Positions 1 to 64,000 of a stretch of DNA of 64,000 nucleotides are shown one piece after another. Under the pieces are notes generated by a model. That model was not told where the DNA came from. It did no database searches and was given only the letters and a program-made list of their open reading frames with translations. Within the stretch, counting starts at the first letter, position 1; each line of letters starts with the position of its first letter. The position numbers and the translations under genes were made by a program. This DNA is from Octopus sinensis (Eukaryota): contig NC_042998.1 in NCBI RefSeq assembly GCF_006345805.1, positions 134,416,001 through 134,480,000 of the forward strand, read 5' to 3'.

Positions 1-564
1 TTCTTCACCTAGTGCCTGTCTGGAAGTAATTTTTGTAGTTTGAATTCCTCCAATTTTTTCACTGTCATCGTAGAATATGGCAAGATATTCAGAATCTTTA
101 ACGTCAATCCCAGATAACCTGATTGAACATTGTGTACTCACAGTACGAATTCGTTTATTACGCATCTGAATAAAACATTGGATACGAAGTTGTTCACTTA
201 CTGCAGCAGAGGGATAATACAGCCATTGAATTAATGACGCAGTGCAGTCGTTAAAGTGGTGATATCTTCATTAGCGACTTCCTTCGCTAAAATGATGACT
301 ATGAAATTTAGGGATGAGGAAATAGGGAAGATCCTTATTAGTTTGTATTTTCTCACCAGATACTATTGAATGAAAACACAGTTGACCGCGGTAGGATTTG
401 AAATCGTTAAATATGAGGCTTAGATATTGGTAATATGAAATATTTTGAATGGAACTTATATCCTGGTCTTGTTCAACTAATCTGTCATGTAGACAGGTTC
501 TGTGTTATAGACATATTGCAATTCTTCATTTCTCCTCCTGAAAAAAACTATTCAGGCTTGCATG

Positions 565-885
565 GTTAGTTCAATTGTATACGAAACCGAGGTCAGCTCT
601 TTTCTGCCAAATAAGAAACTGAAAGGAAAAATGTATCGGACAATGTGGAAAAGAAAAAGATACGCCGACCATCAGTCTTTTTTCTGACACGTAGGCAAGA
701 AGACAGACACTAGGCTAGCTAGCTACATCGGTATATTGAAGGCCAAAAATACCCACCACACAGCATCGAGTGGAACATCGGTGAGAGATCTACGCCACAC
801 ATTAATGGGTCAAGGAAGTACAGGCTTTGTAAAACTGAAAGAACACACATCCTTTTAAAGTCTAAGAACTCCACCGACCTGGTCT
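565..885 (+). mobile_element. Penelope-like element remnant (GIY-YIG endonuclease C-terminal region), frameshifted
   Basis: Hand translation across frameshifts gives SIVYETEV...KMY/IGQC, KRYADHQSFF, TRLASYIGILK and IEWNIGERSTPHINGSRKYRLCKTERTHILL. This matches the PLE pattern VIY..YIG..RY.NH..SF..LS.YIW.LK..I.W.I....PY..GS..C.LC..EK..IL. Confidence 0.6.
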
Positions 886-1618
886 TTTATGGCATTTGAC
901 TCAACTCCTTCTTTTAGGTTCAAAATCTCAACTCAACTAAATTTGTCTCTGTAAGTTAATAAATATATGATGTGTTTGGATTTATTCCATTGACTAACAT
1001 TCTCTTTACAAGAAAAAATCTCAGCTTACACCCATTCAAAAGTAATTGTTGGGTGTATATGTGTTAGAAAGATCGAAAGGTTTATTTTAAATAATGTGTT
1101 AGAAAGATCGAATAAACAGTTTATTTAAAAGCTAGGAAAAAATCCACACCTCACTCAATTCCCAACAACATTGTAAATATTATCACAAGTGCATACGTTG
1201 ACATATCGATTGCTTCAACAAGTAGAAAAGTTATCAGTAAAAATCCCTGCCTCGTGTCCGAAGTGTCAAGCTAAATAAATTTACAATTGCAAAGCTGATT
1301 AGGGATATTATTGCATAAAAACAAACATGGCTTAATTCTTAAAATCCTCTAAATTCAGAGCTCAGATGATTTAAGTGATTATAGTAGCTAAAGGTTGAAA
1401 AGTTTGTTTATAATATCGTTATCGCAGTGAGTTGTTTCTAATTAATGACGGGGTGACACAAGGGGAGATTCTGTTTTGATACTTAGCTTCAGATTAGAGG
1501 CTCAAATATTTAGTCACAATCCATATCGGATCTATATTGAAAACTAAGTGTTTCTGTATCTCAGATTGAGATACGTATATCACTTGTTAAAGTTCTATTA
1601 TAAGACCCTTGGAAAAAT

Positions 1619-2990
1619 ATGTTCCTGTTCCCTTTGGACTCCCTCCACGTAACGAATGGGAATAGTGGATCCCTCACTTCTTCCCTGAAACAGCAATTCG
1701 AGTTGTTCGAATCTACCTCAACAACTGTTCATCTCAGGTCAACCCCGAACAATGGTCAACAACGTAACTTAAAGAAGGCTGTTGACGCCCAAATTCAGCG
1801 CATTTGACATTAAATGGGGCTGTTCGCCTTCTTTCCTCTCTTTCCTCTCTGTCCTCTCTCGTCGCGTATACCACAGACTCCCTCAACCAACTGAAGGAGA
1901 AACATCCTCCGTCCACTCCAGGTGATTGTCTACACTGGCCCTACCCATTAAGTTTTCTACAACCCATCTTCACCCCTGACAATGTCAAGAAAGCAATTGC
2001 CTCTTTTCCAGTAGGTTCTGGCGCTGGGATCGATGGCTTACGACCTCAGCATCTCAAGGATGGTATCTCCTTGTCAGCTGGTGATGCTGGACTCGAACTC
2101 TTGGAGAACCTAACACAGTTCATAAACTTGTTCTCGTCCGAGAGTGTTCTTGCTTACATTCGTCCCCTGTTCTTTGGGGCCAAACTATTTGGTCTCACCA
2201 AGCCCAACGGTGACCTCCGCCCCAAAGCAGTTGGTTGTTCTCTGCGACGGCTCACAACAAGAGTGTGCCTGTCCTCAGTTTCAAACTGCCTGACCGAGGA
2301 ATTTTCCCCTGTGCAGCTAGGAATAGGTACTAAGCTAGATTGTGAGGTTGTCACTCATTCCACCAGGGCTTTCACCAACTTGGCCTCTGAGTCCCCAAAG
2401 GTCATCCTCAAACTTAACCTTAAGAATGCTTTTAACTCCATCACTCTCCACGCAGTAAGGGAGAATTCCCCACCATTTTATCATTTCGTTTGGCAAGCCT
2501 ATCAGGAGCCCTCCTTCTTCTCGTTTAGTGACCACCTCATCCCATCTGCCTCTGGAGTCCAACAGGGTGATCCACTTGGTCCTGCCCTATTCGCATTGGC
2601 TATTGATGATGTTACCAAGATGGGAACCGACCTAGATCTAAATGTCTGGCACCTCAATGATGTTTGTTTGGGAGGCCTTCCTGACAAGGTGCTTACAACT
2701 GCTAGGACGATGATCGAGGAACTTGGTCATAGAGGTCTTAGCGTTAACAGCTCCAACTGCAAGCTCTGGCTCCTCAACCACCCAGCTTTGCATGAGCAGA
2801 CTACTAAACTATTTGTTGACTCCCTCCCCTCAATCGCGATTCCTCCTTCATCAGTGAGGTGTTCCCTTGGAGACCCAATTACTGACCTAGCTATCGAATC
2901 CATCTTTAGATCCAAAATGGCTAACCTCGAACTTTTAAAAAACACCTTGAAGTCATTGAGCCCCACCAAGTTTTTTTTATACATTGGAAT
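1619..2990 (+). mobile_element. CRE-clade-like non-LTR retrotransposon reverse transcriptase remnant (defective)
   Basis: ORFs 1619-1807 and 1804-3030 contain FPVGSGAGIDGLRPQHLKD, LTKPNGDLRPKAVG, VQLGIG, LNLKNAFNSI and SGVQQGDPLGPALF. The catalytic YLDD appears as HLND, there is a frameshift near 1805, and the element is truncated before any endonuclease. Confidence 0.75.
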
Positions 2991-4224
2991 TACTTGTCAA
3001 TTCCTAGGCTATTGTATTTTGTTTAAGTGAAATTAATATTAACAGTGGATATTAGCTATGGGCATGAAAGTATGATATAAGAAAGTCTAATCAGAGAATC
3101 TTATTTGTTTTTTGTCATTCTTGACTGAAGATATAGAAGCAACGTCGCCAGCTTTGTATAAATATCCTATAACTCGCTGATTAAGGCGTCAAAGCTTTCT
3201 AACGACTATTGTATCTTTGGACTTAAAATGCACTTGTCCGTAACGGTCTCGTGCTGTAGACAGAAATGTATTTTTTTCATTTCCCATTTAAATTTTTCTG
3301 CGAGGAATTTCTTTTCTGTTGTAATACAGGTTCTGCATAATAGCATTATCAAATGCCTACGGCATCGATAGAATTTATACACGACTTACGGGATATACTT
3401 TTAAGATCAGATATGATCAATATGTACAGACACTCAGGTCGAGTGACGAAGAGAATTCTAACTTTTTCACGTTTAGAAATTAAGGCATGGCTGAAATAAA
3501 AGTGTCTCCATAACCTAGAATATCGTAAGCAGAGCAACCGCATACAATAACGAGACTAGAAACTGCTAATTCAATTATTCTATAGATCTTTGGCCTTCGT
3601 TGTAATACGTATTCTATACAACATCATCATGGTGGGTGTTAAATAAATCTTCGTTTTTACTTATTTATTTCAAAATATTAGTAATTTCAATCACCCTCTG
3701 TCCACCTGTTGACAGCATTTGCCTACTTGAAGTGACTTTGATAAATTGTCTGTATGTATGTGACAAATATGAGTGTCCTGTGTAACATATGTAAACATTA
3801 CTAATCCCTGAATTCCTTTATCTATAGATACTACACTATGGCCTAACTTTGGGGCTCTAATCTATACAACACATTAAACCTAATCACCTAGTTACCCAAC
3901 ATAAATATTTTCTTCTGTACTTTATTGTTGCTTTTTATGGAAAGGATTTAATGCCTGCCTGTAGATACATCACTAACCCTCATCTATTACGCTCTAATCA
4001 ATACAAAATGTTAAGCCTGTTACATTGACATTAAATATTCTTACTCTATACATTACCATCGTTTTTAATGGGAAGTAGGGTTTAAATTAATACCCCCAAG
4101 CTTGCAGCACGCCTCACAGTCACTGGTACGCAATGATTACTGACATATGCTCAAAATCTTTTATTTAGGAGAAAAGAAAAGTAGTGGTGTTCCAGTGTCT
4201 TTCATGGATGTATTTGAACAGAAA

Positions 4225-4256
<32 letters not shown>

Positions 4257-4257
<1 letters not shown>

Positions 4258-4407
4258 GACAGGCTTCTTTCAGTTTCCGTCTATCTAATCCACTCACAAG
4301 GCTTTGGTCGGCCCGAAGCTATAGTAGAAGACATTTGTCCAAGGTGCCACGTAGTAGAACTGACTCAAGAATCATGTGGTTGAGAAGCATGCTCTTTACC
4401 ACACACC
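4257..4407 (-). mobile_element. tRNA-derived SINE family A, 5' half
   Basis: Reverse complement of the head and core of the copy at 21599-22030; it adjoins a (TA)n run. Confidence 0.8.
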
Positions 4408-4740
4408 ATTATATTCCTCATCATAATTTTTAACATATCACAGAACCTTGCAAATGAACGAAAGAAATCAGTTATTGTGAACATAGCAAAAAAAAAAGAT
4501 CTAACTTCTGAGTTTTAGTGACATGGCAACGTTGTGTCAGATTAATTCGTAACTTGCATCACTAACAAAATTTAACTGGAAATACTCAGACGATGAAGAA
4601 ATGGCATTACTAATACTAAAAACTAATATTTCATTACCATTTTTGGCAAGTACGAAAGTAACTTGAGACCTGTTTCGGTCTTAGCGAAGGATACACTTAC
4701 CTGTGTTTGCCGAAGTTGTTATGAAAAAAATCACTATGTA

Positions 4741-6028
4741 CGAGGGACGTTCAATAAGTAATGCCTCTGATCCACTTGCAGTTGTTTGATCTAGCTGAAA
4801 TTTTGCATGTGCAATCATTTATATCTCTATAGTAAGTGGCAAATTACAGCTCTGAACTAATTGTGGTTTCTGATTTACAGGTGTTTGAACCGAGTCAAGT
4901 GTGAAATGGAGCCTGTTGAGTGTCGAGCAGTGATCCGGTTTTTGTATTTGAAAGGACGCACACCACGGGAGACTTTTGATGAAATGAAAGTAACTTATGG
5001 TGATGATGCCCCATCATATGACCTTGTAAAACGCTGGCATCGTGAATTCAAACATGGTCGGAACTCTGTGGAAACAGCTCCCAGATCTGGTCGCCCCTTC
5101 TGCCATTGATGAGGCATCTGTCCGTCAAGTTGAGGCTGCCATTTTGGAAGATCGACGCATAATTATTCGCCAAATAGCCCATTAGGTCAAGATTAGTACC
5201 GGGTCTGTAGAAACTATCATTCATGACCATTTGCATATTCAAAAGGTGTCTGCCAGATGGATTCCCAGGTTGCTCACGCCTTTCCGGAAGCAAGAACGCG
5301 TTGAGTGCTCGAGGGTGAATTTGGAGATGTGCCAAGAAGATGAGTCAAAATTTTTCAAAAGACTGATTACACAGGATGAAACCTGGGTCCATTACGATGA
5401 TCCAGAGACCAAAGACCAGTCAATGCAGTGGAAGCACCGTGACTCACCCCCTCCAAAGAAGGCAAGGGTGCAGCCCTCCGCTGGCAAGGTCATGCTCACA
5501 GTCTTCTGGGACCAGGACGGAGTAGTGATGACAGATTTCCTGGCAAAGGGTACCACAATTGCAGGAGCCTATTATGCTTCACTTTTGAGGAAATTAAGAG
5601 AAGTTATCAAAATCAAGAGGCGGGGCAAGATCAGCAAAGGCATCCTCCTCCTGCAAGACAACGCTCCGGTCCACAACTCGCTTGTCGCCAGATCAGAAGC
5701 ACAGGCGTATGGCTATGAACTCCTCCCCCATCCCCCTACTTTCCTGACCTTGCACCCTCTGATTTTCACCTCTTCCCAGTCATGAAGTTATTTTTGAAAG
5801 GAAAGCGTTTCCCAGATGATGCAGCCTTGATTTCTGAAGTCACGTTCAGGTTGGAGGACCAAGCTGGGGTCTTCTACAAAAACGGTCTCCAGAGCTGCAT
5901 CAAGCAATGGGAGAAATGCGTAACTCTGGGTGGTTCCTATGTAGAAAAAGACTAATAACTGTACCAAGTTTCGTTGCTCTACTGCTATGGGAAGTGGGTC
6001 AGGGGCATTACTTATTGAACGCCCCTCG
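4741..6028 (+). mobile_element. Full-length mariner (DD34D-type) DNA transposon, 1288 bp, defective
   Basis: TIRs CGAGGGACGTTCAATAAGTAATGCC and GGCATTACTTATTGAACGCCCCTCG, with TA duplications at 4739-4740 and 6029-6030. Confidence 0.95.
4906..5955 (+). pseudogene. Mariner transposase pseudogene
   Basis: MEPVECRAVIRFL HTH, WIPRLL, ITQDETWVH, LLQDNAPVH and a frameshifted HPP(YS)PDLAPSDFHLF. Frameshifts lie near 5100 and 5745, with an in-frame stop near 5183. Confidence 0.92.
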
Positions 6029-7289
6029 TAGATAAACAATACTGTAGACAAGTAAGCGAAAAAATGTAGCAATTTTACATTATATCAGTTTGCGTTATGC
6101 ATTTTGGCAAAGCATCCTCCACATGATTCACTTCGGAGAAAATCGGTTCTGATATTTCCTTGTCCAAATGGCATCGCATTAAGCATCAAGTTCTTGACTT
6201 TATTTTCGTTTTGTGTGTATTTTTCTTATCGATAAAATAAATATAAAAACATAACGATCTACCCTTTCTGTCGTTTCTTCACATCCTCTTCAGCTATAAT
6301 ATTGATTTCTAGCATTGACACAAGGCTTTTAGTTTGATGGTATTATAGTATAATTGATTAAATCATTAAATCAACTCAGTATTTGACTAGTAATTTATTT
6401 TATCGATCTCGAAAGAATGAAAGAAGTTGCTATTAGCTGGATTTTAACTTCAACAATCTAACATTTCTGCTAATCCAAGACGTTTAATAATTCAAGGCTC
6501 TCTCTCTCTCTCTCTTTCTCTGACGTTATACTATTGATATCATAACAGTTTAAAATCACTAATATATTTTGTCAACATGGGTGTGATTAAAGACAATGTC
6601 AGTCCCAAACTTATTCAGTGCATAGGTGTATGATTACTACATCTTTTAATGGGGGTTTTTTTTTCAGACTTAAATGACACTCGCACCGCGATCGATTAAT
6701 TGACTACAGTCCTCCCATTCAACTTTGTGGCTTAATACTAAAGTTAAAAATCATAGGTAGAATCGGTGGAGCAATAGATTGAATACATTGCGATATTTTG
6801 CTACGCATTTTCTTGTTCGACTTTGAATCCCACCGAGGTCTACTTTGTCTCTCATCTTCAAGTAATTGCTTTTAACAAAGGCACAGAGCCCGGAATTTGG
6901 AGAAAGGGTTTGCCGATTAATTCGATCCCAATATTTGACCTACCCTATGCAAAGCTAACTTTGATGGAACTTGAACTCAGAGCAAATAGTGCAAAACGTT
7001 TTGACCGACGTTTTAATGACTCTGCCAGTCCTCAGGTGCCAGTAATCTTAATCTCAATAAACACCCTTTGAGCAAGTTCTCAAACCCATAATTGTTTCTA
7101 ACATTGGCACAACTTTAGCGAGAGGGTATAGTCAATTAGATAACCCCTAGCCCTAACCCTAATTGAAACATCTATCACTCAAAACTGTTGGCATTGAGGT
7201 TAAATTTGAAGCTATGATCATAAAGGCGGCTAGCTGGCAAGCATTATTAGAGCGTCAGACAGTATGCCTCGGGGAATTTCAGCCAAACC

Positions 7290-7835
7290 TTTATGCACTG
7301 AGTTCTAATCGTGTCAGAGTCAACCTTGACTTTCCTCCCTCCGGAGTCTATAAAATAAAAGTTCCAGTCAAGTACTAGAGTCAATTTAATCAACTAATCC
7401 CTCCTTTCAAAATTGCTGGTCTTGTGCCTAAATTAAAAACTGTTACAAGTGGCGAACCGTCAAAATCGTTAGAGCGTTGGAATAGATTCCTTGTAGCTTT
7501 CCATCCAGTTTAAATTCCTTGCAGCATTACTTCCGATTCTTTACACTCAGAGTTCATCATCATGGGTTGATAAAATAAAATAACAGCCAAGTACTGGAAT
7601 CGATGGTATCGATTAACCCCTGGGTGATTAATTTGCGGAATTGTTTAAGCGTCGGACGAAAATTTGCTTTGTGATGTTTGTCCCCGCTCTTTTATGTGCT
7701 GAGTTCAACTCACGTCTAAGTTAACTTTGCCTTTCATCATTTGCAGGTCGATAAAGTAAAATACCAGTCAAATACCGCAGTCGATGTAATCGACTAACCT
7801 CCTCTCACAAATGTTAGGCCTTGTACCTCTATCAG
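7290..7835 (+). mobile_element. Cluster of about three degenerate SINE family B copies
   Basis: Repeated gagttc(a/t)a B-box-like, (g)gtcgataaa..aaata.cagt and gtcgatgtaatcgact segments, homologous to 41210-41350 and 57345-57565. Confidence 0.6.
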
Positions 7836-7841
7836 AAATAA

Positions 7842-8035
7842 TAATAATTATTATTGTTATTGTTATTGTTATTGTTATTGTTATTGTTATTGTTATTATT
7901 ATTATTGTTATTATTATTATTATTATTGTTGTTGTTGTTGTTGTTGTTGTTATTGTTATTGTTATTGTTATTATTATTATTGTTATTATTATTATTATTA
8001 TTATTAATTATTATTATTATTATTATTATTTATTA

Positions 8036-8066
<31 letters not shown>

Positions 8067-8074
8067 TATTATTA

Positions 8075-8109
<35 letters not shown>

Positions 8110-8162
8110 ATTATTATTATATTATTATTATTATTATTATTATATTATTATTATTATTATTA

Positions 8163-8205
<43 letters not shown>

Positions 8206-8300
8206 ATTATTATTATTATTATTATATTATTATTATTATTATTATTATTAATATTATTATTATTATTATTATTTATTATTATTATTATTATTAATTATTG

Positions 8301-8365
<65 letters not shown>

Positions 8366-8373
8366 TATTATTA
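7842..8373. repeat. (ATT)n/(GTT)n trinucleotide microsatellite
   Basis: Visible tandem ATT with GTT and ATC variants. Confidence 0.97.
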
Positions 8374-8954
<581 letters not shown>

Positions 8955-9692
8955 TGCATGCTATTTTTATTTCACCGCGCATCAGTCCTAAGCGAGTAAC
9001 TTATGATCAAATATATTCTACCCATGACCATCTCGTCTTTTTCCTGTCCAGGAAACCCAAGAATAGATTGTTCCACGTGTCCTTTCTTTAAGATAGCAAG
9101 GTGTATATTTGAGGGAGGTTTGGCTACCATTTCGAAAACATAATTATTAGCGAGGTCAGTGAAAAGCAAAATTGGTAGAACGTCGGACAAATTGCCTAAC
9201 AATATGTAGTAACTGATGATTTTTTACATTCTGAGTTTGCAATAATCATTATGAACTCAATAGGATAAGGTCTTATTCAAGTAATGGGGTTGGGACCAGA
9301 TAAAATCGATGTAATCGACTGTGCCGCCAAAGAAGGGTTGATTACATGCTTTTTTGATCAGCTATTTCTGAAAAGTTTCGTTGGGAAGAAATAAAGAGTA
9401 CCCCTGTAAAAGAATGTTTTCTTAGAGAAGATATAAACTTAAATATAGATGAAGAGAAAATAGGATTCGGTATTATAACATTCATATCTATTCAAACTGA
9501 AACGATTTTTTCAAGGAGCCAAAACTGACTCAACTCGTAAAGAATTTACTGCTACAATAATGGCATACGTCAACATCATGCAACGTCCACAAAGTTAAAT
9601 GACTAGTTTCTATTATTTCTCGAAGTCTAAATGACCAGGAATAGCAGTTTTTTTTTTTGATGCCTTAATTTTGTTAAAAACTGTAATCTTAC

Positions 9693-10929
9693 CTGAATCG
9701 ATCAGACATTCCAAGACCTCTAGAATCTTATCGGAGTTGGGTTGATGAACAAGCGGAATGGAAGTGAGCAACATCTTAAATGTTTCTTTCTTCAGACTAT
9801 TCCTTTGTGATCTTTCGATCACATAAACATTGATAATTTTGCAAAGTTCATTCACCATCGACGGATCTGCTGCAAAGGAACTTGTAACAATTCCATACAT
9901 TACATCTGGATTTATGAGGGATATTTCGCCTGAGGATAACCGATTAAAAAGTGGACTAATCACTTTTTTCAAAACTGCTTGTCTTTGCTGGGGTTCACAG
10001 GAAATTATTTCAGGCAAAATTGTTAGAATATTATCTACAGAAAAGAAATCATTTTCAAATGTTTCTGGGGGTAGTTCTTCCAACATGGTAGCCATCACAA
10101 TAGTACTACGCTTGATACGTCCAGGTTCGTTTTCTTCGGAATTAACATATTTAGTGTCTCTAATTAAATCGCAGTCACGAACTATGTGTGGTTTTCCTGA
10201 TTGATCGTCATTTTTCTTCAAATTCTCGAAATCTCCCTTTTCAACAAAGCTGTTCTCCATTCCAAGGCGCATCAGTGACAGTATCAGCTCAGACAAGCAG
10301 TTTTTTTGGACCCCTTTCTCTTTGGCACATGCTATAACTTTAATTATCCAAGCTATGGGTAATTCATACAACTGTTCAACAACGCCACTGTCATATACAT
10401 CGATCAGTTTCTTCCGATTGGGGTTGCTGAACCTTGTCGGAGGTGTAGACCAACATCTCGCCAGTGCATCCGTGCATTTATCAACCAAACCTATTTCTTC
10501 GGCCATTTCCCTGACGTTGCAACAGTTCTGCAAAAGCTTAATGATAGTGTCAGCAGACCGACTAATCTTTGAAGACATTACCATATTTTCAATAAATTTT
10601 TCAGTCATTTCGATTAAATTATCTGTACCCATCATCTCCAAGTAAGCTGCTGCCAGTCGAAGTTCAACCACATTATCGACGATCAAACTTATATTGATTC
10701 CATAACAAAAATCTGCAATAAGACCAAATACATCTGAACCACCCGGGAAGTCTTTCAGTTCTAAACTTAGAACGTTTCCAATAATTCCTTCAGACAATTC
10801 TCTCACACGCTTGCAAATGTAATCGGACTTGGTTAGCAAAGGAAATCTGTGAAGTTTAAATTCTGTGTTACCAACCCAGATGGTAATATCTGAGAACTCT
10901 CCATTTTCCCGGAATTTGGCGTAACTCAT
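9693..10929 (-). CDS. BTB/POZ-domain protein, NPH3/RPT2-like; large first coding exon (about 412 codons)
   Basis: Intact 438-aa ORF with SDITIWVGNTEFKLHRFPLLTKS, LKDFPGGSDVFGLIADFCYG and NVVELRLAAAYLEM. A strong donor CAG|GTAAGA at 9693/9692 (phase 1) means the last ~26 aa of the ORF are probably intronic. Candidate acceptors lie just upstream of the ATG (about 10940-10947). Confidence 0.88.
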
Positions 10930-10988
10930 GTTTCGTTCGGGATGAAGAGACTGACTCGTGAAATATTAATAAATGTATATTTGTTCGT

Positions 10989-11172
10989 TTGTATGTATGT
11001 ATGTAAGTATGTATGTATGTATGTATGTATGTATGTATGTATGTATGTATGTATGTATGTATGTATGTATGTATGTATGTATGTATGTATGTATGTATGT
11101 ATGTATGTATGTATTTAGTATGTATGTATGTATGTATGTAGTATGTATGTATGTATGTATGTATGTATGTAT
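10989..11172. repeat. (TATG)n microsatellite
   Basis: Visible tandem repeat. Confidence 0.97.
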
Positions 11173-12180
11173 GCACAAAATGGTTATATTCCTTGCTTTG
11201 TCTTCCTCTTACTAAGTTTCGCTATGACTGTTTTGTATTTACTGACAACAAAAGTGTATTAACTTGAATTGAAGGTAAATAATATTCATGCATCTATACA
11301 GCAATCATTTGTAGTATGATTCATAGTCTTTATATGCGAATTTATAATTATATTTACATGTACACATGCCTATAAATTATGCACACACATGTATATATAT
11401 ACTACTGCACAAATGTGTGTTTACACACGCTTATGTTGCTCTTGTAAAAATATATGTATATGTGTGTGTTTACAAACAACTGTGTGTGCATGTACGTGTG
11501 AGAATAAACAAAAAAAGTGTGTGCTGTGTATGACTGTATATGTGTGTGGGTTTGTGTGAATATGTTTCTTTGAAAAACTTAAATTTGTGTCTAAAATGTT
11601 ACACCGAAGAAACGATTTCCTGCACGTACGTATCAGTGAACGTACGTAATGAGTTAGAAACACTATATCACTCGCTGAATGAACAGGTCAATCCCAGAAT
11701 GCAATTCTCTTCTGTTGCTCATGCTATTTGTTTTTGTTTTTGTTTTTGTTTTTGCTGTCATTGAAACAAAATATTTTCCACTCATGAAAAATTCTCTTCG
11801 ATATTTATTATTAGTTTTTTTTTGTTGTTGTTGCTTATTCTAAAGTTATAAGACTGCTGATTGATTAATATATTGATTGATTGATTTAGTGATTCAGTAT
11901 TCTAAAGTGTCGTCTGGTTTTGCGACAAGAGTCTGCCTTTCTCAGCATTTATTTATCTCTTTCTCCTTTTTCTCTTATATTACGCGCACACAAGCACACA
12001 CATGTATTATTTTGTATGTGTGTGTGTGTGTGTGTGTGTATGTGTGTGTGAGTGTCTGCGTGCGTGCACGTGCATGTTTTTGTATGTATACATTCAGTCG
12101 CGCGTGCGCACACACATATGTATAAATAGCTATATATACACATACATTTTTATGTACGTATATGCGCGTGTGTATAATTT

Positions 12181-12237
<57 letters not shown>

Positions 12238-12329
12238 TAGATGTACGTTATATATACATACATACGTACATACATATACTCTCATACAATACATATATAC
12301 TTACACTCTGATACTCTGACCCCCCCTAC

Positions 12330-12379
<50 letters not shown>

Positions 12380-12800
12380 ACGCGCAGAGAACCGGTTGCT
12401 AAGGAAGGGAGTGGTGTTGCGTGGTTGACGATGATTGCAGTGTTGACCAATGTTAATCAATGACTTAACAAAGTAGGCAGATCTGCCGTGAAGCTATATT
12501 TCCCCACTTCCACCACTACCGCTATAACCAACCCTGCTACTCGTGTTTCTATAACCGATCCACCCTGTAACCGTTTCTCTTTTGCTTTCCAATCAGAGAT
12601 CTGGAATTCTCTTCGGTGCGATTCATAATTCAGACAAACAATAGGTATTCATAATGTCCATGTGTGTATCTACAAACGCACGCACATGCACACACACACA
12701 CGTGCGCGCGCGCATACACACGCACACAAACAAACAACAACAAAAACAAACGACCAAGCAAAAATATTCATGCGTACATACATACATTCATACATACAGG

Positions 12801-12878
<78 letters not shown>
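12801..12878. repeat. (GATA)n microsatellite
   Basis: Visible tandem repeat. Confidence 0.97.
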
Positions 12879-12904
12879 TCTTATTTTGTACTTGTCTCAT
12901 TCTT

Positions 12905-13035
12905 TTCTACTCTAGGCACAAATCCCGAAATTTTTGGGGAGAGGGCCAGTTAATTAAATCAACCCCAGTACGAAACTGGTACTTGATTTATCGACCCCGA
13001 AAGGATGAAAAGTCGACCACGGCAGAATTTGAACT
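12905..13035 (-). mobile_element. SINE family B, 3' portion
   Basis: aaccccagtac..ctggtact..tttatcgaccccgaaaggatgaaa..gtcgacc.cggcagaatttgaac matches 57405-57490. Confidence 0.75.
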
Positions 13036-13309
13036 TGTCTCATTCTCTCCTTCATGTTCGCTCATTCATACCCCCTCAGCAGCGTTTTCCTGCTGACGCC
13101 ACCAAATTGAACAATGTTATCGATAAGGTATCTAGGTGTCGAAACTGTGATTTTTGGTCAATAACTGATGAGGTATGAACGAGTTCACGTACTTTGTGTG
13201 TTTTTTCTGTTTTCTGCATGTTCCTTCATCGTCTTTCCGTGCAATATTTTACTCTGTGTGTGTGTGTGTGTGTGCGTGCATAGCAGGTTTGTAAATAAAG
13301 TAAAGAGAC

Positions 13310-13960
13310 TTTTTTAGGAAGCCCTTTTATTTACAATTAAACTACAAATCAACTTTGTTTCCTTCAAAATAGTTCCCTCTGAAAGCCACACAGCACTCAA
13401 AATGTTGATCCCTCTCTCCACAGCAATGCTAGAGCTCAGGAATCGAAATGGCCTTAAGTTAGTCGGTCTCAGCTTTTTTTTTCCAACGTGCCAAAAATAT
13501 GGTCTTTGAGATGAATTTTCAATCATGGAAGAGAAAGAAGTCACGCATACTCACGTAAGGCGAATACGGGGGCTGAAGGACAACTCTGTGATCGAAAGCA
13601 CAGAAATTGGTCAAAAACTTAATGAAAGGTCGTGTGGTTCAAATTCAGCTTCTCGCTAATCAATCTGACGGTTAACAAACGGTCAGATTGCACGAGGTTT
13701 CTGATTCGTTCCACATTTTCGTCATTTCTTGAAGTTGATGACATTCCTGATCGTGGGTCATCTTCAACGGATTCTTGATCTTCTAAAAAAAAGGTTTTGA
13801 ACTATCTGAAAATCTGTGAGCTTGATAAAGCAGTCTCCGCGTGAACCTGTTGAAGCTTTGTGTAAGTTTCGGTGTGGCATTGTATCCGAGTTTGAAACAA
13901 AACTTGATCGCACAGCGTTACTCGTAATTGTGCTCGCTCATTTTCAGAACACACAAAACA
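13310..13960 (-). mobile_element. Degenerate, internally deleted mariner element
   Basis: The minus strand gives ETYTKLQQVHAETALSSSQIFR*FKTF...ESVEDDPRSG (mariner N-terminus) and QPPYSP...DFFLF (YSPDLAP..D region). Confidence 0.75.
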
Positions 13961-14879
13961 AAATCTCTTCGCAAAATGTGCACTCACAGTTCACCTGTTA
14001 ACGCCACGTGGTTAATGCTGAACTGAAGCTTTAGGGTACGTTGATGTGGCAACACCGTAAATGGGAACCCCGCAGTGTTGCTAGATCGAACGTTATGAGA
14101 CCGATATATGCCTTCACCCCACCTAGAAGAATATACCTTCATTCCGCATAGAAGAATATGTCTTCGCCAACAGAACATAGGATAGCTACAAAATACCTCA
14201 TAAACAAGAGAGATAAAGATGCCGCCATACTTTCGTGTACTAGCCCTAAAATGTCTACAAGATATTATCTACTCTTGAGTCATAGTTGCAAAAACTATTT
14301 ACAATGCTATCCGCACGAAGGCATGCCCTGCTGGATACGTTAGCAAATAATAAATTTCCTATTTTAAATATTGGAGTAAAATCCTCTTTGTAAAGATCCT
14401 TTTCAAATATACTCTGTCATCATATCGCATTTCCCACGCCTCAGGACCACTGTAGATATTCTCTTCCTGAAAGCCGTTCCATATCGCCTGCAAATTCTAC
14501 CTGAATATCATCTACCGTCAAGAGTCGACATCCCTTCCGTTTCAGTTCCATTTTGTACATGGTTACCGAGAAATAATTGAATCTTAGTTTTTGGCTACTC
14601 GAGTGTCTAGACGTTTTTATCGGTGTGGTTTAACTTTGTGTTCATTTCCTCTTTGGCTTGCGGATGTGCTGTGATTTCCATACTCACAATTGTGTGGTCG
14701 CTTACGTTTAATTGTACACAGTGGTTTTATTTAAAACTTACAAGTTACTAATTACTCCCCTGGTGGTATTAAGAAATTATCTCTAATTCTATATTCTTTT
14801 AACGTATCTCTTGTTTCAGTGAAGATGAAGTACTTCTCGTAATCGTAGAGATTGTAGTATACAAAAAAATGTACTTATT

Positions 14880-15370
14880 GCAAAAGTTCATTATAGACCA
14901 GCTGACAATAAAGTTATCAATGCCGTGATCTTTCAAGCATCATAAGACTATTGTAGCATTTCTTTTGCGGATTAAAGGTGTACTTAAGGTTTAAGTAGCG
15001 GTTCTTGAAACTCCTCCCGCACATTCGAGTACATGATTTAGGGATTACATGTGTTTGAGGAACTGAGACAATGGCTCGGTGGTCTGGGGATTTGGTTTTA
15101 CATAAATTACTGACAGAAAGTAACCCTCAATTTTACAAACTACTGTTATCTCTCCTGTCTTGCAGATTAACAGAATTTCTGTAGGCCTGCTGATGAATGT
15201 CTATGAAATTAGTTTGCGGGTTCCCGAGTTTGTTATATGGAGCATTTCCTATACGTGATGTAGCTCTCCAGATCCAATATTCAACTATAGTGCACGTTTC
15301 AAATTTTCCAGTTAAATATTTTTGAAATACTTGTATTCTTTGGGAAAATTTTCTGAATAAGTTTTAGGAA
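14880..15370 (-). mobile_element. Penelope-like element remnant (RT C-terminus and GIY-YIG region)
   Basis: The minus strand gives LIQKIFPKNTSISKIFN..NVHYS (cf. PLE KIFNRNTVKVSYSC) and SFKNRYLNLKYTF. Confidence 0.55.
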
Positions 15371-15864
15371 TGATAATAATAGATTTTTACATCGATGCTA
15401 GATAGAGAGCAGAAATAGGATATGTTATTGATAATATTTTTTTTTATGGGTTTTAGTTTGGAGATAAATATAATTTTATCATGAAATCCACTATCCCCTA
15501 GCATTTTGTTATTGTGGCTTACCGTTCTGTCAAATGTTGCTTTCGGGAGAAAGAAATAGATAGTCAAGTAGTTAAACATGTATAAACGTAGAGAGATTAA
15601 CAGTCAGGTAGATATACGAAGCGATAGACAGACGGATAAATAAAAAGAGAAAGAAAGAATTATATGACTGTATGTATATGTATATGCAGTGCATGTATAT
15701 GTTACCACCGGTAACATATCTATCCGGTACCGGCATGCCACTACTTACCGTAATACGGTGCATACAGCTGATACCTACGGGGCTTGTTTCAACAAAAGTT
15801 GTAGGATGTCATGTGCAGTTACCAGCAAATGTCCATAATATGGTGTAGAGTTGTTAATCTGGAG

Positions 15865-15984
15865 CAGGGATTCCCAAAATGTGTTCTGCAAAACCTCGGG
15901 GTTCTCTGAAAGTTATCAGGGATTCCACGTTTTAAAAAATAATGTCAAAGGATTCCGCGGCAAAATAAAGTTTGGGAACCACTG
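15865..15984. mobile_element. hAT-like MITE, 120 bp
   Basis: TIRs CAGGGATTCCCAAA and TTTGGGAACCACTG; the 8-bp flanks ATCTGGAG and ATCTAGCG match at 6/8. Confidence 0.65.
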
Positions 15985-16690
15985 ATCTAGCGATTAACTA
16001 AATATTTTTAGGCTTACCGAAGTCTATTGAAACATGTTTCTCGTCATGTAAACAGACGAGTGTATAACGCATATGTTTATTGTATTTGGAGATGAGGAAG
16101 ATATAAAGGTCGTATGGGAGCCACTGATCTAGCGATTACTTGAATGTTTTTAGGCTAATCAAAGTCATGCCTTTGTACAAATTCAAACTGGCGTTTGCCA
16201 ATGTTCGCCGATGGTACTGTCTGTGAAAGACGTTTCTCACCTCGTAAACGTCTTTGTTGTGCTTCATAATGCATGCAGGCTTGGAGCATATCCTGTGCAT
16301 ACATTTTAGTAATAGTGATGTAGCACCCATCAGCAGATGTGTAGTGCTCGCTATTAAACGGTGTTTTACTATAAGCACCGAGCATCTCTTATTATAAAAG
16401 GCAGATTTTATCTGCCTCCCTTTGTCACTTATAGAAATCTACAATATAGGATTTCTTCAATTACAATTTACCTAGCATTTTTAAGAGTAGAATGCATCGG
16501 GTCATGCCAGGTCCAGTTTTTAAAATTTAAACTCCAATTAAGCAAAATTTACAGAAAACTCACATTCTGGTGTGTATGTCAAATGCTTTTCTTAGTCTGG
16601 TTTACAGCACACGCAAACGCACACACACAGTGTGCAACGAATAAAATGAAACTAATTCACTGTGTGTGTGTTGATAGGTAGACAATAGAA

Positions 16691-16733
16691 TGCGATGGCG
16701 ATGGCGATGGCGATGGCGATGGCGATGGCGATG
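16691..16733. repeat. (GATGGC)n hexanucleotide repeat
   Basis: About seven tandem units. Confidence 0.9.
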
Positions 16734-16942
16734 TAATATTTGTTTCTGTCTATCACGCTGATAGATACATGAGTAAAATGTATGGCAAGCTAAGAGATAA
16801 GAGTGAGTGAAAATGTTCTTGGAAGAGAGTAAATAGCGACAGAGTGATTTGAGGAAGACTAAACTGAAAGTATGAAACAGTGTTTATGTATAAACAGACG
16901 ACACTTATATATAGTTATTAATAAATGTATGCATCCGTTTAA

Positions 16943-17240
16943 CCCTTTCGTTACCAAACCGCCCGAATTTACCTATTCATATTTAAATGAGAATATCAGA
17001 GTAAATCTCTTTAGTACATTCGTGAAAACACGTATTATACTTCGTAAACACTTCAAATACAGTTTTGTACAAAAATCGAAGTGTAATTTTAATTCCGTGA
17101 ATTATGGGAGATTTTTTTTCCGAAATTTGTTCCTATTGTGTTTTCAAAATTTGTAATTCTGACAAAAAATGGATACGAATTTCATTATATCAAGCAGCGA
17201 GTCAGAATTCGAAGGATTTTCTACTGAAGACCTTCATAAA
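16943..17240. mobile_element. Possible piggyBac-like non-autonomous element end
   Basis: TTAA followed by CCCTTTCGTTACC; no opposite TIR found. Confidence 0.4.
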
Positions 17241-17268
17241 TCTAACTCTATGACTGAAAAAAAAAGCA

Positions 17269-17662
17269 TCTTTATATAAGAGTGAAGTTGTGTGTCTGTC
17301 TCCTACGATTTAGATTCGTAACTACTCCCACATTTTGCGGTGCAGTTTAACCAAAAGCGGGTATCTTATAGTCGTGATTCATATCGAGCCCTTCTGGGTA
17401 CTAGCACGCGTCTACGATGAGTCTACGATTTTAAAAAAATTTACCATCATATTTTTCCATTTTAATGCATTTTTTTCGCTTTTATATAAGGGAAGTAACT
17501 CTCTAAAAATATCTACGATGTGTCAACGATTTAAAAAAAATTTACCTTAATTTTTTTTCAATTTTTAATGCATTTTTTTGCTATTTTTTGGCTATAACTC
17601 TCTAAAAATGCTTATATAGTTATTTCCCTTACAACCCGAGCAACGCTGGGCGATACTGCTAA
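17269..17662 (+). mobile_element. Non-autonomous Helitron, copy 1
   Basis: A|TC start, subterminal hairpin CCCGAGCAACGCTGGG and CTAA|T end; homologous along its length to 35853-36245. Confidence 0.85.
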
Positions 17663-17764
17663 TTCCATTATAAGCACCAAGTATTCTATCTATAGAGTAG
17701 GCTACAGTAAAGTAGCCACACAATTTTGTAACTGTGTTATTTCCACGGACAGGAGGATACGCTA

Positions 17765-17905
17765 CCTTAACCCACAAATGTTGACCTGTTGTTCGTGAAA
17801 TTTTAGGGTCGACTTTTATACGGGGTCTATGGAAAATTCCCAATTTTTGGGCTAAAAATAGGGGCTCGAATTTTACATGCAATCGACTATTACTCGAGTA
17901 TATAC

Positions 17906-17907
<2 letters not shown>
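17765..17907. mobile_element. pogo/Tigger-type terminal fragment
   Basis: Ends in TCGACTATTACTCGAGTATATACGG|TA, a Tigger-like TIR. Confidence 0.6.
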
Positions 17908-17959
<52 letters not shown>

Positions 17960-18009
17960 ATATATATATAAACGCTAGAAGGGCTAGTACTTAATTTCGG
18001 CATTGAGTG

Positions 18010-18392
18010 TTATACAAATGCCAGAACTAACTGCTGTTGTATTGTACCAAATGTATCATCCACTCCTAAATTCAGGCTTCAAAATTCAGGTTCAAAGGCC
18101 CACAGCTCTTCAATACTCTGCTCAAAAAAAGGAAGAAATCTGCATAAGGTAGAAGTAGATGTCTTCAAAAAGGAACTAGACTTCCTTCTCTCCACAATAC
18201 TGGATGAACCAACAGTTCGACACGAGGTGCAGACGAGGGCAGCGGAATCAAACTCCCTTATACACTAAATGGATTTGGGACAAAGGCACATACAGGTGTG
18301 GTGATGTGAAACATCCCAGGCTGAGAAAATCAGAAAAACCACTGTGGTGCTCCAGCATGAGCGCAGCCACATGGCGGCTGAAACCAGTAAAA
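18010..18392 (+). mobile_element. CR1-like LINE 3' fragment, degenerate
   Basis: Homologous to 37890-38260 (GPQLFN, VFK.ELD.LLS.I.DEP); ends in gtgctccagcatg...gctgaaacca. Confidence 0.7.
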
Positions 18393-18394
18393 GA

Positions 18395-18425
<31 letters not shown>

Positions 18426-18627
18426 CGTACATATAGAGAGACAGATAGTTTTTAACACACACATACACATATATTAATTCACTCAGCTGGCAAAAAAGAG
18501 TAATCCTGCGCAGACCGGCGTCCCGTCCAGAGAAGAATATAAACACCAGAAAAACTAGGAAACCGATCCTATGCTCCTTACGGAGTAATGTAGGTTAACC
18601 AATATATATATGTAACTACACGTGTGC

Positions 18628-18790
18628 CGTTGGTGATTTCTTTTCCTTCTTTGGACTTTTCCTGTTCTCCTTTATGATGAAGAGCTGTGCTCGAAACGTC
18701 AAACTCTCTCCCTTCACTGAGCGTCAAGCAAATACATTTCTTATGCATGTCCTCATATTGTCGTTTATTTGAATTGTTTGTTTATTTGAA
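18628..18790 (+). mobile_element. Short hammerhead-bearing (Penelope-derived) repeat, copy 1
   Basis: ttggtgatt...ATGATGA AGAGC TGT GCTC GAAAC GTC...tgagcgtc; homologous to 28261-28445. The core has a C3-to-A change. Confidence 0.7.
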
Positions 18791-18939
18791 TCGATCATAT
18801 ATATATACACACACACACACACGCACACATATATTATATATTATGTGCATGTGTGTGTGAGTGCGTGTATGTGTGTGTGTGTGTGTGTGGTTGTGTGTGT
18901 AGACAGACAGACAGACAGACAGACGACAGACAAACAGAC

Positions 18940-19058
<119 letters not shown>

Positions 19059-19674
19059 CAGAAATGTAGTTGGCTAAGTAGGTATGGAAGTAGCTAGCAG
19101 GTAGGTTGGTTCACAGATCGATAAATAGATTTCCTTTGTGTATACTTATTTGAAGCGATTACGCGTGAAAAAAAAATCTTTAAAATAGATATATATATTT
19201 CTGGATATATGTACTCGTACGTACACATATAAGTGCATATTTATCACATAAGTCAATTATTTGGTTTAACACCACCACTTGATCTTTTGTTGCCTTTAAC
19301 AGAGTTAGATCTGCTGCTAAGCTTTCATTCCAAATACTGTTCCTTCTTTGCTCATCTTTTACCTGCAGACAATACCACGCTATTATTTGGATTGGTCATT
19401 GTTTGCAACAATATTATCAGTTTGGGAGAACCTCCAGAGATCGCAACTCTTGCACCTTTCCTAGATGTTCTGTATGCATGTGTGTATGTGTATTTATGTA
19501 TAGTTATACATTTATATATAAAAAAAACATTTAAGCATTAAAGTGAAGGATCATTCAATACCTTTCAATAGAGTATCAGATTTGTTTTATTTTGACTAGG
19601 AAAAGGGTAGCAGTCTTTTCGAAGTTTCGGTATAGTAGCCGTCATGTGATTAAGCAAGGTTTCCAAACTTAGTA

Positions 19675-19724
19675 CGTGTGTGTGTGTGTGTGTGGTGTGT
19701 GTGTGTGTGTGTGTCTGTGTGTGT

Positions 19725-19788
<64 letters not shown>
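19675..19788. repeat. (TG)n microsatellite
   Basis: Visible tandem repeat. Confidence 0.97.
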
Positions 19789-19792
<4 letters not shown>

Positions 19793-19912
19793 GGTTGAAT
19801 TAGATTCGTCCTTTAATTTGGAGGTTTCCCAAAAAATATTTCTAATATAGATTCTTCATATTTTGCTGGTAGCTTACTGGCGTAAATCTGCGAATATGAA
19901 AATAATACTTGT

Positions 19913-22811
<2,899 letters not shown>

Positions 22812-22814
22812 CGG

Positions 22815-23010
22815 GAAGCTTTATGAAAATAGACAAAAGACGAAGGCAGGTTTACGGAAATAAACAAAAGACGAAGGCAGGTGGATTACAAACAAACAAT
22901 TGTATTAGTATGGCGCTCAAGAAATATAAATAAAACAAGTCTTTAACGTTTCGAGCCTACGCTCTTCAACAGAAAGATACACAGAGAAGAAACACAGAAA
23001 GAAGGAGAGA
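22815..23010 (-). mobile_element. Short hammerhead-bearing repeat, copy 2
   Basis: The minus strand reads tcttt CTGTTGA AGAGC GTAG GCTC GAAAC GTT aaaga (22948-22972), followed by ttgagcgcc as in the other copies. Confidence 0.7.
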
Positions 23011-23239
23011 AAAAATATGCGTGCAGAGGCTAGCGAATCAACATGGCGATCTGATTTCGGCCAGAAGTCAAAGATCAGACGTGAGACGCAAGAGCAAAAT
23101 TAGGGGAGATAATAGGGTTAAATGACCTCGCTCCAACATAAGAGTGTGTGTGTGTATGAGAGAGTATTAGTGCGTATGAGAGGTCTGGACGTGTGTATGT
23201 ATATATGATGTGATGTGTAAAGTCGTATGGTGTAGTGTA

Positions 23240-23680
23240 GAGAGAGGAGATGAGGGAAGAGGGGGAGGTAAGGGGGAGGGGAGAAAGAAAGGGGAGAAGA
23301 GGAGGGGGAAGGGGAGAAGGAAGGAGAGGAGAAGAGGAGGGGGAAGGGGAGAAGGAAGGAGAGGAGAAGAGGAGGGGAGAGGATAAGAGGAGGGGAGAGG
23401 ATAAGAGGAGGGGAGAGGATAAGAGGAGGGGAGAGAAGGGAGAGAAGGAAGGAGAGGAGAAGAGGAGGGGAGAGAAGGGAGAGAAGGAAGGAGAGGAGAA
23501 GAGGAGGGGAGAGAAGGGAGAGAAGGAAGGAGAGGAGAAGAGGAGGGGGAAGGGGAGAAGGAAGGAGAGGAGAAGAGGAGGGGAGAGAAGGGAGAGAAGG
23601 AAGGAGAGGAGAAGAGGAGGGGAGAGGATAAGAGGAGGGGGAGAGAGGGGTTAGATGAGGAGAGGGGGAGAGTTGAGACC
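23240..23680. repeat. Polypurine GA-rich minisatellite
   Basis: Degenerate ~30-40-bp units such as GAGAAGGAAGGAGAGGAGAAGAGGAGGGG; almost purely purine on the + strand. Confidence 0.9.
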
Positions 23681-23777
23681 AAATGGCGTATAAGAACGAA
23701 GAGAGAAGATTATAGTACGTTTAAATATTTGTTGTGCAAGATTTTTTTATGTGAAGTCGTGTGTTAAAACAGATATT

Positions 23778-24015
23778 GTTATATTTCGGAATGGTCATTT
23801 TGCCAGTTTAGCCAATAAAAACACACGCACTATATAAGAAAGAAGAAAACAAAAGACCACTGATGCGGTCACAGGAGTGTGACGAAAGAACTCTGGCCGA
23901 AATAAGATTAAGATTAATGTAAAAAATAAATAACACTGAAGCAAAGTAACACCAAATATATAGTGTGTGTGTTTTTATTGGCTAAACTGGCAAAATGACC
24001 ATTCCGAAATATAAC
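23778..24015. repeat. 59-bp near-perfect inverted repeat (23778-23836 and 23957-24015) with a 120-nt spacer
   Basis: 58/59 identity on direct comparison. Confidence 0.95.
23855..23898 (+). ncRNA. Degenerate minimal type I hammerhead ribozyme motif
   Basis: gacca CTGATGC G GTCACA-GGAG-TGTGAC GAAA G AA CTC tggcc: 6-bp stem II, CCA/TGG stem I, and A9 changed to C. Confidence 0.55.
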
Positions 24016-24026
24016 TATATATATAT

Positions 24027-24069
<43 letters not shown>

Positions 24070-24176
24070 TATAGATATATATATAGATATATATATAGCG
24101 AGAGAGAGACAGAGAGACAGAGACAGACAGACAGACTGACAGGCAGGCAGGCAGGCAGACAGACAGACAGACAGAC

Positions 24177-24270
<94 letters not shown>

Positions 24271-24291
24271 GATAGATAGATAGATAGATAG

Positions 24292-24327
<36 letters not shown>
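24016..24327. repeat. Compound (TA)n/(GACA)n/(GATA)n microsatellite
   Basis: Visible tandem repeats. Confidence 0.95.
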
Positions 24328-24328
<1 letters not shown>

Positions 24329-24829
24329 TTACGGGTAGTTTCATTGGAAGAAACGAGAAAAAAAGAGGTTATAGGGAAATGGAAGTATAGAGAGAGTGAA
24401 GGTGAGACGAAGAAGAAGGAAAGGAAGAAACCAAATATTTATAGCAGAAAGAAAATCATGGTAAAAAAACTGTCTTCTGGTTTGACGGTAAATTCTTTGT
24501 TGAAAGTTGTTGGGTGACAATTGCTAAGCTGGTAAGTCGAACAAACACTTCCGCGCATGCGTAATACAATAAGGATGTTCTCAACTGTTATATGGGAATG
24601 TAAATATGTTTGCAAATTGTTTTTGTTACATGTTATTCTGTGTTCTGAATACTTTCATTTTAACAAATGTTGCTTACTGCAAGTTATGGATGATTCTTTT
24701 ATGACTTCATTGCTTTCAGGCTTAGCTTAATGTATTTTCGCGCCCGACATCACAAAATGTGTCTGAATAAACATTGTCTGACAGCAAATAGAGACTCGGA
24801 CATTGCTTAGAAAATATTTTTCATTTTTA

Positions 24830-24909
24830 ACCTCGTATATTGTACGCACGAGGGATTTTGACCTTTAAATTATGGGGGGAAAATGCGGATTATACTCGAG
24901 GATTTACGG
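24830..24909. mobile_element. pogo/Tigger-type terminal fragment
   Basis: Ends in GCGGATTATACTCGAGGATTTACGG|TA. Confidence 0.55.
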
Positions 24910-25039
24910 TAGTCTGTGTTAAACAGCGGTAAATCTTCAACTGGATGAATCCTGGCTGTGTAGATAAAGATAGTAATTAGTATTTGATGTTATTATGTAT
25001 TCACCTAGTAGAGAGTGAATACTGGCATACACATACATA

Positions 25040-25105
<66 letters not shown>

Positions 25106-25684
25106 TGTGTGTGGAATGGTTAAGGAGTTTGCTTCGCAACTAGAAATACTCAGGCTGGATCACACTGCATGGCAGCTTGGTTATCTTGACCCATAGCTTT
25201 GTGAGGGAAACTGTACAGAAGCCGTCAAATAGATTGAATCTGTAATTCAAAAGTGTGACCTTGTTTTACACACTGTCCTATGCTGATTCTTGTTGAGAAT
25301 TACATTAATAGCACTCGTGTCAGTGGTATATTCAGCCACTGACATGCTGATTCAATGAATAAGTAAAATAGTTGATTGCAGATAACATTATCCTCGTCAA
25401 AACTGACGGTGATCGATATGTGCATATATGTGATTGATATGTGCATATACGTGTGCGTGTGCGTATATGTGTGAGTGCGTGTGTATATACACATATGTGT
25501 GTCTGCATAAAGATATATATATATATATATAGACACATACACCCACGCATATATATATACATATATATGTATAAATATGTGTATGTATATGTGTATATAT
25601 ATATATACATAAATACACGCATATATATATATATACATACACACACACACATATATATATATATACACATACATATATATGTAT

Positions 25685-25727
<43 letters not shown>

Positions 25728-26359
25728 CATATTTGTGTGTGTGTGCGAGTATCTATGTGCGTGTGTATATATAGGTAAATAGATATAGACATCAATGTTT
25801 TTATGTAAAGCTATATATATATATATCACAGTCAAATATCACGTGGCAATCTTTACATAGAAGTTAACGTCAATGTTTTGTTTGAATGCTGAATGCTGCG
25901 TTATCTACATTGAGAGGACGCCTCATACGGACGCATGGTGCATAAAAACATACGTATGTATATCGTTGACCGACGGGAGTCATCTTGCTACAAGCGCTGG
26001 AACAGCCAGATCCCGTTATTTCGACCTACTCGTTCTCCTCAGTGACAGACTTTCGGTAAATGATGCAGTATTCGGTATTCTAACAAAATATCCACTTTAA
26101 GCTTCGCATAAAGATTACCTTTGGTATTAATACCACTTCTGTTGATAATAGTTATTTATTAGTAGAATGTTAAATTTTTAAAAATCACACAATGATTTTT
26201 AGCAAAGTACCATATTTATTTATTTTTACAAGGAAAAGATTAACAGTGACTTTGAAACTGTAGCTTACCTACCGTCGTCAGACTGACTAACGACGGCAAA
26301 TAAGGCGGCACTCCGAACACCCAGTCAACCTTATCTGCAAACACACACACACACACACA

Positions 26360-26406
<47 letters not shown>

Positions 26407-26789
26407 GACGTCTTTAAAGTGATTTTTACCGGATAAAGAACAGCAGCTTCAGGCGTCAAAAACAAGACATGTAAATACATGTTACTGACTATGTTTACAT
26501 TATAGAGCTGTTTCTATTGCATAATCTGAATACGCGTGGGCACGTACACACGCACACATATATAGATATACACACACACACATACACACAAGTAAGCACG
26601 TAGATGCAACTCAAGATGGAAAAATAGTACTCGAATACCAAAGGTAGCTTAATGTGCTGTTTACTAAAGCTGAAAAAATCTTTACAAACTGTTACTCGGG
26701 GTTTCACGCTACCATTCGTCAGACAGTTGCTACGAATGGTCACACGAAACTCTGAGTAAGAGTTTGTGAATATTTTTCGCTTTAATGAA

Positions 26790-26820
<31 letters not shown>

Positions 26821-28177
26821 GCAAACAGCTACCAACTTTCTAAGTTTCTAAGCTAGGATTTGAAATCGAATCCACATTTAACTACGAGTCCTCGGCCTAT
26901 TGTTTTAGCCTGTTGCGCTAAGACATTTATGAGTATAAGCTAATCTCTTGCTCTTTCTCTAGGTATTCATCACTCAAATTTGATTAGAAAGGAAAGATAC
27001 TTTGTTTTCACTTGATCTAATTTAGTTACGAAGAATATAAATACGTGAAACCAAATAGCTTACTTTCTTTTTGGGTCGACCCATCTTTGGTCGAAAAACA
27101 AATCTCGCAGTATGCTGATCAACTAGACTTTATTACTTTATTTCTCTTTAGTAGTAACTCACAGATGAAGCTACCTATCATACACAATGAACACGGTACT
27201 AAAGACAATTTATTTACAATCACAACAAACAAGCCGTGTACACAAACTATCGAAGAAGCTGTACGTTCTATATTGTAACGACTAACATTATAGCCATATA
27301 AATAAATGACCATTTTAATAATTAATTGATATTCTTCTTCACCCATTCGTTTATCCGATGCATCTTGACATTAAACTTAGGTCGTTAAATGTATATATAT
27401 ATATATGAATTTAAAGCCCGTTCAACCAAGCCTACGAGATAACCCAGTCAGATATGTTGCTTACCTACCAGACTCGTAAAAATGAAGGAAAAAAAACTGT
27501 CTAACGAAAGTAGGTTTGTTTGGGTCGTAGTTAAAAGCCTTCCATATCGTTGCTAACCGCAACGAATTTGTTACTTTATTGTTTAACACATAGTAATACA
27601 AATGAAATTCTGAACATGTTGCTGCATGATTAAATGATAGTGATATGTATGGTAGTTTACTGCAAAAACTACGAAGTGGTGTGGCAGAAATTTAAGAGAA
27701 GTGGGAGTTCTGGCGATGTATGAATGATAAACGAAGCCGGTATTGAATAAAGCATTGTTGTATTAAAGAGATGTGTGTGTGTATGTGTAAGCGTGCGAAT
27801 GTGCGGGCGCTTTTAAATGCTTTTGTATGAAGAACAAAAAACAACCGACAACAGAGAACATTTATAAATAGTGATCAATGTATAAATGTATGTGTTGTGT
27901 GTGTGTGAATATGCTGACTCAACATGTACACACACACACATGTACATCCATAATGCTGAAAACAGAGTGAAGACGAATGCAATTTTCAAACACTAACTAT
28001 AGATTCTTGTGTGTGTGTGAGTGTATGTATGTATGTATGTATGTATGTGTATGTATGTATGTATGTATGTATGTATGTATGTATGTATGTATGTTTGAAT
28101 GTATGTATATATTTATGTATCTAGGGATGTACATACACTCACACACACACATGTGTATGTATGTATACATACATACC

Positions 28178-28246
<69 letters not shown>

Positions 28247-28260
28247 CCGCGTGTGTATCG

Positions 28261-28445
28261 TTGGTGATTTTCTTTCTTCGTCTTCCCTTTTTTGGACCTT
28301 TCCTTTTTCTATGTTTCTGACGAAGAGCTCCGCTCGAAACGTTAAATCCTCCTTCTTTCTTTCCTTTCCTGAGCGTCCAATAACACTATACTTGTTCCAC
28401 GTCTTTGCGTCGTTGTTTTCTCTTTGTTCATGTTTGGATTAACTA
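28261..28445 (+). mobile_element. Short hammerhead-bearing repeat, copy 3 (intact core), between (GT)n and (TA)n
   Basis: Homologous to 18628-18790 and 22815-23010. Confidence 0.75.
28314..28346 (+). ncRNA. Minimal type I hammerhead ribozyme (Penelope type)
   Basis: ttt CTGACGA A GAGC-TCC-GCTC GAAAC GTT aaa: intact CUGANGA and GAAA boxes, 4-bp stem II, palindromic ACGU stem III, a GUU triplet and a short AU stem I. Confidence 0.72.
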
Positions 28446-28458
28446 TATACATATATAC

Positions 28459-28500
<42 letters not shown>

Positions 28501-29018
28501 TTGCGTCAGAAATTAATTAGCACTTCTCAAATTTCTACATTAAATAGGTTAAATCAATTAACCTATGAGCTGTTCAAAACGTCTTACGCGATGAGAAAAC
28601 TTAGTATGGTGTGATTTCGGTCCTTGCGAGGCGCTACCTATATCTATTAAACAAAGGAAGATTTGTCTGCATCCGCACTCCAATTTGTTGCACTGCTATG
28701 TCAACATCATAAGGCTGTAGACTCTCAAACTGCTCTGCAAACAAAGTTACGTCATCGTTCTGCGCAACAGTGAACTCGCAACAAAGCAATAGTTCGAGAT
28801 ATGGCCACTAGGTGACAGCACATACCTTGAGTGAAGAGCAAATCAAGGGTGCTAATTAATTTCTGACGGTAGTATATATATAAAAGCATACTGGGAGAAA
28901 GGAAAGAAACGAAACGAAACGACGCGAGGGCGCTCAGTCATACAATAATCTAATAAATAAAATATATGCATACATACATATATGTACGTACCTACATCTA
29001 CATGTATATATACATGCA

Positions 29019-29050
<32 letters not shown>

Positions 29051-29322
29051 CGTACGCATGTATGTATGTATGTATGTATGTATGTATGTATGTATGTATG
29101 TATGTATGTATGTATGTATGTATGTATGTATGTGTGTATCGTCAGTAGCTCATACATCCGAAAGAGAAGCACACTTTAAAACAGTAGAGCAATAATATAT
29201 TTAGAAGTTGTAGAGAGGTTATGTGCTTCCAGCCACTCGAGTCTCACCAGTCGCTTATACAGCCAACGGCCACTCTCTGACCGGCCATACCAAGCAACCT
29301 TCTAAACATATATAAACACGTG

Positions 29323-29353
<31 letters not shown>

Positions 29354-29444
29354 TGTGTGTGTGTGTGTGTGTGTGCCCCAGCGTGGCCGCAGTCTAATGA
29401 CTGAAATAAGTATTAAAAAATGGTAAAAAAAGAAGATATATTAT

Positions 29445-29809
29445 TTCATTTTTTTCAGTCATTTGATTCCAGCCATGCTGGAGCACCGTCTTTTAGTCGA
29501 ACAAATCTACCCCAGGACCTCTTCTTTGTAAGCTTGGTACTTATTCTATCGGAGTCATTTGCCGAACCGCTAAGTTACAGGGGCATAAACGCACCAACAT
29601 CGGTTGTCAAGCGACGGTGGGGGACAAACAGACACAATGACACGCATAAATATATACATATACACATATACGATGGACTTCTTTCAGTCTCTATCTACCA
29701 AATTCACTCATAAGGCTTTGGTTGACCCGAGGCTATAGTAGAAGACACTTGCCCCGAACCCAGAACCATGTGGTTGGGAAGCAAGCGTCTTACCACACAG
29801 CCACGCCTA
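29445..29809 (-). mobile_element. SINE family A, near full-length with a small internal deletion
   Basis: Reverse complement of 21599-22030. Confidence 0.85.
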
Positions 29810-30040
29810 CACGCACCATAATGTTAATAGTTGCTGTATATAAGTGAAGGCGTGCGCACAACACGCACATGCATTATACATACATACATACATGCATACA
29901 TACATACATACATACATACATACATACATACATACATACATACATACATGCATACATACATACATACATACATACATACATACATACATGTAAATGTGTA
30001 TCTATCTATCTATCGATCGATCGATCGATAGATAGATAGA

Positions 30041-30417
30041 TGTGTTTCTTTATTAGCCACACAGGGCTGCACACAGACGGGACAAATTACAAGGTAGAGC
30101 TTTTCTTTTTTGGGGATAAAAAAAGGGGATTTGGTTTTCGATCAAAAGGGATCGTAAAAGGAAAGAAAGAGGAAAGCAAAAATAAGGGGGGGGGGATAAA
30201 AATAAAAGGAAAAAGAAAAAATCGATCAATAGGGATCGTTATCACAGAAATGTCAATATAAAGTGTAAAGGGGAGGACAGGTGAGGTTTACCCGTGGAAA
30301 GAAAAGCCTACGGAAAAGACCACGTTAACCTCGGTCAATGAAGTCACATGTTATATATTTTTTTACAAATAAGCAACTCTCTGTATTAATTTTTACGGTT
30401 CATAGAATCATAGTCAA
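30041..30417 (-). mobile_element. Probable LINE 3'-end fragment (L1/Tx1-like 3' UTR) embedded in (GATA)n
   Basis: The minus strand ends ...GTGGCTAATAAAGAAACACA directly before (TCTA)n, with GATA arrays on both sides. No coding motif was recognised. Confidence 0.45.
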
Positions 30418-30418
30418 G

Positions 30419-30518
<100 letters not shown>

Positions 30519-31403
30519 TTCCCCGAGAGAGATCAGATAATAAAAAACTGCATCTTTCATTTGGGTGAAGCCGTTTAGTGGGAGAAAAGTCTGCAGGAAC
30601 AACGACTGTAAATGCTCGAATTGGATAGATTGAAGATCTGCATCAAATAGACAAGAGCTTGGATCTCTACTACAACAGCATTGATAAATCCCGTCGTGGC
30701 ATCCGCTATAGTTTTTATAACAACAAGGGTTCTCGTAATTGTTTCCTTGGTATTAGTATTGATATAGATGTGGCTAATATCACTTTTAACAGCAACAACA
30801 ACCTCCGTAACAATCACTTGGGAAATATGAACTATTACAATATTTACGGCAATAACCCTAAAAAACCTAAAAAGGGGGAACAGAAATATAACGGAGAACG
30901 TAAAGTATACCACTAATATTAATAATACCATTACTGCAGGTAATACTTCTATTGGTGAAGGTAGCGTGAACATTATTAATAATAGCTATTGTACGCATAG
31001 TGAGAACACAATTAACAACAACAACAATAATACTTGTACCCATATGAATATTAATAATTATATCAAGAATTATCAAACTATGCCTCTATGGCTAGAAAAC
31101 CACAGCTATCACTCGCAAGAGAGTATGACTTGACAGCATAATGATGCTGGCGTTAATTATTTTAAGTATGTCTCAAACAGACATAAGCACCGTCTCGTCC
31201 ATCTCCCAACCCTCTTGACCCTGTGGAACATCCAGCCGGAAAGAAATAAGACTGCGCCAGTACTCGACTGGTATTCATTTTCAGCTGAGCTGACAAAAAA
31301 AAAATGAAATTAAGCGCCTTACTCAGGGGCACATCTCAGCACCCGCTTCAAAAATCGAACCCACGACCTTATGATCGTGACTCCAAGTTCCTAAGCACTA
31401 GGT

Positions 31404-32115
31404 CAGGGCTGGCCAACGTAAGGCCTGCGGGCCGGATGCAGCCCGCAGAATTTTATCTTGCGGCCCGCTTGATACTTTTTTGAAATGGGTTTATTTACTC
31501 TTTTACTTGTTTCAGTCATTTGACTGCGGTCATGCTGGAGCACTGCCTTTAGTCGACAAATCAACCCCAGGACTTATTCTTTGTAAACCTAGTACTTATT
31601 CCATCGGAGTCATTTGCCGAACCACTAAGTTACGTAAACACACCTGCATCGGTTGTCAAGCGATGCTGGGGGGGGGGGACAAACACAGAAACACAGAAAC
31701 ACACACATACATATACAAATATATATACATATATACGATGGGCTTCTTTCAGTTTCCGTCTACCAAATCCACTCACCAGGCTTTGGTCGGCCCGAGGTTA
31801 TAGTAGAACACACTTGCCCAAGGTGCCACGCTGTGCGACTGGACCCAGAACCATGTGGTTGGTAAGCAAGCTACTTACCACACGCCTATAATTTTAAACA
31901 AACATTTTAAAAATTTTATCAAAATTAATGAAAAGTAAAAAAGAAAAATACTACTGTTTTTGTAACGATAAAATTTCATGTTGAATCAACGCTCATTCAT
32001 TCATTATTGTAATAATAGCATGAGAAATGCTTTCAACTCTCAGTATTCAAGCGGCCCTCAAAAGACTTTCTGTGACTAAAGTGTCCCGCAGTGTAATTCG
32101 AGTTGGCTAGGCCAG
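31404..32115. mobile_element. hAT-like MITE with 8-bp TSD CACTAGGT
   Basis: TIRs CAGGGCTGGCCAAC and GTTGGCTAGGCCAG (11/14); TSDs at 31396-31403 and 32116-32123. Confidence 0.8.
31493..31889 (-). mobile_element. SINE family A, full-length, nested in the hAT MITE
   Basis: Reverse complement of 21599-22030. Confidence 0.88.
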
Positions 32116-32502
32116 CACTAGGTCACGCGTCTTTACAGACCTGCTCGAAATAGCATCTAAATCATGTCTTGTAAAAGGCAAAATTACATTGGATCATAGG
32201 TATATCAATATACTTCAGGAATACATTATGCATGTAAAAGAAAAGAGTAGACAGTCACGATTGAAGTAGTTGTCTTTCACCATAGGTCTGTGCAATCAGA
32301 GCTGACCTGAGGATAAAAAACGGCATAATAAAGACATGAGTATACTTGAGAGAAATACAGTTACGAATGTCAATACGGAAATGACTTAGCGCTTTTTTTA
32401 TAGCAAATAAATAAGAGCAAATGGCTCACAGCAACTAATAACTATGAAAATCGAAAACGGAAAAGTCATAGTAGTGACAGGGGAAACCCAAGTATCAATA
32501 AA

Positions 32503-32561
<59 letters not shown>

Positions 32562-32775
32562 AGCACACATACACATATACACAAAGAGGTAGATATACAT
32601 ACACACACACGCACACACAAGCACACATACACATATACACAAAGAGGTAGATATACATATACACACACATACATGTACATATATTCACACATACCCACGC
32701 ACAAGCGCACATACATATACACATGCCTGTACTATATGCTTAGTACAGAATTCGTTATATGTCGTACATAGTATA

Positions 32776-32995
32776 CGGGGGGGAGGGGCTGAAAAGTTCC
32801 TGGTTTTGGGTAAAAGAAAATACAGGGGAGATCAGTTAATTATGATTTTATTCTACATTTTTACCTCTCAGATTCACACACTTATTACAGCTATCCTTCA
32901 GCTTTTCTAAGCCCTGTAAAAGAACTCGGGGGTTGGCCTTCCAGCCAGGCCGTTTGCAACACCCTTAAAACCAGGAACTTTTCAGCGTCCCCTTG
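32776..32995. mobile_element. mariner-derived MITE, about 220 bp
   Basis: TIRs ..GGGGCTGAAAAGTTCCTGG and CCAGGAACTTTTCAGCGTCCCC, with TA on both sides. Confidence 0.8.
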
Positions 32996-34289
32996 TATAT
33001 GTGCGTGCAATAAATTTTTCATATTTTATGAGTTTGACAATCATCATATGCGCATGTTAACTTAAATACCATAAATTTTGAAGTGATCCATTTTTATGAG
33101 TAAAAGTTTAGAAATTTTATAAAGGTACGTCAGTATAGTGTTACGGAGGTAAAATTAACGGGAAAACATTATGCCCTAGTTCCGTTGGTTGGAGTTGAAC
33201 CGGCGCTCCAGTTTTTCAGGACGACGGGGAAAAAAAATAATCATTTGTCCTGTCAACGGCAACGGTAAAAAATAATGAGTTTAGGAAGCGATCTCTGATC
33301 CCTACACGGTCAGGGAAAGTTGAAAAAAAAAATAAAATTCCACCCTTTAAATGCGACGGACTGGTGTTAGTGGGTCAGACAACGAGAGGCCGGAAAAGAG
33401 TTGAGTTGGCAAGAGGCGAGGAAGACAGGCAGCAGCCAAGAGATGAAGACCGCGAGAGACAGATAGAGGTAGTAAAGAAGGTAGATGACAGTGAAGGGAC
33501 AGGTACGAGAGACGGTCAGACAGCGAGATGAAAATTTGTAGTAGGCTCAGAAAGTGTTGCGGATGGAATTTGTGCCGGTATTGTTTCTTTACGTTTCGAT
33601 TTTGTGTTTTGAACTTTGATGTTTTGATTGTAAAAATATGGGGAATCTGTGACATAATCTGCTGAAAAGAAAATTAAGAAATTTTAAAAGAACTGTAACA
33701 GATGTGTTTCTAAAAGAAAAACAACATTGAGTAGGAAGGAGGAGGAAAGGAAAGAGAAAGAGACTGTAAACTGTGAAAAGAACGAGAAAGACTGTTTCGA
33801 TTGTTTTGATTCTGTATTGTGTTGCATGTCAACCAATTGATTTGTTTAGAAAAGTCGGACGTTGTATTTTGCTAAATGCCATTGATTGTTTTTTTACTCT
33901 GTGCACGGTCTGTTAAATGTTTGTTAACCTTGTAGTTAAATGTATTTGAAATGTTTTAATTGATTTTGTGAAGTATATAAATTGTTAAATTGTACGTTGC
34001 CTCCGCTGTCTCTCTCCTTTGTTGTTGTCTTCGGTTTCTGGTTTGCGTTCGCTGTCAACCTCCGCTTTCTGTGATGGACTTCCGTTTGACTGAGCGTAGT
34101 CGTCGTGGCTGACTTAGGGCCCGTTATCGACCCGGAAGGCCTAGGGTCTTTGGGTCCTGAGTTGAGTTGAGTTGAGTTGAGCGACGGCGTAACAATATCA
34201 ATGTATGTGTATGTATTGTTGTTGTTTCTTTTTGTTTTTGAACCATGGTTGAGAATTATTGGCAAAAATCATTCTGTCTGTGACCATCA

Positions 34290-34335
34290 ATGTCATCAGT
34301 TATAATTGATGTCAAACTAAAAGACAATAAGGCAG
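34290..34335 (+). CDS. Probable first coding exon of the SDR gene (MSSVIIDVKLKDNKA-G)
   Basis: ATG at 34290 and donor CAG|GTATAC in phase 1, matching the phase-1 acceptor at 34740; predicted intron of 405 bp. Confidence 0.55.
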
Positions 34336-34394
34336 GTATACGTTGACATACGGGATAAAGACTCTTATTGAGTCGTATACACTTATAGGACCGA

Positions 34395-34530
34395 TTTCCT
34401 TGTTTCCATGCCGTATATATTCCCCACCTGGACGGGACACCGATCCGTCGCAAGATGACTCATTTTTGCCAGCCGAGTGGACTGGAGCAACGTCAAATAA
34501 AGTGTTTTACACAAGAACACAACGCGTCAC
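34395..34530 (+). mobile_element. SINE core-domain fragment in the SDR intron
   Basis: gagtggactggagcaacg..aaataaagtg...cacaag.acacaacgc resembles SINE core sequence. Confidence 0.45.
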
Positions 34531-34740
34531 CCGGTCCAGGAAACGAAACCACATTCTTACGCTCATGAATTCAACGCTCTAACAACAAAGCTCACGTGCC
34601 TCCACATACGTTGATATATTTAGCCATTATCTATATTATGTAGAGTGAGACAACATAGGAAGGTTTTCTCTCTGTGTGTTTGCATTTGTCATTTTGTTCG
34701 TATAAACTTTTAATACTCTCTTTGTATTTGTATATTCTAG

Positions 34741-35531
34741 GTAACCATAATGAAGACCGGCAAAAAATTGCCATAATTACTGGAGGAACAGGTGGCATAG
34801 GTTTTGCAACTTCCAAAGCTCTTGCTTCTCAAGGTTATAATTTAATTCTTGGTTATCTTTCTGACAGTGAAAATGCCAAGAAATGCTTACAGGAATTGGA
34901 GACAGATTTCAACATCGAAGTTCGGACGATTAGCGGAGATGTTTGTGAAGAAGGCACTGTGAATTCGTATTTTAGCTGCTTGAATGAAATGAACGGCAAG
35001 CTCACTGCTATTGTTCACACTGCTGGACTTTTTAAACCAAATTCTTTTTCGAAGGACCCGAATACTTGTTTTAGTACTTTTGAATACTACGACTACTACC
35101 AAGATATCTATCCTAAGTGTTTCATACGTTTAGTAGAAACGGGAATGAAGTTTATGGAAGATGGTCATGGCTATATAGTCTGCTTGTCAAGCCCTGGTTG
35201 TAATATCAATGACCATGTTCGACTAGGTTATATGATGCCAGGTACAGGGAAATGTGTACTTGAGTATCTGTCTCGTCATTATGCTAAAATGTTAGCAAAG
35301 AGGGGAATCTCTTGTAATTGCATTGTTCCTGGATACATACAAACGAAACCTTGGAAACTGAGAGAAAGCATTTTGGGTCCTGATGTTGGTTGCCAGAGAA
35401 CACCGATGGGTCGATGGGGTCAACCTGAAGAAATAGGAGATTTTATTTCATATTTATGTTCTCCTAAAGCAAGTTTTCTCACCGGTGCTACCATTCCTTT
35501 TGATGGAGGTTTGAGTCTTGGGAAGCAGTGA
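34741..35531 (+). CDS. Short-chain dehydrogenase/reductase, FabL-like enoyl reductase type; main exon
   Basis: Acceptor TTGTATATTCTAG| at 34740, then TGGTGGIG, SGDV, HTAG, SSPG, YMMPGTGK, NCIVPGYIQT, RTPMGRWGQPEEI and GATIPFDGG. The frame is intact to the stop at 35529-35531, with AATAAA at 35649 and 35704. Confidence 0.92.
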
Positions 35532-35852
35532 ATTTAAAAAGAGATAATTAAAAGCTATCTCTGAGTTTTTCAGAACTTTATGGAAAAGTTATATTCAAAG
35601 TTAGAATATATTTTAATAATTTTTCATCTTAAATGCATTGATAAAGAGAATAAAGTTTATTCGATGAGCTTTTTTTATATAATCAAAATTCATTTGGTGG
35701 TTTAATAAATCAACTAATATTTTTCTTAACGGTATTCGTCTATTTTCATCGTACTGATTCCAGGAAATATTGATCTGTGATATTTTTTCTTTTTATATAT
35801 TTACCATGCACCGTGGAAACTCTGTTCTGCCTCCCCAAACAATTTGTTGAAA

Positions 35853-36245
35853 TCTTTATATATAAAAGTAAGGTTGTGTGTCTGTCTACTCCGATTTAGA
35901 TTCCTAACTACTCCCACATTTTGCGGTGCAGTTTAACCAAAACCGGGTATATTATAGTCGTGATTCATATCGAGCCCTTCTGGGTATTAGTGCGCGTCTA
36001 CGATGAGTCTACGATTTTAAAAATAATTTACCATAATTTTTTTCCATTTTAATGCATATTTTTTTAAATATAAGTGAAGTAACTCTCTAAAAATGTCTAC
36101 GATGAGTCAACGATTTAAAAAAAATTTACCATCATATTTTTTCCATTTTTAATGCATTTTTTGCTATTTTTTGGCTATAACTCTCTAAAAATGCTTTATA
36201 GTTATTTCCCTTACAAACCCGAGCAACGCCGGGCGATACTGCTAG
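35853..36245 (+). mobile_element. Non-autonomous Helitron, copy 2
   Basis: A|TC start, hairpin CCCGAGCAACGCCGGG and CTAG|T end. Confidence 0.88.
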
Positions 36246-36855
36246 TTGTTTATAAAAGTGCACGAGGTATCTAAATTTTGGTGAAGTACTGGTAAATGGA
36301 ATGGCTAACAGAAGCATCTGCTGATAGTCTTTAATTTACTTGGAATAAGAAATAACAAGTTAAATATTAAGCATTTGTTATTTATTAATTAGTTGATTTA
36401 TTATTTAATCAATAAAACAATAAAAAACCTTGACTATATAATTCAAGCTGTAATTGTTAGAGAATATATAAGAGAAAAATACCTACTATAATTCTTGTCT
36501 TGGCATATTTCCAAAGCTCCAGCATTCGTAAATGAGTAATTAAGAATACATGTAGAAGACTGTAAATGCAGAAGAAATATGTTTCCAAGATAAGAGATTT
36601 ATATGTTTAATCTTATAAACTATCTAATGATCTTGTTTATTATTATAAATAGAGACATTAATTGTTGTGGCTGGCAATGTGTCAGGCTGCCGAACGAAGG
36701 ATTCAAGGGCGTACGCATAATCGTGTGGATAGTCCACTTCGAAACTACATGGTGCCAGAGTTCTATCCCACTGAGCGAGACTTTGGGCAAGTGTCTCAAG
36801 TTAGGTAATACTTCGTGAATACTATTTGGTGGACGAACACTATGTGTGTGTGTGG

Positions 36856-36896
<41 letters not shown>

Positions 36897-36958
36897 GCAT
36901 ACTCACGCATATACATACATACGAACATGCATAGATATATATACATACATACACACAA

Positions 36959-37012
<54 letters not shown>

Positions 37013-37020
37013 CATTTAAC

Positions 37021-37370
37021 TTTTACTTGTTCAGTCATTAGACTTGGGTCATGCTAGGGCACCGCCTTGAAGAATTTTAGTCGAACGAATCGATCCCAGT
37101 ACGTTTCCACCACCCCTTTTTTAAAGTCTGGTACCTTTTCTATCGGTTACTTTTGTCGAACCGCAACATAATGGGGACATAAACACACCAGCACCACTTG
37201 TCAAGCTGTAGTGGAAGACAAACACTGACACAATGACACACACACGACGGGCTTCTTTCAGTTTCCGTCCACGAAATCCATTCACAAGGCCTCTATAGCA
37301 GAAGACACATCTAGTGGGACTGAACCTGGAATCAGGAGGTTAGGAAGCAAACTTCTTGCCACACATTCAT
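37021..37370 (-). mobile_element. SINE family A, diverged
   Basis: Reverse complement of the 21599-22030 tail, middle and head. Confidence 0.8.
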
Positions 37371-37424
37371 GTGTGCGCGCCTATATATATGCATACATAC
37401 ATATGCGTGTGTCTATTAGATAGA

Positions 37425-37456
<32 letters not shown>

Positions 37457-37649
37457 TAGAATATATATAAGAGAAATGAAAACAAACGAACAAGATGATA
37501 TTTAAATCATTTATATCACCGTCATATATGTTTCGATGGATACATTAAATTAATATGGAAGGGAAAAATAAGGTGGAATAGTGTATCAATCTCATCAAGG
37601 TGGATATTATAAATAACAGTGTTCATGATGGTCCTCTGGAGGACACTTG

Positions 37650-38272
37650 TCCTAAGCCACTTTGACTATTGCTCTCAGCTATGGTCACCATCCAGTGTCA
37701 AGTTAATCACAGAACTTGAGGCGATCTAACGAAGCTACACGAAGATAGCCTCTGTGCAGCATATAAGCTATTGGGAAAGACTCAAGAGATTGAGACTCTA
37801 TTCCTTAGAGCGTAGGCGAGAAAGATATACCATAATATACATCTGGAAGATCCTAGAAGGACTTGTCCCAAACTTTGGCATCGAGAGTTACACAAATGCC
37901 AGAACTGGGCGCCACTGCATAGTGCCAAGGACTCCAAATTTGCCATCAAGATGTAGGACAAGATACTGTGATAGCCTGGGCTTCCGAGGCCCACAGCTCT
38001 TCAATATCCTGGCGAAGAACCTAAGAGACTTGCATGGGGTGGATGCAGATGTCTTTAAAATAAAACTGGATCTCTTCCTGTCAGGTGTCCCAGATGAACC
38101 AACTTCACTGCAGGAGGTGCAGATGAGGGCAGCTGCATCGAACTCTCTCATGCACCAAATGGCAATTGCTAAAAAGCATTCGTGAAGTAAAATCATGTAG
38201 CAACACCAAATGGCGGTGCCCCAGCATGGCCACAGCTTGTGAGCTGAAACTAGATAAAGATAAAGATAAAGA
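37650..38272 (+). mobile_element. CR1-like LINE, 5'-truncated 3' end
   Basis: FDYCSQLWSP..., SYWERLKRLRLYSLERRRER, GPQLFNIL and FKIKLDLFL; a short 3' UTR ends in (GATAAA)n. Confidence 0.85.
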
Positions 38273-38629
38273 AAGAATTAATAAACCATGTTTACAAATG
38301 TAAGAAATTATAATATATAAAAAAAGTGGATAGAGAACGCTAGTAGTTTTTAAAATACCGTCAAGAAAATTGACGTCTTAGTCGAGAGAGGAAGAGAAAG
38401 AGGAAAGAAAAAAATTAAAGAAGTAATGGAGGACTAAACAAATAGAAAGGTGAATGACAAATTGATAGAAACGATAAAGGAAAGAATAGGACGTGTGGAT
38501 TGAAGAGAATAAAGTGAAAAATACAGATATAATAAGGCAAAGGGGAGCAGATATTATTTGAAATAGCTGAAAGTGTGTTTTCTCCAACGTAAACGCCTAT
38601 AAACACATTCTTTATAGGTGTTGAGAAGT

Positions 38630-38740
38630 GTGTGTTTGGAAAAAGGATAAACAGTTGTTCATCCGTACAAAGAGGGCAAAAGGATTTGCCCTTATCATAA
38701 GGGGACGATCTTGACAAAATTTTCAAGTCTAAAGTAAATT
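38630..38740 (-). mobile_element. Penelope-like endonuclease C-terminal fragment
   Basis: KILSRSSPYDKGKSFCPLCTDEQLFIL matches the PLE pattern IL....PY..G...C.LC..E.L.IL. Confidence 0.6.
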
Positions 38741-38824
38741 AATTTGCTAAGACCAGTAGTATTACGTTTGTTAATTTATTCAAATGTAGAAAGATGGTTA
38801 GCTATGCGTTTTACTATTATTATT

Positions 38825-39050
38825 ATTATCTTTTTGAGATTAGTGTTGTGGAGGGAGTAAGTGGACGCTGGGTTTTTCCTCCCAAAATGCATGGAGGTAC
38901 ATTTGTCCACAGCCAGTTTAAGTTGCCAGTCCATGATCCATTGCTGCATTGTGTCCAGGTCTGATTGCAATAAAGATCTATAGTGTACTGGATCTGTCCT
39001 CTTTATTTCGAGGTACAGCTTTATGTCATTCAAGTCGCTAAAACTCTTTA
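38825..39050 (-). mobile_element. CR1-like RT fragment
   Basis: DIKLY...LLQSDLDTMQQWIMDWQLKLAVDKCTSMHFGRKN. Confidence 0.75.
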
Positions 39051-39188
39051 AAAAATACATGAAGTAACTATTTCATTCCGTCACTTCCTCTGTAAATCCA
39101 AATCTACATGCATGTGCAAAACATCAGTTATAAGATAATCGTTGACTGTCAAGCAAGTCAAAAGTCTGTCTATTATTTGCACGCATAA

Positions 39189-39380
39189 GGCAGTGAGCTG
39201 GCGGAATTGTTAGCACGAGGGCAAAATACTTAGCGGCATTTCTTCCGACTTTACGTTCTGGATTCAAATTACACCTACCCTACTTTATCTTAAAGTACCA
39301 GTTGAATACAGTGGTTGATGTAATCTACTAGCCTCAACGCCCACCTGTAATTTCAGGCCTTGTGTATAAGGTAGAAAGAA
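39189..39380 (+). mobile_element. SINE family B, diverged
   Basis: ggcagtgagctggcggaattgttagcacg head as in the reverse complement of 57345-57565. Confidence 0.7.
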
Positions 39381-41209
39381 ATATTTGTACGCATCTTACT
39401 CTCATGTGGTCAGTCAGAAATTATTCTTCTAAATAAATTAGAAAATTTAATCTCGGTGATTATGTACGCTTTTGTAAAGGTAAGTGTTATGATCGATTAG
39501 TTTTACCCCATTATAAAATAAGTACTGATTAGTAGAAGAACAATTAAATATCTACTAAACAAAATATTGTCGCTTAGCTTCAGTTAAAAATCTTATATTG
39601 TAAGAGTTATTTCCCATGTAACCAGTTAACCTGATTGAAGATGTTTACCTTTTTTTCTCTTCTCAATCACCAGCATTATCGAAATATGTTATTGTGGAAC
39701 ACATCCCAGTTATCAAGGTATAAAGCTGTTGAGAGAGATATTTTCCTTCGTATAGCTAACATTTCTCTAATAGCTGGAATACCAATACAATGTGGGTAAT
39801 GAAAATACATGTGCACAGTGTCATCTCAAACGTCTCGCTGTGAAACTTAGCTCTGTGCTGTAACCACAGAACATACATCAAGGATTTTCTCTGAAAGCGT
39901 GGTGGACCATGTTGAAAAAAATTAATGTATACTGAAGTCAATTTCCCTCTCTTGATCAAAAGTAACCATCAATTCTGATAACCCTTATTGACTTCAGAGA
40001 ATAGATGACACGTATATTCATTCGTATATTCACTGCGAGAACACAACCTATGCCTAGCTAGCTTCCATACGAAAAGAATAAGAGTATTGTGTAATTTAGG
40101 AGTATCTTAATAGTGAATAGGAGTAAGATGATTATGGCTGAAGCATCAGCACAACGCTCCAATACTGAATTTAAGACCGGAGTCCTAGAGTTATTTCTTT
40201 CAGTTTTTCCATTTGAATTGGGTCTTGCTTTTCTTCATGCGGTTGATTTGTATCCTACATCCAATACTAAAATAACATCGTAGAATCATCAACCTTCAGT
40301 TAGATATATTATTTAACTTCTAGTAGCTTCACGCGCGATGACGAGACGGTGAATGTGAAGCTAGAAAACTTAGAGGATTAAGAAATACGTGTTCCAAATA
40401 CACTGAAAGACCGAATGTAATTTCTTGGGTAATTTCGGTGAAGTAAAAGGCAGAAAAATACTTGAATCGTGTTCAGATGGAAGCAAAGTGAAGCCTACAT
40501 GTTCTGAAAGTAGAGTCCATTTTTGTAACCAGACAGGTAGGAGCAAAATAGCTGAGTGTGAATGACACTGGAAAAACAGTTCCACTTTACCAGAACTCCC
40601 ACCAATATGTAGTGTTAATGTCCAATTTGGCAAACAGTTTTTGAGTTGTTGAAGAATAATTAAATACAATTACGTCTTTTTCGACATAAAGTGATCTTGG
40701 TGGAGTGGGTTTAAGAACATTAATCGATTTATCGGACTTTACGTCGGTTACAGCGAAAATATATAAGATAAAAAATTAAGAAACACCTAAATAAAGTACA
40801 TGTAAAAATATGTACACATCATTTATTAAAACAGATATGAGCAAGTATTTTTTTTTCAAGTTGCCTCATTTTTCGTTATATTGTTGTCTTTGGAGCAATA
40901 ACTGACATAAGTTGAAGTATGCCTGTAATTGCTAAAATAAACATTTGTCTGTTGTGTCTAGGGAGAGTCATTTTCTTTTTGTGCCTTATAATGTAACACT
41001 CTCACCGGTAAAATTTTCACTTATTTCTTATTTTTATTTTCCTAAAATTGTGAGTGTGAATATGTTATATTATAAGGCACAAAAAGAAAATGACTCTCCC
41101 CAGACACAACAGAATATGCTTCAACATACGAACTCATGTAAAGAATCTTGCAAACCAAATCCAAAAACGAAATAAACATTTGTCATTATCTCTTTTTAAA
41201 AATTTCAAA

Positions 41210-41350
41210 TTCCTGCCGAGGTCGACTTTGCCTTTCATTCTCTCGGGGTCGATAAAATAAGTACCTGTTGACCACTGGGATCAATGTAATCGACTTCAAC
41301 ACCTCTCAAAATTGCCGGCCATGTGCCAAAATAAAAAAGGATTGTCTATA
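41210..41350 (+). mobile_element. SINE family B, 3' portion
   Basis: ccgaggtcgactttgcctttcat..ggggtcgataaaataagtac..atgtaatcgact. Confidence 0.75.
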
Positions 41351-41911
41351 TTTAAAAATTAATGTAGAAGTTATCTCCCTGCTTTTTAATCTTAACTTTC
41401 TGTCATTTTTTTTTTCTTTGCTTGTAAACATCTGCTTTTAATTATTGCCCTTGCATGCACGAAGTTTATAAACAGAATTATTAAAGCTTGTAAACGTAGC
41501 GGTTAAATAATTGCAGATAATCTTTTTTAAATTTATGTTTTTAAGAAGGGGTGGGGGAGGATAACTATGTCTGTTGGGTAGAAAGTTCGTATCTATTTAC
41601 TGATACAGTATTTAATCCTCCCGGAGAAAAATTTAATGAACCAACTTCAGATAATACAGATATTCATTGTACAAAAAGTTAATATCTGAAACCGAAATAT
41701 AGCAACAGAGTAGCAAAGGCATCTCGATAGATTAATCCATTTATAAAGTTTCCAGATTAAATCCAAATTATTTGTAGTCGATTAGTCCAACAGAACTACA
41801 CAAATTGATGAAATTCAATAACATCTACTAATGGGACATCTCCATCTCTCTCTCTTTCTCTTTCATACATTTATGTATCTGTGTGTGTGTGTGTGTGTGT
41901 GTATGTGTGTG

Positions 41912-41962
<51 letters not shown>

Positions 41963-42055
41963 GCTGCATACATACACGTGTATACATACGAGCGTGCGCG
42001 CATGCACACACACACACACACACGCATATATTTGTGTGGAGAGAGGGAGAGAGAG

Positions 42056-42092
<37 letters not shown>

Positions 42093-42231
42093 AACAGACA
42101 GACAAACAAAGAGACAAAGAAAAAGGAGAGATAGGAATTTTTTAAAAACGGATAAATTTCATGCTTTCCTTATTTTTATGTATGAATTTATGTATTTTCA
42201 CAGTGTTGTTTCGTAATATTAAAGATATATA

Positions 42232-42579
42232 CCGTAAATTCCGGACTACAGAGTGCACCTGATTAAAAGCAGCATGCTCTAATTTTAGAAAGAAAATCAA
42301 TTTTGTACATGTACAGGCCGCACCGTATTTTAAGCTGAAGGTGTCCAACATTGTAATATGAGATATTTACACAGAAAGATATTACACGTGGGGATTTTTT
42401 AACTTTTAATTTAATCCGTATGGTGACATACACAAACACATATTGCAAATGCTTTTTTTCGAACAGTGCCTGTAACACGGCTATCTTTAAATATACGTAC
42501 GTATCAGTAACACACAAATTACGTTGCTTATGCTTTTTTACTGAACAGTGCACGAACAACATTCCTCCTAACCAACCGG

Positions 42580-42624
<45 letters not shown>

Positions 42625-44621
42625 CAATAAATGGTGGGGCTGTGTTGACCGCACGTGGAGAAATGATAGGCAAGGAAAAATTATAGTCGTCTGCCGCCTC
42701 GTCGGCGTTCGATTTCCGGGGCGCCGGCATCGGATGCCGTCGTCTTGATCCGTTTCCCGTCGGGCCGGTAGGCGCGCGGCGTCCGCAGGTCGCAGACGAG
42801 CGCCCCGCCACTGCCGCCGACTTCGCGGCTGGTCGGCGTCGGGATCCACGCGCTTCTCTCGACCGGGCCCGTCGCTCCACGAAAAGCGCAGGCACGGCTA
42901 ACCGACAGAGACGGGCAAACGCACCTCGCCCTCAGCAGAACTAATATATATATATATATTTTTTTTTTTTTTCCATACACCCATTTTCATTAAAATTTAC
43001 CTTTAATTTAGCATTCTGCCTTTTTATAATTTTTCCTTGCCTATATATATATATACATACACACACACAAACACTGCAGCCTACCAGGTCAAAAGTCATT
43101 GATCGCCTTCTTCATCTTCTTCCTGCGCACGGAAATAATCAAAGTCTTCTTCAGTGTCCGAATTGAACAGCTTCAGGATCTCGTCACTCACTTCAGCCTC
43201 TTCATTGTCACTCTCACTTGAGCGCACCCGGTCCTCTTCATCACGCAGCAGTCCAGCTTTTCGAAACCTGTTGGTGGTGGTGGGTGTTTTGACACGGCTC
43301 CACGCATTTAAGATCCACTGGCAGACTTGAGTGAAAGATGCTTTTCACATGCAGCCTGTTTTAGTGAAGGATTTCTCGCCGCTCATCATCCAATCCTCCC
43401 ACTCACGGCGCAGTGTCACTTTAAATGTCTGGTTCACGCTGATGTCCAGTGGCTGCAAATACTTAGTGGTACCCCCAGGAATCACAGCTGGAATTGAGTT
43501 TATACTATTGATGGCAGCTTTCACTGAATCTGTTATATGGGCCCTCATGCTGTCCATAACGACCAATGCTTTTTTTGTGTGTGTGTGAAAAAATCCCCCA
43601 GGTCGCTTGGCGTAGCACTCTCTAAGCTAATCCTTCATTAGGTTCTCCATCATCCAATCTTTCTTATTGACTTTCAGCAAGATTTCTTTTGAGAATTTAT
43701 CCTTTGGCATTGTCAGCCGCTTAAAAATCACCATCGGTGGAAGCTTTAGTCCGGATGCTGTGCAGCTTAGAACACAGGTAAAATGCGTTCTCTCGTGACC
43801 ACTTGTTTTCAGTGCGAAGGACGAGTCACCTTTTTTATTAAACAGTCCGAGTGAGAGGCAGGTCAAACGTCAAAGGTACTTCATCCGTATTTATGATATT
43901 TTCTAGTCCGATGGAATTCTCCGCTATCTTTATTTGAGTGAATGTGCGGAAGTTAACAAGTTTTTCCTCATAGACGGGGTGGGAGCTGCTGACACAAAGT
44001 CGTGCGTGCTTGGCGGACTAGATTTTCTTCTCATAAATATAAAACACCACGATGGCCCACCTCTAATATCTTCGATTTTCATTTCGGTGGTGATTGTTTT
44101 CGCCTTCAGTCTGATCTGCACAGTGGAAACACCGTAGCTGCTTGCTCTCCCTGTCTTCAAGAAAGTTTTCAAGTTCGGGTCATATACTATGGTTACCTCT
44201 GAAAACTTTCGTCGTCTTTTTGTTCTTCCTGCTGGCGTCTCCACCGTTTCACCATCGATTCATTTATGCCAAGTTTACGTGCAGCAGCTCGATTTCCTTC
44301 TTCAACCACCAGATTGATTGCCTTCAACTTAAAAGCTGCATCATATGCTTTTCTTCGAGTGTTTTCCATGTTGATGAGGGTGAATACAAATGACAGCTTT
44401 ACAATACCGGTAATTGGATTGTGAAAGTGCTCTTGATTTATCGCACAATTTCATTGGACCTCTTTGACCTACTCATCAATTTGATTGGTCTACTGTTGCG
44501 AGGCAAAAGGTTTTTCGCGGCATGACAAAAAAAAACGAACATGCATTAGCCGCACCATAGTATTAGCCGCAATGTTCAAAGTGTGGGGAAAAAGTAGCGG
44601 CTTATAGCCCAGAATTTACGG
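42232..44621 (-). mobile_element. Full-length pogo-superfamily DNA transposon (DD35D, Passer/POGK-like), 2390 bp, defective
   Basis: TIRs CCGTAAATTCCGGACTA and TAGCCCAGAATTTACGG, with TA at 42230-42231 and 44622-44623. Confidence 0.92.
43096..44369 (-). pseudogene. pogo transposase pseudogene (Brinker-like DBD, CENP-B HTH, DDE_1)
   Basis: MENTRRKAYDAAFKLKAI..., GGPSWCF.FMRR, NIINTDEVPLTFD and VMDSMRAH-(35 residues between the D's)-LQPLD; several stops and frameshifts. Confidence 0.9.
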
Positions 44622-45089
44622 TATATTATTAAAGCTACTAGCTTCAATAACATTTGAAAAATTAGAATTTCTTTTGTAAGTTAGTGTTAATAACATAAAT
44701 ATTATGCATAGCCTTTTATCGTTAAATCATATTCGCCCTCAAACCCTGGTTACCTCCTCTATTAACACCTGTTACCTCTTCTCTCTGCTTTGCTGCCACT
44801 AATAGATATGCTTTTATGTCTTGTTTGGATCGTTTTACGGTTAATAGGGAAGCTTCTTATTAATCTTTTTTTTTTTAATTTTATTTTATTTTATTGCATA
44901 TTCTTTTATAACACTCAACAAAGCGTTTGCTGGTGCGGGTGCACTTTTGTAAATGATAACTTCTCTTTGTAGCAGGATTATTTGGTAGTACCAAACAGCA
45001 GCTCACTGCTTGGGAATCGAACCTGAATCAATGTATTCACATGGACAAATAACACGATGTTGCTAAGGATTGATGACATCAACAAAAAA

Positions 45090-45330
45090 CTGAACAATCA
45101 GATCAACAGATCCAGCTGATGCTTAACTCATTAAAATCCGGTGTTGTAAACAATCACTTTTTGGGACAAACAACATATAGGATTGTCATTAATAATTTTG
45201 TCTTTGGCTTCCTTTTCTGAAACAGACAGTAGCTATATATAGTTTGCTTTTCTGCTAGTTCACCATTTTCCGTAAAACAGCCAAGACCACGGTGTAGGAA
45301 TTTACGGCACTCAAGTTCGGCTGCGGAATT
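45090..45330 (-). repeat. Old unclassified interspersed repeat, homologous to 55130-55340 in opposite orientation
   Basis: Shared blocks such as cagaaaagg..gc.aaagacaaa.tt.ttaatgaca and taatgagttaa.catc.gctggatct. Confidence 0.6.
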
Positions 45331-47027
45331 CGACGATGACAGCGATGAATTCAGCCCACACATGACAACTTCTATCATCATTCGAATCTGCCAGAACATC
45401 AGCACATTTCATTTAAGGTATTCGTAACCACTTTGAATGGGTGTGTTTGCAACCACCGAACGTGTCCGATTTGACATTAGTTCTTCAGGATTAATCTCTT
45501 TTCGACTTTTGTCTACATCAGCTTGTATAACATTTAAGAAATCGATTATTGTTGATTTCTATGCTGATTTAAAGGTCAAAAAATCCGAAAGTTTGTATTG
45601 TGTCCTTCCTTAGCTTATCTATAGTGTGCTCATTTGCGGGTTTCGAGCTATCACGTGATTAAAAATAGCAAGAGTGATTTTTTAAAAATTTAAGGTATCT
45701 AATATATACGACCCTATGAGAGCACAGATCTCTGTACTAGCGAATGATCCCATTCTTACGTTAAATGAACCAGCCGAAGAAAACAACTTGGCTCAGACTG
45801 CGTCCTGATCAAAAAGCAAAGTTTTCTGGCATGCATTATAATTTTTATTCGGCTATCACGTATGCTGTTTTAAATTTTCACAAAATTTAGTACCTCTTTT
45901 TAATGATTGTTTAGAGATCGATTAATAAAATATTTCCAATGTCAAACTGAATAAATCTAGCATTTCTTTTATTTGTAATACTAGTATCAAACCAACACAC
46001 TTTTCCATTGGAAAATGTTGATAGCTACTTTTATCTCATAAATTTTAGAATATTCTTGCGAGCGAGACAAATCTCAGACTTAGCTGGCCTTATTAACTTA
46101 TATTTAGGGTTTAAAAAAACAAGGTTCATCTTATGATTCTTGATGGTGATAAAGTCGTTACTTTTTTATGGTGCCTGTTCTGTCATTAATTTCCATCCTT
46201 ACTGCTATGTTTTTTTGTTTCTATAATTGTCATTATAAGCTATGAGCTGGCTCACAGATAATTTTGCGTAAGCCCTTTTCCAACTCATAACTGTATCTAG
46301 TTTTATTCGTAGAGTAGTAGGTCTTTTTTGGATTGTTTTAAAAAGTTTTAATGCCAGTCGTTAGCATATTTTAAAAGAGATTAAAGAATTTAACACTCGC
46401 TATCAAATCCAGAATATCCGATCGGAGTTTTTTTATGGTTTTTATTGTTTATTAGTATCTTCTTGACTATAAATGATCGTACACTGATACGCAGAATCAT
46501 CAGCGTATACTTACTATCTCTTACGCTCAACGATGCCCACTATATACTCAAACAGCCTTTGTGCATATTATTCATTCGATAGTGTTGGTATGTATTTTTC
46601 TCGAGTTGTTAAGGTTTAACAAATTCTTTATCAAAATACTATATGGAGAACGTTCTTCCGTGTAACTTGTATTTAAATATTTCAAGTTGTGGACAAAGCT
46701 TCTTAGATTACGATATGCAGAGTGTAATATGGGAGTAGAGTAAGTGATTGTGGTGTGAACGATGAAAGAGGACAACAGAAAAAAGGAGAATGGAAATATA
46801 ATCAGGCCTTACCTCGGCGAAGATTAGTCTACCGAAAACTCAGCGAAGTTTAGATCTCTCTCAGCCAGCTCGATACGTCTTGTGCTTTCTTCGTCTCAGC
46901 TGCAACTGCTCCCTCGTCGATGCCACACGTGCCTCGTCGCTCGCCGCTTCCGCTTCCTACCGCGCATGCGCCCTGCAAGCCCTACTTCCGCCCTCCCCTT
47001 TCTGTCATCCTCTCCACCGACACCACA

Positions 47028-47040
47028 CGCCCCCCCCCCT
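47028..47040 (-). promoter_or_regulatory. Polypurine tract of the LTR element
   Basis: Minus-strand AGGGGGGGGGGCG immediately before the 3' LTR. Confidence 0.88.
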
Positions 47041-49997
47041 GATCTACAGATCACTGAACCAGCTTTCTCACTCGCTCCGCGCTTCCAAACTCGCACCTTA
47101 ACTGGTTTCATAATCAGCCAACCAGGGAGGAGGGTGCCGTTTCCTCTGTGGTCGCAGTGCGACCCTAGGACTTGTTCTGGTATGTTGCTGCTGGCCTCAT
47201 CATCCTGTCTACTGGTGTTGTTTTCATCTTGCCCACTGCTGCTGGTCTCATCCTCTGAGGCATGGACAATCCTCCGTATATCCAAAACGTGGCGTGGCAT
47301 ACCATCGACCGAGATGTTATTCTTTGAATTTACAGAGGTTATTGTCCTCTTTCTCCATTATGATGTACACCGTGCGTTTGGGGGTTTTACCCAGACTTCC
47401 TCCCCGACCTGCACGAAGGCGTGCTCTTCCTCTGCTCCGGGTCGCATTGATGTAGTACACGGATGCCTCCACTCGTACCTGAATATTGCCCTGTGTGGCA
47501 CCGACTCCTCAGCCTGTCCTAATCTGGGCGACATATTGTACCAAAACACGGCCTCGATTGGTGAAATGTGACCCCTCTCTGCCATGGCCTTGATGGTACG
47601 ATGATGCCTTTCCACCACCCCATTTCCACTTGGCCGGTATGCCGCCCTGAAGAAGCGGTTGACCTTCCACTCATCAAGCATTTCTTTCAGCACATCCGAG
47701 CGAAATGCAGTGCCATTGTCCAGAAGCAGTTCATCCACGGGGCCTCGTTCCAGGAATATCTCATTCAACACTTTCACAATTTCTTCTGCAGTCCCCGTCT
47801 TCATCTCCCTCCATATGGCCAACCGCCCCGGTCCGCAGTCAACCATTGAGAGGTATGTCCCCTGCCGGTAGTGTGTTATGTCCACCGCCAGTCGTTTCCA
47901 GTCCTGGTCCACTGGAATACTTCCCGCTTCATGTACGACCGGAGCAGGGTCGATGGACTGGCACCTGTCACAACTGCTAACCACTCTCTGCACGCTCTGT
48001 CTTGTTGCGTCGGAGTCAACTTTTCTGGCTAGGAACAATGTCCTGTCCACACCCATGTGATGCATGGTGTGCAGTCTCCGCAACTCCGAGTCGCTCAGAC
48101 GGCATACTGCAGCTACAGCCTGCTTCGCATCCTCTGGCACCTGCAACCAGGCTCGCTTTACCCTGGTCAGGACGTCTGCCCTGTTCTTCTTGGAAGGCAC
48201 AAAGATCACGCTCAGCTTCAGATTGAACTCAGTGGTTAGTTCACGCAGTATTCCCAATCGGCGCTTTACCAGCATCTCTGCTGCCCCTTTGGTCCGCACC
48301 CTCCGCTCATCGGTGATGACTGCTGTCGCCCAACCAAGTACAGTGGCCGAATCAGTCCTGATTTCTATGGTGTGCAACCCCCACTTCAAGGCTAGGTTCA
48401 CCCCCTTCAACACGGCATCCAACTCCGCCACGTTGATATGATTGCAGTCATCCGTCTTCCTGAGCCAGGCTGCATCTTCCACCATGACACCTCCCACTTC
48501 TAAGACAACCCCTATTGCGATGCTACTGGCGTCACACCATACGATCCCGCTCTTTGATTTGGGAACATACCAGCTGCCCCTCACTGGGTCCTCTGCTCCT
48601 ACTCTGACCAAGACTTCCTGCATCATGTCGATCGTCCTCTCCCCCACTCTATCATTCCACTTCACTCCTTCGGCTCGTCTCTTGATGAAGCTACATGCTG
48701 TTCGGAGCCAACCTGCAATCAGGTAATGTCCCACCAGCTTCCCATACACAGAGAACAGTTCCCGTCTACTTAAGCTGGCGCCCAGTTCAGGGACCTCATT
48801 CCCTCGCCGGAACACCAACGCGCCGGCCTTGTCTCTCTATAGCTTGAGGCCCAGTGCAGCACCTCCCGCCATTGCCTCTGGCGGCTTGGCGATCAGTCCA
48901 AAACTCTTCAGGTGGCCTGTGACCTCCGTTGCTGGTATCACGGTTTCATCCACCAAATGTCATCGATGTACGAATTGGTGGCCCTTTTTACCCTGTCCAC
49001 CTTCCCCAGGATGGCCTTGAGAATTGTTGCCATAATCTTTGGCGCTGAATTCAGCCCGAATCCCAACCTGGTCAGACAGTACGTCCGGCCCTTACACCTG
49101 ACGAGCTGGTACTTCCATAATTTCTCAGCCACATGCACCTGTAGGTATGCCGACTTCAAATCAACAATCGTGGAGGCCCCCGTCATCTGCCTCCACTCTC
49201 GCAAGCTGTCTCCGCAGACAGCCGTGGCCTCGCCGCCTGTATGACACGACACGTGGTCATTCAGCTCTCGGAAGTCAAGCACTGGCCTGACCTTATGCTT
49301 TGTGGGCTGTATCACCGCCATCAGTGGCAGGACTCCGCTCTCTTCTTTTTTTCCAAGGGATCAATATGCCCTCCTTAATCCACCGTTCCACCTCCCCCTC
49401 GAACTCACTTCTGGCATCTCCTTTTAGAGTATGCTGATAGCAGCCCACTTTATTCTTTAACATCGGGGGCTCTCCCTTCCAGTGCCACTCCACTGTCCAC
49501 CTCTTGCCATCAAAGACAGCCCGAAAATCCTGGTCTTCAATGGTGTGCGCAGCATCCTTTTCCTCACGGTTGTCGCCGGTGCATGGTCTCGCCCTACACG
49601 GTTTCCCCGCTAACCCAAACGTTACACCAGTCTCGTTAACGGTGACACCTCCCAAGTGGGTGATTACATCCATCCCCATCACCACGTCAATCTCGTCCAC
49701 CAAGTGACCAACCACAATCGCTCGCAACGTCAGCTATAGTCCCTGCACTGCAATCTGCGCATCTGTAACCCCTCCGCAGTGTACTTCTCTTCCGTCGACA
49801 GCCCTAACACTGCTTCCTCCACTCCACGTCTCTGCCACTTCTGTAGTCATCAGGGTCGTTGTACAGCCCGTGTCCACAAGGGCTCGCGACATCTTCCCCT
49901 CCACCAGAATGTCGACCACAGGTAGCGATGATAAGCGCGCCTCTACTAATCCAAAGGGACGACTAATGGCGCAGTAGTCTCCCGCAGTCCGTTTCCC
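47040..49997 (-). pseudogene. pol: pol (protease, RT, RNase H, integrase), interrupted
   Basis: Motifs ALVDTG, VDLKSAY, GFGLNSAP, YIDDI, WCDAS/AELDA/IRTDS, HHCC zinc finger and LAVD/LLDNG/VVER. Lesions are TAG at 49734, frameshifts near 49345 and 48955, TAG near 48840 and TAA at 47358. Confidence 0.93.
49937..49997 (-). promoter_or_regulatory. Predicted -1 ribosomal frameshift signal (G GGA AAC plus H-type pseudoknot)
   Basis: The heptamer is in gag phase, followed by a 7-nt spacer, stem 1 GGGAGACUA/UAGUC(G)UCCC and stem 2 GCGCC/GGCGC. The -1 frame leads into the protease. Confidence 0.8.
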
Positions 49998-50698
49998 CGC
50001 AGACACTCGCTGGCTATATGCCCCGGCTCTCGACACCGGTAGCAAATCACCTCAGGCTTGGGTGACACGCAGTCACGCACCATGTGTGGACCTTGGCACC
50101 GGAAACACTGTCCTTTAAACGGTCGCACATGTTCTTTCTTTAGCCCCTCTCCGCTGCTCCTAGCTGGGCCACTTTTCGACGTTGCAGTCGCTGCTACCGA
50201 CGTCATCCTGCTGCACGAAACTAGTACGCGCGCCCGACATATGATGTCCGCCATCGGCATCGAATGCACATTCGGAAGCTTCTGTAGCTCGACCGACATG
50301 TCGGGAAAGCCAGTCACGAACGCCCACCTAACCGTCCGGTCCAGCGAATCTCCCTCGTAACCCGCCAGTCTAGCCAGTCTTCTAAGTTCATTGGCAAACA
50401 CGTCCACCTGTTGCCCAGTCCATCTCATTCTAACCAGGCGAGCGTATGCCTCGAACATTCCCTCCGCAAAGGCCTCCATCAATCGGATTTCTACTTTCTC
50501 CGCGCTGAGTTGGTCCGTCTCCTCCATCTCTAAATACAACGCCAACGCCGGGCCATCCAAGTACAGCGGCATGAAGCTCGCCAGGTCACCTATACCATGG
50601 AGCTTCGCCACCAACTTCACTTTCTTCAACCAAGCGACCACATCTGTGTCGCCGCAAAACGGTGTTATAAGTTCGTGCGAAACCCGAGCTCTCTGCAT
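49946..50698 (-). CDS. gag: gag of the LTR retrotransposon (250 aa, intact)
   Basis: Open frame with two C-terminal zinc knuckles, CFRCQGPHMVRDC and CYRCREPGHIASEC. Confidence 0.9.
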   Translation of the reverse strand: MQRARVSHELITPFCGDTDVVAWLKKVKLVAKLHGIGDLASFMPLYLDGPALALYLEMEETDQLSAEKVEIRLMEAFAEGMFEAYARLVRMRWTGQQVDVFANELRRLARLAGYEGDSLDRTVRWAFVTGFPDMSVELQKLPNVHSMPMADIICRARVLVSCSRMTSVAATATSKSGPARSSGEGLKKEHVRPFKGQCFRCQGPHMVRDCVSPKPEVICYRCREPGHIASECLRGNGLRETTAPLVVPLD

Positions 50699-50729
50699 TA
50701 TTTTTATTTATAAAACCGATTGTTTATAT

Positions 50730-50741
50730 GCCGAAATAGCT
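50730..50741 (-). promoter_or_regulatory. Atypical primer-binding site complementary to tRNA-Phe nt 1-12
   Basis: Element-sense AGCTATTTCGGC abuts the 5' LTR. Its complement GCCGAAATAGCT is the 5' end of the human/Drosophila-type cytosolic tRNA-Phe(GAA), recalled from memory. Confidence 0.75.
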
Positions 50742-53240
50742 TGTGGTGTGAACGATGAAAGAGGACAACAGAAAAAAGGAGAATGGAAATATAATCAGGC
50801 CTAACCTCGGCGAAGATTAGTCTACCGAAAACTCAGCGAAGTTCAGATCTCTCTCAGCCAGCTCGATACGTCTTGTGCCTTCTTCATCTCAGCTGCAACT
50901 GCTCCCTCGTCGATGCCACACGTTCCTCGTCGCTCGCCGCTTCCGCTTCCTACCGCGCATGCGCCCTGCAAGCCCTACTTCCGCCCTCCCCTTTCTGTCA
51001 TCCTCTCCACCGACACCACAGTGATCAAACTCGTTTCATAAAACAAAAGGAGTGTAAGAATTAGCACTTCCTTCTCTAAGCCTAGATTCGAAACCGAATC
51101 CAAGAATCCTCGGTCGCCCAAACCACGACAATCAACAGGCGCGAAAAAAGGTTTGCTTTGTTCTGTCAAAAAATGATTGATCATCTCCCTTTGACCTGCG
51201 ACCTCAGCCATGTCAGGCGAAGTTCAACTGGACAAGCGCTGACCTACTAAGGTACTAACTCTGCTGCAGTATGTCTGTTTTTCTAGCTGCCACAAATATT
51301 ATAAATACAAGGGTGAAACAGAAAGGCAAGCAGAGACAATCGCAGCAGAGACGGGAGCAGACACATGAGATAGATCTATCTACGACCCAAGTTTTTGGCA
51401 GACGACAGAGACAGAGAGAAATGCTCGAAGCGCCAATCGGCTACTGTTTCGAATGAAACACGCACACACACACACTCACACACAAACACATTCATTTCAA
51501 ATATGTACTCTATTCAAGCAACTCGTAGCAGTTGCCTGCATTTTGTATGTAGTGACCAATCACTAAACTAACACTGTAAATAAATTATTTTTAATCATAA
51601 ATCGGTTTATGTATTTGTTTACATACACACTTAACCACTACATGAGCATTCAATACAACGAATATAGAGCTGATATTTGAAACCTGTAAAAAAAGCCAGC
51701 TCATGTTACTAGTACTTTCAAAATCATTCAATAGCACACATAATGATTCAGTTCATGTGAGATATCAATATGAGAAATTATTGTCTTTAGGCTGCAGTGG
51801 AATGGCAGAAATTCTAACCCACAGGGCATTATTTCGTCCAGTGTTTTGTTTTGTCCCTCCGCATTCAAATCTTACTGGTATCAACTTTTCATTGTCTCTC
51901 TGTGGAGAAGATACAATAAATATTAGTCAAACACTGCTAAATTTAGTTTTGCGTCATAAATAAATAAAAATATTATTGCGTCACTGAAGACTTGGACTTT
52001 TAATTTCATTGCAATACAATGTTGACAATAACATCTGTTACTTCCTCGTGTTTTCGTTTAATTGCAGTTAGTCATCATTGAATAAAATCGGTTGTTGATT
52101 TTCTCCGAAATATGAACAATACAATACGTGTTGGAAGTGTCAAATGGTGTAATTATTAGATCAATGACTATAGTTTGTGCCCTCTTTTTTCCGCTATTGT
52201 ATTGGTCTGCAAAATAGGCAATCACGAGTGTAAGATTAGCTTAAAAATCAAACAGTCGTCATGTAAGTAACGATAAATTGAATAAATAAAAATTAAGTGA
52301 GATGATAGAAAGGATTAAAAAAAGGGTCAATGACCTCATAAGTATAATATAGTTTGACTAGGATCGTAAATCATTTGATAAATTTTTACTTGAAAAATAA
52401 CAAATAGTTATTGCCCACCATAATTAAAATTTTGTTTCGGTCCATTTGAGTATTGTTTAAATTCTTATTTCCTTTTACAAACTAAGAGAGAGACTTCACT
52501 TAAGACTATTTTGGTGGGGTTTCTAGATTCAGCCCGTTTCCCATTAACATAATTATCTAAATTTGTGCCATTTGCCCATTTGAGCTATTTCCTTTCATTT
52601 ATTTCATTATGAATTATGTTAATTACATTAGCTATAATTCGTAATTCTTTTTCTAAATATAGAAATTCTATCAAATGATCAACAGGCTTGGTTTAGGCTT
52701 TTTTTTTTTAATGATGATACAGTTTTATAGACTTGAAAATATCCATAGTAATCCCTTCCGTGTGCGCGTAAATACACTTGAGAGATAAATTCTTAATTCT
52801 GAAAATTATCTTCCCTTATATTTTAATAGTTAACAATTACAGTTAGGATTTTGTTTTCTTTCTCCAACAAATGAGAAATTGCAATTATTTAAGAATTTTT
52901 TGCTTACGTCATTTATTTCATTACCTTTTATCTAATTACTCACTTAGTAATTTTGTCTTACTACAAAATAATATTGACTTTTGATTACACTGAAACAATT
53001 TTTTTAAAATATAAAAGAAATGTGATTTTGAAAAAGAGATTTTTGTTCCATATCTATTTACAAGTATACACGTGTTGTCAATAATGACGATAAATATGTT
53101 TATTGTACTTAAATGCATTGAAAATGATAATGAAACAGTTAAACTACTGTTAATTGCATGTTATAATATATTTTGCATTGATTATTTTAGAATTTCGTAG
53201 TTTTTTAATGTTTATATTGAACTCTTATTCCTCATCTTTC

Positions 53241-53349
<109 letters not shown>

Positions 53350-53511
53350 GCATAATTCATTGAACAAGCTGACTTTCTCTTTTTCTTCTTTGGAAAATAA
53401 CGAATTCATAACATATTTAGTTATTTATCTTTGGATATTATATTTGTTTTTAATTTCCAGTTCATTAAAATGTTAATTTATTGCATGAAATTCAATGTAT
53501 AATTCCATAAA

Positions 53512-53639
53512 TCAGGTACGGTCCCAGAAATTTTTCGAAGGAAGGGCACAAGGTCAGAAGGGAATACAATTCCAAGAGAAAATGGCGCACTTCTTTTCTG
53601 CACTTCTTTTCTTGAGAGGGGCACTTGGATCCGCCCCTG
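53512..53639. mobile_element. MITE with CAGGGGCGGATCC-type TIR
   Basis: CAGGTACGGTCCC at the left end and GGATCCGCCCCTG at the right end. Confidence 0.5.
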
Positions 53640-53974
53640 TAAATGGCTAATATTTTGACGTTAAACTGATGCTATTTTCCCGTGCCCTTTGCTACATATG
53701 TGTGTGTGTATAAATAATAAAATAATATATATATGCATATATACATACGTATACGTACATACTTACAAGTATACGTATATACATACGTATATGTGGGCAC
53801 AGGACGTCACAAAACATAAACAACAAAAAATGCGAAGTACGAGGACATGGAATAAGGACGTTTTTTTTGCAAGCAACGAAAGAAACAAATGGAAAACATG
53901 ACAAGCAACACAAAGAACGACCTTTCATCAGTTGTCGGCTGTTTTCCTAATCCGTATTTCGAGAAATTCACAAG

Positions 53975-54424
53975 ATACGCCTTGCTTCGTACTGTGGCCA
54001 TACTGGGTCACATCCTTCAGGAATTTATAGTCGAATGAATTGATTCTGGAACTTATTCTATCGATTTCTTTTGACGAATTGCTAAGTTACGAAAACTTAT
54101 AGACACCAACACCAATTTCAAGCAGTAGTAGAACACTCGCGCGCGCGCACGCACACACACACACATACACACACATACACACACATACACACACACACAT
54201 GTATGTGTGTATGTATGTATGTATGTATGTATGTATGTATGTATGTATGTATGTATGCATGAATACGATAGGCTTCTTTCGAGTTCCATCTGCCAAATCC
54301 ACCCATAAGGCTTTGGTAGGTTCGAGGCTATAGTATACTTTGCTGAAGGTGCCACGCAGTGGAACTAAACCCGGAACCATGTGGTTTGGAAGCAAGCTTC
54401 TACCACTCAGCCACGCCTGCGCCT
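53975..54424 (-). mobile_element. SINE family A, full-length, diverged
   Basis: Ends in CAGCCACGCCTGCGCCT; homologous to 21599-22030. Confidence 0.82.
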
Positions 54425-56351
54425 AATCAGAATTCGGTAGAATAATAATTCCTGTATTTTGCTATTGTGAGGTGTGTGTCTGGATGGTCTTAACAATTAA
54501 CACGTCTTCAAAATAAGTTTCATTATTGAAATTTTATGTTATTACCATTGTCGAATAGGTCCGCTGCTTAATATTTTTAGACAAGATGCTTATTTCAAAA
54601 TTTAAACCTTTTTGAAGATGGACAGTAATTTTGTTGAGAATTTGTTTTAACTTTTTTTTGCGAAAAAATGATAAGCCACACTTTAAGTGAAAACAAAAAG
54701 GTAAACCAACACTAGATTAAAATTGGCAAACTACCACCTGAACAGATGCAGCTTCAACAGCCTAAAGTACGAAAATACTTAGAACATTCCAATACCACGT
54801 GTTACAAAAAAGATGTATGGCTGTATAATGTATAATTGTATAGCTGTATTGCAGAAAAAAAGGCTTTTTCCTTTTCTTTTCATATATCCTGTATCTAGAC
54901 AAAGTGTGAAAGTAAGAACCGGAACTTAAAAGTTTGTAACAATAGGATATTTTCTGGTTTAGTTGAGAGATGGACGAAAATCTCTGTGAGATTTAAGCAC
55001 TAAATATTTATTTATTGTTAACAAAGATGTTGCGATGAAAAAGAAAAATTATATTTAAACCAAGTGAGTCAGTTCGTATGTATTTATGGGAGAGAGCCTA
55101 TGTATCAAGGAGAGTAGCCGTGAGTGGCGTAGATTCTTGCAACTAACTGACTTAAACTGTGTCGCAACCACTGTCGTTGTCTACGAACATAAGTTCGTAC
55201 AAACCTTGGTTTGGTTTTGGCTGGGCTGCGACCACAGTCGATGGTCTATCACAGAAAAGGTGCTAAAGACAAACTTGTTAATGACATCTCCAAATGTTTA
55301 TATAACACTGGGATCTTAATGAGTTAAACATCTGCTGGATCTTTCGTATTATGCGGTTGGTCTACTGGCTACTGAAAAAAAAAAGGTCTTTAATGTGATT
55401 ATCAGAGACTTACTGACGTTATCAATCCTTGACAATATCACGTCTATTGTTTAGTTCTTTTTACGTCCGAACACTGATTCAATTTCGATTCCCCGGGCAG
55501 TGAGTTGGTGTTGGCGAATCTGCCAAATATTCCTCCTACATGTTTAAATAAATTACCATAGTAAATATTAAAATATATATTTGCTATTGTCTCGTGGTAA
55601 CGGACACTTTCATCGAGAATTTACTTTATCAATGCCCACAGCCTACCCTGACACATGTCGGTTATGTATACCGGCACAAATTAAACATACCAAACTATAT
55701 TTCATGCAGGCTTCTAATGTTCGGCACCAAGAACAAATATGGTAAACACAAGTTAATTGAGTGGATATTTATTCTTATTCACATTTTATTCCAGCTTTAA
55801 TTAGTTGAAATCAGCGTTAGGTTACTTTATTCAATTATTGGTTACTGCTATATGTACGTAAACAAAATTAATTTAAGCAACTCTTAAGCATGCAAAAATT
55901 TAAAACCACCGCTTTATGACTAAGTGGATAAGAACGTTTGCATATCATAGAATATAGTCTTTCAATCAGTACTTGATGCAGAGACTCAATTCCTCAAAAC
56001 CACTTTGATATTTTAAAGAAAATTTGGGCATTAACAGTTTTTTTATGTCGTTCTAAAGTCTCCCTTGGTGTTACTAAAGAATCATGTATACCATTATTTA
56101 ATAAATTTTGCGTGTTCACCCGTGGAAGTAATAAAAGAAATTAACTTTAAAATAACAGTGGGACTTTATTCCTTTATAAAGCAGAACAGTGGATCAAAGC
56201 AAGAAACATTACAAATTCTGGTGAGTATTCATCCACCGTTTGGATAATTCAGCTTGGGTCGTCTTTAGTTACATGTGCTCCGTTATATTAGTTTCCCTCT
56301 GGTAAAAACGGCAGGAATCCACCTAACTCATCTTGACGAAAAACTCTTACC

Positions 56352-56491
56352 CACTAACGTAGCTAGAGTGTGTGCCGCCCGGGGCGGCACTTACGTTTGC
56401 TGTCCCCGGACCACCTCCCCCAAAAAAGACATTGCCTACAACAATAACCTACAACTGGATGAAATGTGCCCCCTCCCCCGCTATGCTAGTG
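56352..56491. mobile_element. GC-rich MITE (TIR CACTAGCGTAGC), copy 1
   Basis: CACTAACGTAGC...GCTATGCTAGTG; homologous to 61609-61761. Confidence 0.7.
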
Positions 56492-57048
56492 CTCTCACCC
56501 TTCTGACCCATAAATAATTTGTCACATCAATTTAAGGAAAAAAGGAGGCTCCAGAGCGCATGTATTACGCGCTATGTCCCGCACAATACTCTATATACAC
56601 TAGATTCCCGCACAATACTCAACCAATTCAACACAACCAATATAACACAGAATTCAACAAATGTCCAAATACTTACATGATAGGTGTGTTGACCAATAAC
56701 TACTGATTAACGTGATTAGCCTATATAAAACTGTTTTCAATATGCCATAATAGAAATTGGTCTCGAATTTTTTCTATTAGTGTTTAATGATAACTCCCAC
56801 CTATATCTGTTTGTATATGACAAAAATTCTTATTTTTTATTTTTTCGTTTATTCGTTGACGAACGCAAGAATACATGTCTGTTTTGTTTCGTTTGTATAT
56901 AATGATATCTGACAAAGCGAACTACTCAAAACTATACGTAGAAATATAATCAACTTAATGAAGTTCTTGTTCGTTATTATATCGATTTTTAACTAAAAAC
57001 ATAAAGAGATGTAACAAATACCTCGGACCATTTTTGCTCTGTCACAAC

Positions 57049-57252
57049 AGCTGAATACACGTCATTAATTGGTTAAAATTACCGAACTACGACAACTTTA
57101 ACACGAAATAACTTTGAAAATATAAACTTTTCTCAACAACACTAAGTGTAAAAGATGTTTTATATGACACATTCTACCAGTGTCCGAAGTTTGAAAGTGT
57201 TTAGTTACAAAAAATTAATTTCTCGATCTGCCGTTCAAAGGGTAAAGATCCC
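57049..57252 (+). repeat. Unclassified interspersed repeat, inverted homolog at 62161-62345
   Basis: cagctgaatacacgtcatt..ttggtt.aaattaccgaa.tacgacaac..taacacgaaataact is shared in reverse complement. Confidence 0.75.
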
Positions 57253-57344
57253 TTAATTTATTAATCGACCCCAATAGGATGAAAGGCGGAAAAAAAAATT
57301 CAGTCTCGACGGGATTTGAACTCGGAAGGTAACGACGGATGGAA

Positions 57345-57565
57345 TACCTATTTCTTTACTACCCATAAGGGACAAACAAGGACAGACAAACGGATTAAGT
57401 CGATTACATCGACCCCAGTGCGAAAATGGTACTTTATTTATCGACCCCGAAAGGATGTAAGGCAAAGTCAACCTCGGCGGAATTTGAACTCAGAACGTAA
57501 CGGCAGATGAAATACGGCTACGCATTTCGCCCGGCGTGCTAACGTTTCTGCCAGCTCGCCGCCTC
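57345..57565 (-). mobile_element. SINE family B, full-length (plus an adjacent partial copy at about 57255-57340)
   Basis: Head GGCGGCGAGCTGGCAGAAACGTTAGCACGCCGGG, B-box-like GAGTTCAAATTCC and GGGGTCGATAAATAAAGTAC core. Confidence 0.85.
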
Positions 57566-58600
57566 ACGAAATATTTAAAACCCTGATATAATAAATAATT
57601 TTTAAATATCGATACGCAGACTTGACAACTATTACCGTACCTAACTTTGTAAACCAAGTTGTTTGGTACCGAAAGCAACCTTGTTAACCTTGTCACGTAA
57701 TAAATTATTCCTACAGATGGAATTTCACCTTCTAATTTTAAGTAAACAATGTAATTAAATCTCTAACAATCCAAATCTGTCAACTGAAAGTGCTTTTATG
57801 GGAGTTAATCCATTTAATTCTTCACTTATTTGGTGCATTGAACTTTGACATTACCCGTACTGAATTTGGTAACTATATTTAGACAAACTATTGTTTGGCA
57901 TAAGCAGGATAAACTTGCGAAAAACTTTGGCGATATTATATAAAATCCAAACAACAAATCTATTTGATTGGCAAATATTATGTACTTTTACAGGCCGTTA
58001 CGTCGACAGTTTTTCGCTAACAAAACAAGTTGCAAAGATGTCGGTCAACTAGACAAAGAATTAGTGGTATGCTTCCTCTCGAACACTGTCTTAGATGGGA
58101 GTTGAAGTGAATAGGTGGACAACTAACTGTTGCGAATGAACTTAAACAAGGTAAAATTTCGTGAGAAACTAAAGCGACATACTCACATTATAAGAAAAAC
58201 TGGATTTGAGAATGTCGGTTGCAAGAAGGATTTCTAACATTAAGCAAGAGATCACAGATTTTGAGAAAGGGTGTAATCGATTTGACAGATCCTAATACTT
58301 TGTGTATAACGAAAACCAAAATAAATTATAAAGCTAAAGAACTTTTTAAAAAGGATTAAAATATTGCAGGAAACAAACCAAAACACGGAAATGAATGTAA
58401 ACAAATAGCAGACAAGTCTATGTTGTATGAAAATATTTACAGACGTTACATAGTATGCACTCTCTTTCTGAACCTCTACTGACTGAGGCTTAAGTAATAT
58501 TGGTAGTATTTATAAGTATTGAGGTTTAAGCAAGATTGGTAGTTTCTGCAAGTATCTGCATAGCGTGTGTATGCGGGTGAAATTGATAAGGTAAATATTA

Positions 58601-58642
<42 letters not shown>

Positions 58643-58710
58643 GTATGCATGCATACATACATGTGGTCAACTGCGGTCATATATCAGTATTACTGGACCC
58701 CCTCAGCGAA

Positions 58711-60446
58711 ACTAATCTAGCAAATTAATGACTTCCACTTCTGATAATAAAATTTCGTAAACATGAATGATTTTTTTTTTCATATTAGGGTTTTAATTTC
58801 AATTACTTAAAAGCTATTTTCAGTTCACCACTCCGAATGTAATAAGGCGAAATTCTAATTGTGAGTGAATTTTAGCAAATAGATGGACTATAGATAAGGG
58901 TTGAGAGATTTGTACTTTGGTTGAACGAAATGTATGCGCTCCAAATTGGACTAGAGTCCATATATGTTTGAAAGAAGAATGGGAAATTGTCCAGTTGAAT
59001 TAGGCGTTATTCTTTGATTGACATACTTTCATAATGATTTTAACTTGCTTTGTAGGAAGTAGAGAGACAATGATTACGTATTATCCCCAAACACTACATT
59101 AATTCTGCATGTGCTCATTTGGATGTAGATGGTAAAGATAAGCGTCTCAAAATCTCGCGCTAGCTAGAGTACTGAGTCACGAATTGGGGAAGATAAAAAT
59201 ACGGGATATGCTGGGAAATCTTTCCCACCCGTACCTTTCACCAAACGCTGGAACATTGATTAGAGGAGAGAAGAGGAGTCAACACGTCAAGAGAACGTGA
59301 AATTTTCCTGGTGAAGGGTCAATGATATTCATAGGCAACGATGAGCCCTTGATTGGTTAATGTACCGACCGTTGCTTTCATGTTCCAAAATGTTTATATT
59401 TGGCTAATTTAGGAAAATTCTTCGTTGAGACAGTTTTGTTTAGGAACCGATCACATATTCAAATAATAAGTTGACTCCAGAGTAATCTGATCTGAGATGT
59501 GCACCAGCGAGTAAGCTACTTGAGACGACCTTAGAAACGCGCGCGCATAAATATGCTCGCACACTCATCCGCACAATACACAAAATAAAAATATTAAAGG
59601 AAACAAGAATATATTGTAAATTTTGTGCTATGATGAGGAAGCAGAAGATAGTTTGACGTTTCGGATAGTGGTCCCTCGTAAGGAATAGCACAAGAAAAAG
59701 AATATTTTATGGAAGCAACGAAATGTTGCCCAGCCTTCACAGATCTTTCTGTTTCTTTTCGTCGTTTTTTCCTCTGCTGTTTTTGATGAAGTACCACTGC
59801 CCAAAGCCTTGAATTTCCTTCTATCTCTTCCTTACAAAGTGGAACTAAATGTTATATATATTCCCGTGGGTTTTATTGTTTTTGTTCTTCAAGTCTTGCG
59901 CAATATGTCTTACTATATTATCCATCTTATTGTTTAATATTTATATTCGGTCTATTTAATTTAAAAACCCGGCTGGTATGTACTGAGATGGCACATAATG
60001 TTATTGGAAGTCAGTCTATGTGATGCTCATATCAGATTTGAATGTAGGTAACTACAAATTGTGATAATTCGGTGGATGCACTTATTGGTTTTCACTATTA
60101 TTCCAGTATTCATATTCTGGTGAGCCTCGAGTTGACATCTTGAGATTTAGTGTTTGATTGTTACTTCAAATTGAACACAGCTCAGCCTACGTTACCATTA
60201 TAGCACATTCCTACGAGACTATACTGCTATTCATGTAAGCATCTCAGACTGCTTACAAAAGAACACCACAAGTCTGATTTGCTAAAATTCACTCACAATT
60301 AGAATTTCGCCTTATTACATTCGGAGTGGTGAACTGAAAATAGCTTTTAAGTAATTGAAATTAAAACCGTAATATGAAAAAAAAAATCATTCATGTTTAC
60401 GAAATTTTATTATCAGAAGTGGAAGTCATTAATTTGCTAGATTAGT
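58711..60446. repeat. 170-bp near-perfect inverted repeat (58711-58880 and 60277-60446) with a ~1.4-kb spacer
   Basis: One mismatch found on direct comparison; the 10-nt homopolymer is the same length in both arms. Confidence 0.95.
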
Positions 60447-61608
60447 CCATCTCACACAATCAAAGCTTATCAACCCAAATCTTCTAAGTATTTAACGAGT
60501 GACTATGCTACAGAAGCACTAGCGAAGAACAACACAAAAAGCATTAAGAAAATTCACCCATTCCAAGTTAGTGATTTTGCCCATTGCATAAGTAATCAAA
60601 ATAAATCAAGCGTATAATTGTATTCATTCGATGATACCCTGGAATTTCAGGTATCGATCAGACGGACATTGGTGATTCAGTATATATATATATTTTTTAA
60701 TTCGAATGTTATTAAGGGCGTTCCTCTGTTTGCTTTCCACTTCACTCACTCTACCTTTAAATTTCCTCGCATTATAATTTGAAATGTTAGATACCTATCT
60801 CTCTATCCTGAAGATGGAGATCGGACCGACCTAATGTCCATATGCTTCCACTACTGGTTGCATATCCTTGATTTTTTTGCGAACTACATCTGCCAACATT
60901 ATGAAGTAATTCCGAGCTCCCACAAACAGCTGTCGGACCTGTAACACCATTTCTTCTCCCCTTAATTTTTGTGTCTTAGTACTCTGTGTAAATTTACTCT
61001 GTCAATATAAAAACATCTATATATTTATACAATCATATTAAAAGAGCAAGGGCGAAAACGACCTATCTCCAGCATACCTGAAGTGCCGATACCTTAAAAA
61101 AAAAAACTACCAAAAACTCCAGATATATATATACATATGGTTGAAAGCGGGCTAGCGAAAGAAAATTAACGTGATTTTTATCCTTATATTCTATTAGAGA
61201 TTCATACATAAATATTCATGGTCTGATATTTTCGGTTTTCGTCTTCTCTCTGTGTATGTATATTTTGTATATCTAAACCAAGCAGTTTTATTTGTTTATT
61301 CATATCATTATCTCCATATCTGTTCACCTGGATTCCTCTTAAAGCCATTCTTTACCCCGCGGGCGCAGTCCTCGGTAAAGATTTCGAAGTGTAAATTCAA
61401 AATATTTGTGCGCTGCTAAATGTTTTCGATATTGAAAATCTCTGAATCTCATCCGTTAGCTGTCTCTCCCTCCCTCTCTCTTTCCCTTCCCCTCTCTCTA
61501 TTTCTCTTCCCCTTCCTCTCTCGCTCTTTTCTCCCCGCCCTCACTCTCTCTCCACACACATACACTCAACGGCTTTTTTTTTTTTTTTAGGTAGAAAGCA
61601 CTTGCTAC

Positions 61609-61761
61609 CACTAGCGTAGCTAGAGTTTGTGCCGCCCCCGAACCCCACAAAAATCATATATTGCCTACAGCAAAAGCCTACAACATGATGGAAAGTGTCG
61701 TCCCTTTAAAAGTGCCGCCCGGGGTGGACCGCCCCTACCGCCCCCTCCAGCTACGCTAATG
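61609..61761. mobile_element. GC-rich MITE (TIR CACTAGCGTAGC), copy 2
   Basis: CACTAGCGTAGCT...AGCTACGCTAATG. Confidence 0.7.
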
Positions 61762-64000
61762 CTCCCTATATGCATCATGCTGTGCGACTGAACACGAAAC
61801 CATATGATTTCAAAACAAACGTCTTAAACTGCCAGCCATTTATTGTGCGACACATTAAGCAAGTATTTTCTACTATAGATCCATTATGATCACTGCTAAA
61901 AAATCAAAAACGTATCGTATGCACGCGCACGTGCGTAGTGTGTGCATGAGAGAGTGCATGCGCGTGTGTGTGCATGAACGTGTGCATATGAGTGTATTAC
62001 CTTATCTTGTCATCTCACGCTAATAGAAAACAAATGTCGCCGTCGTACAAACGGTGTCGTTTGTATGCAATCTTCGGTGGACTTCTGTTTTACGTACACA
62101 CGGGAATTCACACGACTATAAAAAAGGGGAATTTTTTTTTTTAATGTTTCGAATTTTTCGGGGATCTTTACCTTTTGACCAACAGATTTAAAAAATACTT
62201 TTTTGTAACTAAACACCTTCAAACTGGTAGAATGTGTCACATAAAACATCTTTTACTCTTGTAAATTCTGTATTTTGGAAGTTATTTCGTGTTAATGTTG
62301 TCGTATTTCGGTAATTTCAACCAATCAATGACGTGTATTCAGCTGAATAAAATTACTGCAGTGGTTTGTCAACAACAACTATCGGCGGTGTATTTTTCGT
62401 TTGTCACTGTTATTTATGACATCGTTCGTGCGTTTGTACTGGTTTTAGCTTTAAGGTTTTAAGGTTAGGGTTTTAGGGCTAGGGTTAGAGTTACGGAAAA
62501 AAATGAAAAATGAAGCACGAACGATTATGGTGGTGTCATGAAGTAAACATGCTTCAGATACACTCGTTTATTCATACAAAAGTAACTGAGATTAAATATT
62601 TTATAAATAACAGTGACAAACGAAATAAGGAAAATTTTTTAAAGTTTTCGAATTAAAAAAAAAATTATTGCTTCGAATTTTTTTTTTTTAATACGGACTG
62701 TTTCGAATTTTTGGCTTAAATCCCAGCAATAGACTATTAAATGTGTTTATGGGGCGATAGATATTGAAAAACATCAATATGTCGGAGTGACAAAGAAACG
62801 AGGACGGTATGAGGTGGTTGTGAAATGTGCTAAAAAAAGTAACAACTAAATTCTCCTTAAATTACACGATTTTTTTTCCTTTTTAGTTTTTGCAGAGTCA
62901 TGAATTCACGAGTGTAGAACACAAATTCGTAAAGATTTTCTGAAAATTCCCAAAAAAAAAATATGATGAGGGGCTATATGCGTGCGCAAAACAGAATTCC
63001 GCCCAGTCTCCTACGAAAACTGTCCGGACTAAGGAAAAAATAGTTACCCTCCTTGGAAATAGGTGCGAGTTACCGACAGGAAGAACAACAGGTGGCAAAA
63101 AAAAAAAAAAAAACAGAAAAGAAATCAACGAATTTTGTCTGACCCATGCAGTCATGGAAATGTAGACGTTAAAACAATGATGATGATGTTGATGATGATA
63201 ATGATGATATGAAGTTGTACATACTACACATACACACACACAATCTATGTATGTGTAAATATATGCGTGTGTGTATTTGCGCAGGCGTGTGTAAATATAT
63301 GGGCAGTTCTACATTCATACATAATAAAGAACCACAGTCTAAAAATACACACACAATCGCGCGCGCGAAAATGTGAATATCCTGTTTCTCTTACAACTTG
63401 TCTAGTTATCTCCCCACTCCATTTTCACGCCAATCCACCAGGTGTCGCGGTAGCATTTTTTAATATATAAACCAAGCCGAGTCACTGTTAATTATTTGTT
63501 CTACTTTTCTGTAGCTGGATGATCAATGCATTAACTGCTACGCTTGTTAGAGATAGATGCACGTTTTTAGCTTAGTCCTCGAGTCTTGTTATATTTTTTA
63601 CAAGTCAAATACAATAATACGGCATATCTATCAATCAATAACTTGATTAACTGGCATTTATTTTGCTTTTAACTAAATTAATAACATCTAACCCCTTTTC
63701 ACACACGAACACTATAAAATCCCAGCGTACTTTTCTCAAATAAGCAACCGCCCGTATAGTAAACAAAGCAAGTGGTTTCGGTTTCTACAGTTGCTGAGGT
63801 TTTAAATCTACTTTAGTTGCTATTTTTATTATTTTATTTTATGTGCTGAGTTTAAAAGGGACGCTGATCGTATCCTTTGTTTACATTTTCTCCTCTTTAC
63901 CGGTAACATTCATTCGGTTACAGGTTTGATCGATGCTTCGTTAATAATAGCTATTGTGTAAACTTTTATATTTTTATTATCATTAACACCATTCGTGCAA

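What the first reader, a model, noticed from the sequence alone, without database searches (positions are those of the whole stretch)
9693..10929. Animal gene resembling plant NPH3/RPT2 phototropism BTB proteins
Seen: LHRFPLLTKS, DFPGGSDVFGLIADFCYG, NVVELRLAAAYLEM, NLIEMTEKFI, AEEIGLVDKCTDALA and later QLYELPIAWIIKVI. Known: plant NRL proteins have LHKFPLLSKS, DxPGGxxxFELxAKFCYG, NVxxxRCAAEYLEM and AEDLxIVSRCI, and act as CUL3 adaptors in phototropin signalling; typical animal BTB-kelch proteins lack the PGG..FCYG signature. Inference: this is a little-studied NPH3-like family in an animal, arising by ancient retention or lateral transfer. The frame is intact and spliced, so it is probably functional.
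Basis: partly seen in the sequence, partly recalled or inferred. Interest (0 to 1): 0.7.

Follow-up and report, generated by a model that had tools for sequence, protein, structure and literature searches.

The report
Octopus gene with plant-type NPH3 domain
This is the first coding exon of a real, spliced Octopus vulgaris gene for a BTB protein carrying the NPH3 domain that papers call plant-specific, and related genes occur in sponges, corals, molluscs, worms, flatworms, rotifers and bryozoans.

Summary
Window 10929..9693 (minus strand) is coding exon 1 (aa 1-411) of a 602-aa Octopus vulgaris protein. NCBI auto-names it "phototropism 2-like". Exons 2 and 3 lie beyond window position 1.

The protein has a significant BTB domain. 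Its post-BTB region is homologous to the plant NPH3 domain: Pfam PF03000 scores 27.4 bits against a cutoff of 27 for the full protein, but only 16.2 for the exon alone. A profile-profile comparison of the post-BTB region, animal against plant, gives 99.7% probability and E = 9e-26 over 293 columns.

It is not an octopus oddity. An exhaustive HMMER search found at least 76 clusters (at 50% identity) forming a non-plant clade. Named members come from homoscleromorph sponges, an octocoral, gastropods, cephalopods, an annelid, a nemertean, flatworms, a rotifer and a bryozoan. This clade separates from plant NRLs in 100 of 100 bootstraps.

The gene has canonical introns, and the first intron sits at the same position in other cephalopods. 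Squid- or cuttlefish-like transcripts show it spliced. Recent lateral transfer and contamination are excluded; an ancient origin is favoured.

The proposed function is inferred, not shown: a BTB dimer acting as a scaffold or CUL3 adaptor, with no link to phototropins. The databases already flag the similarity, but I found no paper that describes it.

The parts
9693..10929 (-). Coding exon 1 (1237 nt, aa 1-411 plus the first base of codon 412) of the Octopus vulgaris BTB-NPH3-like gene. Start codon at 10929.
   Evidence: tblastn of P0001 aa 1-412 gives 100% identity. The exon model reproduces P0001 exactly. The N-terminus MSYAKFRENGEFSD aligns with the N-termini of the whole animal clade.
10591..10917 (-). 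BTB/POZ domain (aa 5-113) with the NRL-type signature LHRFPL..KS, FPGG and FCYG.
   Evidence: Pfam PF00651 at 34-35 bits, cutoff 20.5. PDB BTB chains are hit. Columns invariant with plant NPY5 are L26 H27 F29 P30 L31 S35 P62 G63 F74 C75 Y76 G77.
9693..10557 (-). The part of the NPH3-like all-helical domain encoded in the window (aa 125-411). The domain continues to about aa 456 in exon 2, outside the window.
   Evidence: hhalign of the animal against the plant post-BTB profile: 99.7%, E = 8.8e-26, query columns 4-335, which are aa 125-456. Pfam NPH3 for the exon alone scores 16.2 bits, below cutoff. AF2 pLDDT is 80-95 over aa 271-400.
9688..9692 (-). 5' splice site of intron 1 (GTAAG, phase 1). 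The position and phase are conserved in a decapodiform cephalopod.
   Evidence: TCGATTCAG|GTAAGATTAC. (L008 CAAGCAG|GTAAGT, and transcript L003 reads through as GCAG|AATAT). Many predicted proteins of the family stop at this junction.
1..9692 (-). Most of intron 1, which totals 10,473 nt. The acceptor and exons 2-3 lie about 0.8 kb and 3.6 kb beyond window position 1. The intron carries transposon debris.
   Evidence: Window 1-20929 equals L001 20929-1 at 100%. Exon 2 is at L001 21711-21977 and exon 3 at 24486-24790. An RT ORF is at 1804-3030 and a mariner transposase ORF at 5231-5785.
10990..11174 (.). A (TATG)n microsatellite starting about 60 nt upstream of the start codon, in the 5' UTR or promoter region. 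No role is known.
   Evidence: Read directly from the sequence.

Best explanation
Window 10929..9693 (minus strand) is the first of three coding exons of a bona fide Octopus vulgaris nuclear gene on chromosome OX597815.1. It encodes a 602-aa protein with four parts:
- an N-terminal BTB/POZ domain of the plant NRL subtype;
- an all-helical domain homologous to the plant NPH3 domain (aa ~125-456);
- one long helix (aa ~449-484);
- an acidic, disordered tail that ends in a conserved aromatic motif.

The gene belongs to an old, vertically inherited animal clade of BTB-NPH3-like proteins found in Porifera, Cnidaria and Spiralia. This clade is sister to the plant NRL family, not nested inside it.

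Inferred mechanism (not shown): the BTB domain dimerises and may dock CUL3. The NPH3-like domain and the tail recruit partners or substrates, probably at membranes or in trafficking and polarity, by analogy with plant NRLs. The protein would therefore act as a scaffold or CUL3 substrate adaptor. It cannot work through phototropins or auxin-transport kinases, which as far as I know animals lack.

The confidence given (0.8) is for the identity, homology and ancient animal-wide distribution. For the CUL3-adaptor mechanism alone I would say about 0.35.
For: Identity and gene model:
- P0001 matches at 100%.
- The window is identical to OX597815.1 over 20.9 kb, and the same gene is present in O. sinensis CM016860.1.
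- Three GT-AG exons reproduce the protein exactly.

Domains:
- BTB scores 34-35 bits.
- NPH3 scores 27.4 bits against a cutoff of 27 for the full protein.
- 40 of 76 clade members hit NPH3, best E = 2e-18; only 1 of 76 hits BACK, weakly.
- hhalign without the BTB domain gives 99.7%, E = 8.8e-26, 293 columns spanning the whole NPH3 domain, including the motif IDxxxLSxxALxxAxxxxxIP, which matches plant MDCxKLSxEAxxHAxQNERLP.

Distribution:
- 1438 representatives at E < 1e-3.
- The non-plant clade has 76 representatives.
- Named members are Haliotis, Physella, Argonauta, Tubulanus, Owenia, Dendronephthya, Corticium, Oscarella, Paragonimus, Heterobilharzia, Cichlidogyrus, Macrostomum, Adineta and Bugula.
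- The animal|plant split has 100/100 NJ bootstrap support, and within-animal distance (1.74) exceeds within-plant distance (1.07).

Functionality:
- The ORF is intact.
- The protein is 77% identical to Argonauta and 45-48% to decapodiform-type orthologues.
- O. vulgaris and O. sinensis differ at 4 of 1809 CDS sites with identical protein, against about 1-4.7% divergence plus indels in the intron.
- Five independent 2.2-kb transcript contigs carry the spliced orthologue.
- The intron position is conserved.

Fold:
- BTB is followed by an all-alpha domain with pLDDT 70-95, and the tail is disordered.
Against: - The Pfam NPH3 score sits right on the threshold. It is below threshold for the window's exon alone (16.2) and for Argonauta (26.8) and a sponge member (24).
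- No expression data for the octopus gene itself were available here.
- CUL3 binding, dimerisation, membrane association and GTPase activity are all untested, so the mechanism rests on analogy with plant NRLs.
- The plant C-terminal 14-3-3 phosphosite pattern is absent, so regulation must differ.
- The AF2 model is only moderate (mean pLDDT 66, MSA of 10 sequences), and Foldseek found no informative structural neighbour.
- The tree is unrooted distance-based NJ on the 140 listed sequences of at least 330 aa (of 157 retrieved).
Confidence: 0.8

Rival explanations
1. The ancient origin was a single lateral transfer between the green lineage and the animal stem, in either direction and before sponges diverged, and not vertical descent from a common eukaryotic ancestor followed by many losses.
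For: All 30 clusters I could name are either animals or land plants. No fungus, choanoflagellate or other protist appeared among the named members. Under vertical descent, such a patchy distribution would need many losses.
Against: Only 150 of the 1438 hits were visible, and most carry no taxon, so absence elsewhere is not established. Several unnamed metagenome-derived subclades could be protists. The two clades are reciprocally separated in 100 of 100 bootstraps with a long internal branch. The animal genes share an old intron.
Confidence: 0.25
2. A recent lateral transfer from a plant or alga into octopus, or contamination of the assembly with plant or algal DNA.
For: NCBI names such as 'phototropism 2-like' and 'At1g30440-like' show that the best named matches are plant proteins.
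Against: The gene sits in two independent chromosome-scale Octopus assemblies of 215 Mb and 208 Mb, surrounded by animal-type repeats. Its introns are 10.5 kb and 2.5 kb long. Exon GC (0.386) and GC3 (0.374) equal the window average of 0.375. It is only about 31% identical to the best plant hit. Orthologues exist across at least seven animal phyla.
Confidence: 0.02
3. An ordinary animal BTB protein (BTB-BACK or BTB-ZF type) whose similarity to NPH3 is confined to the BTB domain or is a chance effect of helical composition.
For: The Pfam NPH3 score is borderline. Foldseek returns only generic alpha-solenoids.
Against: With the BTB domain removed, hhalign still gives 99.7% and E = 8.8e-26 across the full NPH3 domain. 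There is no BACK, Kelch or zinc-finger hit in P0001. BACK is hit weakly in 1 of 76 clade members, against NPH3 in 40 of 76.
Confidence: 0.02
4. The protein works mainly through its NPH3-like domain as a nucleotide-hydrolysing trafficking factor, as the GTPase reported for Arabidopsis NRL5 and six other NRLs, and not as a CUL3 adaptor.
For: PMC11313873 reports GTPase activity, Rab and VAMP721/722 binding for NPH3 domains. The conserved helices of the domain are retained in animals.
Against: That paper defined no GTP-binding residues, so nothing can be checked in the sequence. The fold is all-alpha with no P-loop-like element. The activity rests on one study.
Confidence: 0.2

Closest known systems
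Plant NRL (NPH3/RPT2-like) family: BTB-NPH3 proteins such as NPH3, RPT2, NPY/MAB4 and NRL5 (Pfam PF00651 + PF03000)
   Same: Same architecture and order: an N-terminal BTB with the LHxFPL..S, PGG and FCYG signature, then a helical NPH3 domain alignable end to end, then a helix or coiled-coil, then a disordered tail. The best non-animal sequence hit is a plant NPY5.
   Different: Only about 17-31% identity. The WW..ED motif is lost. There is a 40-residue disordered insert at aa 228-270. The tail differs, being acidic and ending in an aromatic Y/F-P-Y-type motif in place of the plant R-x-x-S-x-x C-terminus. The plant partners, phototropins and AGCVIII kinases, are not expected in animals (my knowledge, not tested). 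It forms a separate clade.
Animal BTB-BACK-Kelch (KLHL/KBTBD) CUL3 substrate adaptors
   Same: The BTB domain is related; the family profile hits KLHL3, KLHL26, KLHL22, KBTBD2 and KBTBD4 chains at 1e-7 to 1e-12. Helices directly after the BTB (aa 126-161) occupy the place of the 3-box. The adaptor logic is plausibly the same.
   Different: There is no BACK domain and no Kelch propeller. The post-BTB region is NPH3-like instead.
BTB-zinc-finger transcription factors (ZBTB8A, ZBTB48, BCL6)
   Same: These are the best solved-structure matches for the BTB core.
   Different: There are no zinc fingers or DNA-binding domain. The similarity ends at about aa 115.

Membership tests
BTB-NPH3 (NRL) family | N-terminal BTB/POZ domain (PF00651) above the gathering score | tested here: met
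   35.0 bits for the raw ORF and 34.4 for the full protein, against a cutoff of 20.5. 73 of 76 clade members hit it.
BTB-NPH3 (NRL) family | NPH3 domain (PF03000) at or above the gathering score of 27 bits | tested here: met
   The full protein P0001 scores 27.4 bits, barely above cutoff. The window exon alone scores 16.2, below it. Orthologues score 26.8, 29.1, 34.8 and 24.0. 40 of 76 clade members hit at E <= 0.01, best 2.2e-18. Independent support comes from hhalign at 99.7%, E = 8.8e-26 over the entire domain with the BTB removed.
BTB-NPH3 (NRL) family | NRL-subtype BTB signature (LHKFPLxSKS, PGG, FCYG, AAxYLEM) | tested here: met
   These columns are invariant between the cephalopod, sponge and plant NPY5 sequences and near-invariant across the 76 animal members.
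BTB-NPH3 (NRL) family | C-terminal coiled-coil after the NPH3 domain | tested here: inconclusive
   AF2 predicts one long helix at aa 449-484 with pLDDT about 66-84. Sponge paralogues have long repeat or coiled-coil stretches. No coiled-coil predictor was run.
BTB-NPH3 (NRL) family | C-terminal phospho-serine 14-3-3 site at the antepenultimate residue, as in NPH3 and RPT2 (recalled from the literature, not re-read here) | tested here: not met
   The octopus C-terminus is ...SFKPYNYYVKPY. The cephalopod, gastropod and annelid members inspected end in aromatic-rich ...RY...RF or ...PY motifs, with no R-x-x-S-x-x end.
BTB-NPH3 (NRL) family | Physical and functional coupling to phototropin or AGCVIII kinases, plasma-membrane association, CUL3 binding | not testable with these tools
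   These need biochemistry or cell biology. No sequence-only test was available.
BTB-NPH3 (NRL) family | Placement inside the plant NRL radiation | tested here: not met
   The animal sequences form their own clade, split from all sampled plant representatives in 100 of 100 bootstraps. They are a sister subfamily, not a member of any plant NRL subgroup.
BTB-BACK-Kelch (KLHL/KBTBD) | BACK domain (PF07707) and Kelch repeats after the BTB | tested here: not met
   P0001 has no BACK or Kelch hit at E <= 0.1. BACK is hit in 1 of 76 clade members at E = 0.0012.

The most novel reading that the evidence does not exclude
The NPH3 domain is not a plant invention. It is an ancient eukaryotic module already fused to BTB before animals and green plants diverged. 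It was kept in sponges, cnidarians and spiralians, and apparently lost in the model animals. The animal proteins would then preserve an ancestral, light-independent role, such as cortical polarity, trafficking or CUL3-dependent turnover. Plants later wired that role to phototropins and auxin transport.
Probability: 0.45. Interest if true: 0.7.

Novelty: new variant of a known kind. Interest (0 to 1): 0.6.

Why it matters
Current papers describe the NPH3 domain as plant-specific. PMC1257465 says so. [quoted passage not shown]

A well-supported, intron-bearing and conserved animal clade contradicts that label. It gives plant biologists an outgroup for separating the domain's core activity from its phototropin and auxin add-ons. 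It gives animal biologists an unstudied BTB adaptor family. That family was not seen in any ecdysozoan or deuterostome among the 30 clusters I could name, which would explain why it was overlooked.

No NPH3 domain has a solved structure. The animal sequences add diversity that would help both structure prediction and crystallisation.

Tried and rejected
- The word-indexed homologue searches with family profiles returned only the same 8 proteins. They therefore gave no named taxa and no deeper MSA. The exhaustive HMMER search was what revealed the family.
- Because of that, the AF2 run was limited to a 10-sequence alignment and gave a moderate model.
- Foldseek against the PDB returned only designed and natural alpha-solenoids with TM below 0.25, which is uninformative.
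- The PDB holds no NPH3-domain structure, for plant NPY5 or for the animal profile.
- tblastn found no exon 2 or 3 in the window. They lie beyond position 1.
- Literature searches combining NPH3 with metazoa, invertebrate, horizontal gene transfer or mollusc terms found no paper on animal NPH3 proteins. One search was poorly constrained.
- The GTP-binding residues of NRL5 could not be checked, because the paper defines none.
- The first bootstrap run had NaN distances. It was repeated with a capped distance, and only the second run is relied on.
- I considered a CUL3-contact phi-x-E motif in the BTB (octopus L45-S46-E47; M-S-D in the sponge members and Haliotis). I had no reference alignment to test it, so it stays a lead from memory.

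Full report
**What is in the sequence.** The minus strand of window 9613..10929 holds an unbroken 438-codon ORF. The ORF starts at an ATG at 10929. After codon 411 it meets a consensus donor, TCGATTCAG|GTAAGATTAC, so the last exon base is 9693. The remaining 27 codons of the raw ORF are read-through into the intron.

**Whose gene it is.** A search of 5.8 billion proteins found a 602-aa protein, P0001, that is 100% identical over the exon. NCBI names it "phototropism 2-like [Octopus vulgaris]", and it sits on a 215-Mb contig.
- Window 1-20929 is 100% identical to O. vulgaris chromosome OX597815.1, and the same gene is present in O. sinensis CM016860.1.
- Three exons with canonical GT-AG borders and polypyrimidine tracts reproduce P0001 exactly.
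- Exon 1 is window 10929..9693 (phase 1). Exon 2 (267 nt) and exon 3 (305 nt) lie about 0.8 kb and 3.6 kb beyond window position 1.
- Intron 1 is 10.5 kb. The window holds its first 9.7 kb, which include a LINE-type reverse-transcriptase fragment and a mariner transposase fragment.

**Domains.**
- Pfam BTB is significant at 34-35 bits against a cutoff of 20.5.
- Pfam NPH3 (PF03000) is borderline. The exon alone scores 16.2 bits, below the cutoff of 27. The full protein scores 27.4. Orthologues score 26.8, 29.1 and 34.8, and a sponge member scores 24.
- Because that is marginal, I removed the BTB domain and compared profiles of the post-BTB regions of 59 animal-clade and 60 plant sequences. hhalign gives 99.7% probability and E = 8.8e-26 over 293 aligned columns. 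These run from the first helix after the BTB to the end of the NPH3 domain, octopus aa 125-456.
- The most conserved stretch is the C-terminal block, octopus NSDKILEVLECLIDSEQGMPKEERTSLIKSVDWSAFSEEALEKSLDKSIIPSKYIARAA. It aligns with plant [59 protein letters not shown].
- No BACK, Kelch or zinc-finger domain is detected.

**It is a family, not an oddity.** An exhaustive HMMER search with a profile of six cephalopod and sponge sequences found 1438 representative clusters (at 50% identity) at E < 1e-3, and 127 at E < 1e-30.
- A neighbour-joining tree of the 140 listed sequences of at least 330 aa splits into a plant clade and a non-plant clade of 76 representatives. The plant clade includes Striga NPY5 and Selaginella.
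- The 30 clusters I could look up by name are all animals, apart from Selaginella on the plant side.
- Molluscs: Haliotis, Physella, Argonauta and Octopus.
- Other spiralians: Tubulanus (nemertean), Owenia (annelid), Adineta (rotifer) and Bugula (bryozoan).
- Flatworms: Paragonimus, Heterobilharzia, Cichlidogyrus and Macrostomum.
- Non-bilaterians: Dendronephthya (octocoral), and Corticium and Oscarella (homoscleromorph sponges).
- Corticium has many paralogues on one 9-Mb scaffold.
- Of the 76 members, 73 hit Pfam BTB and 40 hit NPH3, with a best E-value of 2e-18.
- On a 62-taxon subsample the animal|plant bipartition has 100/100 bootstrap support. Mean distances are 1.74 within animals, 1.07 within plants and 2.29 between them.
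- I saw no deuterostome or ecdysozoan among the named members.

**Is it a working animal gene?**
- The exon GC (0.386) and GC3 (0.374) equal the window mean of 0.375.
- The O. vulgaris and O. sinensis coding sequences differ at 4 of 1809 sites and give the same protein. Intron 1 differs by about 1-4.7% plus indels. This is suggestive but has low power.
- The protein is 77% identical to Argonauta and 45-48% to two decapodiform-type orthologues over the full length.
- One of those orthologues, P0004, is carried complete with UTRs on about 2.2-kb contigs from five sequencing runs. Given the >10-kb intron 1 in the genomic copies of octopus and the close relative L008, those contigs must be spliced transcripts.
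- The genomic copy in a close relative, L008, has its donor at the same codon and phase: CAAGCAG|GTAAGT.
- At least eleven predicted proteins from other lineages end at this same junction with -G-x, the signature of read-through into a G|GT intron.
- I take these together as good evidence for a functional gene with an old intron. Direct octopus expression data were not available to me.

**Structure.** AlphaFold2 with the only alignment I was allowed to submit (10 sequences) gave a mean pLDDT of 66.
- The BTB region and an all-alpha domain are at 70-95.
- Aa 163-177 and 228-270 are disordered loops.
- Aa 449-484 form one long helix.
- Aa 481-602 form a disordered tail.
- Foldseek against the PDB returned only generic alpha-solenoids with TM below 0.25.
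- Sequence searches show that no NPH3 domain has been solved. The fold therefore neither adds to nor detracts from the homology call.

**How it probably works (inferred).** Plant NRLs are BTB scaffolds at the plasma membrane. NPH3 acts with CUL3 on phototropin 1. NPY proteins act with AGCVIII kinases on PIN polarity. NRL5 and others were reported to have GTPase activity and to bind Rabs and VAMP721/722 (PMC11313873; PMC1257465).

The octopus protein keeps the BTB, including the residues shared with CUL3-binding BTBs. The family profile hits KLHL3, KLHL22 and KBTBD2/4 chains. It also keeps the helices that follow the BTB and the whole NPH3-like domain. I therefore favour a BTB-dimer scaffold or CUL3 substrate adaptor whose NPH3-like domain and tail bind partners.

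What differs is the regulatory end. The plant antepenultimate phospho-serine pattern (from memory of the NPH3 and RPT2 literature) is absent. The cephalopod, gastropod and annelid tails inspected instead end in aromatic motifs: octopus YSFKPYNYYVKPY, Haliotis TYFPYSHRY and Owenia KKYPRY; the octocoral has a related SYWPFND near its end. Cephalopods also share NYTFRALNFD.

Nothing links the protein to light. I put about 0.35 on the CUL3-adaptor mechanism specifically and about 0.2 on a nucleotide-dependent trafficking role. Identity and homology are about 0.9.

**Origin.** Recent transfer or contamination is excluded by four points:
- the gene is placed on chromosomes in two independent assemblies;
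- it has long spliceosomal introns;
- its base composition matches the host;
- it has orthologues in at least seven phyla.

The choice left is between vertical descent from an early eukaryote with many losses and one very old transfer before sponges diverged. My data cannot separate these. I lean slightly towards vertical descent.

**Novelty.** Annotation pipelines already label these proteins "At5g48800-like", "At3g08660", "NPY"-like or "phototropism 2-like", and precomputed Pfam hits exist. The raw similarity is thus in the databases. I found no paper that describes NPH3-domain proteins in animals. Recent papers still call the domain plant-specific and absent from metazoans. I rate it a new variant of a known kind, of moderate-to-good interest.

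Noticed in passing
window 34674-35531 (+): An intact 285-aa ORF for a short-chain dehydrogenase/reductase (adh_short_C2 at 128 bits). In the O. sinensis annotation, a 309-aa SDR gene on the opposite strand spans the whole BTB-NPH3-like gene, which may therefore be nested in an SDR intron.
   Followed up: partly
window 46882-50804 (-), GC 0.46-0.55 against 0.37 for the window: A GC-rich LTR-retrotransposon remnant. It has a pol ORF (RNase H, integrase core, DUF7047) at 47358-48818 and a gag-like ORF with a CCHC zinc knuckle at 49946-50698. It stands out sharply in the composition profile.
   Followed up: partly
window 1804-3030 (+) and 5231-5785 (+): A LINE-type reverse-transcriptase fragment and a mariner-type transposase fragment, both inside intron 1 of the BTB-NPH3-like gene.
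   Followed up: partly
window 10990-11174; 8783-8999; 20000-25000: Long microsatellites. (TATG)n starts about 60 nt upstream of the start codon. An (ATT/ATA)n run lies in intron 1. A purine-rich repeat block has a strong GC skew (up to +0.5) around 22-24 kb, including a GA-rich ORF artefact at 23167-23682.
   Followed up: no
P0079, P0083, P0089, P0100, P0124, P0149, P0150 (representative-search hits, no taxon): An unnamed subclade of the non-plant family carries tandem copies of a short motif, NLI.(M/V)A(G/A)DILK, inserted after the first NPH3 helices. The proteins are rich in N, I and K, and their source organism is unknown (metagenome contigs).
   Followed up: no
Corticium candelabrum 9.05-Mb scaffold (P0006, P0010, P0012, P0029, P0162, P0166): At least six paralogues with nearby LOC numbers (134178085-134178847) lie on one scaffold. 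This suggests a lineage-specific tandem expansion in a homoscleromorph sponge. Some carry long coiled-coil repeats (LSTTRDELSKCQRN).
   Followed up: no
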